64,000 nucleotides of DNA from Marispirochaeta sp. (GCA_963676835.2 CAXXFF010000002.1:512001-576000); one strand, 5' to 3'. Positions 1 through 64,000 are shown, counted from the first letter of the stretch. Notes: generated by a model from the sequence alone, not told the origin. Translations and numbers: made by a program.

Positions 1-755
1 GAACTGTAATTACCGAAGTAGTCCTGGTTCTCTATCTGCTGCTGGTACTCTATCGAAAAAAAATGGTCAGCCGTGGAAAAATCATAGGGGAAAAAGTTAT
101 TCATCTGCCCCTGATGGGTTTTATTACCAAAGCCTTTCTCCCTCCCATGATACAGAACATTATTGCCCTCGCAGTCTTCTTAAGTTACCAGTCCCTTGTA
201 AATATTCAGGGAACTGTCTACCTGGCGGTTACCCATATAGCCTTTGCCATGTTCCGCATTAATAAAACCATAGTCGGAGGATTCGCCAGAGGGTCTGCAA
301 TTCTTGTGGGCAACGAACTTGGCGGAGAAGATCCGGAAAGAGCCCGGCAGGTAATAATGGGATGTGAGTTTCTTGCTGCATTAATCGGTGTTGTGCTGCT
401 GCTTACGGTAATGCTGTTTCCCGGAGCAATAGTATCGCTCTTCTCAACAGATGCATCTACTATCGCCCTCGGTATCAAGGCTCTGCGCTTTTTTGCTCCC
501 TTCTATTTTATTGAGATTATGGGATATTCCTTTGAAATTATTTTTTCCAGTAACGGTTGGGGAAGGTATGTTCTGTTTTCCGAGTTTACCACCAACCTGC
601 TGTTTATCCTGGGAATGACCGCCCTGTTAACCCTTGTTTTTCATTTCGGGATTTTTGCCGCCTGGCTCTCATTCGGGCTGTATCAGGTTTTCCATGCCCT
701 GATTCTTGCCGCCGGGTTTATTTCCGGCCGCTGGAAAAAGGTTCAGGTAGATTAG
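1..755 (+). CDS. MATE family efflux transporter (5' part outside window)
   Basis: Multi-TM C-terminal half with MATE-like segments (GSAILVGNELG, SLFSTDASTIALG). Frame is open to the window edge. Confidence 0.75.
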   Translation, partial: TVITEVVLVLYLLLVLYRKKMVSRGKIIGEKVIHLPLMGFITKAFLPPMIQNIIALAVFLSYQSLVNIQGTVYLAVTHIAFAMFRINKTIVGGFARGSAILVGNELGGEDPERARQVIMGCEFLAALIGVVLLLTVMLFPGAIVSLFSTDASTIALGIKALRFFAPFYFIEIMGYSFEIIFSSNGWGRYVLFSEFTTNLLFILGMTALLTLVFHFGIFAAWLSFGLYQVFHALILAAGFISGRWKKVQVD

Positions 756-759
756 GTGA

Positions 760-2856
760 TTAAGTTGAAGATCGGAAATGAACTGCCGTGTCGGGAGCAC
801 CCCGGAGGGCGGTAAAATCCTGACCGCTCATGGGCTTTCCAAAGAGATATCCCTGATAGATATCACAGCCGGCCTGCTGCAGAAAATCCAGCTGCTCCCG
901 GTGCTCCACACCCTCGGCAACAACAGAAAATCCGAGATCGTGGCTCAGGCCGATGATGGCATTGATAATCGTGGACGATTTCTGGCTGTAGTTAAGATTC
1001 TCCAGAAATGATTTATCTATTTTGATAGTATCCACCGGAAAATCCTTCAGCTGCTTAAGGGAAGAATAGCCGGTGCCGAAATCGTCAATGGCGATCTTTA
1101 TTCCTCTGGCGGTCAACTCCTTGAGTTTACCCACCGCATCATCCTGATCCTGCATAATTCCCGTTTCGGTGATTTCAAGCTCCAGGAAGGCAGGATCAAA
1201 GCCGGTCTCTTCGAGAATATCCAGAATGCCCTTTACCAGATCGGGCTGGCAGAACTGAAAGGGCGAAAGGTTAACCGCAAGCTGAGGGACTATCTGTTCC
1301 CCTGCGGTCATCTTCAGCCAGCTGCTGCAGGCATTGCGCAGAATCTCCCTGCCGAATTCAACAATCAGGCCCGACTGCTCCACCACGGGAATAAAAGTAT
1401 CGGGGGGAACAATCCCCAGGTCGGGAGATTTCCAGCGGGCCAGGGCTTCAGCACCGAGGATCTGCCCGGACCTCCCCACCTTCGGCTGGTACTGCAGAAA
1501 GAACTCATCATTGCCAACGGCCCGTTCCAGTTTCCGCTGCATACTGCGGCGGGCCTGCAGAGAGGTGTGCTGACGGCGGTTGTAAAACTGATATGCCGAG
1601 CGCCCCTTCTCTTTTGCCATAAACATGGCGGTTTCACAGTTTCGGATTAGCTGTTCCTCATTTTGGCCATCATCAGGGTAGACTGCAACACCGATACTGG
1701 CGGCAACCCGAATCTGCTCGCCGTTGATCGCCAGGGTATGGGAGAAGCGGTCCAGGGTTTTCTGTACAATGGGCACAACATGCTCGGTGCGCTTGATATC
1801 TGTAAGAAGAACAGCAAACTTGTCCCCTTCAAGGCGGGCAACGGAGTCTTCTTTACGGTAGATGGAATTAAGATCCTCACCGATCTCTATGAGAATCCGG
1901 TCTCCCATCTTCGGTCCGTAGAGGTCATTAATCTCCTTGAAGCGGTCCAGTCCGATACAGAGAACCGCAAAGGTTGCAGCCCGCCGTTTAATATGTCTGA
2001 GCTCAAGGCCTATGCGCTCAAAAAACATGCGCCGGTTGGGAAGCCTGGTAAGATAGTCGTAGTGCTGAAAAAAGCGGGCTTTTTCTTCGGCTTTTTTCCG
2101 TGCCGAAATGTCCCGAATAGTAAGAATAACCCCGCCGATACGGAAATTATCCAGCTGATTATTGCAGTTTGCCTCGACGCGGACATACTCACCGGAAAAA
2201 ACCCGGAGGCGGAAATCGAGAATGTCAAAATTCTTAAGATCTGTTATACCGCTCACATAGAGGGCGTTTACCTGATCCTTGTCTTCATCATGAATCAGAT
2301 CCCTGAGACAGCGGCCGATAAGATCATGGGGGCCGTAGCCCAGCAGGCTGAGTACCGCTCCGGTGGCATACTCAATCTGCATGCCGTCGCCCACGACCAG
2401 ACTTATCTCCTGGCTCAGCTCAACCATGGCATTCAGCTTTTCTTCATTGCCCAGGAGTCGTTCTTCGTAGCGCTTCCAGTGGGTAACATCAAAAATATTT
2501 ACCACCGAAAGATTCTCTTCCGGCACAGGGCCCACCTGAACCAGCAGCCCCCGGTGAACGCCATTGCGGTCTATTATGGAACATTCATACTGCAATGGAA
2601 TGTCGGGATCCCCGTCCTGCCGGCGGTTGTGAAAATACCGCACTTTCTGAAGATCATCGTCCCGCACCAGTGAGTCCCAGTGTACTCCGCCGGAAAGCAG
2701 ATCCTCCCGGGAATATCCGGTAATCTCGCTGACTGCGCCGTTAACATATTTGAGGTTAAGCCACTGATCAAAAACCAGAATAGCCGTTCGTGAGTTTTCT
2801 ATTACTGTTTTATAAAATCCATCAGGATTCTTCGAGTCAACATTCACCGTATGCAC
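760..2856 (-). CDS. PAS-PAS-GGDEF(degenerate)-EAL protein, likely c-di-GMP phosphodiesterase
   Basis: Two PAS domains, DYLTRLPNR, EGDKF in place of GGDEF, and AEALARW, DDFGTGYSS, AEGVE motifs. Confidence 0.9.
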   Translation of the reverse strand: MHTVNVDSKNPDGFYKTVIENSRTAILVFDQWLNLKYVNGAVSEITGYSREDLLSGGVHWDSLVRDDDLQKVRYFHNRRQDGDPDIPLQYECSIIDRNGVHRGLLVQVGPVPEENLSVVNIFDVTHWKRYEERLLGNEEKLNAMVELSQEISLVVGDGMQIEYATGAVLSLLGYGPHDLIGRCLRDLIHDEDKDQVNALYVSGITDLKNFDILDFRLRVFSGEYVRVEANCNNQLDNFRIGGVILTIRDISARKKAEEKARFFQHYDYLTRLPNRRMFFERIGLELRHIKRRAATFAVLCIGLDRFKEINDLYGPKMGDRILIEIGEDLNSIYRKEDSVARLEGDKFAVLLTDIKRTEHVVPIVQKTLDRFSHTLAINGEQIRVAASIGVAVYPDDGQNEEQLIRNCETAMFMAKEKGRSAYQFYNRRQHTSLQARRSMQRKLERAVGNDEFFLQYQPKVGRSGQILGAEALARWKSPDLGIVPPDTFIPVVEQSGLIVEFGREILRNACSSWLKMTAGEQIVPQLAVNLSPFQFCQPDLVKGILDILEETGFDPAFLELEITETGIMQDQDDAVGKLKELTARGIKIAIDDFGTGYSSLKQLKDFPVDTIKIDKSFLENLNYSQKSSTIINAIIGLSHDLGFSVVAEGVEHREQLDFLQQAGCDIYQGYLFGKPMSGQDFTALRGAPDTAVHFRSST

Positions 2857-2901
2857 ACCTGTATACTTCGATTAACGGCATGGAGCTGCATAAGATTGAG
2901 G

Positions 2902-4716
2902 CTATCGCCTGCCTCTTCTGGAAGAATCTCTTTTCCCCGGAGCAACCAGAGCATTCCTGCCGAAGCCGATAAGGTCCGTCCGCCCCGCTTTTACCAGAGC
3001 TTTCCTCACCAGAGAGGCATTTTCCGGTCTGTTGAACTGCAGCAGCGCCCGCTGCATCTGTTTTTCCTCATAACTGCGGGGTACATAAATCTGTTTCATA
3101 TTCCGGGGATCAAGCCCGGTATAGTACATGCAGCTTGAGACGGTTCCCGGGGTTGGATAGAAATCCTGTACCTGTTCGGGGATAAACCGCTGCTGCCGGA
3201 AAAACAGGGCAAGCTCAATTGCATCCTCAAGGGTGGATCCCGGATGAGAGGAGATAAAATAGGGAACCATAAACTGCTTCTTCCCGAGAGAGGTATTCAT
3301 CTTTTCATATTTCTCCCGGAACTCAAGAAAAACGCCATGAGGAGGTTTTCCCATAGCCGCAAGCACCCGGCCCGAAACATGTTCAGGCGCGACCTTCAGC
3401 TGACCGCTCACATGGTGGGCGCAGAGTTCCCGCAGGAAATCTTCATTCCCTGCCTCAAGAAGATAATCGAAGCGTATTCCCGAGCGGATAAAGACCTTTT
3501 TAATCCCCGGCAGTTTGCGCAGTTTTTTTAATAGAGAAATATAATCACCATGATCGGTATCCAGGTGAGGACAGGGTTTCGGAAAAAGACACATCCGCTG
3601 TGGACAGGCCCCGGCGGATGCCTGTTTCTTGCAGGCAGGATGCCTGAAGTTCGCCGTAGGGCCGCCCACATCGTGGATATAGCCCTTGAAATCGGGCATT
3701 GCCTTTACCTGCTCCGCCTCTTTAATCAGAGAGACATGGCTTCGGGACTGGATAACCCTCCCCTGGTGAAAGGTAAGAGCACAGAAACTGCAGGACCCAA
3801 AACAGCCGCGGCTGGATACAAGACTGAAGCGAACCTCTTCGAGGGATGGCACCTTATCCGTGTACGACGGGTGCTGCTGCCGCAAAAAAGGAAGGGCATA
3901 GACCCGGTCGAGATCCTCCCGGGAAAGCGGCGGTGATGGAGGAAGCTGAAGAACCCCGCTGGCCCCGTAGGCTTCAAAAAGGGGTTTACCGCTGACCGCG
4001 TCGGCATTCTGAATCTGCAGACGAAAACTTTCCGCATAGGCTCTGCGGTCCGCTTTAAGATCATCATGAGAGGGAAGCAGCACCGTACCTTCAGGAAGAT
4101 CCTCAGGCTGCATTTTTACCACTGTTCCGGGAACATCAAGAATTTCCCGAGCCGGGATGCCACGGTCCATACGGCGGGCGATCTCCACAATACTCTGTTC
4201 TGCCATACCAAATACCAGGAGATCCGCCTTGGCATCCAGCAGAATGGAACGGCGCAGGCTATCTGACCAGTAGTCATAATGAGCCAGCCGTCTTAATGAG
4301 GCTTCTATTCCGCCGAGAATTACGGGAACTTTTTTATAGGCCCGCCGGACGAGATTGGCGTACACGATTGCCGCCCGGTCTGGACGCCGCCCGCCTTCTC
4401 CGCCAGGAGAATAGGAATCCTGACGGCGGGGCTTTTTGGCTGCTGTATAGTTGGCCACCATGGAATCGAGGTTGCCGGCGGTAACCAGAAAGCCCAGCCG
4501 GGGTCGGCCGAAGATCTTCAGACTCTCTTCGCTCTTCCAGTCGGGCTGAGCAATAATTCCAACCCGGAAGCCTTCCGCTTCCAGAATACGTCCGATAATG
4601 GCTGTGCCGAAGGAGGGATGATCCACATAGGCATCCCCGGATACAAGAATAAAATCGCAGCGATCCCAGCCCAGGGAGGACAGTTCGTCTGCAGTACATG
4701 GCAAAAAGCGGTTCAT
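2902..4716 (-). CDS. YgiQ (UPF0313) family radical SAM protein
   Basis: GDAYVDHPSFG, CFGSCSFC, DVGGPTAN and QVQDFYPTP motifs. Start taken at MNRFLP. Confidence 0.9.
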   Translation of the reverse strand: MNRFLPCTADELSSLGWDRCDFILVSGDAYVDHPSFGTAIIGRILEAEGFRVGIIAQPDWKSEESLKIFGRPRLGFLVTAGNLDSMVANYTAAKKPRRQDSYSPGGEGGRRPDRAAIVYANLVRRAYKKVPVILGGIEASLRRLAHYDYWSDSLRRSILLDAKADLLVFGMAEQSIVEIARRMDRGIPAREILDVPGTVVKMQPEDLPEGTVLLPSHDDLKADRRAYAESFRLQIQNADAVSGKPLFEAYGASGVLQLPPSPPLSREDLDRVYALPFLRQQHPSYTDKVPSLEEVRFSLVSSRGCFGSCSFCALTFHQGRVIQSRSHVSLIKEAEQVKAMPDFKGYIHDVGGPTANFRHPACKKQASAGACPQRMCLFPKPCPHLDTDHGDYISLLKKLRKLPGIKKVFIRSGIRFDYLLEAGNEDFLRELCAHHVSGQLKVAPEHVSGRVLAAMGKPPHGVFLEFREKYEKMNTSLGKKQFMVPYFISSHPGSTLEDAIELALFFRQQRFIPEQVQDFYPTPGTVSSCMYYTGLDPRNMKQIYVPRSYEEKQMQRALLQFNRPENASLVRKALVKAGRTDLIGFGRNALVAPGKRDSSRRGRR

Positions 4717-4830
4717 TCCGGTCAAGTATGACAAAATTAACAGGATTTTACCAGCAGGGGGCAAACTCCTTATTGACGGCACATAAGCCAGGGGCTAAGC
4801 TTTTAGCACAGCTCTTTCCGGAGGTAAAAA

Positions 4831-5310
4831 GTGTTCTCCTCATCCATTTTCTGGGCGATCAGCGGCCTGCTTCTCATCGGCTCCGAGATGCTCATTCCCG
4901 GCTTTACCATCTTCTTTTTCGGCCTCGGCGCCCTGGGAACGTCCCTGGCCAGCCTTGTTTTTCCCTTTCTGCCGGTACATCTCCAGGCAGTTATATGGCT
5001 GGGACTTTCCATCGGGGGGTTTATATTTCTGCGCAAGCGCTTCAGCTCCGTGCTGCGGGGAACCATTATCTACCGGGATGACGGGGCTGAAAATTTCACC
5101 GGCCGTGAAGCTGCGGTTCTGGAGACAATCAGCCCCGATGAGCCGGGAAGAATCCGGGTAAACGGAACAAGCTGGGAGGCTGCCTGTTATGACGAAACCT
5201 TCAACAAAGGCGACACCGTACTTATTTTGAAGCAGGAAGGTATGCAGTTTATCGTTACCAGCGTAATCGACGAAGCAGATATTGATAAACAGTATAAAAT
5301 AGAGGACTAA
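4831..5310 (+). CDS. NfeD family membrane protein
   Basis: Three TM segments plus OB-fold GRIRVNGTSWEA, upstream of SPFH genes. Confidence 0.85.
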   Translation: MFSSSIFWAISGLLLIGSEMLIPGFTIFFFGLGALGTSLASLVFPFLPVHLQAVIWLGLSIGGFIFLRKRFSSVLRGTIIYRDDGAENFTGREAAVLETISPDEPGRIRVNGTSWEAACYDETFNKGDTVLILKQEGMQFIVTSVIDEADIDKQYKIED

Positions 5311-5326
5311 TCAAGGAGGAAATGCT

Positions 5327-6235
5327 GTGAATGTATATTTACTCTACCCGCTGTTGGTTGTGGTAATTGTAGTCTTTTTCAAGCTTGTCCGGATTGTACC
5401 GGAACAGGAAGCCTACATTATCGAACAGTTCGGTAAATATCAGAGAACCCTGGGGGCCGGACTGCATCTGGTCATACCCTTTGTGCAGAGGGTGGCATAC
5501 AAACAGCTCTTAAAGGAGCAGGTAATTGATGTTGCCCCCCAGATCTGTATTACCAATGACAACGTACAGGTTACGGTGGACGGTCTTCTCTATCTGAAGA
5601 TTATCGATGCCGAAAAGGCGAGTTACGGAATCGAGGACTACCGCTATGCCACCGCCCAGCTGGCCAAGACAACCATGCGTTCGGAAATCGGTAAGCTGGA
5701 ACTGGACCGGTCATTCTCCGAACGGGACGATCTTAATGATGCCATTGTTAAGGCGGTGGATTCCGCATCGGACCCCTGGGGAATAAAGGTTACCCGTTAC
5801 GAGATAAAGGATATCTCCCCCACGGAAACCATTGAACAGGCAATGGAAGCCCAGATGCGGGCGGAACGGGAAAAACGGGCGGAGATTCTCAACTCCGAAG
5901 GAGACCGGGAATCCCGGATCAATATTTCCAAGGGAGAGAGGGAAAGCGCCATCAACCTGAGTAAGGGAGACAGGCAGCGGAGAATAAATGAGGCTGAAGG
6001 AAAGGCTCAGGCCATGGAAGTTGTAGCTGCGGCTACCGCTTCGGGAATTTCCGAAGTTGCCGATGCCCTGGCTTCCGCAAAGGGCCGCAGTGCCATGACC
6101 CTGCGACTGACCCAGCAGTATATCGAACAGATGTCGGAGATCTTCAGTTCCGCCGATGTCTCCATCCTGCCCTACGACCTGGCACAGGTAAAGTCGGTCC
6201 TCCAGGCCATGCTCCCTGTGGGAGGTAAATCATGA
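5327..6235 (+). CDS. SPFH/band 7 (stomatin/paraslipin-like) protein 1
   Basis: CITNDNVQVTVDG, TTMRSEIG, DPWGIKVTRYEI, AEREKRA. Confidence 0.92.
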   Translation: MNVYLLYPLLVVVIVVFFKLVRIVPEQEAYIIEQFGKYQRTLGAGLHLVIPFVQRVAYKQLLKEQVIDVAPQICITNDNVQVTVDGLLYLKIIDAEKASYGIEDYRYATAQLAKTTMRSEIGKLELDRSFSERDDLNDAIVKAVDSASDPWGIKVTRYEIKDISPTETIEQAMEAQMRAEREKRAEILNSEGDRESRINISKGERESAINLSKGDRQRRINEAEGKAQAMEVVAAATASGISEVADALASAKGRSAMTLRLTQQYIEQMSEIFSSADVSILPYDLAQVKSVLQAMLPVGGKS

Positions 6236-7152
6236 ATCCCTTTCTGCCCTTACTCATAATTTTTATAATTTTTGTTCTGGTCATCGTGGTAAACCTGCTG
6301 CGCAGCATTCGAATCGTACCTTCCCGCTCTGCCCTGGTGGTGGAAAGGCTGGGAAAATATGCCAAAACTCTGGAAGCGGGATTTCATGTAATGATCCCCT
6401 TCATTGACAAGGTCCGGTACAAACACAACCTCAAGGAAATTGCCGTCGACGTACCAGCCCAGGAGTGCTTCACCCAGGACAATGTGAAAATCCAGGTGGA
6501 CGGCGTTCTCTATCTGCAGGTGGTTGATCCCCGGCTGGCAAGCTACGGAATCGATAATTACCGTTATGCCACCATTCAGCTTGCCCAGACAACCATGCGT
6601 TCTGTGATCGGCCGCCTGGAGCTGGATAAAACCTTCGAGGAACGGGACCAGATTAATGCCCAGGTAGTTAAGGCCGTTGACGAGGCCTCCGACCCCTGGG
6701 GAGTTAAGGTTTCCCGCTATGAGATTCAGAATATCAGCGTACCCAAACCGATTCTGCAGTCCATGGAAATTCAGATGAAGGCGGAGCGGGAAAAACGGGC
6801 GGCCATTGCACGCAGCCTGGGAGAGATGGAATCCCAGATAAATGTCTCCACCGCGGCCATGGAAGAGGCTATCAACAAGAGTCAGGGAGAAAAAGAGCGG
6901 CGTATTAATGAGGCGGAAGGAAAAGCCGCGGAAATTCTTGCCGTAGCCAGGGCAACTGCCACCAGTATCAAGGCTGTCGCCAAATCCCTGGAAACTCCCG
7001 GAGGCGAAGAGGCCATGACATTGCAGATTAAAGAGCAGTATATCAACGAGCTCAGCAAGTTGGGCAAACCCGGAACGCAGCTTGTACTTGGAGCGGACCT
7101 CTCAGATATGGAGAGCGTCCTGAAAAACCTGGACAGCCTGCTGAAAACCTGA
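6232..7152 (+). CDS. SPFH/band 7 protein 2
   Basis: Paralogous motifs TTMRSVIG and DPWGVKVSRYEI. ATGA overlap with the previous gene. Confidence 0.92.
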   Translation: MNPFLPLLIIFIIFVLVIVVNLLRSIRIVPSRSALVVERLGKYAKTLEAGFHVMIPFIDKVRYKHNLKEIAVDVPAQECFTQDNVKIQVDGVLYLQVVDPRLASYGIDNYRYATIQLAQTTMRSVIGRLELDKTFEERDQINAQVVKAVDEASDPWGVKVSRYEIQNISVPKPILQSMEIQMKAEREKRAAIARSLGEMESQINVSTAAMEEAINKSQGEKERRINEAEGKAAEILAVARATATSIKAVAKSLETPGGEEAMTLQIKEQYINELSKLGKPGTQLVLGADLSDMESVLKNLDSLLKT

Positions 7153-7173
7153 TTCTTTCTTTTACCGATTCTA

Positions 7174-7209
7174 ACCCCGCCTGAGGATTTTCCCCGGCGG
7201 GGCTTTTTA
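7174..7209 (+). terminator. Probable intrinsic terminator of nfeD-SPFH operon
   Basis: ccccgcc...ggcgggg stem followed by T-run. Confidence 0.55.
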
Positions 7210-7269
7210 TATCCGGCTCTTCAATCCCACATAACGCCGATTTTCCGGGGAGGCCGGTTGTATTTCGCC

Positions 7270-8301
7270 TTAACGGGATTTACGTCGTTTTTCCCAATTT
7301 GATGGATTATTCACGATATATTTCCGGATACGGTTTAAATCATTTTCATTACGAACAATATGATCATAAAACCGCGGTTGCCATTTAAAGGGAATGTTGT
7401 TTTTCCTCGCATATTTTGTAACACCGATTTTAAACCCCCGGATGATTGATGCAATATTTCTTGATTGGGGCCCGAATTGGGATCGCCCGGTTTCCGGCGG
7501 TGATGTTGCCCCATGTGGTACATTCAAATGTTCCCCGCATGTACCGCATGGAATTGGGAAATCCGGATCGCCGGTTGCCGTATTCGGGTGGTCCGGATGG
7601 TCCGGGTGGTCCGGATGGTCACGGTGGTCCGGATGGTCACGGTGGTCCGGATGGTCACGGTGGTCCGGATGGTCACGGTGGTCCGGATGGTCACGGTGGT
7701 CCGGGTGGTCACGGTGGTCCGGGTGGTCACGGTGGTCCGGGTGGTCACGGTGGTCCGGATGGTCACGGTGGTCCGGGTGGTCACGGTGGTCCGGGTGATC
7801 ACGGTGGTCCGGATGGTCACGGTGGTCCGGGTGGTCACGGTGGTCCGGGTGGTCACGGTGGTCCGGGTGGTCACGGTGGTCCGGGTGGTCACGGTGGTCC
7901 GGGTGGTCACGGTGGTCCGGGTGGTCACGGTGGTCCGGATGGTCACGGTGGTCCGGATGGTCACGGTGGTCCGGATGGAGAGACGCAAGATCTTGCGTCT
8001 CTCCACGTTCCCCACGTTCCATCCCCACCGGTTTATCAATTACAATAATGCCGTGCACATGATCCGGCATGATTACAAATTCATCCAATTTTACAAATGG
8101 AAAATGGCGGGGAATTTCACGCCAACAATTTTGCGCAATAATTCCGAGGTTTGATAAAACCATTTTTTTGTTTATTACATTCCCGAAAACCCATTTTCGG
8201 TCATGCACACAAATCGTAATATAATATCCCCCGTTCGAAGAATAATCCCATCCCGGCAATCGCGAGGATTCAATACGGTATTTGTTTCGATAGAGGGTCA
8301 G
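7270..8301 (-). CDS. REP-associated-type (RAYT/Y1) HUH tyrosine transposase with internal repeat expansion
   Basis: RLPGWDYS, YYITIC, MPDHVH (HUH), WQPRFYDHIVR and YIVNNP motifs. Probable start is CTG at 8301, 6 nt after GGAGG (track start 8376). Confidence 0.8.
   Translation of the reverse strand: MTLYRNKYRIESSRLPGWDYSSNGGYYITICVHDRKWVFGNVINKKMVLSNLGIIAQNCWREIPRHFPFVKLDEFVIMPDHVHGIIVIDKPVGMERGERGETQDLASLHPDHRDHPDHRDHPDHRDHPDHRDHPDHRDHPDHRDHPDHRDHPDHRDHPDHRDHPDHRDHPDHRDHPDHRDHPDHRDHPDHRDHPDHRDHPDHRDHPDHRDHPDHRDHPDHRDHPDHRDHPDHPDHPDHPNTATGDPDFPIPCGTCGEHLNVPHGATSPPETGRSQFGPQSRNIASIIRGFKIGVTKYARKNNIPFKWQPRFYDHIVRNENDLNRIRKYIVNNPSNWEKRRKSR
7586..7978. repeat. 18-bp tandem repeat (GGTGGTCCGGRTGGTCAC), ~20 copies plus 9-bp half units
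   Basis: Directly visible. Encodes (HPDHRD)20 plus HPD repeats in the transposase frame. Confidence 0.97.
7976..8005. repeat. Perfect 30-bp palindrome, REP-like
   Basis: TGGAGAGACGCAAGA|TCTTGCGTCTCTCCA inside the transposase ORF. Confidence 0.85.
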
Positions 8302-8413
8302 AATCTGCCTCCGCAAGGTCTTCTTAAATTCGGAATATTCCGTCTTTTCGAAAGGTCCGGGTGGCGACAAAATCACGTGAAATCAACAAAAGCGGAAACC
8401 TTCCCGGGCCGGG

Positions 8414-9541
8414 TTATTTTTTACCCCTTAATATTACATACCGTCCGTTATCCGCGATGATTTCAATATTGCCGAAAATTCTTTGAATACGCCGGTGATA
8501 GCCCAGGTGCGTGTTGGCCACAATCTGCAGCTCCCCGCCGGGTTTCAGCTTCTCATGGGAATCATCTATAAGAGAGAAGGCAGTATCAAGACTGGTTGCC
8601 CGTCCCTGATGAAAGGGAGGATTGGACAAGACAAGATCCAGGGAAGCCGGTTCAATTATATTCAGAGACATTCCATGGACAGCGCTTACCCGGCATTCCA
8701 GACCATTACGGCGGATATTCTCTTCGGCAGATGCCACCGCCGCGGCTGAATCATCAATCATGGTTACCCGGGAATCGCTCAAATGGAGAGCCGCACGAAT
8801 GCCGAGGATTCCATTACCGCAGCCGAAATCCGCAATCTGCCTCCACGATTCATCAAGCTTAAGGTGGTCAAGAAAAAACCGGGTCCCCGGATCCTGACGG
8901 TGCCGGGAAAATACACCGGGAAGATTGATCAGCGGCTCAGGAATCCCATCCACAAGATAGGCAGCTTCCTTTTCGTTCGGAAGATCTGTTTTATCATGGT
9001 CGGGGGTACAGAAAATAAGCCGTGCCTTCTTTCGTGCCAGACTGCTTGTGGTCGTTCCCAGAATCTTCTCGAAACAGGCGATGGTTGAGGTATGGATATG
9101 ACGGGTCATGCCGGCACCGATGACAATTGCCGAACTGTCTGCAAAGCGGCGTACCAGACGCAGCTGATGTTCCAGCAGATCAAGGCTGTCCGGAATTTTT
9201 ATAAGCACCTGCGATACCGGATGAACCGGTGCGCTGTTATCCGCAAATATTGATCCGTCTGCCTGAAATCCATTCAATTCCAGATTTTTGAGAATTCCCT
9301 GCCGGGAGGTAAAGGAATCTGTATACACGGTCACAGGAGAGGCAAAGAGCGGCACAGCCAGCCCTCCCCGTTTATCATTGAATACAGCCAGCCCGTCAAT
9401 ATTCGGCCCGCTGTTTTCATGGAGATAAGCCAGAATATACTCATCGGCAGAATCCCAGGCCCGAAGAGCCCCTGAAACATCTTCGCTGTGAAGCCCCAAA
9501 ATTACTGTTCCATAGGGGTTTGTAAAATTAGTTTCAGCCAT
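8414..9541 (-). CDS. rlmG: RlmG/RsmC-like rRNA guanine-N2 methyltransferase
   Basis: LRAWDSADEY, PGVFS, DFGCGNGILG and NPPFHQ motifs. Confidence 0.75.
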   Translation of the reverse strand: MAETNFTNPYGTVILGLHSEDVSGALRAWDSADEYILAYLHENSGPNIDGLAVFNDKRGGLAVPLFASPVTVYTDSFTSRQGILKNLELNGFQADGSIFADNSAPVHPVSQVLIKIPDSLDLLEHQLRLVRRFADSSAIVIGAGMTRHIHTSTIACFEKILGTTTSSLARKKARLIFCTPDHDKTDLPNEKEAAYLVDGIPEPLINLPGVFSRHRQDPGTRFFLDHLKLDESWRQIADFGCGNGILGIRAALHLSDSRVTMIDDSAAAVASAEENIRRNGLECRVSAVHGMSLNIIEPASLDLVLSNPPFHQGRATSLDTAFSLIDDSHEKLKPGGELQIVANTHLGYHRRIQRIFGNIEIIADNGRYVILRGKK

Positions 9542-9914
9542 AGTGGCTCCAGATCGCCGCCATTGTTAACACCACAGCAGACAGCCAGATAGTTACAATA
9601 ATAATCGCTCCCTTTTTATTTTTCGGCAGATTACCGGAAGGCGCCAGTGTTGCTTCATCCTTCGCCCTTGAGAGAATTTCAACTGGGATTAGCTTAAAAC
9701 TTATCCATATAAGCACAGGTAATATAATCAGATCATCAAGATATCCAAGAAGTGGTATAAAATCGGGAATTAAATCAATTGGACTCAATGCATATCCTAA
9801 AGTTAGCACCAGCTTAATCCAGGCAAAAAGAGGAAGCTTCGGATTTTTATGGGCAAAATAGAGCACCCGCACCTGCTGTCTGATTCGAAATATCACCCTC
9901 TGAAAAAACTTCAT
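9534..9914 (-). CDS. YkvA/DUF1232 membrane protein
   Basis: YALSPIDLIPDFIPLLGYLDD. Confidence 0.9.
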   Translation of the reverse strand: MKFFQRVIFRIRQQVRVLYFAHKNPKLPLFAWIKLVLTLGYALSPIDLIPDFIPLLGYLDDLIILPVLIWISFKLIPVEILSRAKDEATLAPSGNLPKNKKGAIIIVTIWLSAVVLTMAAIWSHYG

Positions 9915-10297
9915 ACTGCTTAATCTTTATTGAGAGAATCTTGCTCTGTCAATGAGGATTCCTATAAGGAAGGATATACAACAAACACCCCAGATATAAA
10001 AAAATCTTCTTTTGTTAAACAATTATTTTTATACTACTGATTTCACATAAATTAACAAACTATCACAACAATACAAAATGTAAGCGTTTAGATTATTTTT
10101 GTTGTACTTTATTATCAACTCAAGAGCCGAAAATATAGCACTTAAAAATGCTTCAGCGTACTTAACAAGCCAATATTTTAATTAAAGAATTCCACGTAAA
10201 TATCGATACAGAAATACTTTATTCCGTTTCAATATTGACCTGCTATAGCACTTTCCGTATATTTTGCCCACTAATTCAGGAAATGGAGATGTATACA

Positions 10298-12652
10298 ATG
10301 AAACAAAACCCCGTATCCGGTGTAGAAAACAAAATTGATCTATTAAAGAAAAATTTTGCCCACTGGGAAAAAACCAAGGATCTGATCGATCAGTATATCG
10401 ACATCATTCTTAATTACAGACAAAGCGGGCATCCGGGTGGTTCCCGGTCAAAGGTCCACGCTTTTCTGGTTACTCTCCTCGGCGGTGTAATGAAGTGGGA
10501 CATTCGTGATCCCGGCAAGAAATTCAGCGACCGCTTTGTCCTCGGTGCAGGGCATACCATCCCCATGGTGTATGCAACCCTGGCAGTGTTAAACGAAGCC
10601 ATGAGGCTGAAATATGAGCAAACCGGCGATGCCCGGTATAAGAGTGCGCAACCCGTAGAACGGGTCCTCTACTGGGAGGATCTGCTTGGATTCCGTAATC
10701 AGGGCGGCCTGTCCGGACATGCGGAAAGCTCGGGAAAGACTCTTTTTCTTAAGTTCAACACCGGACCTTCCGGCCACGGAAGCCCCGCGGCAGCCGGCGA
10801 AGCCCTGGCACTGAAACGGGCCGGCGCCGGCCAGGTTAAGGTATTCCTCTTTGAAGGAGAAGGCGGACTCACCCCGGGAGCTACCCACGAAACAGCCAAC
10901 TCCGCCTACGGTCTGGCTCTGGACAACCTTCACTTTGTGGTTGACTGGAACGATTACGGAATCGACGGACACAAAGCAAGCGATGTAGTCTACGGTACCC
11001 CGGAAGACTGGTTTGCTCCCCACGGCTGGCAGGTTTTCGGCACTGAAAACGGCAGCGAATGGGAGGGAGTAACCCGGGCGTTCTGGAGCATGCTCCTGGT
11101 AGACAACCCCAACAGGGTTCCCAGTGCCGTTTGGGTAAAAACCCGTAAGGGCCGGGAGTATCTCAAATACGACAATGACTCCCATGGTGCACCCCATGCA
11201 ATGAACAGCGATCTGTACTGGCAGACTAAAAAGAGCTTTGCAGAGAAGTACAATGCCTCTTTCGTAAATGTTGACGGCCCGGCACCTGCAGGCGATGCCC
11301 TGAAAAAGGAATTTGAAGCAAACCTTAAGGCTGTTGCAGATGTTCTCAAACAGGACCAGGCGCTGATTGATTATCTCGCGGATACCCTGGTCGAGATCGG
11401 AGACAGTGTTCCCGCGTCCATCGCAGGCTTCCAGCTCGGCTCAAAGGGAAACCCCTTCGAAGACAAACGCCTCTACGACTACAAAAATTACCCCGAGGAT
11501 ATGTGGGTAAAACCCGGCCAGAAAGCCCCCAACCGGGCCGCCCTGGCAAAATGGGGAGCCTGGGTTAACAGCTTCGGAGCCAAAGAATACAACCGGCCCC
11601 TCTTCCTCGCTGCCTCCGCAGACCTTTCTGGCTCTACCAACCTGAACGGTTTTGCCCAGGGCTACGGCGATTTCAAGGGATACGGCTGGTACGAAAGGGT
11701 CGGGGATAAAGACGGTGTTCTTCTGCCCCAGGAAATAACCGAGTTTACCAACATGGGTATTCTTACCGGAATGGCAGCGGTTAACTTCGCCGACAATCAG
11801 GAAACCGGATTCGACGGCTTCTGGGGAGCAACCTCTACTTATGGTTCCTTCTCATACCTGAAATACGGCCCCATGCGCCTCTTCAGCCAGCTGGCTCAGG
11901 ATTCAGAGTTTAAGACCGGAAAAATCATCTGGATCGCCGGACATTCCGGACCGGAAACAGCGGACGACTCCCGTACCCACTTCGGAATTTTCTCTCCTGC
12001 AGTAACCCAGCTCTTCCCCGAAGGGCATGCAATAAATCTGCATCCATGGGAGTACAATGAAGTCCCGGTTATGCTGGCAGCAGCTCTGCAGCTGGATGAA
12101 CCAATTATCGCCCTGCACCTTACCCGCCCGCCGGTGGAAATACCCGACCGGGCCGCCCTGGGAATGGCATCCCACTTCGACGCCGCAAGGGGTGCATATA
12201 TAGTACGAAACTACAAAGAAGGCAAACCCAAAATGGGTACCGTCATAGTTCAGGGAACCAGTGCCATGGAAGGAATAATCAAGGTGCTTCCCGAACTGGA
12301 CAAAGCAGACCTGAACGTAAAGATTGTATGTGCCGCAAGTGCAGAGCTCTTCGCAAAGCAGCCGGACAGTTACAAAAACGAGATTCTTTCTGCCGGGGAC
12401 CGGGTAAACTCCATGGTGGTAACCACCGCAGGGCGTATAACCATGCACAGCTGGCTTTTTAACCGTATTGCCGAGGAATACACCCTTTCTCCCGACTGGG
12501 ACAACAACTGGCGAACCGGCGGTAATCTTGAGGAAGTCCTTGATGAATCCCGCCTATCCCCGGAGTGGATTTTCAAGGGTATCGAAAAATTTGCAGCAGA
12601 CAGGGATGCACGTCTCGGTCGATTGCAAAAAGAACTGGAACAGGTAAAATAA
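10298..12652 (+). CDS. Transketolase-family ThDP enzyme
   Basis: SGHPGGS, DRFVLGAGH, GEGG...DWN ThDP motif, ADLSGST, DDSRTH. Confidence 0.85.
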   Translation: MKQNPVSGVENKIDLLKKNFAHWEKTKDLIDQYIDIILNYRQSGHPGGSRSKVHAFLVTLLGGVMKWDIRDPGKKFSDRFVLGAGHTIPMVYATLAVLNEAMRLKYEQTGDARYKSAQPVERVLYWEDLLGFRNQGGLSGHAESSGKTLFLKFNTGPSGHGSPAAAGEALALKRAGAGQVKVFLFEGEGGLTPGATHETANSAYGLALDNLHFVVDWNDYGIDGHKASDVVYGTPEDWFAPHGWQVFGTENGSEWEGVTRAFWSMLLVDNPNRVPSAVWVKTRKGREYLKYDNDSHGAPHAMNSDLYWQTKKSFAEKYNASFVNVDGPAPAGDALKKEFEANLKAVADVLKQDQALIDYLADTLVEIGDSVPASIAGFQLGSKGNPFEDKRLYDYKNYPEDMWVKPGQKAPNRAALAKWGAWVNSFGAKEYNRPLFLAASADLSGSTNLNGFAQGYGDFKGYGWYERVGDKDGVLLPQEITEFTNMGILTGMAAVNFADNQETGFDGFWGATSTYGSFSYLKYGPMRLFSQLAQDSEFKTGKIIWIAGHSGPETADDSRTHFGIFSPAVTQLFPEGHAINLHPWEYNEVPVMLAAALQLDEPIIALHLTRPPVEIPDRAALGMASHFDAARGAYIVRNYKEGKPKMGTVIVQGTSAMEGIIKVLPELDKADLNVKIVCAASAELFAKQPDSYKNEILSAGDRVNSMVVTTAGRITMHSWLFNRIAEEYTLSPDWDNNWRTGGNLEEVLDESRLSPEWIFKGIEKFAADRDARLGRLQKELEQVK

Positions 12653-12680
12653 AGCCTGATAATTCTACTGGAGGTATTTA

Positions 12681-13595
12681 ATGACTGAATCACTTCACGC
12701 CTATATGCGCGTAGGCCTTATACACTTTATGGCATTCCCCGAAGCCGGCAGCGGCCAGGGGGCCATAGACGAAACAATTAAGAAGATTGCCGCCGATGAC
12801 TACTTCGACGCAATAGAGATTACCTGGATCAAGGATGCAGAGGTACGTAAACGGGCTAAAGCCCTGCTGGACTCCTCGCTGATGTCCGTAGCCTTCGGCG
12901 CTCAGCCCATGCTGCTCTCCCAGAAACAGAATATCAACAGCCTTGATGCCGGAGAACGTCAGAAAGCCATTGATACCCTCAAGGCTGCTGTAGATGAAGC
13001 CTATGAAATGGGAGCCCAGGGTATGGCATTTCTCAGCGGAAAATGGGAAGAGGCCACTAAAGAAGAGGCTTTCAAGGTTCTGGTGGACGCTACCAAAGAA
13101 ATCTGTGCCTACGCGAAATCCAAGGGAGACCTGAGGGTTGTACTGGAAGTCTTCGATTACGATGTGGACAAATCCAGCCTTATCGGTCCTGCAGCCCTGG
13201 CTGCCCGCTATGCCGAAGAGGTACGCAAGGAATATGACAATTTCGGCCTTATGGTCGACCTCAGTCACATTCCTCTCACCAGAGAATCCGCAAAGGAGGC
13301 CCTGCTTCCGGTAAAAGACTATCTGGTACATGCCCATATCGGAAACTGCGTTGTACAGGATCCTTCAATGGATCAGTACGGCGACCAGCATCCCCGTTTC
13401 CGCTACCCCAACAGCGAAAACGACATTCCCGAAGTGGCAGAATTTCTGCAGGTTCTGAAGGATATGGGATTTCTGAATACGGAAAAACCGCCGATTCTCA
13501 GCTTTGAGGTTAAACCCACTCCGGGCGAAGATCCCGAGGTAGTTATCGCAGGATCCAAGCGGGTTCTCAACCGCGCCTGGACCCTGGTGAAATAG
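12681..13595 (+). CDS. Sugar phosphate isomerase/epimerase (TIM barrel, AP-endonuclease-2 family)
   Basis: VLE, VDLSH, HAHIGN and SFEVKP metal ligands. Confidence 0.8.
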   Translation: MTESLHAYMRVGLIHFMAFPEAGSGQGAIDETIKKIAADDYFDAIEITWIKDAEVRKRAKALLDSSLMSVAFGAQPMLLSQKQNINSLDAGERQKAIDTLKAAVDEAYEMGAQGMAFLSGKWEEATKEEAFKVLVDATKEICAYAKSKGDLRVVLEVFDYDVDKSSLIGPAALAARYAEEVRKEYDNFGLMVDLSHIPLTRESAKEALLPVKDYLVHAHIGNCVVQDPSMDQYGDQHPRFRYPNSENDIPEVAEFLQVLKDMGFLNTEKPPILSFEVKPTPGEDPEVVIAGSKRVLNRAWTLVK

Positions 13596-13620
13596 CTCTC
13601 ACCTGGGTTAACGCATGTAC

Positions 13621-13647
13621 ACCGGCAGCACCGCTGCCGGTTTTTTT
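13621..13647 (+). terminator. Intrinsic terminator
   Basis: accggcagc-acc-gctgccggt plus T-run. Confidence 0.8.
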
Positions 13648-13662
13648 CAGACGGTTTTTATG

Positions 13663-14859
13663 CTAATTTCTACCCGGAACAGGCCCGAAGGCTTTTGCCC
13701 GCTGGATCAGTTTCCTGATGCGGTTAAAATCAGCATCCGGAGGAACTGTGTCTGCAATTGAAATAATAAATCTATTACCATCACCGACGGCATCGAAGAA
13801 ATCGTCAAGATATGCATCATACTCTTTCTCTGAATAAGATCCCGGCAGCATCATAAGGGAGGGAATACCACCCCAGATACCAACCCTGCCATCAAAGGTT
13901 TCCCGTGTCTCTCGTACGGAGAGAGTCGTCATCGGCGCAGGACATAAGGACTCGGCCATATCCACCTCACAGGCGAGATACTCTTCCAGAAGCCCGCCAT
14001 TTTCACCATCGGTGTGTGTGGTAAGTATTTTGCCCTTCTCATGCAGCTTCCGCGACCGCTCACGAAGATGCGGGGTAATATGTTCTTTGAAAAAGGGGGG
14101 ATTCTGCATCATCGAATCATAGTTTCCCCCCATCCGGTACACATCAACGGGAGCTTCAAGCATAATGTCAAAAATCTTATCCTCCATACAGCCGATGGCC
14201 CAGGTAAGATTCTCAAGCTCTTCTGCATGGTCAAACATTTCAAAGAAAAACTGTTCGAACCCCATAAGCTGTTTCTGAATATAGTGCATTGGAGACGCAG
14301 TTGAGGTAATCCAGCCGATTGGCAGGCCCCGGTTACCGGCCATGCCCTCCATTCGGGCAATTCTGTCATACCGGGGTTTGACAACTGCAGACTCAAAGAT
14401 ATAACAGAGAGACCGGTAATCTGCCGCAGATTTAAACGCCTTTTCGGAAATGTGGCTTACAGTAACACCATCCTGCGCCATTTTTTCAGAATAGAGGCTC
14501 CTGGTGGTAATAATTCCATAAGGGGTATGGTACTCGGTAACCAGCTCATCCCCGTCCGAAAAAATGCGGACATCCATGTCAAAGTCCAGGGTGTAGAAAA
14601 TATCTGCACACTGAAACAGTCCTAGTGCCCGAAATGCTTCCTCCTCAGGACGTTCAAGCGCCCTGAAATCCGGTATTGTTGTATTGTAGCCAATATCGAG
14701 ACTCTCAATTATCTGAAACAGTGTGGCGCTCCGGTATTCCCGGGGAAGGGTTCCATTCCGTTTGTTTGCATTGTACCAGAGGTCCAGCCGCGGACATATC
14801 GGCAGTTCGTCCGAAGCTCCACCGGTCAGCCCGGCATAAATACGTTCCCTGTAATTCAT
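13663..14859 (-). CDS. Uroporphyrinogen decarboxylase / methyltransferase-like family protein
   Basis: THTDGE, GIWGGIP and IADTVPPDA pattern of the URO-D/MtaA superfamily. Confidence 0.7.
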   Translation of the reverse strand: MNYRERIYAGLTGGASDELPICPRLDLWYNANKRNGTLPREYRSATLFQIIESLDIGYNTTIPDFRALERPEEEAFRALGLFQCADIFYTLDFDMDVRIFSDGDELVTEYHTPYGIITTRSLYSEKMAQDGVTVSHISEKAFKSAADYRSLCYIFESAVVKPRYDRIARMEGMAGNRGLPIGWITSTASPMHYIQKQLMGFEQFFFEMFDHAEELENLTWAIGCMEDKIFDIMLEAPVDVYRMGGNYDSMMQNPPFFKEHITPHLRERSRKLHEKGKILTTHTDGENGGLLEEYLACEVDMAESLCPAPMTTLSVRETRETFDGRVGIWGGIPSLMMLPGSYSEKEYDAYLDDFFDAVGDGNRFIISIADTVPPDADFNRIRKLIQRAKAFGPVPGRN

Positions 14860-16352
14860 GCGGCTTCCATCCTTTTCTTCCTTAACTCATTAACAGCGGT
14901 GAAAATTACAAACAGAAAGGCTATTCCAAGGAGAACGCCAGAGATGGGACTTGTCAAAAACGGCAGATAATCCCCCTTGCTCATCTGGAGACCTCTGCGA
15001 AGATTGGTTTCCGCCATCGGGCCGAGAATAAAACCGAGGATAATCGGAGGAAGAGGAAAACCTAATTTTTCAAGGAAATATCCCGAGAATCCAAAAAGCA
15101 GCAAGGTCCAGACATCAAACATACGGCTGTTTATTGTGTATGACCCGACCAGACAGAGAACAAGCACCAGGGGCAGGATGTAATACTTCGGAATGGCAAG
15201 CAGCCGCACAAAAATGCGTATCCCGAAATACTCAAGAAGCAGCATCGCAATACTTGAAAGTATAAGAGCCGCAAAAATCGTATAAACAAACTCGGGGTTA
15301 TTGGTAAAGAGCAACGGACCGGGGGCCATTCCATGAATCGTAAACCCGCCGAGAAGCATTGCAGTTACGCCGTCTCCCGGTATGCCAAGTGTCAGGAGAA
15401 TAACCAGTGCACCGCCGATTGATCCGTTGTTGCTGGTTTCTGACGCGACAATACCATCAATAATTCCCGTACCGAACTTTTCCGGATACTTTGATCCTTT
15501 CTTGGCTGCAGTATAGGCAATGATGTTGGCAGTACCTCCGCCGATTCCCGGAAGGATTCCCACACCGGTGCCGATAACAGCAGACCGCAGGGCATTAAAA
15601 ATCTGAGATTTTGCTTCCGTTAGGGAAAACCCGAATCCGCGAATAGCCGCACTTTTTGTCTGCGCCCTGGCGGTAATGCTGCGGCTTTCAGAAGATTTCA
15701 TAATTTCCGATATTGCGTACAACCCGACCAGTGCCGGAAGCAGGGCAAATCCGGCATCAAGATTATAGACTCCATACGTAAACCGGGGAACACCGTCAAT
15801 GGGGGCCAGCCCCACCATTGCGAGCAGCATACCGTAACCTCCGGCAGCAATTCCCTTTGCAAGACTTTTTCCGGACAAACCGGAAATAAGGGTCAGAGTC
15901 AGTATTGCAAGGGCAAAATACTCATACGAGCCAAACTGCACCGCAACATCCGCCAGGGGAGGAGCAACAAAAACCAGAACCGCCACTCCGAAGAGTGTCC
16001 CGATAAAAGAGAAAAAGATTCCCACTCCCAGGGCCTTTCCTGCCTGCCCCTTCATCGCCAGCGGATACCCGTCAAAGGTAGTGGCGATGGAAGAAGGGGT
16101 ACCGGGAATATTCAGCATAACCGCAGCAATAAGACCACCGGAAACCCCGCCGATATACAACGAAACAAGAAGTGCGAATCCCGACATGGGATCCATACCA
16201 AAGCTGATAGGCAGACATAACGCCACCGCCATGGATGCAGTAAGACCGGGTATAGATCCGAAGATAATCCCCAATGTGGTACCAAAAAGAATAATTCCGA
16301 GGTTGCTGAGTGTTAAAAGTGTTTTAAATCCGAACAAAAAGTATTCAAGCAT
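14856..16352 (-). CDS. tctA: Tripartite tricarboxylate transporter large permease
   Basis: NIPGTPSSIATTFDGYPLA, ASETSNNG, LTLGIPG. Confidence 0.92.
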   Translation of the reverse strand: MLEYFLFGFKTLLTLSNLGIILFGTTLGIIFGSIPGLTASMAVALCLPISFGMDPMSGFALLVSLYIGGVSGGLIAAVMLNIPGTPSSIATTFDGYPLAMKGQAGKALGVGIFFSFIGTLFGVAVLVFVAPPLADVAVQFGSYEYFALAILTLTLISGLSGKSLAKGIAAGGYGMLLAMVGLAPIDGVPRFTYGVYNLDAGFALLPALVGLYAISEIMKSSESRSITARAQTKSAAIRGFGFSLTEAKSQIFNALRSAVIGTGVGILPGIGGGTANIIAYTAAKKGSKYPEKFGTGIIDGIVASETSNNGSIGGALVILLTLGIPGDGVTAMLLGGFTIHGMAPGPLLFTNNPEFVYTIFAALILSSIAMLLLEYFGIRIFVRLLAIPKYYILPLVLVLCLVGSYTINSRMFDVWTLLLFGFSGYFLEKLGFPLPPIILGFILGPMAETNLRRGLQMSKGDYLPFLTSPISGVLLGIAFLFVIFTAVNELRKKRMEAA

Positions 16353-16361
16353 ACGAAACTC

Positions 16362-16907
16362 CTACCAGATCAAACCAGGTATTATCCCGAAGGGAAGATA
16401 CAATCTGAACCCGTAAATAAATCCGAAGTAGACCACCAGAGAAAATACGACTGACAGCAACAATACAAAGCCCCGGTTTATACCGCCATGCTGCATAACC
16501 CGTATCTGAAAATTAAGATAGAAAATAGTTGACAGAATAAATCCGAAATACTCCGTTACCGCAAAATAGATAAGAATAAGCAGGGGGGTTAATATAATCG
16601 AATTGTCATATTCAGTTTCCCCGCATGCCCCCGCACTCCCTGATCGGGAGGAAACACCCTTCCTGCATTCCCAATGTCTTATCAATGCCCTGAGAAGCAG
16701 AAAGATACCAATACCAATAAGAAGCAGACTTATCAGTTTCGGGAAAAAATCCGATCCAATTTTGGAGACAACAGTCTTCCTGATGGGAAAGGAAGAGATA
16801 AAAGTAAATAATGAGAACACAATCAATACCGAACCGGCAACGATGTCACGGACCTCATCCGATATTGAAGGGATCTTCAGCTTTAAAGCTTTGTTGAACA
16901 TGTCCAT
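16362..16907 (-). CDS. tctB: Tripartite tricarboxylate transporter small subunit
   Basis: Four to five TM segments, FFPK motif, located between tctC and tctA. Confidence 0.8.
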   Translation of the reverse strand: MDMFNKALKLKIPSISDEVRDIVAGSVLIVFSLFTFISSFPIRKTVVSKIGSDFFPKLISLLLIGIGIFLLLRALIRHWECRKGVSSRSGSAGACGETEYDNSIILTPLLILIYFAVTEYFGFILSTIFYLNFQIRVMQHGGINRGFVLLLSVVFSLVVYFGFIYGFRLYLPFGIIPGLIW

Positions 16908-16934
16908 TTCTATGTCCTTATTCCAGACAGGAGA

Positions 16935-16976
16935 CAGAGTGAGCCTCCCCTCTGCATAGAGAAGAGGCTCACTGTG
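16935..16976. other. Intergenic hairpin after tctC (mRNA stabiliser or partial terminator)
   Basis: agtgagcctc...gaggctcact inverted repeat. Confidence 0.55.
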
Positions 16977-17011
16977 TTAACCTGATAATGTACGTTGAAA
17001 TTGAAATTCTA

Positions 17012-17992
17012 CTACTGGTTTACAACATCCTTGAAACCGTCATAAATGCCCGCGACTTTCTTGATGTGAGCCAGGGATTCCTCCCGGTTCATGAATTGGA
17101 TTTCCATCTTGGCCTTAAGAGCCTCGTCCAGAAATGAAGGATTATGTGCCACCCTGTCCAGGGCTGCACTCATGGTATCGACCACTTCGTCAGGAGTTTC
17201 TTTCGGAAAGAAAATTGCAAAATAGTATCCGTCATGGGTAAAATCAACTCCCTGTTCCCTGGCTGTAGGAACATCCGGAGCCAGGGGATTTCTTTCATCA
17301 CCGAACATACTCAGACAACGAAAATCTCCGCTCTGTACATACTGTTCCGCACTGCCCCACAGTCCAGGCATAACATCGATTTTGTTTCCCTTGAGAGCGG
17401 CAATTTTCTGAGAATTGGTTCCTACGTCTACAATGTTAAATTCAATACCCGCAGCCTGCTGGAATGCCAGAGCCATAAGATGTGTGTAAGCCCCGGTTTC
17501 AGTCGCATAGGTAATAGTGCCGGGAGCAGCTTTTGCCTTTGCAATAAGATCAGGCAGATCTTTAATATCAGACTTGGAATTTACATAAAAGCTGGATGTA
17601 TTCATGTGAGAAACAATGCCCGCAACCTTGAAGGCATCGTAGGAGAAATCAGTGATCCCCATCAGATTACTGATAAGCATACTGTTATGAAAATACAAGG
17701 CAGTATATCCGTCGGCTTTCGAGTCCATAACTTTACGTGCAGCAAGACTTCCACCTGCACCGGCCATGTTCACAACAACCATCGGCTGTCCAAGATCCGC
17801 TTCCAGGTATTTGGCAATAAGCCTGCAGCTTACGTCAGTTCCACCCCCGGCATTCGCCGGAACAATAAACTGAACATTTTTCTCCGGGTACGATGCCGCC
17901 GCCCCGGATGCACCCTTCTCCTTGCCGCCTTCGGCAAAAACTGCTGACACAACAAGAGATGCCAGTAGAATCAGACATAATCTTTTTTTCAC
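17012..17992 (-). CDS. tctC: Tripartite tricarboxylate transporter substrate-binding protein
   Basis: YPEKNVQFIVPANAGGGTD, VVNMAGAGG, DVPTAREQG. GTG start with signal peptide. Confidence 0.9.
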   Translation of the reverse strand: MKKRLCLILLASLVVSAVFAEGGKEKGASGAAASYPEKNVQFIVPANAGGGTDVSCRLIAKYLEADLGQPMVVVNMAGAGGSLAARKVMDSKADGYTALYFHNSMLISNLMGITDFSYDAFKVAGIVSHMNTSSFYVNSKSDIKDLPDLIAKAKAAPGTITYATETGAYTHLMALAFQQAAGIEFNIVDVGTNSQKIAALKGNKIDVMPGLWGSAEQYVQSGDFRCLSMFGDERNPLAPDVPTAREQGVDFTHDGYYFAIFFPKETPDEVVDTMSAALDRVAHNPSFLDEALKAKMEIQFMNREESLAHIKKVAGIYDGFKDVVNQ

Positions 17993-18032
17993 TATTCCTA
18001 CTCCTTTTAGAAAAGATTGATGAGTCTGATAG

Positions 18033-18048
18033 TGCAAACAGGATGCCA
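18033..18048 (-). promoter_or_regulatory. Sigma54 -24/-12 promoter for tctCBA-uroD-like operon
   Basis: TGGCATCCTGTTTGCA (GG-N10-GC) ~40 nt upstream of tctC, with a divergent sigma54 activator. Confidence 0.8.
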
Positions 18049-18198
18049 AATTCTTTTGATATTTTGTATTTTCCCCAAAAAATGTGCATCTTTTACGACG
18101 AATATCGCTACATATCCCGGATACGTATAAAAATACGCAGATATCTACTACACACACATCTATCTGTATATGAGTTTATTTATAATATTTTGCAGTTA

Positions 18199-18217
18199 CG
18201 TTTCATCGAATGAAATG
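18199..18217. promoter_or_regulatory. Candidate upstream activator site
   Basis: Palindrome CGTTTCAT-CGA-ATGAAATG ~150 bp from the sigma54 promoter. Confidence 0.45.
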
Positions 18218-18255
18218 TTTTTTGACAATTCTGCAACACAAGAGTAACATATGGC

Positions 18256-20193
18256 ATGATCAAAATGCTTCTCATCGCACCTTATGAAAAAATGGTGGAA
18301 GATTTTTCACGAGTATTCAACCAGCACAATCAAACCAGCCATAAGGCTGAGTACGAAGTAGAGCAGTATTCACTGGAAACAGTTGTTGCACGGGTTCCTG
18401 AAGACCTGCCGGATTTCAACTTCAATGTTGAAGTTGTTATTTCCCGCGGACTGGTATCCTCCGGACTGCGCAGACTGAATGAATACATCCCTGTGGTGGA
18501 AATTCCCGTCGCAGCCAACGACATTGTCAGGGCATTAAGCAAGGCTGGCAAAATCAATAACAATATCGGACCTGTGGCAGTTACAGGCTCACCTAACATG
18601 ATCATGGGGGCGGAAGATATTGCCGACATCCTCGGTATAGAAATCAAAACCTACCTGATTCCAACTGATGAAGATATCCCTCTGGTTGTGAATCAGGCCT
18701 GTGCCGATGGTGCAGCAACATTGGTCGGAGGCATCAGTACCACTGCCCTGGCACGCTCCATGGGTTTAAAAAGCGTTCTACTTGAATCTGGTAGAGAATC
18801 AATATGGCACAGTATTACCGAAGCAAAACGGCTGGCTTACCTCATGCGCCGGGAAGAAGAAAAAACCGCCCGGCTGAATACCGTATTGAATCACTCGGAA
18901 GATGCAATTATTGTTCTGGACCGAAACAACACAGTTACCCTTTTAAATAAATCTGCAGAAAGGATATTCCATTCAAGTTCACAAGACTACAGGAACAAGC
19001 CGGTTGAAAAAATTTTCCCCTCCTGCCCTGACCTTGATTATCTCTCTAACGCTGTGCCTCAGGAAGCAGTCGTAGTTGAGCATAATGGCCTGACACTGAA
19101 TATCAGCGTATCATCCCTGACAGTACACAATGAGGTTATAGGAAAACTGTTGACCATACAGGACATTTCTAAAATTCAGGAACTGGAAAGAAAAATCAGG
19201 GAGAAGCTGTATGAAAAAGGGCATGTAACCCGGCACAGCTTCGATGATATAAAAGGGACCAGCAGTGCAATCAGGGAAAGCCTCCGAATCGCCAAAGAAT
19301 ACAGTACAGCAGAATCGACAATCCTCATTATAGGAAAAACCGGTACTGGAAAAGAGCTCTTTGCCCAGAGTATTCACAACGAAAGCAGACGGCGAAACAG
19401 ACCTTTTATAGCCCTCAACTGTGCTGCCCTCAGTGAACATCTGCTGGAGAGCGAACTCTTCGGGTATTCTGAAGGAACCTTTACAGGCGGCATGAAAGGG
19501 GGCAAGCCCGGTCTTTTTGAACTCGCTCATCTGGGGACAATTTTTCTCGATGAGATATCTGAAATACCGCTGAATCTGCAGGCCAAACTACTGCGGGTAT
19601 TACAGGAAAAAGAGGTACGCCGTATGGGAGATGACAAGGTTATACCCCTGGACGTACGTATTATATCAGCTGCAAATATAAACCTTTACGACCAGGTGGA
19701 AAAAGGCCTGTTTCGGGAGGATTTATTATACCGGATAAATATTCTTGAGCTGACATTGCCTGATTTAAAGGAACGGCGGGAAGATATCCCCATTCTTGTT
19801 ACATCGATTATGGAGAACCTAGGAAAATCCCGAACCAGGAATATTTCACTAAGTGCAGACGCCCTGGAGTATTTAACCGACTTAAGCTGGCCCGGGAATA
19901 TTCGGCAGCTCAGAAATATCTGCGAGAGATTGTCTGTCTTATACAAGACAAAGCAGATAGATATTGAGGATATACGCAAAATCCTTCCATCCCCAAAAAC
20001 CCTTTCACCTTCCTGCGACGACGAACTGTTTTCTGATAATTTTTTGAGGCAGCAGCAGATTGAACATGAACGCACCAGAATAGTAAAAGCACTGAAAGAG
20101 GCGAATTTCAACAAGGGAGAAGCTGCCAGCATACTGGGTATCAGTCGGGCAACACTGTGGCGAAAAATGAAATCCCTTAACCTGGAATACTGA
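18256..20193 (+). CDS. PrpR-like sigma54-dependent activator (PrpR_N, PAS, AAA+, Fis HTH)
   Basis: GKTGTGKE, ESELFGY..GTFTGG, FLDEI, WPGNIRQL and C-terminal HTH. Confidence 0.9.
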   Translation: MIKMLLIAPYEKMVEDFSRVFNQHNQTSHKAEYEVEQYSLETVVARVPEDLPDFNFNVEVVISRGLVSSGLRRLNEYIPVVEIPVAANDIVRALSKAGKINNNIGPVAVTGSPNMIMGAEDIADILGIEIKTYLIPTDEDIPLVVNQACADGAATLVGGISTTALARSMGLKSVLLESGRESIWHSITEAKRLAYLMRREEEKTARLNTVLNHSEDAIIVLDRNNTVTLLNKSAERIFHSSSQDYRNKPVEKIFPSCPDLDYLSNAVPQEAVVVEHNGLTLNISVSSLTVHNEVIGKLLTIQDISKIQELERKIREKLYEKGHVTRHSFDDIKGTSSAIRESLRIAKEYSTAESTILIIGKTGTGKELFAQSIHNESRRRNRPFIALNCAALSEHLLESELFGYSEGTFTGGMKGGKPGLFELAHLGTIFLDEISEIPLNLQAKLLRVLQEKEVRRMGDDKVIPLDVRIISAANINLYDQVEKGLFREDLLYRINILELTLPDLKERREDIPILVTSIMENLGKSRTRNISLSADALEYLTDLSWPGNIRQLRNICERLSVLYKTKQIDIEDIRKILPSPKTLSPSCDDELFSDNFLRQQQIEHERTRIVKALKEANFNKGEAASILGISRATLWRKMKSLNLEY

Positions 20194-20244
20194 AGCAGGT
20201 AGCTCTTTATTGCTGCATAAATCCTGTACAGATAGAACTTTTCC

Positions 20245-20300
20245 TTGACAACCCGAATATAGTGCCTTAGCATGGTATTTACCCCTTCGATGGTATACCA
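20245..20300 (+). promoter_or_regulatory. Sigma70 promoter with downstream palindromic operator for gntR-TRAP operon
   Basis: TTGACA-N17-TAGCAT (20245-20273) and TGGTATACCA palindrome (20291-20300). Confidence 0.55.
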
Positions 20301-20436
20301 AGTGTATATATTGTTGCGCCTTTGTGTCCTGCACGATGTACACAAAACGTATTGATCGTAGCGGATGGTGTTGTTTTCTTTTCGGGAGTACAATTGATTG
20401 CTTTCATCAGCAATCACATTTTTAAGGACTTGATAC

Positions 20437-21096
20437 GTGAATAAGAGTGAAATCATCGATGACATCAAGAACAAAATTCACAATGAAACCTATGCTCCCG
20501 GAGATTATCTGATAGAACGGGATCTTTGTGAATTTTACGGTATCAGCCGTACTCCCATGCGGGAAATTCTCTTCAGCCTGGTTAACTCAGGACTGATCAT
20601 TCAGCAGCGGGGTAAAGGTTTTTCTGTAAGAAAACTTGATATCAAACAGCTGTTTGAAATCTTCGAAGCCCGGGAGAGCGTGGAAGCCATGGCAGCACGT
20701 CTCTGTTGTCAGAAGATTACCAATACGGAACACACCGAATTTCAGAGGCTCAGGGAAGAACTCGAAACGGCAAATCCCCGGGAAAACGCCGAGCAAAGTA
20801 TCAGCTATGGTCGGAATATGCACCAGATGATCATCCAAATTGCCGGAAACACCCTGTTGTCCGAATTCTACGAAAAGCTGAACAACATGGTCATACTCAC
20901 CGCCAACATGACCAGAAAGATTTCTACCATAGAAATGGATTCCCGGGTTCATCACATGAAAATTATTGATGCGATCCTTGCGGGGGATGAAAAGAACAGC
21001 GAGAATTATATGCGCGAGCATATTGTTATGACCTGCCAGCACCTTCTCCATTCCCTATATCCAAGCTACAGCGGTCTGGCTGCGAGTCAGGTTTAG
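20437..21096 (+). CDS. GntR (FCD) family regulator
   Basis: wHTH GISRTPMRE plus FCD domain. Confidence 0.9.
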   Translation: MNKSEIIDDIKNKIHNETYAPGDYLIERDLCEFYGISRTPMREILFSLVNSGLIIQQRGKGFSVRKLDIKQLFEIFEARESVEAMAARLCCQKITNTEHTEFQRLREELETANPRENAEQSISYGRNMHQMIIQIAGNTLLSEFYEKLNNMVILTANMTRKISTIEMDSRVHHMKIIDAILAGDEKNSENYMREHIVMTCQHLLHSLYPSYSGLAASQV

Positions 21097-21151
21097 ATGT
21101 AATTAGAGCCCGTTGGGCTTTAAAATAATTATTCCTATCAAAGGAGTGTGA

Positions 21152-22165
21152 ATGATGAAAGCAAAAACTCTCTTACAGGTACTGCTGCTTCTACTCATCG
21201 GAAGCGCACTGGTATTTGCAAACGGACAGCAGGACGGTGCCGCCGCTGCAGAAAAGTCTTTTGAAATGACCTTTGCCTATGCAGGAGCAAATGGTGGTGA
21301 AGACGATCTTACCGCCAAGGAACTCAAAAACTACATCGAAGAGAAATCCAACGGTCGTATCACTGTAAAACTGTACGGTGACGAGCAGCTTGGAAAAGAA
21401 GTTGATGTTGTTAACATGCTTGAGCTTGGTACTGTTGACGGTTCCGTTATGGGTACCACCGTTCACCAGCAGGCAGCACCTGAATATAACATCTGGAGTG
21501 CATACTATATCTTCAAGAGCGGCGACGAAGTTATGTCCGTTCTTAATGGTAAAATCGGAGACCGCGTAAAGAAGGCCTTCATGGATAACAAAGGAATCCG
21601 CATCATCGGTTACGGTCTCCGCGGTCCCCGTTACCTCACATCACTGCGACCTATCCGCAGTGCATCAGATGTAGCCGGACTTAAAATACGTGTTCCCCTG
21701 CAGCCCATCTACGTAGCAAGCTGGGAAGCTCTGGGCGCACAGCCTCAGTCCATCGCTTACGGTGAGCTCTACATGGCACTTCGTCAGGGCGTTGTTGAAG
21801 CACAGGAAAACCCCCTTGCATACATCTATGCCCCTCACTTTGATGAGGTTCAGGACTACGTTAACCTTACCGGTCACCAGCGGTCTTTCTTCACCTATGT
21901 AATCAGCGACAAGTTCTATCAGAAACTTCCTGCTGATCTTCAGGCAGTAATCGACGATGCAGGTGTGTATGCAACTAAATACCACAATAATCTTCAGGCA
22001 GGCGGCGAAGCCGACTACCGCACCAAACTTGAAGAGAAAGGTATGGAGTTCATCGACGTAGATGTTCCTTCCTTCCAGAAAGTTCTCAAGAGCATCCCCG
22101 ATCAGTTTGCTGACAAATGGGTTCCCAACCTGTTTGCCGATATTCAGGCTGAACTCGGAATGTAA
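21152..22165 (+). CDS. dctP: TRAP transporter substrate-binding protein (copy 1)
   Basis: GLKIRV, GELYMALRQGVVEAQENP, signal peptide. Confidence 0.92.
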   Translation: MMKAKTLLQVLLLLLIGSALVFANGQQDGAAAAEKSFEMTFAYAGANGGEDDLTAKELKNYIEEKSNGRITVKLYGDEQLGKEVDVVNMLELGTVDGSVMGTTVHQQAAPEYNIWSAYYIFKSGDEVMSVLNGKIGDRVKKAFMDNKGIRIIGYGLRGPRYLTSLRPIRSASDVAGLKIRVPLQPIYVASWEALGAQPQSIAYGELYMALRQGVVEAQENPLAYIYAPHFDEVQDYVNLTGHQRSFFTYVISDKFYQKLPADLQAVIDDAGVYATKYHNNLQAGGEADYRTKLEEKGMEFIDVDVPSFQKVLKSIPDQFADKWVPNLFADIQAELGM

Positions 22166-22197
22166 TTACTGAATATCCCCAAGGGTATTCAAAATGG

Positions 22198-22223
22198 AGC
22201 TGCCGTCTTCCGACGGCAGCTTT
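22198..22223 (+). terminator. Hairpin after dctP
   Basis: agctgccgtc-ttcc-gacggcagct followed by tt. Confidence 0.6.
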
Positions 22224-22300
22224 CGTTGTCTCAACAAGGTGCCCGGAAATCCGTTTGACCGGCCCTTAGCATTTTTAACTGAAAGGATTCAGAGGCATTT

Positions 22301-22756
22301 ATGGAAAATAAAATTGTCCGTATTCTCGAGTACTTTATCGGCGCGCTGCTGATAGGCATGGTAGTCCTGCTTTTTGCACAGGTGCTTACCCGCTATGTAC
22401 TCCAGGGTTCTCTTCTGTGGGCAAGCGAAATGGCCACCTGGCTTTTTGTCTGGATGGTCTACATTGGTTCCGTTGTACTGTATATGAAGAAGAAGCATGT
22501 TGTAGTAGACATTGTCAGCTATTTTCTCCCTGCCAGGGTTAACGCTATTCTGGAAATGATCTCTTCCATCATCATTTTTATCTTCATGCTCATCCTGTTC
22601 AAGGAATCAATTCCGATTGTAATTTCCTACTCAAAACAGACAGCAACTGCAATTGAAGTTTCGAAAAAGTACCTTTTTTCTTCACTTTCTGTCGCAACAT
22701 TTCTGATGATCTTTGCTGCAATTTTCCGCTTTATCAACGCAATGAGGAGGCGCTGA
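22301..22756 (+). CDS. dctQ: TRAP transporter small permease
   Basis: QVLTRY, WASE, HVVVD; four TM segments. Confidence 0.88.
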   Translation: MENKIVRILEYFIGALLIGMVVLLFAQVLTRYVLQGSLLWASEMATWLFVWMVYIGSVVLYMKKKHVVVDIVSYFLPARVNAILEMISSIIIFIFMLILFKESIPIVISYSKQTATAIEVSKKYLFSSLSVATFLMIFAAIFRFINAMRRR

Positions 22757-22757
22757 A

Positions 22758-24032
22758 ATGTTGTTAGTTGTACTTATAGTCATGCTGACAGGGTTTGCAA
22801 TCGGTATTCCTGTAGCTTTTACCCTGGGTATAGCCGCTCTGTCCTACTTCTTCATGAACCCCGGACTGCCCATGCTGCTCATCCCGCAGCGCTTTGTTAC
22901 CGGTACTGAATCTTTCAGCCATATGGCGATTCCCCTGTACATGCTTGCCGGAAATATCATGAACTCCACCGGAGTTACCGACCGGATTTTCCGCTTTACC
23001 CGGGCACTGGTTGGACACTATACCGGTGGTACCGCCCATGTGAATATCCTGGCAAGTTTCATTTTTTCCGGTATGTCCGGTTCAGCCCTTGCTGATGCCA
23101 GCGGACTGGGAAAAATCCTTATCAAGGCAATGGAAGATGAAGGCTACGACACTGAGTTTGCCGCTGCGGTAACCGGTGCATCCGCTACCATCGGTCCCGT
23201 ATTCCCCCCCAGTATCCCCATGGTACTGATTGGTGGTGTTGCAGGTATTTCAATCGGAAAACTATTTGTGGGCGGTATTATTCCGGGAATTCTGCTTGCC
23301 GTTTACATGATGGTGACGGTTTACTTTATTTCCAAGAAACGGAAATACCCCAAGTCTGAAAAAGCCAGTATGGCCGTGCTTGGAAAAGAGTTCATCGGAG
23401 CGCTTCCTGCCCTTTCAACACCTGTTGTTATTCTTGGAGGAATCCTGGGCGGATTCTTTACTCCTACGGAAGCTGGTGTTGTTGCGGTAGTATACTCTCT
23501 GCTGATTGGTATTTTTGTTTACCGGCAGAGGGACTGGAAACATATGTTTGAGATGGTAATTGATACCGCGAAAGGCACAGCCAACATAATGATAATCGTT
23601 GGTGCAGCCTACTCCCTGGCCTGGGTTTTCTCCCGGGAACAGGTCGGACTGCTGCTGACCGCCGGTTTTACCGCCATTTCATCCAACCCGACAGTTATTC
23701 TCATTCTTATCCTCATCGGATTTCTTGGAATGGGCTGTATCCTCAATCCTTCAGCAAATATCATCATCTTTATTCCAATGTTGATGCCCCTGGTTAACTC
23801 TGTGGGTATTGATTTGATTCACTTCGGTGTTCTGGCAACCCTGGTTCTCATGGTTGGCCTGGTTACGCCGCCGTTGGGCTTGAGTATGTTTATCATCTGT
23901 GAAATTACAGGGATATCCACTATACAGTTTACCAAGGCCATGGGCCTGTTCTTCCTTGCACTGCTTCTGGTCGTACTTACCATGATCTTCTTCCCGGCAA
24001 CAGTTACCTGGCTGCCGAGTGTGATTATGTAA
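22758..24032 (+). CDS. dctM: TRAP transporter large permease
   Basis: GMSGSALAD, PPSIPM, GFFTPTEAG, TPPLG. Confidence 0.92.
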   Translation: MLLVVLIVMLTGFAIGIPVAFTLGIAALSYFFMNPGLPMLLIPQRFVTGTESFSHMAIPLYMLAGNIMNSTGVTDRIFRFTRALVGHYTGGTAHVNILASFIFSGMSGSALADASGLGKILIKAMEDEGYDTEFAAAVTGASATIGPVFPPSIPMVLIGGVAGISIGKLFVGGIIPGILLAVYMMVTVYFISKKRKYPKSEKASMAVLGKEFIGALPALSTPVVILGGILGGFFTPTEAGVVAVVYSLLIGIFVYRQRDWKHMFEMVIDTAKGTANIMIIVGAAYSLAWVFSREQVGLLLTAGFTAISSNPTVILILILIGFLGMGCILNPSANIIIFIPMLMPLVNSVGIDLIHFGVLATLVLMVGLVTPPLGLSMFIICEITGISTIQFTKAMGLFFLALLLVVLTMIFFPATVTWLPSVIM

Positions 24033-24057
24033 AAGCAGAGTATTTCTACTTTTTTTG

Positions 24058-24090
24058 TGGGAATCCGTAAAACGGATTCCCATTTTTTTT
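24058..24090 (+). terminator. Intrinsic terminator
   Basis: tgggaatccgt-aaa-acggattccca plus T-run. Confidence 0.8.
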
Positions 24091-24214
24091 CACTTTTTCT
24101 GAGCATCGTACTCCTTTCTGGTTATTTCTTTTATAAACATTTTCTTGACAATACGCACCGGCTGGCTTAAAGTTAACTGTTATTTTGCATGCAAAATAAC
24201 AACACTGAGGAAAA

Positions 24215-25222
24215 ATGAAAAACAAAACTCTTGTACAGGTGCTTCTTTTGCTGTTTCTCGCAAGTACAGTAGTCTTTGCCAACGGAACTCAGGAAGGCGG
24301 CGCGGAAAAAACCTTTAAAATGACCATCTCCTATGCCGGTGCATCCGGTGGAGAAGACGACCTTTCAGCAAAGGAATTCAAACGAAAAGTTGAAGAAAGA
24401 TCAGGCGGACGCATTCAGGTTAGCCTCTATGGTGATGAACAGCTTGGAAAGGAAGTGGATATTGTAAATATGCTTGAGCTGGGTACAGTAGACGGAGCTA
24501 TCATGGGTGCAACCGTACACCAGCAGACAGCACCGGAATACAACATATGGAGTCCCTACTACATTTTCAAAACCAGTGAGGAACTTTTGTATATCCTGAA
24601 CGGCTCAATCGGTGACCGGGTAAAACAGGCATTCATGGACAACAAGGGAATCCGCATAATCGGTTATGGTCTTCGCGGTCCCCGTCACCTCACCTCCCTG
24701 CGCCCTATCCGCAAGGCATCAGAAGTAAAGGGTCTCAATATCCGTATAGGCCTTCAGCCCATCTATGTAGCCAGCTGGGAAGCCCTTGGAGCAACACCCC
24801 AGGCAATTGCATACGGAGAACTCTATATGGCACTCCGCCAGGGCGTTGTAGAAGCCCAGGAAAATCCCCTTGCATATATCTATGCACCTCATTTCGATGA
24901 GGTTCAGGACTATGTAAACCTTACTGCACACCAGAGATCTTTCTTTACCTATGTTGTGAGCGACAAGTTCTATCAGAAACTGCCTGCGGACCTGCAGCAG
25001 ATTATTGATGAAGAGGGTGAATATATCTCAGGTTTTCATAACAACCTTCAGGCAAAGGGAGAAGCTGACTACCGGGTTAAACTCGAAGAAAAAGGCATGA
25101 CCTTTATCGACGTGAATGTTGCCTCATTCCAGGAAGCCCTGAAAAATATTCCCGATCAGTTTGCTGATGTCTGGGTACCCAATCTCTATAACGATATTAA
25201 AGCTGAACTGTCAGCTATGTAA
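24215..25222 (+). CDS. dctP: TRAP substrate-binding protein (copy 2, close paralog)
   Basis: Long identical blocks shared with 21152..22165. Confidence 0.92.
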   Translation: MKNKTLVQVLLLLFLASTVVFANGTQEGGAEKTFKMTISYAGASGGEDDLSAKEFKRKVEERSGGRIQVSLYGDEQLGKEVDIVNMLELGTVDGAIMGATVHQQTAPEYNIWSPYYIFKTSEELLYILNGSIGDRVKQAFMDNKGIRIIGYGLRGPRHLTSLRPIRKASEVKGLNIRIGLQPIYVASWEALGATPQAIAYGELYMALRQGVVEAQENPLAYIYAPHFDEVQDYVNLTAHQRSFFTYVVSDKFYQKLPADLQQIIDEEGEYISGFHNNLQAKGEADYRVKLEEKGMTFIDVNVASFQEALKNIPDQFADVWVPNLYNDIKAELSAM

Positions 25223-25249
25223 TTGTTATCGATTTGAGTTATCTCTATT

Positions 25250-25283
25250 CCCCTTGAAGCGTTGCTTCAAGGGGATTTTTTTT
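25250..25283 (+). terminator. Intrinsic terminator
   Basis: tccccttgaagc-gtt-gcttcaagggga plus T-run. Confidence 0.8.
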
Positions 25284-25291
25284 ATGTAACC

Positions 25292-25918
25292 CTAATCTAT
25301 CTTAACAAATCCCTTTACAGAGTCATCATAGTTGAAGACCTCACCGGTACCGATCATGTAGTACCAGCCGAGAAGGTTTAATTCACCTTTTTCATACTTA
25401 TCAAGAATATATGGATAGGAGAGCAGATGATTCATCTGCTCAACCACGTTAAGCTGCTCGGTTACCCATTCACGTTTCACCACATCCTGCATCAGTTCCG
25501 GATCCTTCTCTACCCGCTCCCGTACAGGCCGGGCAAGCTCAAGCCACTTCTTTGTATGGGGAATTGTCTCAAGCTCTTTTTCGCTGGCATACATGGCATT
25601 ACAGCCTCCGCAGTTGGAGTGACCGCAGACGATTATATTTTCCACCTCTAAAATCTGCACAGCATATTCAATGGCGGATGTAGTAGAGAGAAACTCCTCC
25701 GACGCCCGGTAGAAAGGAACAATGTTGGCAATATTCCGGATAATAAAGAGCTCTCCCGGAAGAGACTTTGTTATCATATTGGGAACTATTCTGGAATCTG
25801 AACAGGAGATAAACAGAGAGTGGGGCTTCTGCCGTTTTTCAAGGTTTTCAAACAGTTCCTGATAGTGACGGAAATCGTTCCCCGAAAAATCACGAACACC
25901 TTCAAAGAGATAATCCAT
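25292..25918 (-). CDS. Beta-class carbonic anhydrase
   Basis: CSDSR, RNIAN, GHSNCGG. Confidence 0.93.
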   Translation of the reverse strand: MDYLFEGVRDFSGNDFRHYQELFENLEKRQKPHSLFISCSDSRIVPNMITKSLPGELFIIRNIANIVPFYRASEEFLSTTSAIEYAVQILEVENIIVCGHSNCGGCNAMYASEKELETIPHTKKWLELARPVRERVEKDPELMQDVVKREWVTEQLNVVEQMNHLLSYPYILDKYEKGELNLLGWYYMIGTGEVFNYDDSVKGFVKID

Positions 25919-25965
25919 AGACCATCAATATACCCTGAAATTTACTTTCCGGTCGATAAAGGCAC

Positions 25966-25997
25966 AAAAAAAACCAGCCGCGGATAACGGCTGGTTT
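25966..25997 (-). terminator. Intrinsic terminator
   Basis: aaaccagccg...cggctggttt with a preceding A-run. Confidence 0.75.
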
Positions 25998-26022
25998 AAT
26001 AATCAAAAAGATCCCGGGCTTA

Positions 26023-26739
26023 TCAGCGTTTTACCGCATCAAGGCCGCCGGAAATCTTCAGCACATTCCGCTCAAAGGTAACATTCAGAGCACCTCTCCA
26101 GTAGAACATGGAATCGCGAGCAGCTTTGTCATCGACAATATTGCCGGTTTTCTTGTCGCTGCCTTCAATGGCACCACCACCGGAAACACGGGAATCCCAT
26201 ACTTTATCCCACTGAATAGTGGCTGCAGTACCGTTACGGGAAAAATCCCGGGAGATAACCTGGGGGTTCCCGCCGGAAATAGTACCAATTGCACGCTTCT
26301 GGAATGTACCGTTGACAACATCCAGCTTTCCGTTTCTGTCTGTAACAAAGCGATAGGCTGTTCCCCGGTGGGCAAACTGCACGGTAATTTCACCGGAACG
26401 TGCTTTTTCCACAGTCAGGTTATCAGCTTTCAGAGTATCCGGTCCGGCAACACCGTACAGGACTGCACTTCGGATACTGTCGGGGATTACCTGCTTTCCA
26501 AGAACGTCTACCCGGTAGGTCTGGAATACGTGGGTAGATCCCTTAACTGACGCACCGGTACGGCCGTCAAAATGATCCTTGTCCACAGCAATGTATCGAA
26601 CAGGGCCTTCAAAGGTGGAGTAGTTAGTCCTGGAAGTTCCAGTAACATCCACCTGAATATCAATTTTTAAATCCTGGGCAAAGGCTGTGCTGCTGAGAAG
26701 CGCAGCTGCAACCAGAAGAACAATGAGTGCTTTTTTCAT
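26023..26739 (-). CDS. Exported hypothetical protein
   Basis: Signal peptide MKKALIV...AFA, GGAGGAG SD, own terminator. Confidence 0.7.
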   Translation of the reverse strand: MKKALIVLLVAAALLSSTAFAQDLKIDIQVDVTGTSRTNYSTFEGPVRYIAVDKDHFDGRTGASVKGSTHVFQTYRVDVLGKQVIPDSIRSAVLYGVAGPDTLKADNLTVEKARSGEITVQFAHRGTAYRFVTDRNGKLDVVNGTFQKRAIGTISGGNPQVISRDFSRNGTAATIQWDKVWDSRVSGGGAIEGSDKKTGNIVDDKAARDSMFYWRGALNVTFERNVLKISGGLDAVKR

Positions 26740-26914
26740 ATCTCTTCTCCTCCAAGAATAGTATAAATTCATACTGATATTATTTTATCGACATGTCAAG
26801 ATTTTTCACAACAATTTTATGATAATAATACTCATGTACACAATATTTATTTCGATTGTCTTTTTTTTGAAATAATTTAATAATAACAGCTGGTTTATTC
26901 AGGAGTTTTTTACC

Positions 26915-27847
26915 ATGCAAAGCAAATATTCAGAACTTATGGCCAATACATCCAGGGCGGTGGTAGGTAAAGAAAAGGCAATAGAGCTTCTTGTCATCGC
27001 CATGATTGCAGAAGGGCATGTTCTGCTGGAAGATGTGCCCGGGCTGGGAAAAACACTGATGGCAAAAGCCCTCGCCCGCAGTATGGACGGAGAGTTCCGC
27101 CGAATACAGTTTACCCCGGACCTTCTCCCGGCAGATGTAACCGGGTTCTCAATATATGATCAGAAAAGCAGCAGTTTTGTTTTTAACCCGGGACCGGTAA
27201 TGTGCAACATACTGCTGGCGGATGAGATAAACCGCACCATTCCGCGGACCCAATCCAGCCTCCTGGAGAGCATGGGAGAGTTTCAGGTTACCGTCGACGG
27301 AAAAACCATGGATCTGCCCCGGCCGTTTCTGGTAATTGCCACCCAGAACCCCATAGAGATGGATGGAACATTCCCTCTGCCGGAAGCCCAGCTTGACCGG
27401 TTTCTCATGAAGATAGACCTGGGCTATCCAAGCGTTGAGGAAGAGATTGAGATTCTGGAACGCTATCAGGAGCATGATCCTTTACAGGAACTCAAGCCGG
27501 TACTGTTTCCCGATGATATCGTTAAGATGCAGAAGGAACGGTCCGCAATTAAAATGACACCTCCATTACGGGAGTATATTGCATCCCTTGCTGCAGCAAC
27601 CAGGGAGCATCCAAAAGTCCGCTACGGTATCAGTCCAAGGGGTTCTCTGGGTATAATGAAAGCTGCCCAGGGGTTTGCCATGCTGAAAGGCCGCAACCAT
27701 GTACTCCCGGACGATATTAAATACCTCGCCCATCCGGTGCTGTCCCATCGGATTATCATTTTTAACGAAGAACGGGCTCGCGGTGTTAACAGCCGGACTG
27801 TTCTCGATGAAATTCTCAACTCGGTCCCTGTCCCGGTTTATGCCTGA
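26915..27847 (+). CDS. MoxR family AAA+ ATPase
   Basis: HVLLEDVPGLGKT, IQFTPDLLP, DEINR, ATQNP, LPEAQLDRF. Confidence 0.95.
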   Translation: MQSKYSELMANTSRAVVGKEKAIELLVIAMIAEGHVLLEDVPGLGKTLMAKALARSMDGEFRRIQFTPDLLPADVTGFSIYDQKSSSFVFNPGPVMCNILLADEINRTIPRTQSSLLESMGEFQVTVDGKTMDLPRPFLVIATQNPIEMDGTFPLPEAQLDRFLMKIDLGYPSVEEEIEILERYQEHDPLQELKPVLFPDDIVKMQKERSAIKMTPPLREYIASLAAATREHPKVRYGISPRGSLGIMKAAQGFAMLKGRNHVLPDDIKYLAHPVLSHRIIIFNEERARGVNSRTVLDEILNSVPVPVYA

Positions 27848-29060
27848 TCCTGTAGTCTCGGAAGCCCCCCGAAAAGTGCAGCCCGAATATATCGCACTGT
27901 TCAGCATAGGACTGACATTGGGATTAACCTGGATCGTGCTTATCTTTGCACTCATACAGCGGGACCGGAGCCTCTCAATGCTCAGCGGAGCTGTCCTGAT
28001 CCTCATGCACGGCACCGGCTTATGGAGCAGACTTGCACACAGGAAGCTTTCAATCTCTGTCCGGGCCGATTCGGGACATCTTTTTTACGGAGAAAAGCTG
28101 TATCTGGAAATGGTGGTCAGAAACAGGAAACTTCTTCCCGTCTGGATCCGCCTGGAACTGGAGACCTCTTCCCTTTTTTCAGAAATACCGAAAGGGGGAG
28201 AAACCCTTCTTCCTCCTTTTTCTGAACGGTTTAAGACAGTCAGCCTTACCTCCTGCCGCAGGGGAGTTTGGTCTGAGCGAAAAGCACTGGTTAAAAGCGG
28301 CGATATATTCGGTCTGCACAGTAGAACTGCAAGCTCAATCTTCCCGGGCGAAATAGTAGTCTATCCCCGTATCGGCACGCTCCGGAAAATGGAAATTCCC
28401 TTTCAGGAATTCTTTGGTATTCATATTTCCAGGGGCTGCATAGAAGATCCTTCCCGCTACGAAGGAACCAGGGAGTATAAGGGCCTGAGATCATCCCGTC
28501 ACATAAACTGGAAAGCCAGTGCCCGATTCAACCAGCTGCAGGAAAACATATACGAACCATCAAGTCACCGAAAGGTACTGTTTATTCTGGACGTATCTGC
28601 ACCGGAGACTATCTCTTTATACAGTAATTCCGAAGGATTTCCGGATTTTGAACATCTGCTAACAACTGCGGCCACCATAGCATCCGAACTGGTGCAGACA
28701 GATACAACTTTTGCATGCATAACCAATGCCGTATTAAACAGTACAGCCGGCAATATCCTTCACTTCGGACGGGGACCGGAGCACCTGGGCCGGTTGCTTA
28801 CTCTTCTGGCAAGAGTAAATCCGTCTCCGGGCAAACCGCACCCCCTTCCCCATCCCGATGGGTGGACAAATGGAACAGGTAGTATTTACCTCTCCATAAA
28901 AGCTCATACCGATCCTGAAGAAATTGTACCCTACGAAATCGTAAAGAGCAAAAATCAGAAGCTTGCTGTTTTTGCAGAAAATGGCGAGGACTCCTGCATT
29001 GCCGCCTGGCAGAAGCTGGGATTTCAGGTTTACAAAGCCGGAGAGCTGGTAGATGAATAA
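27840..29060 (+). CDS. DUF58 domain protein
   Basis: VVYP, GTREY, RHINWKASAR; follows moxR. Confidence 0.85.
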   Translation: MPDPVVSEAPRKVQPEYIALFSIGLTLGLTWIVLIFALIQRDRSLSMLSGAVLILMHGTGLWSRLAHRKLSISVRADSGHLFYGEKLYLEMVVRNRKLLPVWIRLELETSSLFSEIPKGGETLLPPFSERFKTVSLTSCRRGVWSERKALVKSGDIFGLHSRTASSIFPGEIVVYPRIGTLRKMEIPFQEFFGIHISRGCIEDPSRYEGTREYKGLRSSRHINWKASARFNQLQENIYEPSSHRKVLFILDVSAPETISLYSNSEGFPDFEHLLTTAATIASELVQTDTTFACITNAVLNSTAGNILHFGRGPEHLGRLLTLLARVNPSPGKPHPLPHPDGWTNGTGSIYLSIKAHTDPEEIVPYEIVKSKNQKLAVFAENGEDSCIAAWQKLGFQVYKAGELVDE

Positions 29061-30516
29061 TAAGGCAATGAAAAATGGACGGCAGAACCTGCTCCTTGCA
29101 CTCTCCATAGCACTCTCAATTCCGGGACAGGAGATACTGAAGCTCTATACTATATTTTCCCTGTTACTCCTGATACCGGAACGGTCTCCGGTACCTCTGG
29201 CAAGCCTCGCAATAATGTTTCTGATACCTTTTTTTCTGGTCAAAGTTACTGCACTGATCCGCATGCGAAATATCAGCAGAATTATTCTCCATCTGCTCAT
29301 TTTTTCATTTTCTCTTATGTTCAGCTTTACCTTGTATCCGGATCTCCCGTTTTTCGGGGCCTGGAACCTGGAGCTGTTTAGAACCGGGTTTCTGCAGATA
29401 GGCACAGGACAAACTGTTTTATGCTTTGTTCTGGTAGTAATTGCCGGTTCAGTTACGGCTTTGCGTGGAATACTGCTTGCCCGCCGTACTTACAACCACG
29501 ATCTGGTCCTTATGAACTTTGAAAGCGGCCTGGTTATCATGGCCAGCATATATTTTCTCAGGATGGGAATGGGTATTCCGGATTCCCAGGCAGTGAATAT
29601 TACCGGCGGCTATTTTCTGTTTGCCCTGATAGCCCTTGGGGCCTCGGTCTCCCGGGATGATTCTGATTCTTTCCGGAGCTCCTCCGGGCAACTGCGTTTT
29701 TCCCTTGCAGTTTCGGGAATCATGATTTTTCTGATACTGCTTGCCATTATGATACTGCTCTATCCTGTGGCCGGAACTTCCGCCCGGGGAATCTATTCCC
29801 TGACGACGCAGACCCTGGCTCCGCTGGTCCCATACCTTATTGCAATTATTCGTTTTCTATTCACCCTGGGACGCCCCCAGAGTCAGGCTGCAGCACCTGT
29901 TGAAAGTGACACTGCCGGCCCCCTTGCAGCTGTGCCCGGAGAATCCCCTGCCTGGCTTATGCTGATTGAGAGGATTCTCACATGGGGACTGTTAGGAACT
30001 GTTGCAGTGATCACACTGATACTCGTAATTTACAGTGCATACAGAATACTTGTATTTCTTTTTTCTCCCGGCAAATCCGATGAAGGGTTAAGCCCGGGGC
30101 AATTCATCCGGTTCCTTCTTCGCACAATCACCGCTGTACTAAAATCCTTGTTGTCTAACATCGGATTACTGAAGGATAATATGCGCAGCGCCAGGGGAAA
30201 CAAATCTCCCGAAGGGCTCAGGGCATTCCATAAACTGTGTGCCTGGGGAAGCGGAGCAGGCCTGCCGAGGGAAGAAAACGAAACACCTGCGGAATACTCA
30301 AGCCGTCTTTCTCTCTGGTCGGGAAACTATGCTCCTGCAGTAAAAACCATTTGTAATGCCGTCCAAAGCGAAGTCTATGCGGGATGTACACTTCAGAACT
30401 CTGAACTAACTGACCTGAGGAAAGCTGTATCCAGACTTGGCTTTTTCCGCTCCCTATCCAAACAGGCATCTATCCGGTTGAAAAAAACAGTAAGAGGCTC
30501 CTCCCATACAGATTGA
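29053..30516 (+). CDS. Polytopic membrane protein with C-terminal DUF4129-like domain
   Basis: Many TM segments and a PREENETPAEY motif. Confidence 0.65.
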   Translation: MNNKAMKNGRQNLLLALSIALSIPGQEILKLYTIFSLLLLIPERSPVPLASLAIMFLIPFFLVKVTALIRMRNISRIILHLLIFSFSLMFSFTLYPDLPFFGAWNLELFRTGFLQIGTGQTVLCFVLVVIAGSVTALRGILLARRTYNHDLVLMNFESGLVIMASIYFLRMGMGIPDSQAVNITGGYFLFALIALGASVSRDDSDSFRSSSGQLRFSLAVSGIMIFLILLAIMILLYPVAGTSARGIYSLTTQTLAPLVPYLIAIIRFLFTLGRPQSQAAAPVESDTAGPLAAVPGESPAWLMLIERILTWGLLGTVAVITLILVIYSAYRILVFLFSPGKSDEGLSPGQFIRFLLRTITAVLKSLLSNIGLLKDNMRSARGNKSPEGLRAFHKLCAWGSGAGLPREENETPAEYSSRLSLWSGNYAPAVKTICNAVQSEVYAGCTLQNSELTDLRKAVSRLGFFRSLSKQASIRLKKTVRGSSHTD

Positions 30517-30562
30517 CAGCCTTTCCAGTTTCTCTGATAATTTCGCCGTACGGAGGATCAAT

Positions 30563-30838
30563 ATGACAATTAAACACAGTGTCTATTTTGACGGAGCAGT
30601 ACAGAGCCTTGGCTTCGTCGATGATAATGGAAAAATGAGCATGAGTGCCGGGACCGTCCTTCCCGGAGAATACGATTTCGGCAAGGCCGGTCCTAAAGAG
30701 ACCTTTATGATCACCAGCGGCGAGCTTACCATCAGCGGTGGAACCTACAAGAAGGGAGATACCTGCGTTATTGAAACAGGCAACCCGATTCTTATTTCAA
30801 CCGCTGTTGAATCAAGCTACACCTGCCACTACGGCTGA
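30563..30838 (+). CDS. ppnP: Pyrimidine/purine nucleoside phosphorylase (DUF1255)
   Basis: HSVYFDGAVQS, GTVLPGEYDFG, YTCHYG. Confidence 0.8.
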   Translation: MTIKHSVYFDGAVQSLGFVDDNGKMSMSAGTVLPGEYDFGKAGPKETFMITSGELTISGGTYKKGDTCVIETGNPILISTAVESSYTCHYG

Positions 30839-30896
30839 GAACCCGGTACAGCCGGAACATAAGTTCCGGCTCTTGTTTCACCTTTTATCTGTCTTT

Positions 30897-31598
30897 TCAA
30901 GTTTTTATCTTTTCAAGCTCAATACCATGATGTTCTTCATCCACCAGCTTCCGTCCCAGAATTGAATCAAACCGGCTTATATCAAGACAATAGTAAAGAT
31001 CCGTGGCTGGAGCAAATCCGGTTTCGCTAAAACCTTTACCACTGCCTTTTCTCAAGCGGATAAAAACATCTTCAAAATCACAGGGCTCTCCTGTTATTTT
31101 TTTCTTCAGATAATCTGCATATAAATAGTCCTCTTCTCCGAACATCTGTTCAGGAAGAGCGGTACCGTAAATATTTACCTTATCTATCTTCTTCGCATGA
31201 ATGTAATCAATTATCGCCTGAAGATTTACAAAACTGCCAACAACCACTTCATTCTGTTCCGGCTGCAGAAGCAGGCCTTTGGTGCCGGCGGTGGTCGTAT
31301 GCACGACAGTTTTTCCGGAAAAATCCCTGCCGGTAATCTCTGTAGGACTGTTGCCGTAATCAAAACCGTCAATCTTTATACCCTGACGTTCACCAATGAG
31401 AAGAACATCCTCATAGCGCGCCTTCAGCTCCTGGGAATGCTCAATACTCTCTGAGATTATGTATTTTGCCGGGTTGTTTGCCAGAATATAATAGGAGACG
31501 GAAAAAGCCCGAAATACATCAACAACAACAGTAAACCCACGAATCGCCGAAGCGTCATCATTGGGAGAAAAGATATTAACTTCAACAGGCATTTGCAT
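30897..31598 (-). CDS. 2-phosphosulfolactate phosphatase (ComB) family
   Basis: VVVDVFRA, GER.G, FDYGNSP, TTAGT. Confidence 0.85.
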   Translation of the reverse strand: MQMPVEVNIFSPNDDASAIRGFTVVVDVFRAFSVSYYILANNPAKYIISESIEHSQELKARYEDVLLIGERQGIKIDGFDYGNSPTEITGRDFSGKTVVHTTTAGTKGLLLQPEQNEVVVGSFVNLQAIIDYIHAKKIDKVNIYGTALPEQMFGEEDYLYADYLKKKITGEPCDFEDVFIRLRKGSGKGFSETGFAPATDLYYCLDISRFDSILGRKLVDEEHHGIELEKIKT

Positions 31599-31666
31599 AA
31601 GGGCATAGTTGCATGAATCTTGAATTTAGTCTTCAGAAAGATTCACATATTTTTACCAATATTTTA

Positions 31667-31695
31667 TTGATAATTTTGTTTTACCCGGGTATTAT
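31667..31695 (+). promoter_or_regulatory. Promoter overlapping a palindrome, probably leaderless transcript
   Basis: TTGATA-N17-TATTAT containing TACCCGGGTA. ATG lies 6 nt after the -10. Confidence 0.5.
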
Positions 31696-31701
31696 TAGGC
31701 C

Positions 31702-32262
31702 ATGAACGAATCAGAAAGATACTCCTCCTTTATAGGAGACCGCCACCTGTTTACCGGCGACTTGAAAGGTATGCTCAGCCAAACCCATGCATATATCTCC
31801 CGTCATGGAGAAGAGGGGCTTCTCATTTTCGATAATTTCAGCGGCAGGCAGATCGATTATAATTTCAGGGTAAGCCTGGAAGAACTGCTGGGCAAAGAAC
31901 TGCCTCCAACCCCGAAAAAAGGCCCGGGACGGCCACGGCTGGGGGTTGTCTGCGGTGAGATTTCACTTCTACCCCGACACTGGGACTGGCTTCAGCGGCA
32001 GCGGCAAAGTGCATCAGCAACAATCCGGCGGCTGATTGAAGCGGCAATGAAAGAAGCCTCCCCGGAAGAAAAGACCAGAGAGGCTATCGATGCTGCAGGC
32101 AAGTTTCTCTGGACCATGGCCGGAAACCTGTCAGATTTTGAAGAAGCATCCCGGGCGTTGTACGCACAGAAATGGCATATTCTTGATGCAATCACAGCAG
32201 CCTGGCCGGAAGATATCGCAAAGCATCTGAACATGATGCTTAAGGCGACAGGCAAACAGTAG
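31702..32262 (+). CDS. DUF2239 family protein
   Basis: GRPRLGV..EISLLPRHWDWL, MAGNLSDFEEASRALY. Confidence 0.88.
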   Translation: MNESERYSSFIGDRHLFTGDLKGMLSQTHAYISRHGEEGLLIFDNFSGRQIDYNFRVSLEELLGKELPPTPKKGPGRPRLGVVCGEISLLPRHWDWLQRQRQSASATIRRLIEAAMKEASPEEKTREAIDAAGKFLWTMAGNLSDFEEASRALYAQKWHILDAITAAWPEDIAKHLNMMLKATGKQ

Positions 32263-32294
32263 ATGCGCTCGTTATACGGGCTTCACAATTTTAA

Positions 32295-32744
32295 TCAGCA
32301 GCTTTCCAGCAGGCTCTGAAGTACTCGTTCCCATGCTGCATTAAAGTAATCAAAAACAGCATCCCAGGAGGGATCATTCGGCCATCCAAGATGATGTATT
32401 TCTACCTCGGTTGACTCGTCTGTCAGAGTATTGAACAGAACGACAACCCAGGTTGGATTTACTCCTCCACGGATATCCGGGAACAGGGGAGGAGCATTCC
32501 AGGAAAAAGAGAGCATTCTCTGAGGGAGATATGAGAGAATCCTGCATCCTTCAGAACCTCTCTCTCCCGGGGGATTATCCATAAGAAAATAGATCTCAAA
32601 GGCTCCGCCGGGCACCAGTTCAACTTTATTATCAGCTCCGAAAAAGGTCTTCAAGCCCTCACTGGTGGTCCATTTATCCCATACAGCCCCGGAGGAAAGG
32701 GGGATAAGCTCAGATTTGATAATACTTCTTCGATGTTCAGCCAT
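32295..32744 (-). CDS. SRPBCC/AHSA1 domain protein
   Basis: WTTSEGL, LSFSWNAPP, HLGW. Confidence 0.8.
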   Translation of the reverse strand: MAEHRRSIIKSELIPLSSGAVWDKWTTSEGLKTFFGADNKVELVPGGAFEIYFLMDNPPGERGSEGCRILSYLPQRMLSFSWNAPPLFPDIRGGVNPTWVVVLFNTLTDESTEVEIHHLGWPNDPSWDAVFDYFNAAWERVLQSLLESC

Positions 32745-32929
32745 ATTACTCTCCTGTTCTTCTACCATCTAAAATGCTTCAGGAAAGAAGACAGGACAAG
32801 AATAATCCGCAGAAATGAGTAACGGCAGAATTCCATTCTGGAGTGTAAATGAACCAGTCGAAATCACATGGGATGGTGATTTTTCATAAGGTGTAGTAAG
32901 GTTAATCAATATTTTCGGGGAGAGTATTT

Positions 32930-34063
32930 ATGACTCTGGCAATACATTTAGACCTGCTGGTTTATTCCCTTCTCATTTCTTTATTTCTGCTCATCTACAT
33001 AACAAAAAACTACTCTTTCTCCGAGTACTCCACCGGCTTGTTTGCAGCAATTATCATTTCAACCAGTTGTGTATTGCTTCTGGAAATCTCCACCTGGCTG
33101 GTAGATGGAAATGACTCTCCGGCCATGCGTATCCTTAACTATTTGACCAACTCTGTGCTCACCTCATTAGAATATATACCGGGGTTTTTCTGGCTCCTCT
33201 ATTTCGATTACAAGATCATCGATGATTTTGAAGCCGCAAAAAAGAGAGCTCCTTTTTACCTGCTTCCAGGGGTAATTATTCTCGGCATTGTCCTTTTCTC
33301 ACTTAGAACTGGATTCCTGTTTTTTCTCCAGCCCGGCAATGTCTATACCAGAGGTCCGGGGGTCTATGCAGTCTCTGGCATCTACTATATTCAGTATATT
33401 ATTGCTTTCTTTATAGCAGTACGACACAGAAGAAACGTAAATGCCGAACTGGTTCTTTCATTGGTTGCATACTTTACCCTTCCCCTTCTGGCTATGATTC
33501 TTCAGATAGCTTTTTATGGAGCAACATTAATCTGGCCAATGTTCACCCTGGTAAACCTCATTGCCTTTATCCTGCTGGAAAAGGATGTGATGCTGCGGGA
33601 TCCTCTAACCGGTATCTATACCCGGGGCGAGTTTCAGCAGAAGGTTTTTCGTCTTATAAAAGCCAAAAAACCCTTTACCCTGATTATGTTTGATCTGGAC
33701 AAGTTTAAGGAAATAAACGATACCTACGGCCATCAGGCAGGAGATGATGCCTTAATCGAACTCGTCAGTCTGGTAACTGTGGAAAAAAGAAAAACCGATA
33801 TCTTCTGCCGATACGGTGGCGATGAGTTTATGATCCTCATGCAAAGCGACAATCCCAATGTCGGGCAGTATCTCAAAGAACGGATCGAAAACTCTGTCTT
33901 AATCCGCAACAAGTCCAGCGAAAAAGAGTATTCCCTCTTCATGAGTTTCGGAATTGTTCATGTCGGAAAAGATAATGAAAGCAGCCAACAAAAAATTCTG
34001 GAAGAAGTTGACATGCAGATGTATCAGGAAAAATCTGTCAACAGGAAGAAGCACAAGGGGTAA
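32930..34063 (+). CDS. Membrane-bound diguanylate cyclase
   Basis: About seven TM segments, DPLTG, FKEINDTYGH, RYGGDEF. Confidence 0.92.
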   Translation: MTLAIHLDLLVYSLLISLFLLIYITKNYSFSEYSTGLFAAIIISTSCVLLLEISTWLVDGNDSPAMRILNYLTNSVLTSLEYIPGFFWLLYFDYKIIDDFEAAKKRAPFYLLPGVIILGIVLFSLRTGFLFFLQPGNVYTRGPGVYAVSGIYYIQYIIAFFIAVRHRRNVNAELVLSLVAYFTLPLLAMILQIAFYGATLIWPMFTLVNLIAFILLEKDVMLRDPLTGIYTRGEFQQKVFRLIKAKKPFTLIMFDLDKFKEINDTYGHQAGDDALIELVSLVTVEKRKTDIFCRYGGDEFMILMQSDNPNVGQYLKERIENSVLIRNKSSEKEYSLFMSFGIVHVGKDNESSQQKILEEVDMQMYQEKSVNRKKHKG

Positions 34064-34081
34064 AAACACGCCCGTCAACGG

Positions 34082-34480
34082 TCAGCCCAGGGCAACGACT
34101 AAACCTGCAATAAACTGTATCAGTGCCACCGGCGCCCAGATCCGCTCTATTTTGCTCGGTGTTATGGTATTCATCACTGTCCCGAACAGGTAAAACACAA
34201 CGACAAACCAGACTGCAATTTTTGCAAAGTTCAGCATACCCGGCAGCAGAACTTCAGCACGGGTTAGAATAATACCACCCATAAACGCAAGAATCGCCAT
34301 ATTGACCAGTGCAGCAAGTCGCATTTTCGGCGGGTATTTGCCTGGAAACCTGCCGCCCATGGATGCGGATCCCCACGGCAGTCCCAGGGCAAGGCATGCC
34401 TGAAACAGAACCAGAATTCCACTGAAAAAGGCAAAAATCAGGGCTGCTATTGTCTGCATAATGATTTGTAACTCCTGCAT
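34082..34480 (-). CDS. Small membrane protein
   Basis: Four TM segments, LALGLPWG..MGG, ITPSKIER. Confidence 0.65.
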   Translation of the reverse strand: MQELQIIMQTIAALIFAFFSGILVLFQACLALGLPWGSASMGGRFPGKYPPKMRLAALVNMAILAFMGGIILTRAEVLLPGMLNFAKIAVWFVVVFYLFGTVMNTITPSKIERIWAPVALIQFIAGLVVALG

Positions 34481-34528
34481 AAAAATTACACAGGAAGTTG
34501 TACAAAATCAAATCTGGCTGGAGCTGTT

Positions 34529-34990
34529 TTACAGCCCGGAAGCCTTGCCTGTTATTTCCTTAATATCAATCCTGAGAATGGTTACTTTTGACACAGCTTT
34601 CTCAGGAATATCCCAATCATCCTTACCGGTATGCTGGGCCATAATTAGGTTAAGGGCGGCAATTTTTTCAGAGGGATCTTTAACTTCAGAAACTGTTCCG
34701 GTGGCAATTACAGAACGGAATTTAGTACCATAACCGCAGGCATTTTCGGAAGTAACCAGCTCTATGGAATCGGAAATTTCAACACATACATTATTGTTAC
34801 TGCGTATAATCTGCAGTTTCCTGCCCTCAACTGCGGTATGCAGGAAAATAGAGTTATCCTTGTACCCGTAGTTCATGGGAATCACATAAGGAAAAATACC
34901 GTCGCTTAATGCTACCCTGCAAATAGTATTGGTGGATAAAATCTCATGTATCATCTTCGGATCAGTAATCTGCTTGTCTGTTCTTCTCAT
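34529..34990 (-). CDS. Pyridoxamine 5'-phosphate oxidase / NimA-like FMN-binding protein
   Basis: MRRTDKQI, PYVIPMNY, HTAVEGRK, ITGK. Confidence 0.85.
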   Translation of the reverse strand: MRRTDKQITDPKMIHEILSTNTICRVALSDGIFPYVIPMNYGYKDNSIFLHTAVEGRKLQIIRSNNNVCVEISDSIELVTSENACGYGTKFRSVIATGTVSEVKDPSEKIAALNLIMAQHTGKDDWDIPEKAVSKVTILRIDIKEITGKASGL

Positions 34991-34991
34991 A

Positions 34992-36518
34992 TCACAACTC
35001 TTCTTTATTGCATTTATTTATCGGACGAAAAGGCTCTTTCACAATTAAAATATTTTCCTTTATTAATTTCTCAACCTTTATCATCCAGGTAGTATCAACC
35101 AGGCTTTTCAGAAAATAATTATCGTGGCTGACAAGCAAAACAGCACATTCTGATTCCTTCAGAGTCTGTTCAAGACATTCTGCAGAACCAAGATCCATAT
35201 GATTCGTTGGCTCGTCCATAATCAGAATTGCCGGGGATTGAATAAACCCTTCCGACAACATGAGTTTACGCAACTCTCCCGGACTCGGCATCCCGGACTC
35301 AATCACCCTTACGGGATCAGAACCCAACCTGTCCATTGAAGCATAAATATCCGCCTTAATATTCCCCGGAAGAGTTCTTATTCTTTGCATAAATGAAGCA
35401 GTTTCATCTGGAGGGATTTCCTGTGGAATATAAAGACATTTTTTCATTGGAACAGACTGAAGAATAAATTTAATTAAACTGGATTTTCCCGAGCCGTTTG
35501 GTCCGACAATCCCGATCCGATCCCCCGGCTTTACTTCCAGGTCAGGAAAATGAAGAGTCTTTGCGCCTATATCAACTGAACCGGATGGTATCCTGAAGAT
35601 AAAATCTGACCGCAAAGCACTATAATCAGCGTAAATCTTGAAGTCCCGCTGCTGTTTTACATTAATCCCGTCCAGTTTCTCTTCTTCCGTGATAATCCTG
35701 TTCTGTATTCTGGTAAATAACTTCCCCTGAACTGCATCACGTCCCGTCAACTTTGCCAGATCAAGCTTTGCCCTCCCATCGTGATCTTTTCGATGAAGAT
35801 TCTTTTTTGATCTATCTGAATCAGCTCTTGCAGCCAGATTCTTTTTCCGTGTCGCCTCAATCTTCAGTTTTTTTACCTTTTTCTGCAGTTGTGCCCTTGT
35901 GTGTACTGCCTCTGCATGCTCACGAGACACTTCCGTTCTACCGGATTCATAATTACCCGGTCGCAAAACAGCCCTGGGTGGATCAAGAAAAAGGCAATGC
36001 CCGGGAAGTGAATTCAGAAGCATTCTATCATGACTTACAAGAAGCCCGGTTCCACGAAAGAGGGATAAAGAATTGTACACCAACTCTCTGCTTTCAAAAT
36101 CCAGATGGTTGGTTGGCTCATCAGCCAGAAGAATGTCCGGTTCTCCGCTTAAAGCACAGGCAATCTGGAAACGGATACGCTCACCGAAACTCAGAGTATT
36201 CCATCTCTCAGCCCAGTCATTCTCTATTCCAAGAATTCCCTTTAGTCTCATGGTATGATGAGAGTAGTCGAATAAAAACTGTTCTGTTTCAGCAGGAAGA
36301 GCAATGGAATTCTGGGAGCAGTAAGCAGCTGTTCCCAAGACTGTCACACTACCGCTCAACGGCTTGAGATTGCCTGCAAGTAAATTTAAAAGAGTAGTTT
36401 TGCCGCAACCATTTTTCCCGACTACTGCAGTCCATCCGTCTGAGAATGTACAGGAAAGATTGGTAAATAATGGAGATGTGAATCCGAATGTCAGGTTATT
36501 TATAATTATACCGGTCAT
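34992..36518 (-). CDS. ABC-F family ATPase (two NBDs, no TM; possible ribosome protection)
   Basis: GKNGCGKTT and GPNGSGKSS, two DEPTNH motifs, basic interdomain linker. Confidence 0.85.
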   Translation of the reverse strand: MTGIIINNLTFGFTSPLFTNLSCTFSDGWTAVVGKNGCGKTTLLNLLAGNLKPLSGSVTVLGTAAYCSQNSIALPAETEQFLFDYSHHTMRLKGILGIENDWAERWNTLSFGERIRFQIACALSGEPDILLADEPTNHLDFESRELVYNSLSLFRGTGLLVSHDRMLLNSLPGHCLFLDPPRAVLRPGNYESGRTEVSREHAEAVHTRAQLQKKVKKLKIEATRKKNLAARADSDRSKKNLHRKDHDGRAKLDLAKLTGRDAVQGKLFTRIQNRIITEEEKLDGINVKQQRDFKIYADYSALRSDFIFRIPSGSVDIGAKTLHFPDLEVKPGDRIGIVGPNGSGKSSLIKFILQSVPMKKCLYIPQEIPPDETASFMQRIRTLPGNIKADIYASMDRLGSDPVRVIESGMPSPGELRKLMLSEGFIQSPAILIMDEPTNHMDLGSAECLEQTLKESECAVLLVSHDNYFLKSLVDTTWMIKVEKLIKENILIVKEPFRPINKCNKEEL

Positions 36519-36644
36519 AGCTTCCTCCCGAAAGCAGCAACCGGGCCTGTTTATTTAAATCTGAAATTTAATTCAGTAAGCTTGCCCGGGAAACGGATGT
36601 GCAGAAATTCACAATCGAGATAAAAATTTTTGTGAAAATCCGCC

Positions 36645-36656
36645 TTATATCCTCAT
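36645..36656 (-). promoter_or_regulatory. Three-codon leader uORF (Met-Arg-Ile) in ABC-F leader
   Basis: CAGGGGAA-ATG AGG ATA TAA followed by hairpins. Confidence 0.6.
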
Positions 36657-36691
36657 TTCCCCTGAAACTCCAGTAAGTAACTATTTCTTTC

Positions 36692-36720
36692 ACAGTAACA
36701 ACGGCAGACAATCCTGTCAA
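36692..36720 (-). promoter_or_regulatory. Sigma70 promoter of ABC-F leader
   Basis: TTGACA-N17-TACTGT with extended TGn. Confidence 0.65.
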
Positions 36721-36943
36721 TCTGATAATTCAGCAGGATGCAGTCTCAGTATCTTCTTGATTTACTCCATCTATATACTGCAGCTCCATCAAAACAGAAC
36801 ATCCCGTTTTTACAGTTTTATTTAGTACCTTTCGAAACTGATTTTCAGGAGATTTTTCCCTGAATGTTCCGGTTCTACTTTTTTCATAATACTCTCCAGC
36901 TATTTTACCCGAGCCCAGGTGAAAGCTGTAAGTTGAGATGAAT

Positions 36944-37360
36944 TTACCGAAGTATTTCTTCCAATTTATTCAATACCTGCTCATTGGCAGGTTTAATCAC
37001 AGGTAGAATTTTTTCCAGCAATTCCGGATCATCAAAAACCTGTAGAAAATTTAGAATAGAACCTGTATCAGTTCTCTCAATCGTTAATGTAACCGTAAAA
37101 TACGGCATCCCGTCATGCCGGATAATAACTTCATCAGGTTTGCTTATAGAGATGAACCTGTTTTCATTCGGATATTCTTTTCCATCCGGGCCTATCATGG
37201 TAAAAATCCATCGACCATCCTCTTTGAATTCAAAAATATCGAATTTACACGAGAACCCTTCGGGGCCCCACCATTTAGCCAGTTTTTCTTTATCCTCTAT
37301 AGCATTGAAAAGTATTTCCGGTTCTACAGGAAATTCTCTTTGACTAACAAACTGGTGCAT
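36944..37360 (-). CDS. SRPBCC/AHSA1 domain protein
   Basis: LAKWWGPEGF, MIGPDGKEYPN. Confidence 0.85.
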   Translation of the reverse strand: MHQFVSQREFPVEPEILFNAIEDKEKLAKWWGPEGFSCKFDIFEFKEDGRWIFTMIGPDGKEYPNENRFISISKPDEVIIRHDGMPYFTVTLTIERTDTGSILNFLQVFDDPELLEKILPVIKPANEQVLNKLEEILR

Positions 37361-37409
37361 AAAGTCTCCTTTATTTTTAAAGTATCCTATTCCACCTGTT
37401 TGTCAATTA

Positions 37410-37808
37410 TTATTTGCAGAAGATGAGTTCTATGATAAAAGATACCCCAATCACAGCCAGCAACAACATCACATTGATTAAGCCATAGATCACTGCTTCT
37501 TTCCGGGGAGGCTTCAGATCAAACTTTGAAGGTAAAAAATACACAATCTGGAAGAAAAGAAAAATAAATGAAGTATTTGTAACTCTGGCAAGAAAAACAC
37601 TTTTACTTTCTTTCAGATAATCAAACAGATAATAGCTTGAATCAAGTGCCATCAGAATTATACTTGCTGCAAGAACCAGAATCAGGTTCAGACCTGCCTG
37701 GAAAATAATCCAGCCTCTTATACTTCGTAATTTACTGAAGCCAGCCAGTAAGCCAATAACATAAATAATGAAAACAGCTCCGAGTAATACAGCTTCTAAC
37801 CAATGCAT
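37410..37808 (-). CDS. Hypothetical membrane protein
   Basis: Four hydrophobic segments. Confidence 0.55.
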   Translation of the reverse strand: MHWLEAVLLGAVFIIYVIGLLAGFSKLRSIRGWIIFQAGLNLILVLAASIILMALDSSYYLFDYLKESKSVFLARVTNTSFIFLFFQIVYFLPSKFDLKPPRKEAVIYGLINVMLLLAVIGVSFIIELIFCK

Positions 37809-37875
37809 TCAATAGTATCCTGCGCCGGACTTGGTATGATTTTCTTCAACTTAGACATAAGACCAGACATTCAAC

Positions 37876-38310
37876 TCACTTACAATCTGGAACATTTTTA
37901 TCTATCTGCTTCCCCATGCTGATACGTTCTTCAACTTTGTACCCATTCTTTCTATAAAATTCCTGTACATCGCTGTTTGAACTTACAACCTGAAGATTTA
38001 TCTTCATACAGCCTTTTTCAGACAGAGAGTCTTCCGCAAACTGTAAGAGCTTTGATCCGATCCCTTTATTTCTATATGCCGGTGATACCGCCAGAGAGTA
38101 AATCCACCCTCTGTGACCATCATATCCGGTCATTACAGTACCGATGACCATGGTTTCATCCATGGCAATGTAGAGCTGATCATCAATTTCCAGCTTTTTA
38201 TCTATAGATAACCCCGGTTCGTTTCTTACATCGGTATAGCCGAACACTGTTTTCCAGAGTTCAATCACCTGTTTGCGGTGCATTAAATTGTTGTATTTTT
38301 TTATGTGCAT
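37876..38310 (-). CDS. GNAT acetyltransferase (YpeA-like)
   Basis: GYDGHRGWIYSLAV, RNKGIG, KINLQV. Confidence 0.88.
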   Translation of the reverse strand: MHIKKYNNLMHRKQVIELWKTVFGYTDVRNEPGLSIDKKLEIDDQLYIAMDETMVIGTVMTGYDGHRGWIYSLAVSPAYRNKGIGSKLLQFAEDSLSEKGCMKINLQVVSSNSDVQEFYRKNGYKVEERISMGKQIDKNVPDCK

Positions 38311-38319
38311 CTTCTATAA

Positions 38320-38664
38320 TCACTCCGAAAGCACAAAATCCCCTGAAGAACTCCGTTTCAGCCTGACGATGTTGTGAACCGCCTCTTTGTTGATAGTACC
38401 ATAGATATGAGGAAACAGCTCTTCAGCTCCACTGAGGTTCTCATATACACATTTGGAATTCAGCTTCTCTTCTATAATTTCCAGAGCAATGACTTGTGAT
38501 TCGCCTCCATAATGCTTTTTCAGAACATTACTCAACTGGGTTTTCGTACAGCAATGAAGAAAATCATTCGACAACAGCTGAACCTTACCATATTCTGGAT
38601 CATCATAGTGATTATGAAACTGCTCTACAGTCAAAATATGATAAAATACTTTTTTCTTTTCCAC
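38320..38664 (-). CDS. DUF952 family protein
   Basis: YHI, FLHC, FPHIYG. Confidence 0.8.
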   Translation of the reverse strand: MEKKKVFYHILTVEQFHNHYDDPEYGKVQLLSNDFLHCCTKTQLSNVLKKHYGGESQVIALEIIEEKLNSKCVYENLSGAEELFPHIYGTINKEAVHNIVRLKRSSSGDFVLSE

Positions 38665-38725
38665 TAAGTACCTTCCTTTTTTATAACAGCATATAAGCCG
38701 CAAAGAGAATGCTGTCACAAAATGC

Positions 38726-39217
38726 TTACCCAAGAATAGAATCTCTCAAGGCAAAAATTGCATTGAAATAGAACAGACAAAAAGCAAAAAAACGTAGAAA
38801 CGAAACTGATATATTTTCAATCAGAGAAGGATTCTGGTATTTTTTATCAGACCCTATTATACAGCAAAAAAGAAGGTAAACACCGGCGTATATATAATTA
38901 TTATTTATAAAGTTTACCTGAAGAAACAAAAGAACAATGCCTGTTCCTGTGGACAATACTGCAGGGAGCCATTGAAAAATAATACCGCACAATTTAAATA
39001 TAAGTTTCTGTAATACAAAAGCCACAAAGAAGAATAAAACAAACATTATGTAGAAAAGGTACTTCGCAATATGGACCATACTGACAGACCCGATCGAAGC
39101 CGGCAAAAGTCTCAACCAGAATACCACGTATATAATAAAGGGGAGAATCAACAGTACTGCAGCTTTTCTGTTTCTAAACTGTGTAATGTCATTATCAAAA
39201 AACAATTGTGCTTTCAT
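38726..39217 (-). CDS. Hypothetical membrane protein
   Basis: Five hydrophobic segments, AT-rich. Confidence 0.5.
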   Translation of the reverse strand: MKAQLFFDNDITQFRNRKAAVLLILPFIIYVVFWLRLLPASIGSVSMVHIAKYLFYIMFVLFFFVAFVLQKLIFKLCGIIFQWLPAVLSTGTGIVLLFLQVNFINNNYIYAGVYLLFCCIIGSDKKYQNPSLIENISVSFLRFFAFCLFYFNAIFALRDSILG

Positions 39218-39253
39218 GTTTGCCTTTTTGTTAAAACATTGAAGAAAAGCAGA

Positions 39254-39619
39254 CTAAATCCAAATATCATTCGGCGCAGTTTGCGCTCCCCCGGCGTCCC
39301 CCGTATTGAGTGTTCCGGCAGGTTCGATCAAAAGAATTTTACATTCTTTTTCTGCATATGGTTTATGCTTCACCCCTTTTGGAATAACCAGCATCTCTCC
39401 TGCATGTAATGTCTTCTCTGTCTCATCAAAATCAATCCTTAAGACCCCTTCGATGACAACAAATACTTCATCAGTTTCTTTATGATCATGCCAGGTAAAA
39501 TCCCCCTCTACACGGGCAAGTTTAAAATGATAATCGTTCATTTGTGCAATAATCTTCGGAGCCCACAGATCAGAGAATAACTCAAACTTCTGCTTAAAAT
39601 TCACGACTGCATTGTTCAT
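39254..39619 (-). CDS. Cupin domain protein
   Basis: [26 protein letters not shown]. Confidence 0.88.
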
Positions 39620-39699
39620 GACGTCTCCTCTATCATGGATTTACTTTTCCCATTTCTTGAACCTTTCATTCCTCCATTACTTGAAATACAAAATGGGTA

Positions 39700-40020
39700 C
39701 TATTTATTCTTCTTAGCCTTTTTTACCGGTACTTTAATAACTTTCTCAAGCTCATCTATTATTTTGAAAAAATTATCATTATCCTCAACATCAACTACGT
39801 AATGTTCCTTTGCTCCAGCATAAGGAAATCCTGTTTCTTCTTTAAGATACGGCTTAAGACAATCCAGCTTTTTTGCATACACCGTATTGTTACAGACAAG
39901 CAATATCGGTTTATCGTTTACATAAACCATATATTCCCCAAACATTTTCCTGTATCTTTTATTCCACCGATTATCAATCTGATCGTAGACAAATTCTATA
40001 AATTCTGGTGTTGTTGCCAT
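39700..40020 (-). CDS. TfoX/Sxy N-terminal domain protein
   Basis: RYRKMFGEY, PYAGAK. Confidence 0.8.
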   Translation of the reverse strand: MATTPEFIEFVYDQIDNRWNKRYRKMFGEYMVYVNDKPILLVCNNTVYAKKLDCLKPYLKEETGFPYAGAKEHYVVDVEDNDNFFKIIDELEKVIKVPVKKAKKNK

Positions 40021-40030
40021 CGTTATCTCA

Positions 40031-40423
40031 TTAATCCTTATTAAATGATCCTATCTCAATTAAGTTTCCTTCAGGATCTGCGACATAGCAAGTTCTTTGT
40101 CCCCAGGGTTCAGTGGTAGGTTCGAGTACCGAGACTGCTCCCTTACCAATGACTTCAGCGTATGTTTTATCAACGGCACTATAATTCTCAACTCCTAAGG
40201 CAATTTCAAAGTGGGCATTGAATTTCTTCACATACTCAAAACTTCTATTTACCATTTTCTCAAAATCGGTGCGTCTATAAAGCAGGAATAAAGTTCCATC
40301 TTTCTCCAGATATACATTTGTTGCATTCTCATCTTCTTTTATATTAAATCCAAGAACCTCTCTGTAAAAGCGTATCATCACAGTCATATCTTTCACAAAG
40401 ATTCCAAATCCTTCCAGTTTCAT
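40031..40423 (-). CDS. VOC/glyoxalase family protein
   Basis: FYREVLGF, EPWGQRT.YVADPEGNLIEI. Confidence 0.9.
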   Translation of the reverse strand: MKLEGFGIFVKDMTVMIRFYREVLGFNIKEDENATNVYLEKDGTLFLLYRRTDFEKMVNRSFEYVKKFNAHFEIALGVENYSAVDKTYAEVIGKGAVSVLEPTTEPWGQRTCYVADPEGNLIEIGSFNKD

Positions 40424-40495
40424 TGCTGCTCCAATCTTGTATCTTCAGAAATCTGTAAAAGGAAAATTTCATGCAGGAACGCTGTATGCTCATTA

Positions 40496-40753
40496 TCAGG
40501 AAATAGTTTTTATCAGCGTAAGTAACAGAACAATAAAAACAGGGAGCAGAATAAATACACCAACCAGAAAACTTATTAAAAACCACTTGCTTCGGTCCTT
40601 TAGTAAAGCTTCCCTTTTTCCGCTATCAAGCTCTCCGTTTAAAGATTTCCTCTGCTGAATCTCAAGCTCAATAACCTTCCAGGTGAATAAAAGAACAAGT
40701 AGAAATACTATAATTAAAAATGGTTTAGTCAAAAAAATGTAACAGAGGATCAT
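40496..40753 (-). CDS. Small hypothetical membrane protein (possibly a fragment)
   Basis: Two TM segments, same strand as neighbours. Confidence 0.35.
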   Translation of the reverse strand: MILCYIFLTKPFLIIVFLLVLLFTWKVIELEIQQRKSLNGELDSGKREALLKDRSKWFLISFLVGVFILLPVFIVLLLTLIKTIS

Positions 40754-41081
40754 CCTCTTCTTCCTCTATTAATGGCATCGAGGTGATCAAAATCACATCA
40801 CCTTCTATTTTCAGTCCATATTTTCTTAATCTGGGAGCATCCTGATTAAGACACTCTCCGCTTACCAGATTAAATTTCCATCCATGACGGGGACAGGTTG
40901 CTACATCGCCGGAAATATGCCCTCCGGTAATATCCGCCCCCTGGTGCTTACAGCCGACTTCAATGGCATAAAATTCCGAATTCCGCCCCTTGATAATGCC
41001 GACTTTTCTGCCCAATATGGTAACACTTTTTATTCGGGTATTCTTGAATTCATTAACATTGGCCGCTTTGATATAGTCCAA
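40725..41081 (-). CDS. Rieske [2Fe-2S] ferredoxin
   Basis: CKH...CPRHGWKF. Confidence 0.88.
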   Translation of the reverse strand: MDYIKAANVNEFKNTRIKSVTILGRKVGIIKGRNSEFYAIEVGCKHQGADITGGHISGDVATCPRHGWKFNLVSGECLNQDAPRLRKYGLKIEGDVILITSMPLIEEEEDDPLLHFFD

Positions 41082-41445
41082 TTCGGGTTATCCTGCCTTG
41101 TGTTTAAAGACTGTAGTAAGTAGTAAGTTTAAGTATACTATATAGAGACCATGGCTTGCGATTTTTATATGTCTTTAGTTCGGTCTTTTCCCATAATATT
41201 TCGCTGTTATACGGGGAAAAGCACCGCAAGAAGAAGAGTACCCACTCCTGTAACTATATTTGCATATATTAAATGGGGTGATACCGCCTATCCCTGTGAT
41301 AATACCGAGAAATAGCCCAGCTGCTGATTGATTTTAGAATCCGTGTGTATTCCGATGATTTCGGACAGTGATTCCGGCGGAAAACGGACAGCTGCCTGAA
41401 GGAAGTAAATCCTCGTCTTCAGTATGATCAGGTGTCCGTTTTGCG

Positions 41446-42186
41446 TCAATCTACAGCATAGAGTTTCCTCCTTACCGAGTCCCCGGTTATTACAATTCTA
41501 TGAGAATGAAAGGCAAGACGGTCCATTATGGCATCGGCAATCGTGGGGTCACCGATAATGCTGTGCCAGTTTTCTACCGGCTGTTGGGCGATCACTATCG
41601 TAGATTTTCTCCGGTGTCGATCTTCAAGGATTTCAAGAAATGCCATCCGTGCAGTATGCTCCAGCGGTTCCAGACCGAAGTCATCGATAATGACCAGCTT
41701 GTTTTTCATTATGCGTGACAAGTGCTTCAGGTAGGTTCCATCATCCCTTGCCGCCGCTATTTCATTGAATAAACGCGTTGTGGAAAAGTAAGCGACGGTA
41801 TACCCATACTGACATGCCTGATGTCCGAAAGCCGATCCAAGAAAACTTTTTCCTCCTCCGGTCGGACCCGTGATGAGCAGGTCCTGCCCCCGGGATATCC
41901 AGGAGCAGGCTGCAAGTCTTAAGATCTGGTTTTTGTCCAGATTCCGGTCGAAGGTATAGTCGATATCTTCAATCGCTGCCTTATAGCGGAAACGGGCCGC
42001 ATTGGCAAGGCGCGCCAGTCGGCGATTGTGTTTCTCATCCCATTCTGAGTCGACAAGGTAGCTGATAACCTCATCGGTTGTAAGATCCATATGGCGTCCG
42101 GTCTCCTGCAGTGTACGGAAGGCCTGTACCATTCCGTGGAGACGCATCTCGGTCATCTTGTTGATTGTCGCCTGATTATTATTCAT
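41446..42186 (-). CDS. istB: IS21 helper ATPase
   Basis: GPTGGGKS, IIDDFG, ADAIMDRL. Confidence 0.95.
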   Translation of the reverse strand: MNNNQATINKMTEMRLHGMVQAFRTLQETGRHMDLTTDEVISYLVDSEWDEKHNRRLARLANAARFRYKAAIEDIDYTFDRNLDKNQILRLAACSWISRGQDLLITGPTGGGKSFLGSAFGHQACQYGYTVAYFSTTRLFNEIAAARDDGTYLKHLSRIMKNKLVIIDDFGLEPLEHTARMAFLEILEDRHRRKSTIVIAQQPVENWHSIIGDPTIADAIMDRLAFHSHRIVITGDSVRRKLYAVD

Positions 42187-42194
42187 CGGTTACC

Positions 42195-43757
42195 TCATTT
42201 GTAGATTGCAGAATCCCGCAGGTTCTTGTGATCGGCGAAGAGAAACACCTGTTTGTTCTGCTGTTCATCCTTTTCTTGTCGCATGATTTCATCCAGATAT
42301 GCACGAACATCCCGATAACTGATTCTCGAGTAGTTCAACGCACGTCGGCAGGCCCAGTTCAGCCGGTGTGATCCGGCATCCTTTGCCAGGTTCAGCACAC
42401 CAAGGCAGGATTTGTACGCCTGCTGCTCATGTGGCTTGCTGTTTAATAGATGTGAAATCACCAGGAACGTCTCTTCTCCAATCGACTCAGCCCAGGTGGT
42501 AAACTTCTCCGCCGACCATGATTCAACAAATTGATGGTGCCTGGGCATGTGTGCGGACTGTGTGGAGTATTGTCCTTTCTTTCTGCTCCGGCGGTGCTGG
42601 GCTACGCGTACATTCTTGTGATATACCGCTATAATTCGCTCATCAAAGATCACTTTGACCTGTTCTCCCTTCAGCTGCCAGGGAACAGAGTAGTAGTGCT
42701 TATCTTTTGACAGAATAAAGTGATAGTCCGGTGCAACCTTGTGAGTTTCGAAGTATTTCATTGGATACGGTTCGCCCGGCAGCGTCTTCAGCGCAGACCG
42801 TTCGATCTCTTCAAACAACTGACGCCGTGAGATTTGCAGCTTTGTCAGTTTCCGGGTATTGTGTTCTTCAAGAAGTTCTGCGATGGCCTGGTTGAGCTCA
42901 GCCAACGAATGGAACCTCTTGCCGTACAGCGGGGCGAATATCCGCTGATAGGTTAACTTGACGGCATTCTCCGCCAGGGATTTGTCTTTCGGTTTATAGG
43001 CCCTGGCGGGGATTATCGTCGTCCGGTAGTAATCGGCAAAATCATCGAACAACGGATTAAGCTCCGGCTCATATTTACTCGCACTGAGCACGGCCGCCTT
43101 CAGGTTATCCGGGACGAGAGCTCGCGGAACCCCGCCGAAGTACCTCAAAGCCCGTTCTGTGGAGCGGACAAAGGCCTCTTGTTTCTGGCTCTCACTTGCT
43201 TCAACATAGGCCAGCTGACTTGCTCCGAGTACCGCAACGAATATTTGTGCCCGCTGCTCATCTCCATCAGGATAGTAAGGGAACGTTTCTCCGGCATAGT
43301 CGAGATATGCCATATCTCCAGGCTCGTGGGGCTGACGCATCGTCACCTCACCGCAGTCCAGAAACACCGTAAAGTGGTGACAGAACTGACTGTATCTATA
43401 TCCGTTTGGATACTTTCTACGGTATTCCTTCCATAGGAACTGCTTCGTCATCCCCCGCTGTTTCAGCCGTTTGGCGTACTCGGGGAACAGTGTCGTTAGT
43501 TGTGTATACTGCTCACTTTCTTCCTGCTTTTTCTCTTCGAACAGGCCAAGCAGCTGCTCATCGGTAAGCTTTTGGCTTGCTGCATAGCTGATCCCGGTGC
43601 GGCGGAATCGCACCAGATATTCGCTGACTGTGGTTTTAGATACTCCGGTCAGTTGGGATACATCCCGAAGTCCCAGCTTGCTCTCGTACGTGAGCGCAAG
43701 CAGTTTACGCATGTGTTTCACATGAATCCTCGCTCTCGACATTCTGTACTCCGTCAA
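42195..43757 (-). CDS. istA: IS21 DDE transposase
   Basis: YSQFC, DYAG, VPDNLK, PKDKSLAE, YYSVP. Confidence 0.95.
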   Translation of the reverse strand: MTEYRMSRARIHVKHMRKLLALTYESKLGLRDVSQLTGVSKTTVSEYLVRFRRTGISYAASQKLTDEQLLGLFEEKKQEESEQYTQLTTLFPEYAKRLKQRGMTKQFLWKEYRRKYPNGYRYSQFCHHFTVFLDCGEVTMRQPHEPGDMAYLDYAGETFPYYPDGDEQRAQIFVAVLGASQLAYVEASESQKQEAFVRSTERALRYFGGVPRALVPDNLKAAVLSASKYEPELNPLFDDFADYYRTTIIPARAYKPKDKSLAENAVKLTYQRIFAPLYGKRFHSLAELNQAIAELLEEHNTRKLTKLQISRRQLFEEIERSALKTLPGEPYPMKYFETHKVAPDYHFILSKDKHYYSVPWQLKGEQVKVIFDERIIAVYHKNVRVAQHRRSRKKGQYSTQSAHMPRHHQFVESWSAEKFTTWAESIGEETFLVISHLLNSKPHEQQAYKSCLGVLNLAKDAGSHRLNWACRRALNYSRISYRDVRAYLDEIMRQEKDEQQNKQVFLFADHKNLRDSAIYK

Positions 43758-43817
43758 ATAGTAGTTTTGCTATTGTGACGAGAGTGCTCGTGTTAATCGA
43801 GGATTTCTTATTTCAGG

Positions 43818-44489
43818 TTAAAGCAATTCCGGCGCTCCGGAAAAACTGTCCGTTTTCGGCCGGAACAGGTGTCCGTTTTTGCCCGGAATCACTGTCCGCT
43901 TTCCTCCGGAATGGGTGTCCGTTTTCGGCCGGTGTACACATCCGGGGTCAACCTGTTCGGATTCATATGATTTTTTGATTTTTATATATATTTTTGTCAA
44001 TTTTTCAATCTCACGCATTTTCTGTATTGAATCAACTGTCCAGGGACTATCCCTATGCTCTGACATCACAGTCGAGAACATATAGTATGCTTCAGCCATT
44101 TTATTAATTAAAGAATCAATTACTGCCGGGGTATCAACTGCTGTTTTAACGGCATCAGCATTAAATAAACCTTCAATTGAAAAATATTTCCATTGCGAAG
44201 GATGAATTGTCTGGATTATTTTAATGCCTTTTTTATATATAATATATGCATCATCTCTTTCCGGAACGCTACTGACAGTCTGTTGCGTATCAATCTTTTT
44301 AAGCAGGTTCGAATAAGCCTGATTAAGACGGATCATTGAGAGATGGCTGTTACAGGTGGTCTGATTGGTATCAGGATGAAACTTCTTTGATTTCTCCCGG
44401 AAGGCTTTTTTCAGCTCGGAATATGAAAACGTCTCATCAAGGCCGAGAATATCATTATCAGTCATCTTTTTCCCTGTCGCATGTTTCAT
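43818..44489 (-). CDS. J-domain (DnaJ-like) protein with C-terminus replaced by IS21 read-through
   Basis: ILGL..LKKAFR..FHPD. Sequence after VDPG comes from the IS end. Confidence 0.75.
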   Translation of the reverse strand: MKHATGKKMTDNDILGLDETFSYSELKKAFREKSKKFHPDTNQTTCNSHLSMIRLNQAYSNLLKKIDTQQTVSSVPERDDAYIIYKKGIKIIQTIHPSQWKYFSIEGLFNADAVKTAVDTPAVIDSLINKMAEAYYMFSTVMSEHRDSPWTVDSIQKMREIEKLTKIYIKIKKSYESEQVDPGCVHRPKTDTHSGGKRTVIPGKNGHLFRPKTDSFSGAPELL

Positions 44490-45067
44490 ATTTCACCCGG
44501 CATAATATTCCCAGGCACCGGCCTGGACGTATCATAAACCAGTTCAATATATTTTTTATTGTTATACTCAAATTCTTTAAGCTTTTCCATTTTCAATTTA
44601 TCAATGTGGGCTTTAACGGATCTTGGATTCTTTACATTCACAAATGTCACCAGAAAAGGGTACTGCTCTTCCATAACAAGCCTGGCAAACTCAAACAATC
44701 CTTCAAGAACCCCTTTGCCACGGAATTTTTTATCTATGCATACCGGACCATATTGGTATGAGTTTTCAACCGTTAGCGTGTGCCCCTGATAACGTAAACT
44801 CTCTAAATCTTTTATCATATGCTGGAACATAGGCCATTTTGAGCAGTATTCCCAGGATGCTGACATCACAAAACCGATAATCAGATTGTCTTCGACAGCA
44901 ACAACTAATCCGTTCTCTTTTATGAGTTCCAGCAATAACTCCCGGTTCAGAAGAGTGGTTACAAAACCATCCGCCTTATCTGATTCTGCGATCGTATCGA
45001 TATGGTATTTTCTGTGTAATGACAAAACACCGGGGATATCATTACCGGCAGCCAGTCTGTATTCCAT
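44486..45067 (-). CDS. GNAT acetyltransferase
   Basis: DGFVT, YQYGPVCI, RGKG, NPRS..AH. Confidence 0.8.
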   Translation of the reverse strand: MEYRLAAGNDIPGVLSLHRKYHIDTIAESDKADGFVTTLLNRELLLELIKENGLVVAVEDNLIIGFVMSASWEYCSKWPMFQHMIKDLESLRYQGHTLTVENSYQYGPVCIDKKFRGKGVLEGLFEFARLVMEEQYPFLVTFVNVKNPRSVKAHIDKLKMEKLKEFEYNNKKYIELVYDTSRPVPGNIMPGEI

Positions 45068-45334
45068 TCATCCACCTCGGCAGCAATTCTACGCAGTATA
45101 CTGATAATAACGTGCAAACATCTAATCACTCATTCCCTGAAGTTTCTGTCACAACATCGGAGCGACTTGGTTGTCGGTTGTTCTAACTTAACATAACCAA
45201 TTTTAAATTAAACTCAGCGGGAAGCAGTTCACCATAAACACGATTGTTTTTGAACAGAATCATGTCATTATCAAAAACCAATACTTCTTCCATAAGATCT
45301 CTGCCGTCTGAACGAAGAAAAACATCATCGCAAC

Positions 45335-45823
45335 CTAAAGATGCTTCTGCATATAGACAATATCAAATTCTCTTCCAAGCTTGGTACCTATTCTCCTGAA
45401 TCTCCCGCATTCGCGAAAGCCGTTTTTCATATGGAACCGCTGACTAATCAGATTCTCTCCCGAAATAGAAACCAATACCTGCGTTTTTCCTTTTTTCCTG
45501 GCAGCTTCTAACAGCTGTTCGAGGATAAACGCCCCAACCCCCTGGCCTGTTGATTCTTCCGCCAGGAAGTATGTCAACTCTACGGTCTTCTCAAAGGTCG
45601 GATTGTCCGAATAGGGTTTAAGCTGGCAGAATCCGATCAGAGAATTGGCCTCATTTAGAATGGCAAATCCGCAAAGCCGCCTTGCATTATCAATAAACTT
45701 GTCAAAGTAATCATAGTCAACCTCCTCCGGCCGATAAGCATAGGTTGTATTACGAATGTAGTAGTTATAAATATCAATTACCGGCTTTCTGTGCCGTTCC
45801 TCCAGGGGTTCGAGTGTAACCAT
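45335..45823 (-). CDS. GNAT acetyltransferase (phosphinothricin/YncA-like)
   Basis: IYNYYI, GQGVG, N..S..FH...GF, GTKLG..FD. Confidence 0.85.
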   Translation of the reverse strand: MVTLEPLEERHRKPVIDIYNYYIRNTTYAYRPEEVDYDYFDKFIDNARRLCGFAILNEANSLIGFCQLKPYSDNPTFEKTVELTYFLAEESTGQGVGAFILEQLLEAARKKGKTQVLVSISGENLISQRFHMKNGFRECGRFRRIGTKLGREFDIVYMQKHL

Positions 45824-45897
45824 GCGCAACTCCCTATACATTTTTAGTCGAAAACTGCTCCAGTAGAACTCTAACAATCCTGGCGCGAAGGAGCATA

Positions 45898-46437
45898 TTA
45901 CTTATTCTTACTCCCCAATCTATACAGAAACATTTGTGTATTTCCCGGCCTTGCTATTTCTGCTTCCAGTTTCATGCCGGCTTTAACAGCGATTTTTTGT
46001 GATATTTTATTATCAGGCTTTATTAAAGCTACTACACTATTAATTTTCTTTTCGTTGAATGCATAATTCAATAGCATTTCAGAGACTTCTGATGCATACC
46101 CGTTACCCCAATAAATCTCATCGATAACATAGATAACTTCAACTTCATCCTGGCCTTCTATACTCTTTTTCAACAAACCGCAGTGGCCGATGAGATTATG
46201 GGAAGTCCTCTCTTCCAGAATCCAAAGGTCATACTCTTCTTTAAATGGATTGTCTATATTTTCCTGTACAATAGGTTGGATTTCATTATTGTCTCTTGGA
46301 CCACCCATATATTTGGTTACCGCTGGATTGGTCCAAAGATTCACTACGAAATCTTTATCAGAAGGTACAATATTCCGTAATAACAATCGATTAGACTTTA
46401 TGCTGACAACATATTTTGCAGGTTCATTTTTTTTCAT
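45898..46437 (-). CDS. GNAT acetyltransferase (RimJ/RimL-like)
   Basis: SNRLLLR, IGHCGL, YWGNGYASE, N..S. Confidence 0.88.
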   Translation of the reverse strand: MKKNEPAKYVVSIKSNRLLLRNIVPSDKDFVVNLWTNPAVTKYMGGPRDNNEIQPIVQENIDNPFKEEYDLWILEERTSHNLIGHCGLLKKSIEGQDEVEVIYVIDEIYWGNGYASEVSEMLLNYAFNEKKINSVVALIKPDNKISQKIAVKAGMKLEAEIARPGNTQMFLYRLGSKNK

Positions 46438-46558
46438 ATCATTCTCACGCTATCTTCCGTTCTTCAGTACAGTTTAAGACTGCCTGCAGTTAAACTGTAA
46501 CAGTGTCCATCGATATAGAAGAGGCAGCAATTGTTGTTTCCTGAAACACGGATATTAC

Positions 46559-46795
46559 TTACTCTTCCGGCAAGGCCTCAAATTCTTTCTTCCTGGTTTC
46601 AAACCATTCCTGCATTTTCTGAGGCTTTTCCATTAACGCTTTCATGTCATTCATCGCCTTAAGGTGAGCCTCATCACCTTTTTGAAACATTTCCATTCCA
46701 TGATTTTTACTTAATTCGGCTATCTCTTCGAAAGTGTTTGCCTGAAAAATCTTGTTACAAGCTCCGCCAAGTTGCCTGCAGGTCATTGATTTCAT
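46559..46795 (-). CDS. DUF1059-like small protein
   Basis: MTCRQLGGAC, HG, H. Confidence 0.7.
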   Translation of the reverse strand: MKSMTCRQLGGACNKIFQANTFEEIAELSKNHGMEMFQKGDEAHLKAMNDMKALMEKPQKMQEWFETRKKEFEALPEE

Positions 46796-46921
46796 AAAAA
46801 CTCCTTCATGGAGGACATACTCTTTAAATGATATCAAACATTAAAGAAGTTGCAACCTAACATATAGCAAATAGATAAAGTTGGTCGGTGTCTGATCTTC
46901 GGGAATCGATATATCCAACGA

Positions 46922-47416
46922 CTATAGCTTCTTCTCCATACAATAAAACGGTTGTTCCCTAAACGGAAATGTCACTTCTCCGATATTCGCATACCCTTTA
47001 CTCAAATACAATTTCTGCGCAACCTTATTCGCACTGTATACATCCAATCTTACACTACTGTACTTATTCTTTCTGGCATAAGCTTCAATGAACTCCATCA
47101 GTCTACCTGCGATACCCCGGCCCTGAAAATCAGGATGAACTGCCAGCCTGTGTATAATCAGGTTCTTCCCATCCGCATCGCCCCACTTGACTTGCCCATA
47201 TTCTATTGGCTGTTCTTCGTTGATCGCAAAATAGGCCTCACATAAGTCCTCTTCTTTAATTACATATCCATATCCATTTTTTATATCTTCTTCAACAATC
47301 GCATGAGTGGGATAGTGTTCATTCCATTGATAAATCCCCTGTGATTCCATGGAAGAAATGCATTCAGAAAACATGCTCATAATTATAAGCAGATCTTGTA
47401 CTTGTGCTATGGTCAT
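46922..47416 (-). CDS. GNAT acetyltransferase
   Basis: QWNEHYP, IHRLAVHP.FQGRG, N..A..LY. Confidence 0.88.
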   Translation of the reverse strand: MTIAQVQDLLIIMSMFSECISSMESQGIYQWNEHYPTHAIVEEDIKNGYGYVIKEEDLCEAYFAINEEQPIEYGQVKWGDADGKNLIIHRLAVHPDFQGRGIAGRLMEFIEAYARKNKYSSVRLDVYSANKVAQKLYLSKGYANIGEVTFPFREQPFYCMEKKL

Positions 47417-47544
47417 TCCTATTAATCACCTCACTTGTTTCTTTTTTATACTTTTTATTGAAACACAGGGAAAACTGCACCTGTCATCCCGTGAAGTTGT
47501 TAAAGAAAATATGGGTAGAGCTGTATATCCCCTTTTTTGTATTG

Positions 47545-47997
47545 TTAATTTATGCCTTCAGCAGAATTATAATAATTGCTCACACTTTCTTTTACAAATA
47601 GATACCAATAGATGACTAAACTAAACAGAAGTGAAGGGAGTATATTTATAAGAGTGAGCAACTCATTCATTCTCAGAACCGGTAAAATAATTGATGGAAT
47701 CATATAACTACACATCATCAACAACCTTCCCCATTTTATTCTATTCAAAATTGTATACCCGCAAATTGGACAGATTATACCTGCAGCAACAAAAATCCAG
47801 GGGGCTTTTGTTTTCATAAAATCACCATAAGTCATTGCAACACCATTTACAGTGTAATTCATCCCGGGAAAAGGGATGACAGCTATTATAAACAGACTGA
47901 AACAGAGAAAACATAATGCCACTACACGCAATACAAAAGGCATAGATGCAATCTTTGATCTAAACGCCTGTATATATTCAATAATTTTGAAATACAT
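47545..47997 (-). CDS. Hypothetical membrane protein (distal cassette)
   Basis: Four TM segments, starts just after site 1. Confidence 0.6.
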   Translation of the reverse strand: MYFKIIEYIQAFRSKIASMPFVLRVVALCFLCFSLFIIAVIPFPGMNYTVNGVAMTYGDFMKTKAPWIFVAAGIICPICGYTILNRIKWGRLLMMCSYMIPSIILPVLRMNELLTLINILPSLLFSLVIYWYLFVKESVSNYYNSAEGIN

Positions 47998-48030
47998 TTT
48001 TCTCCTCGAACCAATTCTTTAGTTAATTTC

Positions 48031-48112
48031 ATACAATGTCCCACGAATAGGTGAAGTTGCTATGGGAAATTTGGGGGAAGTCACAAGCGAGACCGTGCAT
48101 TCGCTGTTGTAT
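48031..48112 (-). repeat. attC-like site 1 (degenerate)
   Basis: ATACAAT-gtccc-acgaata...cattcgc-t-GTTGTAT. Confidence 0.7.
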
Positions 48113-48130
48113 GATGTGCTTGTTAGTGTG

Positions 48131-48574
48131 CTATGCCTTTTCCAACATCCTCTTTAAATCATCCATGTCAGCAAGAAAAGCCTTCTTCATCCCACCCACC
48201 ATAAATGAAAAGAGTAAATTGAGAAGTTTCGCAGTAAAAGTAGTTGCTCTTCCGGAAAACTCAATTGAAACTCCGGTTTTACCGCCTTCATCAATAAAAC
48301 GCCATTCTGTAGCGTAGTGCATTCCGTTTGACTGCGCCTCTTCTTTGAAATAGTCGGGAGGGTTGAATTGAGTTATTTCCATTGTTTCGCTGGATTCTTT
48401 TCCAAACATGACTCGGGTTTCTTTAAACTTACTCCCTATGCCGACTTCTCCAGGTGTCAAGATTTCAATACTTTTAATGGCCTTTACGTTGTTTGCTAAA
48501 TTTTTCAGGTCAGAAAACGCATTGAATACTTCAGCCTTTTCTGCATTGATTGTGCCATGGGCTTTAACTTTCAT
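48131..48574 (-). CDS. SRPBCC/polyketide cyclase-like protein (cassette)
   Basis: GIGSKFKETRVMFGK, DMDDLKR. Confidence 0.85.
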   Translation of the reverse strand: MKVKAHGTINAEKAEVFNAFSDLKNLANNVKAIKSIEILTPGEVGIGSKFKETRVMFGKESSETMEITQFNPPDYFKEEAQSNGMHYATEWRFIDEGGKTGVSIEFSGRATTFTAKLLNLLFSFMVGGMKKAFLADMDDLKRMLEKA

Positions 48575-48667
48575 TCTGGTCTCCTTTGCTATTTTCAAAC
48601 TTAACTATAGGTATTTCTATAGAATTCAAAACTGCTTTCAGCTGTTCTGCCGAACACCGGCAGTTTC

Positions 48668-48741
48668 ATACAACATTCCGCGAAGTTGTCGAAAGCAATT
48701 TGGGTGACGCCGCAGGCGGAACCGCTTATTTGCTGTTAGGT
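48668..48741 (-). repeat. attC-like site 2 (internal deletion)
   Basis: ATACAAC-attcc-gcgaa...tatttgc-t-GTTAGGT. Confidence 0.75.
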
Positions 48742-48759
48742 GACGTTCTGTTTTTGCAC

Positions 48760-49059
48760 TTAAGATACTTTCACTTGTTGAATTTTATCGAGTTCTATTT
48801 CAATTTTTGGACGTTCAATACGCAATTCATACTCATCCTGAATTCCAAGCCAAAAATCTGGAGAGTTTCCAAAATACTTAGCTAAGCGAAGAGCAGTGTC
48901 TGCAGTAATCTTACGATTTCCCTTTAGAATTTGAGAAATTCTAGTCGCTGGCATATTTGTATCTTTTGCTAACCGATATGCACTTATGTTCATTGGACCA
49001 AGAAATTCTTCTAGGAGAATTTCTCCTGGAGTTATTACTGGGATTTTTTCCATACTCAC
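48760..49059 (-). CDS. higA: HigA antitoxin
   Basis: PGEILLEEFL, ITADTALRLAKYFG.SPDFWL. Confidence 0.93.
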   Translation of the reverse strand: MSMEKIPVITPGEILLEEFLGPMNISAYRLAKDTNMPATRISQILKGNRKITADTALRLAKYFGNSPDFWLGIQDEYELRIERPKIEIELDKIQQVKVS

Positions 49060-49343
49060 CTCTTATGGTAATCAGTTATCTCGACTTCGGTGGCTGTTCC
49101 ATTATTCCAATAAAAACAAATACGCCACTGAGAATTAATCCTTATGCTGTACTGCCCTTTTCTATCCCCTGAAAGCTGCTCAAGTCTGTTACCCGGCGGT
49201 ACCCTAAGATCATTGATGTCTTTTGATCGATGTATAAGTATTAACTTTCTTAAGCCTATTCTTTGCATTTCTTTCGGGAAATGTTTTGAATAGGTTCCAT
49301 TCCATATTTTCTTTGTGTCTTTATCTTTAAAAGATTCTATCAC
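49056..49343 (-). CDS. higB: HigB (RelE-like) toxin
   Basis: DLRVPPGNRLEQL.GDRKGQYSIRIN.QWRICF, DYH. Confidence 0.93.
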   Translation of the reverse strand: MIESFKDKDTKKIWNGTYSKHFPKEMQRIGLRKLILIHRSKDINDLRVPPGNRLEQLSGDRKGQYSIRINSQWRICFYWNNGTATEVEITDYHKR

Positions 49344-49349
49344 TAATCA

Positions 49350-49378
49350 ATAGTAACGCTTCTCGTTACTAACGTCAA
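49350..49378 (-). promoter_or_regulatory. higBA promoter/operator
   Basis: TTGACG-N17-TACTAT enclosing the palindrome TAGTAACG-N5-CGTTACTA. Confidence 0.75.
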
Positions 49379-49404
49379 GCGTTAATATATTTAAACAGAA
49401 TGTC

Positions 49405-49486
49405 ATTTAACGTTCCGCGAATATATGAAGTTGGCCGAAGGCCAATCTTTGTGAAGCGCAGCGAAACCGCCTATTCGCTGTTATAT
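49405..49486 (-). repeat. attC-like site 3
   Basis: ATTTAAC-gttcc-gcgaata...tattcgc-t-GTTATAT. Confidence 0.85.
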
Positions 49487-49532
49487 GTCGTTTGACTGTA
49501 ACCGTCAATTAAACCTCACCCAGAGAAAAAAA

Positions 49533-51053
49533 TCAGAGGGAAATATTCCATGGCAGCAATTTTTCCCAGTTATCAGATTCATTCATGAGTGGAGCTTCCT
49601 CAAAAACGCGTCTCAGGTAGTCGTTCGGGTTCACATTATTTTGTTTGGCTGTCTCAATCAGTGAATACATGGCACAGGAACTTTCTGCCCCCTTTGGACT
49701 ACCGGAAAATAACCAGTTCTTTCGGCCCAGAACAAACGGCCGAATAGCCTGTTCCGCGCTATTGTTGTCAGGTGTCAGATAAGGAGAATCGAGGTAGTGT
49801 ACCAGTTTCTCCCATTCGTTCAAGGTGTACTGAATTGCTTTCCCAAGCAATAACGAAGGAGGAACCTGCTGACTGCGTTTTTCAAGCCAGGTTCTAAACT
49901 TCTGCAAAACCGGTTCCGCCTGAGATTTGCGCTGGTCAACAAACTGGTCTTCGGGCAATTCCATACTGCGAAGACGCTCTTCAATTCCATACAGTTTCCT
50001 GATGGCATTCAATGCTTCCTGTGCACTTGCTGCTTTCTTCGAGGCCTTTGCAGCTTCATGAAACTTTCGCCGAACATGGGCCATGCAGCCGACATGGACT
50101 ATCTGTTCATTCCCCGCCAGGGCTGTACGATACGCATCATAGCCGTCGGTCTGTAAAAAGCCGCTGAATCCATCGAGAAGTTCTTTAATATGCCGGGACC
50201 CGCGGGTTTCCCGGTATGAATAAAGCAATCCCGGGTTTTCCGGAGGGCCGCCGCGGGCAAGCCACATATAGGATTTCGCCGTGTCAGGGCGTTCCGGTTC
50301 TCCGTGTACCTGGACCGGGGTTTCATCCATGTTGATGACCGGCCCTGACCGGATATGCGTTTTCAGTGTTTCTATTAACGGTTCAATTTTATCAAACGCC
50401 GCCTGCTGCCAGTTGCTCATGTTCTGACGGCTTATGTGGATGCCGATTCTTTCAAACCGTTTCTCCTGCCGGTAATAGGGCAGATGATCGACAAACTTGT
50501 TCACTATGATGAAGGAGATCAATCCTGGCGTTACAATGCTTTTAGGGATAATACTTGCAGGGGGATCAGCAACCCTTACCGCCGGCTTCTCTTCATCCCC
50601 GGAGCCTTCACAGTTTTTACAGGCATACTTGGGGCGGATAATCCGTTCCACCCACATCTTCGGGGGGATTACCTGTAAGCGCTCGCTGGTCTCTTCGCCG
50701 ATACGAACCAGCGCATGGCCGCAGGCACACTGTTTTTCTTCTTCGGGAATATCAATGATGATCTCATCCCGGGGAAGGCTTTCATCAATTGGTTTTCTGC
50801 CGGATTTCCTGCGGGGATGGGACTGAACTGGTACGGAAGTCTCTGATGCATCGTTCTCCGAAGTACCATTCTCTTCAAGTCCGAACAACAGCGGTTGATA
50901 CTCATCCAGTTGTTCTTTTTCACTTTTACGGCCAAATTTCTGAAGAAGAAGCAATTTGTACTGCTCTTCCAAGGCACCATAACGCTGCTCCCAGGAACTA
51001 TTAAGTTCGTGGATATAGTCCTGTACTTCCCTGGGAAGTTCTGTAACATCCAT
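49533..51053 (-). CDS. tnpC: IS66 DDE transposase (outer)
   Basis: Zn-finger, KFVDHLPYYRQ, DET, TDGY, CMAHVRRKF, NN.AE.AIRP, GRKNWLF. Confidence 0.95.
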   Translation of the reverse strand: MDVTELPREVQDYIHELNSSWEQRYGALEEQYKLLLLQKFGRKSEKEQLDEYQPLLFGLEENGTSENDASETSVPVQSHPRRKSGRKPIDESLPRDEIIIDIPEEEKQCACGHALVRIGEETSERLQVIPPKMWVERIIRPKYACKNCEGSGDEEKPAVRVADPPASIIPKSIVTPGLISFIIVNKFVDHLPYYRQEKRFERIGIHISRQNMSNWQQAAFDKIEPLIETLKTHIRSGPVINMDETPVQVHGEPERPDTAKSYMWLARGGPPENPGLLYSYRETRGSRHIKELLDGFSGFLQTDGYDAYRTALAGNEQIVHVGCMAHVRRKFHEAAKASKKAASAQEALNAIRKLYGIEERLRSMELPEDQFVDQRKSQAEPVLQKFRTWLEKRSQQVPPSLLLGKAIQYTLNEWEKLVHYLDSPYLTPDNNSAEQAIRPFVLGRKNWLFSGSPKGAESSCAMYSLIETAKQNNVNPNDYLRRVFEEAPLMNESDNWEKLLPWNISL

Positions 51054-51114
51054 GCTAATAAGAATTCTAGCATGCCGTACATTCTATGTAAATTCCTTTA
51101 CACCAATAATATGC

Positions 51115-51462
51115 TTACGAAACCCGCGAATATTCCAAACTAGTATGTTCATTCCAAAAATCGATGCCTTTCAACAGCATCGATAGCTGTTCCGGGGTAA
51201 TCATACGTGCAGTTTCTTCGGTTACGGGCCAGGGAAACTTATGCTTTTCCAGTTTCTTCTGCCAGAGACAGAATCCGTTCTTGTCCCAGTAGAGGGCTTT
51301 CATAATTCGTCGTTCGCGGTTGCAGAACAGAAACAGATTGCCGCTTAACGGATTTTCATTCATATAGTCCTGCACCATGACAACTAAGCCGTTGATTGCT
51401 TTACGCATATCAGTGATGCCTGGCCGGATAAATATCTGTACCGCTGATAAATCTGGGGTCAT
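51115..51462 (-). CDS. tnpB: IS66 accessory protein (outer)
   Basis: TDMRKAINGL, LYWD.NGF.LW.KKLE. Confidence 0.95.
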   Translation of the reverse strand: MTPDLSAVQIFIRPGITDMRKAINGLVVMVQDYMNENPLSGNLFLFCNRERRIMKALYWDKNGFCLWQKKLEKHKFPWPVTEETARMITPEQLSMLLKGIDFWNEHTSLEYSRVS

Positions 51463-51693
51463 TCATAAACCCTCAAGGCTGTTAATACTGCTTTAAGCTG
51501 GTCATGGTTTGCTGTTACCGGCAGAGTAATAACAATATCGTGCAACTTTATGGTAATGGTTTCTTTTTTGGATAAATGATGAAAAGAGCTTTTTACTGGT
51601 ATGAACCCGGCTGCTGCTGTTTCAGAAGCTAATCCTGTTTGTACGGCACGTTTCCTTTGTAACCGTCAATTAAACCTCACCCAGAGAAAAAAA

Positions 51694-53223
51694 TCAGAGG
51701 GAAATATTCCATGGCAGCAATTTTTCCCAGTTATCAGATTCATTCATGAGTGGAGCTTCCTCAAAAACGCGTCTCAGGTAGTCGTTCGGGTTCACATTAT
51801 TTTGTTTGGCTGTCTCAATCAGTGAATACATGGCACAGGAACTTTCAGCCCCCTTTGGACTACCGGAAAATAACCAGTTCTTTCGGCCCAGCACAAATGG
51901 CCGGATGGCCTGCTCCGCGCTATTGTTGTCCGGCGTCAGATAAGGCGAATCAAGGTAGTGTACCAGTTTCTCCCATTCGTTCAAGGTGTACTGAATTGCT
52001 TTCCCAAGCAATAACGAAGGAGGAACCTGCTGACTGCGTTTTTCAAGCCAGGTTCTAAACTTCTGCAAAACCGGTTCCGCCTGAGATTTGCGCTGGTCAA
52101 CAAACTGGTCTTCGGGCAATTCCATACTGCGAAGACGCTCTTCAATCCCATACAGTTTCCTGATGGCATTCAATGCTTCCTGTGCACTTGCTGCTTTCTT
52201 CGAGGCCTTTGCAGCTTCATGAAACTTTCGCCGAACATGGGCCATGCAGCCGACATGGACTATCTGTTCATTCCCCGCCAGGGCTGTACGATACGCATCA
52301 TAGCCGTCAGTCTGTAAAAAGCCGCTGAATCCATCGAGAAGTTCTTTAATATGTCGGGACCCGCGGGTTTCCCGGTATGAGTAAAGCAATCCCGGGTTTT
52401 CCGGAGGGCCGCCGCGGGCAAGCCACATATAGGATTTCGCCGTGTCTGGGCGTTCCGGTTCTCCGTGTACCTGGACCGGGGTTTCATCCATGTTGATGAC
52501 CGGCCCTGACCGGATATGCATTTTCAGAGTCTCAATTAAAGGTTCAATCTTTTCATACGTCATCTGCTGCCAGTTGCTCATGTTCTGACGGCTTATGTGG
52601 ATGCCGATCCGCTCAAATCGTTTCTCCTGCCGGTAATAGGGCAGATGATCTACAAATTTATTCACTATGATGAAGGAGAGCAATCCAGGCGTTACAATGC
52701 TTTTAGGGATGATACTTGCAGGGGGGGCAGCAACCCTTACTGCCGGCTTCTCTTCATCCCCGGAGCCTTCACAGTTCTTGCAGGCATACTTGGGACGGAT
52801 AATCAGTTCTACCCACATCTTCGGGGGGATTACCTGTAAGCGCTCGCTGGTCTCTTCGCCGATACGAACCAGCGCATGGCCGCAGGCACACTGTTTTTCA
52901 TCTTCGGGAATATCAATGATGATCTCTTCCCGGGGAAGGCTTTCATCAATTGGTTTTCTGCCGGATTTCTTGCGGGGATGGGACTGAACTGGTACGGAAG
53001 TCTCTGATGCATCGTTCTCCGAAGTACCATTCTCTTCAAGCCCGAACAACAGCGGTTGATACTCATCCTGTTGTTCTTTTTCACTTTTACGGCCAAATTT
53101 CTGAAGAAGAAGCAACTTGTACTGCTCCTCCAAGGCACCGTAGCGATGTTCCCAGGAACTGTTTGCTGTCTCAAGAGAGTGAATGTAGTCTTGTACTTCC
53201 TTCGGAAGGGCTGCAACATCCAT
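51694..53223 (-). CDS. tnpC: IS66 DDE transposase (inner)
   Basis: Near-identical to outer tnpC. Confidence 0.95.
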   Translation of the reverse strand: MDVAALPKEVQDYIHSLETANSSWEHRYGALEEQYKLLLLQKFGRKSEKEQQDEYQPLLFGLEENGTSENDASETSVPVQSHPRKKSGRKPIDESLPREEIIIDIPEDEKQCACGHALVRIGEETSERLQVIPPKMWVELIIRPKYACKNCEGSGDEEKPAVRVAAPPASIIPKSIVTPGLLSFIIVNKFVDHLPYYRQEKRFERIGIHISRQNMSNWQQMTYEKIEPLIETLKMHIRSGPVINMDETPVQVHGEPERPDTAKSYMWLARGGPPENPGLLYSYRETRGSRHIKELLDGFSGFLQTDGYDAYRTALAGNEQIVHVGCMAHVRRKFHEAAKASKKAASAQEALNAIRKLYGIEERLRSMELPEDQFVDQRKSQAEPVLQKFRTWLEKRSQQVPPSLLLGKAIQYTLNEWEKLVHYLDSPYLTPDNNSAEQAIRPFVLGRKNWLFSGSPKGAESSCAMYSLIETAKQNNVNPNDYLRRVFEEAPLMNESDNWEKLLPWNISL

Positions 53224-53285
53224 ACTGAAAAAAATTCTAGCATACAGCTCTTTCTCTGTAAATTCCTTTACACCATTAAAATGCT

Positions 53286-53633
53286 TTAAGAAACACGGGA
53301 ATATTCCAAAGTAGTATGTTCATTCCAGAAATCGATGCCTTTCAACAGCATCGATAGCTGTTCCGGGGTAATGGCAAGAGCATCTTCTTCAGTTACGGGC
53401 CAGGGGAATTTATGCTTTTCCAGTTTCTTCTGCCACAGGCAGAAACCATTCCGGTCCCAATACAATGCCTTCATGATTCGTCGTTCGCGGTTGCAGAACA
53501 GAAACAGATTGCCGCTTAACGGATTTTCATTCATATAGTCCTGCACCATGACAACTAAGCCGTTGATTGCTTTACGCATATCAGTGATGCCTGGCCGGAT
53601 AAATATCTGTACGGCTGATAAATCTGGGGTCAT
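53286..53633 (-). CDS. tnpB: IS66 accessory protein (inner)
   Basis: As outer tnpB. Confidence 0.95.
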   Translation of the reverse strand: MTPDLSAVQIFIRPGITDMRKAINGLVVMVQDYMNENPLSGNLFLFCNRERRIMKALYWDRNGFCLWQKKLEKHKFPWPVTEEDALAITPEQLSMLLKGIDFWNEHTTLEYSRVS

Positions 53634-53959
53634 TCATAAACCCTCAAGGCTGTTAATACTGCTTTTAGCTGGTCATGATTTGCTGTTACCGGCAGAGTAA
53701 TAACAATATCGTGCAACTTTATGGTTATGGTTTCTTTTTCGGATAAATGATGAAAAGAGCTTTTTACTGGTATGAACCGGGCTGCTGCTGTTTCAGAGCC
53801 TATTCCGGTTTGTACGGCACGTTTCCTTTCGGCTTTTTTCCAGCTGTAAAACGTTGTGGGTGGTATTTCGTGCTGCCGGCAATACTCCTGCCCGCTTAAC
53901 CCGCTTTTTTCCCAATTTCTAAGATGTTCACACTGCTGTTCCCGGTTATATTTGACCAT
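53630..53959 (-). CDS. tnpA: IS66 HTH protein (inner)
   Basis: WEKSGLS..EYC..H.I...TFYSW, FIPV. Confidence 0.9.
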   Translation of the reverse strand: MVKYNREQQCEHLRNWEKSGLSGQEYCRQHEIPPTTFYSWKKAERKRAVQTGIGSETAAARFIPVKSSFHHLSEKETITIKLHDIVITLPVTANHDQLKAVLTALRVYE

Positions 53960-54232
53960 GCGATTCCTCCATTAAGGGAGGATTGTAGGGCATTCATTGA
54001 TGTCGGCATAAGGTGGGGTTTAATTGACGGTTACTTTCCTTTCGGCTTTTTTCCAGCTGTAAAATGTTGTGGGTGTTATTTCGTGCTGCCGGCAATACTC
54101 CTGCCCGCTTAACCCACTTTTTTCCCAATTTCTAAGATGTTCACACTGCTGTTCCCGATTATATTTGACCATGCGATTCCTCCATTAAGGGAGGATTGTA
54201 GGGCATTCATTGATGTCGGCATAAGGTGGGGT

Positions 54233-54652
54233 TTAATTGACGGTTACGTTTGACTCTTGCACCCAGTTTTCAATGATCAGTTTGGGTACTCTCTCAAATT
54301 CCTTTACATTATTTGTAACAAGACATAAGTTTCTTGTTACACACTGTGCGGCTATTTGGAGATCATATGGCCCAATTGGGGTACCTAATTTATTTAGATA
54401 AGCACGTATATACCCGAAGTTCTCAGCGTCTAATTCACTAAAAGGGATAATTTCAAAAGGAGACAGAAATCCATATAGTAATTCCCTATTTCGATCAGGA
54501 TATAAACTTTTTGCTATTCCATACTCCAGTTCAGCTATAGTAATTGAAGAAAGAGCAATATTAAACAACTCTTCATCCTCTATCCTGATTTGAAGTTCGG
54601 GATATTTCTTTTTCATTAAATAAATACAAATATTTGTATCAAGTAAATACAC
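54233..54652 (-). CDS. vapC: VapC PIN-domain toxin (last codons supplied by IS66 end)
   Basis: YLLDTNICI, GPYDLQIAA, LVTNN..EF.RV. Confidence 0.92.
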   Translation of the reverse strand: MYLLDTNICIYLMKKKYPELQIRIEDEELFNIALSSITIAELEYGIAKSLYPDRNRELLYGFLSPFEIIPFSELDAENFGYIRAYLNKLGTPIGPYDLQIAAQCVTRNLCLVTNNVKEFERVPKLIIENWVQESNVTVN

Positions 54653-54882
54653 TATATACTTTCCCGTTCTTGCATTTCGGGCTGCTCTCTCCCTTCCGAG
54701 AATAAATCATCGGAAAACATATTTATACTATTTCTAAAAGAAGACCATAAATCATCTTTTGAAGTTAGAATAATAGAGCTTCCTACTTTATGTATAAGGA
54801 GCTCCGAATCAGAAATCGCATATTCTTTTGGGATTCTAATAGCTTGGCTATTGCCACTTCGGAATACTTTTACCGTTTGCAT
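54652..54882 (-). CDS. vapB: VapB (AbrB-type) antitoxin
   Basis: KVFRSGNSQAIRIPKEY. Confidence 0.92.
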   Translation of the reverse strand: MQTVKVFRSGNSQAIRIPKEYAISDSELLIHKVGSSIILTSKDDLWSSFRNSINMFSDDLFSEGREQPEMQERESI

Positions 54883-54902
54883 ATTTTATGCCTCCTGCAT
54901 CA

Positions 54903-54931
54903 AGTATATACCTATGTGTATACATTTTCAA
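54903..54931 (-). promoter_or_regulatory. vapBC promoter/operator
   Basis: TTGAAA-N17-TATACT overlapping the imperfect palindrome GTATATAC-N4-GTGTATAC. Confidence 0.7.
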
Positions 54932-54943
54932 GAGTCAAATGAC

Positions 54944-55038
54944 ATATAACGTCCCGGGGTTATGTGACGTACGGCGTAAGCCGTATGTGGCGCAGCCCGA
55001 GGAGCGTATAGCGACGAAGCACATAGCCCCTGTTATAC
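54944..55038 (-). repeat. attC-like site 4
   Basis: ATATAAC-gtccc-ggggttatgtg...cacatagcccc-t-GTTATAC. Confidence 0.88.
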
Positions 55039-55052
55039 GACGTTTCATATAT

Positions 55053-55460
55053 CTACCTTTGAGCAATTATTTCTTTTACAAACTCTTTTGAAAAATCGTA
55101 TTGCTCAGAGTTTTCCACCTCAAATTTTATATTATATCCTTCCGAATATTTTCTGGCGGTTGATACCATTTCTTTATATTTTACCATATCCTCTTTAGAC
55201 TCAAAATATTCTTTTTCATTTTTTCTAATAGCCATACTCAGAATAAAGGAATCGTTCAACGGAATAAAATAGTAAAGTGCTTTTTTCTTATCTTCTACTT
55301 TTTCCATCCAGCCACTCGATCTTGAATGATTCCAGGTGTGTTGAAAATCTTTTGTCAATTTATTTAAATCTTGATAATATTCGGAAACAACACCGAGTGC
55401 TTCATTTATTTTTTCGTTTGTAGGTTCATTCGATTTTTCTTTAAACGGTCTTTCACTCAC
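55053..55460 (-). CDS. DUF3788-like protein (cassette)
   Basis: PT...I..ALG, SGW..K..KKKAL.Y.IP, YSEG. Confidence 0.65.
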   Translation of the reverse strand: MSERPFKEKSNEPTNEKINEALGVVSEYYQDLNKLTKDFQHTWNHSRSSGWMEKVEDKKKALYYFIPLNDSFILSMAIRKNEKEYFESKEDMVKYKEMVSTARKYSEGYNIKFEVENSEQYDFSKEFVKEIIAQR

Positions 55461-55491
55461 TTTTTACTCCATTTTAGATATGTGATATGTC

Positions 55492-55637
55492 GTATAACGT
55501 GATGCGAATATGCGAAGATATTCGCTGAAATTATACTATCATGTTTGTCCATTAGAACAAACATGATTTTTGTAAAATGCAAGAGCGGATATTTTGAGCG
55601 AAGGCTGAAAGCCGTAGCCGCATATTCGCAGTTAGTA
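55492..55637 (-). repeat. attC-like site 5
   Basis: GTATAAC-gtgat-gcgaatatgcg...cgcatattcgc-a-GTTAGTA. Confidence 0.88.
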
Positions 55638-55659
55638 GAAGTGTTTAATTTTTTTATAA

Positions 55660-56106
55660 CTATAATTCGTTTGTTCTACCAAAAGCAAAAGTTGCTTTTG
55701 ATGTGTATTTTGCAGAAAACCCTTTCATTTCTGAATCCATGGCTTGATCTAACATTATTATTGCATTTGCACCTTTTGTTTTAGCATAATCCTTCAATAA
55801 TTTATAATACTCAGAAGCATCTGGTTGCTTATAATTCATATTGAACCCTGATAATTTGTTCGTTGTATTTATTGTGATCATTCCAATTTGATTGTATTTA
55901 AAAGAAGGTGGTATTAACATATTAGAATGATATGCAACGGCTGAATCAACCGCTAATGCAGGATAAACTTTACCTGTTGGTATATACAATTCTTCTAAAT
56001 CAGTCATTGTATAATCTGATACATTACTTTTTTCTTTGTTTGTAGATGTTGTTACACATCCCAATAATGTTAATAAAAGTACTAAAATTAAAATTAACTT
56101 TCTCAT
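55660..56106 (-). CDS. Hypothetical lipoprotein (cassette)
   Basis: Lipobox LLGC, AKTKGANAII (YbjQ-like). Confidence 0.7.
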   Translation of the reverse strand: MRKLILILVLLLTLLGCVTTSTNKEKSNVSDYTMTDLEELYIPTGKVYPALAVDSAVAYHSNMLIPPSFKYNQIGMITINTTNKLSGFNMNYKQPDASEYYKLLKDYAKTKGANAIIMLDQAMDSEMKGFSAKYTSKATFAFGRTNEL

Positions 56107-56185
56107 GGTCACTCCTTAATTATTAATAAATTATTTATAGCAAAATTTCTTCTTAAAATCAATATTCTATAATTTTAAACACTTC

Positions 56186-56445
56186 TACTAACGTTCCGCG
56201 AATATATGAATTTTCTATCAAAAACACGGGTTTATTTTCAATATAACGCCGTTTTCTGCTGCAGACCGTGAAATTGGCGCAGAATGTGCGTAAGCAGATT
56301 CTGTGACAATAGGGCTGACAGTAGCAAAACATGGTTATATTGTCGTTTATTATAGCATGTAAATTGTTTATTTCGGAACCAATTCTTTTTGATAGAAATT
56401 TGGCGAAGCCCGGAGCGAAGCGGAGCATATCATTCGCTGTAAAAC
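56186..56445 (-). repeat. attC-like site 6 (260 bp, long internal insert)
   Basis: TACTAAC-gttcc-gcgaatatatg...catatcattcgc-t-GTAAAAC. Confidence 0.8.
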
Positions 56446-56473
56446 GAAGTTTTCTTGGGGGCGCGTACAATAA

Positions 56474-56890
56474 TTAATGCTGATGTACGAAGCTGTTAAT
56501 AAAATTTCCATCCATATCAAAAACAATGTCGAATGTATCAGGATCAATTCCATACCCAGTCCACCAACCTATTGAATATAATAATATATCTCTCTCTTCT
56601 TCATAATCATTGATAAAGGCATCCTCTGGTTCTCCTAAGAGTTCAATTGTTTCTAGTTTATTTAATTTTTTCTCATTCAAAATACTTTGTAGTGATTCTA
56701 CCATTTTCCCGCGATCATTATCGGTGCCCCAGTTTCCAGCATTTTCCTTCCAAACCACTTCATTAAAAGGGAGATCATCGAAAATATTTCCACCTTTTGC
56801 AATGTAGGAGACACAACTAGAAAAAATTAGAGTTGCGAAGAATATCAGAAAAACTGAAATGTTGTTCCTATGCGTAAAGATCGTTTTCAT
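56474..56890 (-). CDS. Hypothetical lipoprotein (cassette)
   Basis: Lipobox FSSC, RGKMV..L, IELLGEP. Confidence 0.7.
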   Translation of the reverse strand: MKTIFTHRNNISVFLIFFATLIFSSCVSYIAKGGNIFDDLPFNEVVWKENAGNWGTDNDRGKMVESLQSILNEKKLNKLETIELLGEPEDAFINDYEEERDILLYSIGWWTGYGIDPDTFDIVFDMDGNFINSFVHQH

Positions 56891-56918
56891 TTTGAAAAAT
56901 ATCCCCCAAGAAAATTTT

Positions 56919-57009
56919 GTTTAACGTTCTGACAATATATGAAGTCTACCACGGAGTGGGAGATTTGGCGAAGCCCGAAGCGAAGCGGAGCATATATTGT
57001 CTGTTAGAA
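56919..57009 (-). repeat. attC-like site 7
   Basis: GTTTAAC-gttct-gacaatatatg...catatattgtc-t-GTTAGAA. Confidence 0.88.
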
Positions 57010-57063
57010 GTAGTTACATCCTGCCATTGCATAATAAATAAACCGAAAGGAAAACACTAAGAT

Positions 57064-57513
57064 TTAATACAGTGGTTCAAACTGCTTATTCTCGGGATTC
57101 CAGAAATATACACGAGCATTATTAATGAAGTTTTTCCCTTCATTTGTGTAGACTGATAACTTTAAAGTTATATCGTCTCCTATTTCAATTTTATACCCAT
57201 AGAAGACTGAATCTCGACGCATTGGCACTTTGTGAGGATCTTTGCTCCAATAGTCTGTAATCATCTCTTTCTCAATTCTAAAAACTTCATGAATAGATCT
57301 GGAGCTCGTAGAAAGGATTAGCATTTGGTCAAAAAAAGTTTGACTATCGTCAATGTAGTGGAATCCGAAATATAAACCCTGAGGTTCGAAGGAGGTGATA
57401 ATGAACTCTTTTTCATTAAAAAAAGATTTCATTTCATCGTCAATTGACTCAGAGAATGAAAAATATGAAAAACCTAAAAGAAAAACTAGCGTGATGAAAT
57501 ATTTTTTTGACAT
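57064..57513 (-). CDS. Exported hypothetical protein (cassette)
   Basis: Signal peptide, bounded by sites 7 and 8. Confidence 0.65.
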   Translation of the reverse strand: MSKKYFITLVFLLGFSYFSFSESIDDEMKSFFNEKEFIITSFEPQGLYFGFHYIDDSQTFFDQMLILSTSSRSIHEVFRIEKEMITDYWSKDPHKVPMRRDSVFYGYKIEIGDDITLKLSVYTNEGKNFINNARVYFWNPENKQFEPLY

Positions 57514-57550
57514 GTACATCTCCATAACCAATTGAAAAGGATGTAATTAC

Positions 57551-57640
57551 TTCTAACGTTCCGGGTTTATATGACGTTTTTGCAACGCAAAAATGTGGCG
57601 TAGCCCAAGCCGAAGGCGCAGCATATAAACCCTGTTATAC
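57551..57640 (-). repeat. attC-like site 8
   Basis: TTCTAAC-gttcc-gggtttatatg...catataaaccc-t-GTTATAC. Confidence 0.88.
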
Positions 57641-57660
57641 GATGGTTTTTGGTTCAGTTG

Positions 57661-57942
57661 TCAGGCCTTCTGAATTTTCCAAACTGAATCCTTTAATTCC
57701 CTATATGCTTCCATACCAGGACTGAGATCAGAAATATCATTTATTGATGAATCAATATTCAAAGCTTCTTGCATACTGATCACACGGCCATCTTCTGTAT
57801 TATTAGTTGTTCCACAAAAAAATCCCCAAGAATGATCATCCTCATAGTGCACAACTTTTAAAATGGGATATCCTTCTTCAAGCACTTGCTTTGTGGTAAT
57901 TGCAGCAGTATTTGGCGATTGATCAAAATTCCATTTATCCAT
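57661..57942 (-). CDS. DUF2185/immunity-like small protein (cassette)
   Basis: VVHYEDDHSWGFFCG, ID.SI..I.DL.PG..A.R. Confidence 0.6.
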   Translation of the reverse strand: MDKWNFDQSPNTAAITTKQVLEEGYPILKVVHYEDDHSWGFFCGTTNNTEDGRVISMQEALNIDSSINDISDLSPGMEAYRELKDSVWKIQKA

Positions 57943-57983
57943 CAGCATACCATTTCTATAAAATAAGTTTTCCAAAAACTATC

Positions 57984-58134
57984 GTATAACGTCTCGCCAA
58001 TATGCGAAGTTGCCTGGCACCCCATCGGGGTTGATAAATGCTGGGAAAATTGTAGCACGGTTTTTCCGGCATTTGTCAAAGGCAATTTGGGTGCAGTGAG
58101 CAAAGCGAACGGAACCGCATATTGGCTGTTATGC
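57984..58134 (-). repeat. attC-like site 9
   Basis: GTATAAC-gtctc-gccaatatgcg...cgcatattggc-t-GTTATGC. Confidence 0.88.
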
Positions 58135-58336
58135 GAAGGAATCAGACTTTTATTCCTGCTCACACCAGCGTCGTTCTTGCCGGGTGCGACTGCACCTTAA
58201 TGAAGCCTTCCACTTGGACGGTCTTTATTACGCATTGCGTATTAATTCCCGGCCCGCGCAACTCTTTAAAAAGCAGGAATTACGACACCATTTTTAATGG
58301 TGCGACTATATATCCCCACTGATTCTTTCGCATAAC
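58128..58336 (-). other. ORF-less first cassette with multiple stems (candidate ncRNA or regulatory cassette)
   Basis: Bounded by an 18-bp IR, no credible ORF, several inverted repeats. Confidence 0.6.
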
Positions 58337-58352
58337 TACACTTATCCGCATT
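58325..58352 (-). promoter_or_regulatory. attI-like / dif-like primary recombination site
   Basis: TTTCGCATAA-CTACAC-TTATCCGCAT. The last cassette end is not followed by an attC core; the site abuts the integrase. Confidence 0.7.
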
Positions 58353-58373
58353 GTACATTAAGTTCCCCATTAT

Positions 58374-59222
58374 ATGAAGCAACATAATACTTCTGCGGTT
58401 ATTATAAGTATGAGCACTACATATATTGAGAAAATAGCCAGAGAAATGCAGGATCATATGATCTTCCGTAACTATTCACGCCACAGCATTACAGCATACA
58501 TTTCTCACATTCGATCATTTCACAACTTTTGCAGCAATACCAGTGAATCCAACCGCGAAAAACGTATCATTGCGTATATAAATCAATGTCCCCACTCAAG
58601 CAGGACAGTGGCGCGGTCGGCCTTGAAATACCTCTATGTAAATATCCTGAAAATCCCGGTTTCCATTTTAGATGTTAAGGTGCGTCATAGCCAAAAAATC
58701 CCCCCGGTTTTATCACGAGCCGAGGCTATCAGTCTTATCAACTCCATTACAAATTGTAAGCACCGTCTTATGATCGCCCTTTTGTATGGATCAGGATTAA
58801 GGGTAAGCGAAGTTGTCAATTTGAAAGTTGGAGACGTACTTCTTTCGCGTCAAAAGCTTCATATCAGGCAGGCGAAGAACAAAAAAGACAGGATTGTAGT
58901 CCTGTCCGCAGAATTGATGCCCCAGATAATTAACGATATAGCCGGCAGATCACCGAAAGAGTGGCTGTTCTTAAATCAATCTGGAAAGAAATATGCTATC
59001 CGGACAGTTCAGGCTGTTTTCAAAAAAGCCCTTCACAAGTGCAATCTCAACAGAAATGCCAGCTGTCATTCCCTCCGCCATTCGTTTGCAACATCACTGC
59101 TGGAAAATGGTGTGGACATAAGGCTTATACAGGCTCAACTTGGGCACTCAAATCTCAAAACAACCATGCGCTATACAAGGATTTCCGGAGCTATGATTGA
59201 AAATCTTCAATCTCCTTTATAG
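58374..59222 (+). CDS. Tyrosine recombinase (integron-integrase-like, lacking IntI insertion)
   Basis: N-terminal RNYS.HSI.AY, then YGSGLRVSE, K.KKDR, HSLRHSFAT, LGH, TTMRY. True start may be 58410. Confidence 0.9.
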   Translation: MKQHNTSAVIISMSTTYIEKIAREMQDHMIFRNYSRHSITAYISHIRSFHNFCSNTSESNREKRIIAYINQCPHSSRTVARSALKYLYVNILKIPVSILDVKVRHSQKIPPVLSRAEAISLINSITNCKHRLMIALLYGSGLRVSEVVNLKVGDVLLSRQKLHIRQAKNKKDRIVVLSAELMPQIINDIAGRSPKEWLFLNQSGKKYAIRTVQAVFKKALHKCNLNRNASCHSLRHSFATSLLENGVDIRLIQAQLGHSNLKTTMRYTRISGAMIENLQSPL

Positions 59223-59385
59223 CAATTATTACGCAATGCGCAAAATATGCTTCTGTATACAAATCTTTTTGCATAGAGTACAATAAGGTTGAATTAATAC
59301 CAGAAAATAATACTGCCTTAGGCCTGCCGAAGTTTACCTGTTTATTTAACCCTAATGGTGGTAAATTTAGTGAGAGAGTTTTTTT

Positions 59386-61566
59386 ATGCTTTCACGCAAA
59401 GTGATTGTCACATGCTGTTCTCTTTTCTGTGTACTCTCTATATTCACATACGCACAGAGTACCGCAGTAAATCTTGACGAAATGTATGCTTACCCTCTGG
59501 GGTTTTCCGTGGATATCTCAAGTTATTCGCCTGTTGTGGCCCTGGGCACAGATTTTGATTACACCTTCAGTGTTAACGATTTCTCAGCAAAAGCTACATA
59601 TCCATTGCCGCAGCATCCGGTCTGGCAGCCCTATCTTTCTCTGGGCCTGATTTCCTACACATCAACAGATACCGAAAACGAAGCTCAGGCAGATCAATTT
59701 AACCATAATCAGGCATATCTTTCCGGTGGAATTTCCTATCTTACAAAGATGTCAAAGCAGATGGAAATCGGAGTGAGTACCGGCCTTGGGTTGAGTCAAT
59801 CCTATTTTTCAGAATTAGGTGGATCAACGGATACTGTCGGGCAGATGAATCTGCTTGCAGATTTAAACGGCCACCTTGGCCTGAATGTATCTTATAATCT
59901 GCATCTGGCCTTCGAACCGCGAATCCGCTATACAAAAACATTCGGACTTTTAGAGCGCTTTAACGGCGTAACCTTCGGTGTTGGGTTTACCGGCCAATAT
60001 CGTCTTGGAGAAGATCCGGACTCTCCCAAAGCTGAAATTAAGAGTATCCGCTTTCTTGACGGAAAAATCTCCAATATATTTGCAGCTCTTCAGAGTTTCT
60101 ATGTAAACAACAGCATCGGGTCAGTTGCATTCGTAAATGAAGACAAATTTCCCATAACCAACGTGGAAGTCTCTTTTTATCAGGCCGGGTTTATGGATAC
60201 CCCTACACTGCTTAAATCCTTCGATAAAATCGATTCAAAAGAAGAACAGTCTCTCGATATCTTCGCCGCCTATAACACCCGGGTATTTGAAACCGCTGGA
60301 ATCACACCACTTACCGGTGAGCTGGTTGTAGCATATACAAGCCGGGGGCGCAGCTATACTCAGAAACTCCCTCTTACCTATGATATGTACGACAAAGAGG
60401 CCCTTTCCTGGGATGACACACGTAAAGCCGCGGCCTTTGTTACTCCCGCAGACAGTGCCCTCAGAAACTACAGCAGCTATGTTCGCCAAATTTCCAGAGA
60501 ACGAAATATTACCGGCTACAGCGAAGAGATGCAGACCGCCATGCAGATCTATTACGGCCTTAAGGAACTCGGACTTATTTACCAGCTCGATCCAACCAGC
60601 CCCTTTGATCAGGCCCAGGAAAACACCGGCGTAATCGATGCAGTCAGTATTCCGCGAAACACCCTTAAACGACTTACCGGTGACTGTGACGATCTATCTG
60701 TACTCTATTCAAGTCTGCTTGAATCCGCTGGAGTTGAAACCGCCTTTGTAACTGTACCGGGACATATATACGTGGCGTTTAATACAACCGTACCTTCACG
60801 GGATTATCAACTGCTCCATCCATCCCAGAAGATGTCCATAAATATAAAAAATCAGCTCTGGGTTCCTGTGGAAGTAACCATGGTTGGCACCGACGATTTC
60901 TTAACCGCCTGGCGAACCGGTATTCAGCAGTTTACATCTCTGGACAGCAATCCTGATCAGCGGGAAATTATCAATATCCGCCAGTCCCAACAGACTTACC
61001 GGGCAGTGGGGCTTCAGGAAACCGACCTGGGCCTGCAGTACGGAGACTCCCAGACAGTAGCCCGGAACTTTTCCCGGGATGTAAATCAGGTAATCAACGA
61101 AATTATCCAGTCTTACAGTACCATTGCTGAGGAGACAAATAACAAAAGCGGTTTCAACCGGCTGGGAATTGTCAGCGCCATGTTCCGCCGCTACAGCGAA
61201 GCAGAACAGGCATTTAACCGAGCCCTGGCTCTGGACCGGAATTTTCTTTCCGCCCGGATAAATCTTGCAAATGTCTACTTTCAGCGCAATGAATATCAGA
61301 ATGCTCTGCGTATTCTCCATGCGGTGGAAAAGGAATATATTGCCAGCGGCAGAGAACAGTCCCGCAGTCTGCAGATTGTGCTTCTGAACATTTCCCGCTG
61401 TTACTATTCGCTGGAAAACTTCGATATGGCCGAAGATTATCTGGCAAGGCTTAAAGAACTGAACCCGGATCTTGCAAATCAGAACTCGTATCTTGCAGCC
61501 CAGAACGGATCCCGGGCTTCCCGCGGTGGAGCCGATTCGGGTGTTTTGTTTGTGGAGGAAGATTAA
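59386..61566 (+). CDS. Exported protein: beta-barrel-like N-terminus, transglutaminase-like core, TPR C-terminus
   Basis: Signal peptide, alternating beta strands, GDCDD...PGHIY...VPVE, TPR repeats. Confidence 0.7.
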   Translation: MLSRKVIVTCCSLFCVLSIFTYAQSTAVNLDEMYAYPLGFSVDISSYSPVVALGTDFDYTFSVNDFSAKATYPLPQHPVWQPYLSLGLISYTSTDTENEAQADQFNHNQAYLSGGISYLTKMSKQMEIGVSTGLGLSQSYFSELGGSTDTVGQMNLLADLNGHLGLNVSYNLHLAFEPRIRYTKTFGLLERFNGVTFGVGFTGQYRLGEDPDSPKAEIKSIRFLDGKISNIFAALQSFYVNNSIGSVAFVNEDKFPITNVEVSFYQAGFMDTPTLLKSFDKIDSKEEQSLDIFAAYNTRVFETAGITPLTGELVVAYTSRGRSYTQKLPLTYDMYDKEALSWDDTRKAAAFVTPADSALRNYSSYVRQISRERNITGYSEEMQTAMQIYYGLKELGLIYQLDPTSPFDQAQENTGVIDAVSIPRNTLKRLTGDCDDLSVLYSSLLESAGVETAFVTVPGHIYVAFNTTVPSRDYQLLHPSQKMSINIKNQLWVPVEVTMVGTDDFLTAWRTGIQQFTSLDSNPDQREIINIRQSQQTYRAVGLQETDLGLQYGDSQTVARNFSRDVNQVINEIIQSYSTIAEETNNKSGFNRLGIVSAMFRRYSEAEQAFNRALALDRNFLSARINLANVYFQRNEYQNALRILHAVEKEYIASGREQSRSLQIVLLNISRCYYSLENFDMAEDYLARLKELNPDLANQNSYLAAQNGSRASRGGADSGVLFVEED

Positions 61567-64000
61567 TGAAAAATCTTCTGAATATTCTACTTATTACAAC
61601 CTTTTCAATCTTCATACTCTCCTGTCCGGAACCGATTTCTCAGGAAGTACTTAATCAGGCGGAAGATACTTACAGCCCGCGAATCTCAGTTTCAGGCCCG
61701 GATAACAACGATATTTACTATTCAGAAACAACCGTTACTGGAACAGTTAGTGATGATGCCATAGAAAACGGTGATTCTCAGGGCGTTATAGATTCATTCA
61801 GTTTTGAAATCCTCTACGATGCGGACCGCCGCGGAGGTATCGTCCGGGAAGGCGGCACCTATGTAATGGATACCGATGTCGGAACCGGGGTTGTCTCATA
61901 CACTCCTGCAACAGGAGCCTTTGAATTTACCGTATCAACAATTACCCCGTCTGTTCTCACCGGCCAGGTAACCCTGAGAATGACAGCAACCGATTCCAAT
62001 GGAAACACAACTATCAGTGACCTGAAACTTCTGGAAAGCAATGGCCCGGTGATCAGCCTGGTGGATCCGGGAACCACAGTTACTGAATTCGATACCGGCG
62101 ATGATATTCCAATCAGCGGCACGGTGGTAAATTCAAATCAGGATTCCGGTGCAGATCAGATAAGCAGAATTTCCTGGAATGCCAACAATGCAATAACCGG
62201 GGATCTCACCCTGGATGGTTCTGATGGAACCTTTACCAGTAACACAAGTCAGGGAATAACCCTCTCATATAATACCAGCACAACGGCGTTCAGTTCTATT
62301 TTGCGGGTCAGTGACACGACAACCGGCTTTTATGTAATCACCGTTGAAGCCGAGGATTTCAACGGGCATGTCACAACGGTATCAAGAACCATTTACCGGG
62401 AAGGTGCGGGCCCGGACTTCGACTTCACCGGCAGTACAAATACCCTGGCGAGCAGCACATACCTCCGTAAAGATGCCTATTCGCCATTTCCCATAGAGAT
62501 CACCTTCGATGATTATACGGAAGTTACCAGTCTCAAATATCAGGGAAAATCCAACGCCGGAGATCCTGCCCTGGATGAAGTCACCCTTTCGCCGCTCCCC
62601 TCTGGTAACACTTACACATTTACTCCCAATTATGGGACATACTTCACAGAGATTCAGGGCTGGCTTGCCACTACCGAGGTTCTCCAGCTGTATGTAACCG
62701 CGGAAAATGCTGAAGGAGAAGAGTCTGTCCATCTCCTTAATATGATGCTCGATTCTCAGGGACCAACCGTAAGTATCGACGGAATCAGCGGCACCAATGC
62801 TTATAACGGCAACACCTACGCCACCGACGGAACAAAAACCATTGATTTCAGCTATAGCGATTCATATTCCGGTATGGATGACATTACTCTGTCTATAACC
62901 GGGCAGACTGTTTCCAATGTTGATCCGCCGACTACAAGTTACGACCAAATCTTCACAACGGGTACAGACGGTGGAACAGTAACCTTTACTCTTTCTGCAG
63001 ATGATGTTGCAGGTAATACCTCGACCGCAACTCAGAACGTCATCTTCTACTTTGATGACCCGACGATCTCATGGGACGATATTACCTCCGGCGGTAATTC
63101 CTATGCAGCCTCGGGCGATACCATAACCCTGGAATTTTCATCAGATCACGTGCTCGATACCCTTCCAACCGCTCAGATCAACGGCGTATCCGCCACAGTA
63201 GCCAGAGTGGATGATACAAACTTCACCGCAGAAGCCTCTCTCAGCAGCGGTTCAAGAATCGATAATGTAGGCATTTCAATAGACAGTGTTACCGATGCCG
63301 CCGGCATCAGTTTGTCCAGCCCCTACACGGCATCAACTACCCTTATTTACGATCCCGTTGCCCCGGTTATTTCCACCGTCAGTTCTTCCCCTACAGCTGG
63401 ATCATCCCTGCAGAAGAACGACTCTGTAACGGTCACCTGGAATGCTTCCACCGACGGCGAAACAGAAATAGCCTCAGTAAGCTTTGATTTTTCAGAACTC
63501 GGCGGCGGAGCAGTCGCCGGCTCATTATCCGGAGGCAGCTGGTCAGCAACCTTCACCGTTACAGACGACGATGTTGAAACAACAGATGCGGACGTACTTA
63601 TTACCGCAACCGATCTAGCCGGTAACAGCAACAGTACTCCATATGAACACGGTTCGTGGATAATCGATACCACCCCGCCGACCATTACCACCGCAAACAT
63701 CAGTCTCAGTGGATCATCAGGTACCGCAGGAACATATACAACCGGCGACACCGTAACCTGTACCTGGGATGCTGCAGCGGACGGCAATACTGACATAGCT
63801 TCTGTTGATTTTGACTTCTCAGATTTTGGCGGCGGGACCGTTCAGGATACAAGCTCTACCGGCGGCTGGTCTGCAACATATACCCTGGTTTCCGGCAGCA
63901 TAGACGCTACCTCCGCGGTTGTAGAGGTTTCCGCATCCGATACCAGCGGAAACGATACATCATCAAATGTTGACAGCAGTCAGGCGAAGGTTGATACAGA
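61566..64000 (+). CDS. Large surface lipoprotein with Ig-like repeats (runs off window)
   Basis: MKNLLNILLITTFSIFILSC lipobox. Same frame at the window end, T/S/D-rich, repeated D..GN and DTTPP motifs. Absent from the ORF track because it has no stop. Confidence 0.8.
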   Translation, partial: MKNLLNILLITTFSIFILSCPEPISQEVLNQAEDTYSPRISVSGPDNNDIYYSETTVTGTVSDDAIENGDSQGVIDSFSFEILYDADRRGGIVREGGTYVMDTDVGTGVVSYTPATGAFEFTVSTITPSVLTGQVTLRMTATDSNGNTTISDLKLLESNGPVISLVDPGTTVTEFDTGDDIPISGTVVNSNQDSGADQISRISWNANNAITGDLTLDGSDGTFTSNTSQGITLSYNTSTTAFSSILRVSDTTTGFYVITVEAEDFNGHVTTVSRTIYREGAGPDFDFTGSTNTLASSTYLRKDAYSPFPIEITFDDYTEVTSLKYQGKSNAGDPALDEVTLSPLPSGNTYTFTPNYGTYFTEIQGWLATTEVLQLYVTAENAEGEESVHLLNMMLDSQGPTVSIDGISGTNAYNGNTYATDGTKTIDFSYSDSYSGMDDITLSITGQTVSNVDPPTTSYDQIFTTGTDGGTVTFTLSADDVAGNTSTATQNVIFYFDDPTISWDDITSGGNSYAASGDTITLEFSSDHVLDTLPTAQINGVSATVARVDDTNFTAEASLSSGSRIDNVGISIDSVTDAAGISLSSPYTASTTLIYDPVAPVISTVSSSPTAGSSLQKNDSVTVTWNASTDGETEIASVSFDFSELGGGAVAGSLSGGSWSATFTVTDDDVETTDADVLITATDLAGNSNSTPYEHGSWIIDTTPPTITTANISLSGSSGTAGTYTTGDTVTCTWDAAADGNTDIASVDFDFSDFGGGTVQDTSSTGGWSATYTLVSGSIDATSAVVEVSASDTSGNDTSSNVDSSQAKVDT

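Follow-up and report, generated by a model that had tools for sequence, protein, structure and literature searches.

A DNA window of 64,000 nucleotides from Marispirochaeta sp. (GCA_963676835.2, CAXXFF010000002.1:512001-576000) contains nine structured repeats between positions 48028 and 58130, every one on the + strand (S1 to S9, Table 1). With a probability of roughly 0.75, we regard these sites as the attC equivalents of an integron-like cassette platform, whose tyrosine recombinase (named W-Int) is related to IntI and XerA and lacks the IntI-specific insertion. The array was ordered as recombinase (+), attI-like junction, and nine minus-strand units of an ORF and a site, ending at the junction 75 nt before the divergent W-Int. 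This is the integron layout. A literature search found no description of such sites or arrays.

Table 1. Features of the cassette array (R1, score in bits with the covariance model of the sites; fold, folding energy)
Feature	Position	Strand	Remarks
S1	48028..48116	+	R1 36.9; decayed: AAT for AAC, mismatched stem
S1 cassette ORF	48131-48598	-	SRPBCC-like
S2	48665..48745	+	R1 21.9; decayed, 5' stem strand absent
S2 cassette	48760-49343	-	HigB/HTH (Pfam)
S3	49402..49490	+	R1 76.2
Two nested IS66-family elements	49498..54247	-	Pfam DDE_Tnp_IS66, TnpB_IS66, HTH_Tnp_1; repeated ends read
S3 cassette	54233-54882	-	MazE-like/PIN toxin-antitoxin (Pfam)
S4	54941..55047	+	R1 88.5
S4 cassette ORF	55053-55460	-	DUF3788 (Pfam)
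S5	55489..55641	+	R1 42.5
S5 cassette ORF	55660-56112	-	150 aa, no family
S6	56183..56450	+	GTA for GTT; R1 matches two halves; fold -43.2 (+), -34.1 (-)
Nested classical-geometry attC in S6 arm loop	56239..56349	+	fold -27.0 (+), -17.1 (-)
S6 cassette ORF	56474-56890	-	
S7	56916..57013	+	R1 84.2
S7 cassette ORF	57064-57531	-	155 aa, no family
S8	57548..57644	+	R1 98.4
S8 cassette ORF	57661-57975	-	104 aa, no family
S9	57971..58130	+	long arm; R1 49.5; fold -37.1 (+), -27.8 (-)
Cassette 1	58126-58334		no ORF; owns S9
attI-like junction	58326..58347	.	read from sequence
W-Int	58410..59222	+	tyrosine recombinase, 270 aa; Pfam Phage_integrase 3.1e-39 and SAM-like N-domain

The sites followed the formula RYYYAAC, 5 nt, 11-bp stem, branched top, 11-bp stem, 1 nt, GTTRRRY. 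The first-pass annotation had read them as AAC-N5-stem...stem-N1-GTT on the + strand, with AAT in site 1 and GTA in site 6; the pattern and both exceptions were present in the sequence. So were its variable arms (GAAGTT..AATTT and GACGT..ATGT) and its mini-hairpins GCGAAGC, GCGCAGC, GCGTAGC, GCCGAAGGC, and GCCGCAGGC, and a complementary partner was found for each of the five 11-nt stems that it quoted. The inverted R boxes RYYYAAC/GTTRRRY thus carry the AAC/GTT triplets that mark an attC site. In an alignment of 76 family sites, these triplets were nearly invariant (A8, 76/76; A9, 74/76; C10, 73/76; G, 75/76; TT, 76/76). Site length was 64-179 nt, up to 268 nt. Left of S1, a model search with filters off detected no further site, leaving S1 as the last recognisable one. 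The IS66 elements interrupt the array and are no part of the recombination system. Their insertion is bounded by an 8-bp target duplication, GTTTGACT, at 49490-49497 and 54248-54255, and S3 is now separated by them from its MazE-like/PIN cassette.

The attI-like junction is composed of a cassette-derived arm TTCGCATAA, a 6-nt central CTACAC, and an arm TTATCCG, and its crossover was placed between 58334 and 58335. The left-hand arm is complementary to GTTATGCGAA, which comes after S9. At the junction of the Marispirochaeta locus, the left arm differs and fits that locus's own first cassette, and the right side is conserved. As the attI-adjacent arm varies with the first cassette, a cassette consists of an ORF and its downstream site, as in integrons. 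Within the array, neighbouring sites have complementary flanks, with as many as 10 nt on the GTT side of one site matching the complement of the AAC side of the next. For example, GTTATACGAT, which follows S8, pairs with ATCGTATAAC, which precedes S9, and the attI junction shows the same. This complementarity between neighbours indicated that crossovers occur at AA|C on the + strand. The HigB/HTH cassette is common to the window and the Marispirochaeta genome, and both flanking site bodies differ. A Marispirochaeta site (L009:361-505) was considered as a chimera proving in-arm crossovers and was rejected; pairing persists at 8 of its 11 stem positions, and stems are close to consensus. In the one public run that contains this DNA, which is kept as contigs, three contigs had loose ends at 54946, within the R box of S4, and there was one low-depth joint from 55036 to 58071 (side 23); these are too weak as excision evidence. 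Promoter-like sites around attI were not in excess (3, with 2.4 expected by chance).

The stem had been claimed to covary. In the 76-site alignment, 95.8% of cells were paired and 16 of the 21 pairs contained double changes. Double-change cells numbered 314; shuffles gave 92 ± 7 and slid controls 20-38. Covariation was therefore strong over the 76 sites, on an alignment that was fitted to the model and is biased toward the structure to that extent. Folding with DNA parameters recovered the R-box helix, the one-sided bulge, the 11-bp helix, and the branched top, with S1 and S2 decayed. The spacers were 4/1 in 44 sites, 5/1 in 25, 3/1 in 5, 4/2 in 1, and 5/2 in 1. In the fold, the G after AAC pairs with the lone T, so that 5/1 turns into a 4-nt bulge. 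In sites from loci encoding W-Int relatives, the first loop of the minimum-free-energy structure was 3/0 or 4/0 in 31 of the 37 that passed a boundary-signature filter. The 5' strand of the L arm reads ATATGCGAWG and the 3' strand of the R arm reads TTAKRYGATG. The 5/1 loop and 11-bp stem of the first-pass annotation do stand in the sequence, and are better read as a 7-6-7 core site encoded in a hairpin. In this reading, an R arm and a 7-bp L arm flank a paired 6-nt centre, and a bulge of 3-4 nt lies beside the crossover. The bulge and the GAAC linker were 77% pairable, with no compensatory pattern.

The same boundary filter recovered 17 sites in IntI loci, of which those in L105, L110, L123, and L128 looked false and were set aside, leaving 13 credible ones. 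Loop asymmetry, which had been taken as the unusual feature, is alone not distinctive: by the same measure, 4 of the 13 credible IntI-linked attC sites, from two Coriobacteriia loci, had lopsided loops of 5-6/2. None of the 13 had 0-1 nt on one arm. The sites do differ from attC in lacking its extrahelical bases. No bulge occurred in the first 14 bp of 30 of the 37 W-Int-locus sites, and the helix was unbroken for 11 bp in 24 of them, whereas each of the 13 credible IntI-linked sites was bulged on one arm, with 1-3 bulges that began after 6-7 bp. Two unfiltered de-novo scans for classical attC geometry were discarded; they gave 74 upstream versus 49 downstream hits, with no enrichment and mostly in GC-rich coding sequence.

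The + strand folded more stably in all nine window sites and in 69 of the 76 family sites, where the mean difference was 3.2 kcal/mol. The arm G.T wobble was present in 59/68. GNA-type mini-hairpins numbered 121 on the + strand of the family sites and 30 on the opposite one, compared with 39.7 ± 6.7 in shuffled sequences; 20 of the 121 read ACGAAGT and represent the stem/arm junction instead of real hairpins. Fold energy, G.T wobble, and GNA hairpins all proved to be strand-specific. From these sequence features, we infer that the sites are used as single-stranded DNA.

A mechanism can be proposed on this basis. The + strand (the 'bottom' strand) would fold and present a full core site, consisting of an R arm (CRYATAA with TTAKRYG), a 6-nt centre, and an L arm. 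The L arm would be the top 7 bp of the 11-bp stem (WTATRYG), which would repeat the R-arm consensus in inverted orientation and stack on the variable arm. The central region would be base-paired through a C-G pair, a G.T pair, and then four freely covarying pairs, and two nucleotides 3' of the scissile position, the cut strand would have 3-4 additional bases, rich in pyrimidines. Each arm would be bound by one W-Int monomer. Only the bulged 5' arm would be cut and exchanged with attI or another site, and the junction would be resolved by replication, as in integrons. The one-sided bulge, the conserved G.T wobble, and the GNA mini-hairpins may let only the + strand fold well and may mark the strand in place of the extrahelical bases and I2 helix of classical integrons.

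Viewed as duplex DNA, the GTT-side half of every site forms a 7-6-7 inverted repeat of its own, which makes a duplex reaction conceivable. The sites would then be double-stranded and Xer/dif-like, with the GTT-side repeat used like pdif modules and the long palindrome incidental. The pdif modules are found on Acinetobacter plasmids. The 3' half does read CRYATAT, 6 nt, TTAKRYG, the attI-like junction is also arm-6-arm, and W-Int resembles XerA. However, the four central pairs are unconserved yet covary across strands 60-170 nt apart; a duplex site does not need this, and it counts against the duplex explanation. In addition, the cassette ends put the crossover at the AAC side, where the duplex spacing is 9-10 nt and not 6, and G.T wobbles, GNA loops, and folding energy favour one strand. 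We consider recombination of duplex sites unlikely.

A covariance model, R1, was built from four window sites and four Marispirochaeta sites. It matched the window sites with E values of 1e-23 to 3e-3, all on the + strand and S6 in two halves, and gave no match beyond the window array in the whole 4.43-Mb genome. R1 was also run over 81 loci with W-Int relatives, mostly from CPR bacteria and spirochaetes. All 77 matches were upstream of the recombinase and on its strand, with upstream DNA making up 33% of the bases searched. Where at least 1.5 kb of upstream DNA was available, 30 of 43 loci had a match and 13 had none. No match was found in 80 true-IntI loci (788 kb). These results bore out the view that the sites are a distinct class, as R1 matched only beside a recombinase clade without the IntI insertion.

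W-Int scored below all NCBIfam cut-offs, including XerA_Arch (193.1 against 220), XerC (142.1 against 335), and XerD (132.5 against 330); XerA was its best match (193 bits). Against the IntI model TIGR02249, it scored 177.6 bits in two pieces (cut-off, 265), with model positions 178-239 unmatched. About 43 residues were missing at the IntI-specific insertion, which lies near patch III and is the I2 region contacting extrahelical bases. W-Int was 31% identical to the true IntI of the same genome, with a 46-column gap at the insertion. When the family profile was compared with solved structures, VchIntIA (2a3v) was best (237.7 bits in two pieces) and XerA second; residues 183-238 of the VchIntIA chain faced only 13 positions of the profile. 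Foldseek ranked VchIntIA and XerA in the same order. The catalytic residues R143, K168, H232, R235, H258, and Y267 were invariant in 26 family members. The family comprised 3735 proteins at E ≤ 1e-20 among 8000 candidates scored, from CPR bacteria, spirochaetes, and others. The W-Int ORF is open from 58374 (282 aa), but this leader is interrupted by a stop in the homologue from the Marispirochaeta MAG.

The same genome also has a classical integron. The true IntI of contig C3 scored 355.6-355.7 bits against TIGR02249, and the 16 attC sites of its array have symmetric loops (2-3/2-3) and bulged bases in the 3' arm. The Marispirochaeta MAG also encodes a true IntI, so cross-service is possible for spirochaetes. 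In the attC nested in S6, the R box is 9 bp long, the spacer is 3/3, and the 3' arm has two single-base bulges, the first after 5 bp and the second 6 bp further on; this attC occurs in one copy in the genome. A window-type cassette has been captured by the C3 array.

The window array could accordingly be an ordinary attC cluster served in trans by the C3 IntI, with W-Int an unrelated or decayed neighbour. A true IntI in both genomes, the shared AAC/GTT triplets of the R boxes, the window-type cassette in the IntI array, and the lopsided loops of some IntI-linked attC sites speak for it. On the other side, no complete W-type site occurs outside the window array, none of the 16 C3-type sites occurs in the window, and the captured cassette entered the IntI array via a nested classical attC, not via a W-type site. 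W-Int is intact, with every catalytic residue present. R1 had its 77 matches beside W-Int relatives and none in IntI loci, and none of four array-bearing CPR genomes, which are incomplete MAGs, had an IntI over the cut-off. Service in trans therefore appears quite improbable to us. That the repeats are RNA elements terminating or stabilising cassette transcripts, or REP-like palindromes without a recombination role, is very improbable: the sites do lie directly after stop codons of minus-strand genes, but the better-folding strand is antisense to the genes, the G.T wobbles become C.A mismatches in the sense transcript, an Rfam search of the sites gave no match at E ≤ 0.1, and neither the flank complementarity of neighbours nor the strict tie to one recombinase family has an RNA explanation.

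Under the preferred reading, that of an integron-like platform, some consequences follow for integron surveys. Integrons are detected by the IntI-specific domain and by the attC model, and a platform without that domain and off that model is reported at best as orphan attC clusters. The W-Int family is large and occurs in CPR bacteria, spirochaetes, and others, so a considerable number of mobile cassettes may have escaped counting. Sites that lack extrahelical bases, paired with a recombinase that lacks I2 and set beside the classical pair in one cell, offer a natural experiment on folded-DNA reading and strand choice. A small recombinase with a compact, strongly structured site could also be an orthogonal structure-specific recombination tool. 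More tentatively, and with the odds somewhat against it, this could be a second, large, and old integron-type branch, in which the folded site is an Xer-style 7-6-7 core with a one-sided bulge. Classical integrons would then be derived, having gained the I2 insertion and extrahelical-base recognition, and both branches would coexist in this spirochaete, swapping cassettes via attC sites nested in each other's variable arms.

Like integrons (IntI, attI, and attC, such as VchIntIA-VCR, PDB 2a3v, and class 1 attC), the platform has an integrase divergent from a one-directional cassette array, R boxes with conserved AAC/GTT, a crossover at bottom-strand AA|C, cassettes of an ORF with a downstream site, and a variable terminal structure, and the closest solved relative of its recombinase is VchIntIA. 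The bottom strand folds better in both, by 3.2 kcal/mol in W-Int sites and with an advantage of 2.12 given for 263 attC sites in the available part of Nivina 2016 (PMC5027507). Unlike IntI, W-Int lacks the specific insertion and scores 177.6 against a cut-off of 265. Its sites mostly lack L-stem extrahelical bases (30/37), whereas 13/13 IntI-linked sites have 1-3. The unpaired central spacer of about 5-6 bases per arm, described for canonical attC in the same part of that paper (Nivina 2016), is absent, the conserved L arm mirrors the R arm, and the top is branched with GNA mini-hairpins.

W-Int resembles XerC/D, archaeal XerA, and XerH in size, domain layout, and lack of the insertion, and the attI-like junction and folded site share the arm, 6 nt, arm order of dif-type sites. 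In contrast to Xer proteins, it falls under every Xer cut-off, and the host keeps separate Xer genes; in contrast to 28-bp duplex dif sites, its sites are covarying hairpins of 64-179 nt (up to 268 nt) that bound cassettes. In the sections available, Smyshlyaev et al. 2021 (PMC8138268) define a 'Cand' subgroup of simple tyrosine recombinases and an 'integron-like' subgroup, and list Xer-related recombinases from candidate phyla; those sections describe no cassette arrays or sites for the 'Cand' or 'integron-like' proteins. The accessible text of Cury et al. 2016 (PMC4889954) mentions tyrosine recombinases by attC sites but without intI_Cterm, which had fewer than three such sites nearby and were considered not to be IntI. 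Unlike the cases in that text, W-Int arrays contain up to nine sites and are recurrent, being present in 30 of 43 loci.

All the sequence details that the first-pass annotation had claimed for the sites were found on reading the window sequence. In each of the nine sites, the + strand runs RYYYAAC, 5 nt and an 11-nt stem strand, then a variable arm of the form GAAGTT...AATTT or GACGT...ATGT and one or two mini-hairpins; the second stem strand, complementary to the first, follows, with 1 nt and GTTRRRY after it. The single base before GTTRRRY is T (A in S5). S1 has AAT and a mismatched stem, most of the 5' stem strand is missing from S2, and S6 has the GTA variant. Folding with DNA parameters recovered this architecture. 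The covariance model R1, based on eight sites (four from the window, four from a related genome), recovered the window sites with E-values from 1e-23 to 3e-3. Every match was on the + strand, and the 4.43-Mb genome gave none beyond the window array. Comparison of the sites with Rfam matched no family.

Features of the W-Int array in the window and of C3, another contig of the same genome
Feature	Position	Strand	Remark
Sites S1 to S9	48028-58130	+	single orientation
Two nested IS66 elements	49498-54247		8-bp target duplication GTTTGACT
Nested classical-geometry attC	56239-56349	+	arm loop of S6, single copy
attI-like junction	58326-58347		TTCGCATAA|CTACAC-TTATCCG; array end
W-Int gene	58410-59222	+	
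Classical integron	C3:3400-29100		complete
IntI gene	C3:27840-29099	+	355.6 bits on TIGR02249
94-aa ORF, two copies	C3:23417-23701 and 27172-27456		second copy in attI-adjacent cassette
94-aa ORF with permuted W-type halves	C3:23119-23850 and 26874-27610		within C3-type attC-bounded cassettes
Third W-type 5' half	C3:3415		alone

The small ORFs between the sites are all on the minus strand, and W-Int, a 270-aa tyrosine recombinase, is encoded divergently from them. The cassettes encode two toxin-antitoxin pairs (HigB/HTH and MazE-like/PIN), a DUF3788 protein, an SRPBCC-like protein and four proteins without a family. The flank 3' of each GTT is complementary (up to 10 nt) to the flank 5' of the next site's AAC; the own two flanks of any single site match much more weakly. 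Such complementarity between neighbouring flanks classically marks cassettes that are cut at the conserved triplet. In the attI-like junction beside W-Int, the arm that precedes the bar complements the sequence following S9. A Marispirochaeta MAG encodes a recombinase 71% identical to W-Int; the left arm of its junction is different and matches its own first cassette, and the right side is conserved. Between the junction and the recombinase gene there is no site body, so each cassette consists of an ORF and its downstream site, and the array has nine cassettes and nine sites. The same layout places the crossover at AA|C on the + strand, making + the equivalent of the integron 'bottom' strand.

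The IS66 elements split the PIN cassette from its site S3. They are inserted at the 3' end of the PIN gene, whose final codons and stop are now IS-derived; without the insertion, the ORF would run through S3 and stop in the S3 R box. Left of S1 (45100-48000) are further small minus-strand ORFs, including three GNAT acetyltransferases. This run, where no recognisable sites were found even when the model's filters were switched off, may be an ancient and decayed portion of the array. One remnant near 47480-47545 resembles a site 3' half. The cassette adjoining attI (58126-58334), about 209 nt plus the long site S9, contains no ORF of at least 50 aa in the cassette direction (minus); short ORFs at 57942-58163 (-), 58122-58322 (+) and 58266-58457 (-) merely reach into it. 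Beside a transposase-like ORF, a motif of about 10 nt (GTCCGTTTT-like) is clustered at window 43800-43930. Such clusters also occur on C3 near 3220-3330, 16400-16560 and 18893-18981, and look like subterminal repeats of a multi-copy transposon.

Base pairs were counted in 76 sites aligned to the model, an alignment that itself favours structure. Cells were paired in 95.8% of cases, and 16 of the 21 pairs had changes on both sides. Double changes were observed in 314 cells, compared with 92 ± 7 in shuffles and 20-38 with slid partners. The proposed covariation of the stem was thus borne out by a wide margin over both controls, despite the model-fitted alignment. The window's own sites have the 5/1 loop described for them; spacers in the 76 sites were 4/1 (44), 5/1 (25), 3/1 (5), 4/2 (1) and 5/2 (1). 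Stem pairs 1-4 varied freely and covaried, and positions 6-8 (T, A, T) and 11 (G) were conserved. On the 5' strand, the stem top together with the first bases of the arm has the consensus ATATGCGAWG. On the 3' strand the R arm, the outer of two predicted recombinase-binding duplexes, reads TTAKRYGATG, which is the consensus of the L side (the inner duplex) inverted in the folded duplex. Given this shared consensus, the 3' strand can be read as L arm (7), six bases and R arm (7). The 5' strand has the same plan with 3-4 extra bases two nt after AA|C, and the attI-like junction is likewise arm, six bases, arm. The column frequencies suggest this simpler arm-6-arm reading of the site. The bulge (GTTY or GTCC; columns 11-15 of alignment A4) was complementary in 77% of cells to an unpaired linker (GAAC or GAGC; columns 218-222) that precedes the 3' L-arm strand. 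The two appear to vary together, without a Watson-Crick compensatory pattern.

Folding of both strands indicated that + was the more stable in all nine window sites and in 69 of the 76 family sites (mean difference 3.2 kcal/mol; Wilcoxon p 8.5e-13). One arm pair was G.T in 59 of 68 sites, and is a C.A mismatch on the opposite strand. The reported richness in GNA mini-hairpins was confirmed, with 121 on + versus 30 on - and 39.7 ± 6.7 in shuffles; about 100 remained on + once a junction artefact was removed. The strand with the more stable fold runs antisense to the genes, which argues against a role in cassette transcripts.

W-Int contains Phage_integrase and SAM-like domains, and its six catalytic residues are invariant in an alignment of 26 family members. 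It scored below every curated NCBIfam cut-off (XerA_Arch 193/220, IntI 177.6/265, XerC 142, XerD 132). The IntI profile aligned to it in two pieces, with positions 178-239 absent. Aligned with the true IntI on C3, W-Int showed 31% identity and a gap of 46 columns where IntI has its specific insertion. The best solved relative of the family profile was VchIntIA (2a3v; 237.7 bits, two stretches), whose chain residues 183-238 lie opposite only 13 profile positions; archaeal XerA was second. Foldseek with an AlphaFold model of W-Int (pLDDT 85.6) left this ranking unchanged. A quick tree united W-Int relatives and IntI against this genome's own Xer proteins (SH-aLRT 100), with IntI monophyletic (100) and the W group unresolved around it. 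The tree is thinly rooted, on only three outgroup rows, one of them very long.

Among 8000 candidates scored, 3735 were W-Int relatives at E <= 1e-20, mostly of about 270 aa, from Patescibacteria/CPR, Spirochaetota, Margulisbacteria and others. R1 was searched against 81 loci around such relatives (E <= 0.1). All 77 matches were upstream of the recombinase and on its strand, although upstream sequence made up only 33% of the bases that were searched. Of the 43 loci with 1.5 kb or more of upstream DNA, 30 had a match and 13 had none. The search of 80 true-IntI loci (788 kb) gave zero matches. No IntI over the cut-off was found in four array-bearing CPR genomes, which are incomplete MAGs; the Marispirochaeta genome encodes both true IntI and W-Int. 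In 35 of the 81 W-Int loci, the contig stopped no more than 600 nt upstream of the recombinase, a pattern suggesting that assemblies are prone to break at the repeated sites, in which case arrays would be under-represented in MAGs.

The W-Int cassette platform and its W-type sites probably form an integron-like recombination system, for which we propose a mechanism. The + strand would fold once single-stranded. One W-Int monomer would sit on the R duplex and another on the L duplex, stacked upon the variable arm, and the 5' arm would be cut at AA|C. The invariant C-G after the cut would lie opposite the invariant T-G of the other arm, giving the same first bases for strand swapping at every site, and the adjoining bulge would provide flexibility and mark the strand. 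A second exchange could not resolve the resulting one-strand junction; replication would, as proposed for integrons in a passage of PMC2095811. A literature search on integrons and attC in Patescibacteria/CPR and Spirochaetes, and on attC-like tyrosine-recombinase systems, turned up no account of such a platform or of sites of this type. A passage of Cury 2016 (PMC4889954) mentions a few recombinases without intI_Cterm adjoining attC sites, judged not to be IntI. Passages of Smyshlyaev 2021 (PMC8138268) describe a 'Cand' group of Xer-like recombinases and an insertion not fully conserved in the 'integron-like' group.

The C3 IntI has at least 16 long attC sites on its left, each 174-189 nt; they fall into two subtypes by sequence, and IS-like interruptions break up the series. 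W-type and C3-type sites are segregated by array in this genome. The attC nested in S6 has a 9-bp R box, 3/3 spacers and 3'-arm bulges after 5 bp and after 6 more, and folds at -27.0 on + versus -17.1 on -. Each C3 copy of the 94-aa ORF has the 3' half of one W-type site at its left and the 5' half at its right. When paired, the halves form an R box of 11 bp, a bulge of 4 nt and an uninterrupted run of 23 pairs (-29.2 kcal/mol), and their outer ends run into C3-type attC. The same ORF occurs within an ordinary W-type array of the Marispirochaeta genome. Permuted halves are expected if a W-type cassette circle with an arm-nested classical attC, as in S6, was opened there by IntI. This arrangement suggests that cassettes can cross between the W-Int and IntI systems via nested sites.

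Passages of Nivina 2016 (PMC5027507) and Demarre 2007 (PMC2095811) state that the integrase recognises two or three extrahelical bases of classical attC, close to L''; the latter reports that complementing them lowers recombination from about 1e-1 to 3.8e-5. In the C3 IntI sites, a same-genome control, the first loop is symmetric (2-3/2-3) and the 3' arm carries single-base bulges. A signature scan, which kept only sites bearing the cassette-boundary signature, gave 37 sites at W-Int loci with first loops of 3/0 (26), 4/0 (5), 2/0 (2) and others (4); 30 of the 37 had no bulge within the first 14 bp. At IntI loci it gave 17 sites, of which four look false, and all the remaining 13 had 1-3 bulges on one arm from 6-7 bp onward. 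Their first loops, in bottom-strand orientation, were 2/2, 2/1 (three), 3/2 (five), 6/2, 6/2, 6/2 and 5/2, the last four from two Coriobacteriia loci. Since classical sites can be lopsided with the same polarity, loop asymmetry alone is not diagnostic. The proposal of a distinct site class is supported for a combination of features and not for loop asymmetry alone. Judged against this small and crude classical sample, W-type sites are set apart from classical attC by a spacer nearly absent on one arm, a paired central region, the lack of extrahelical bases, a conserved L arm mirroring the R arm, a branched top and a different partner recombinase.
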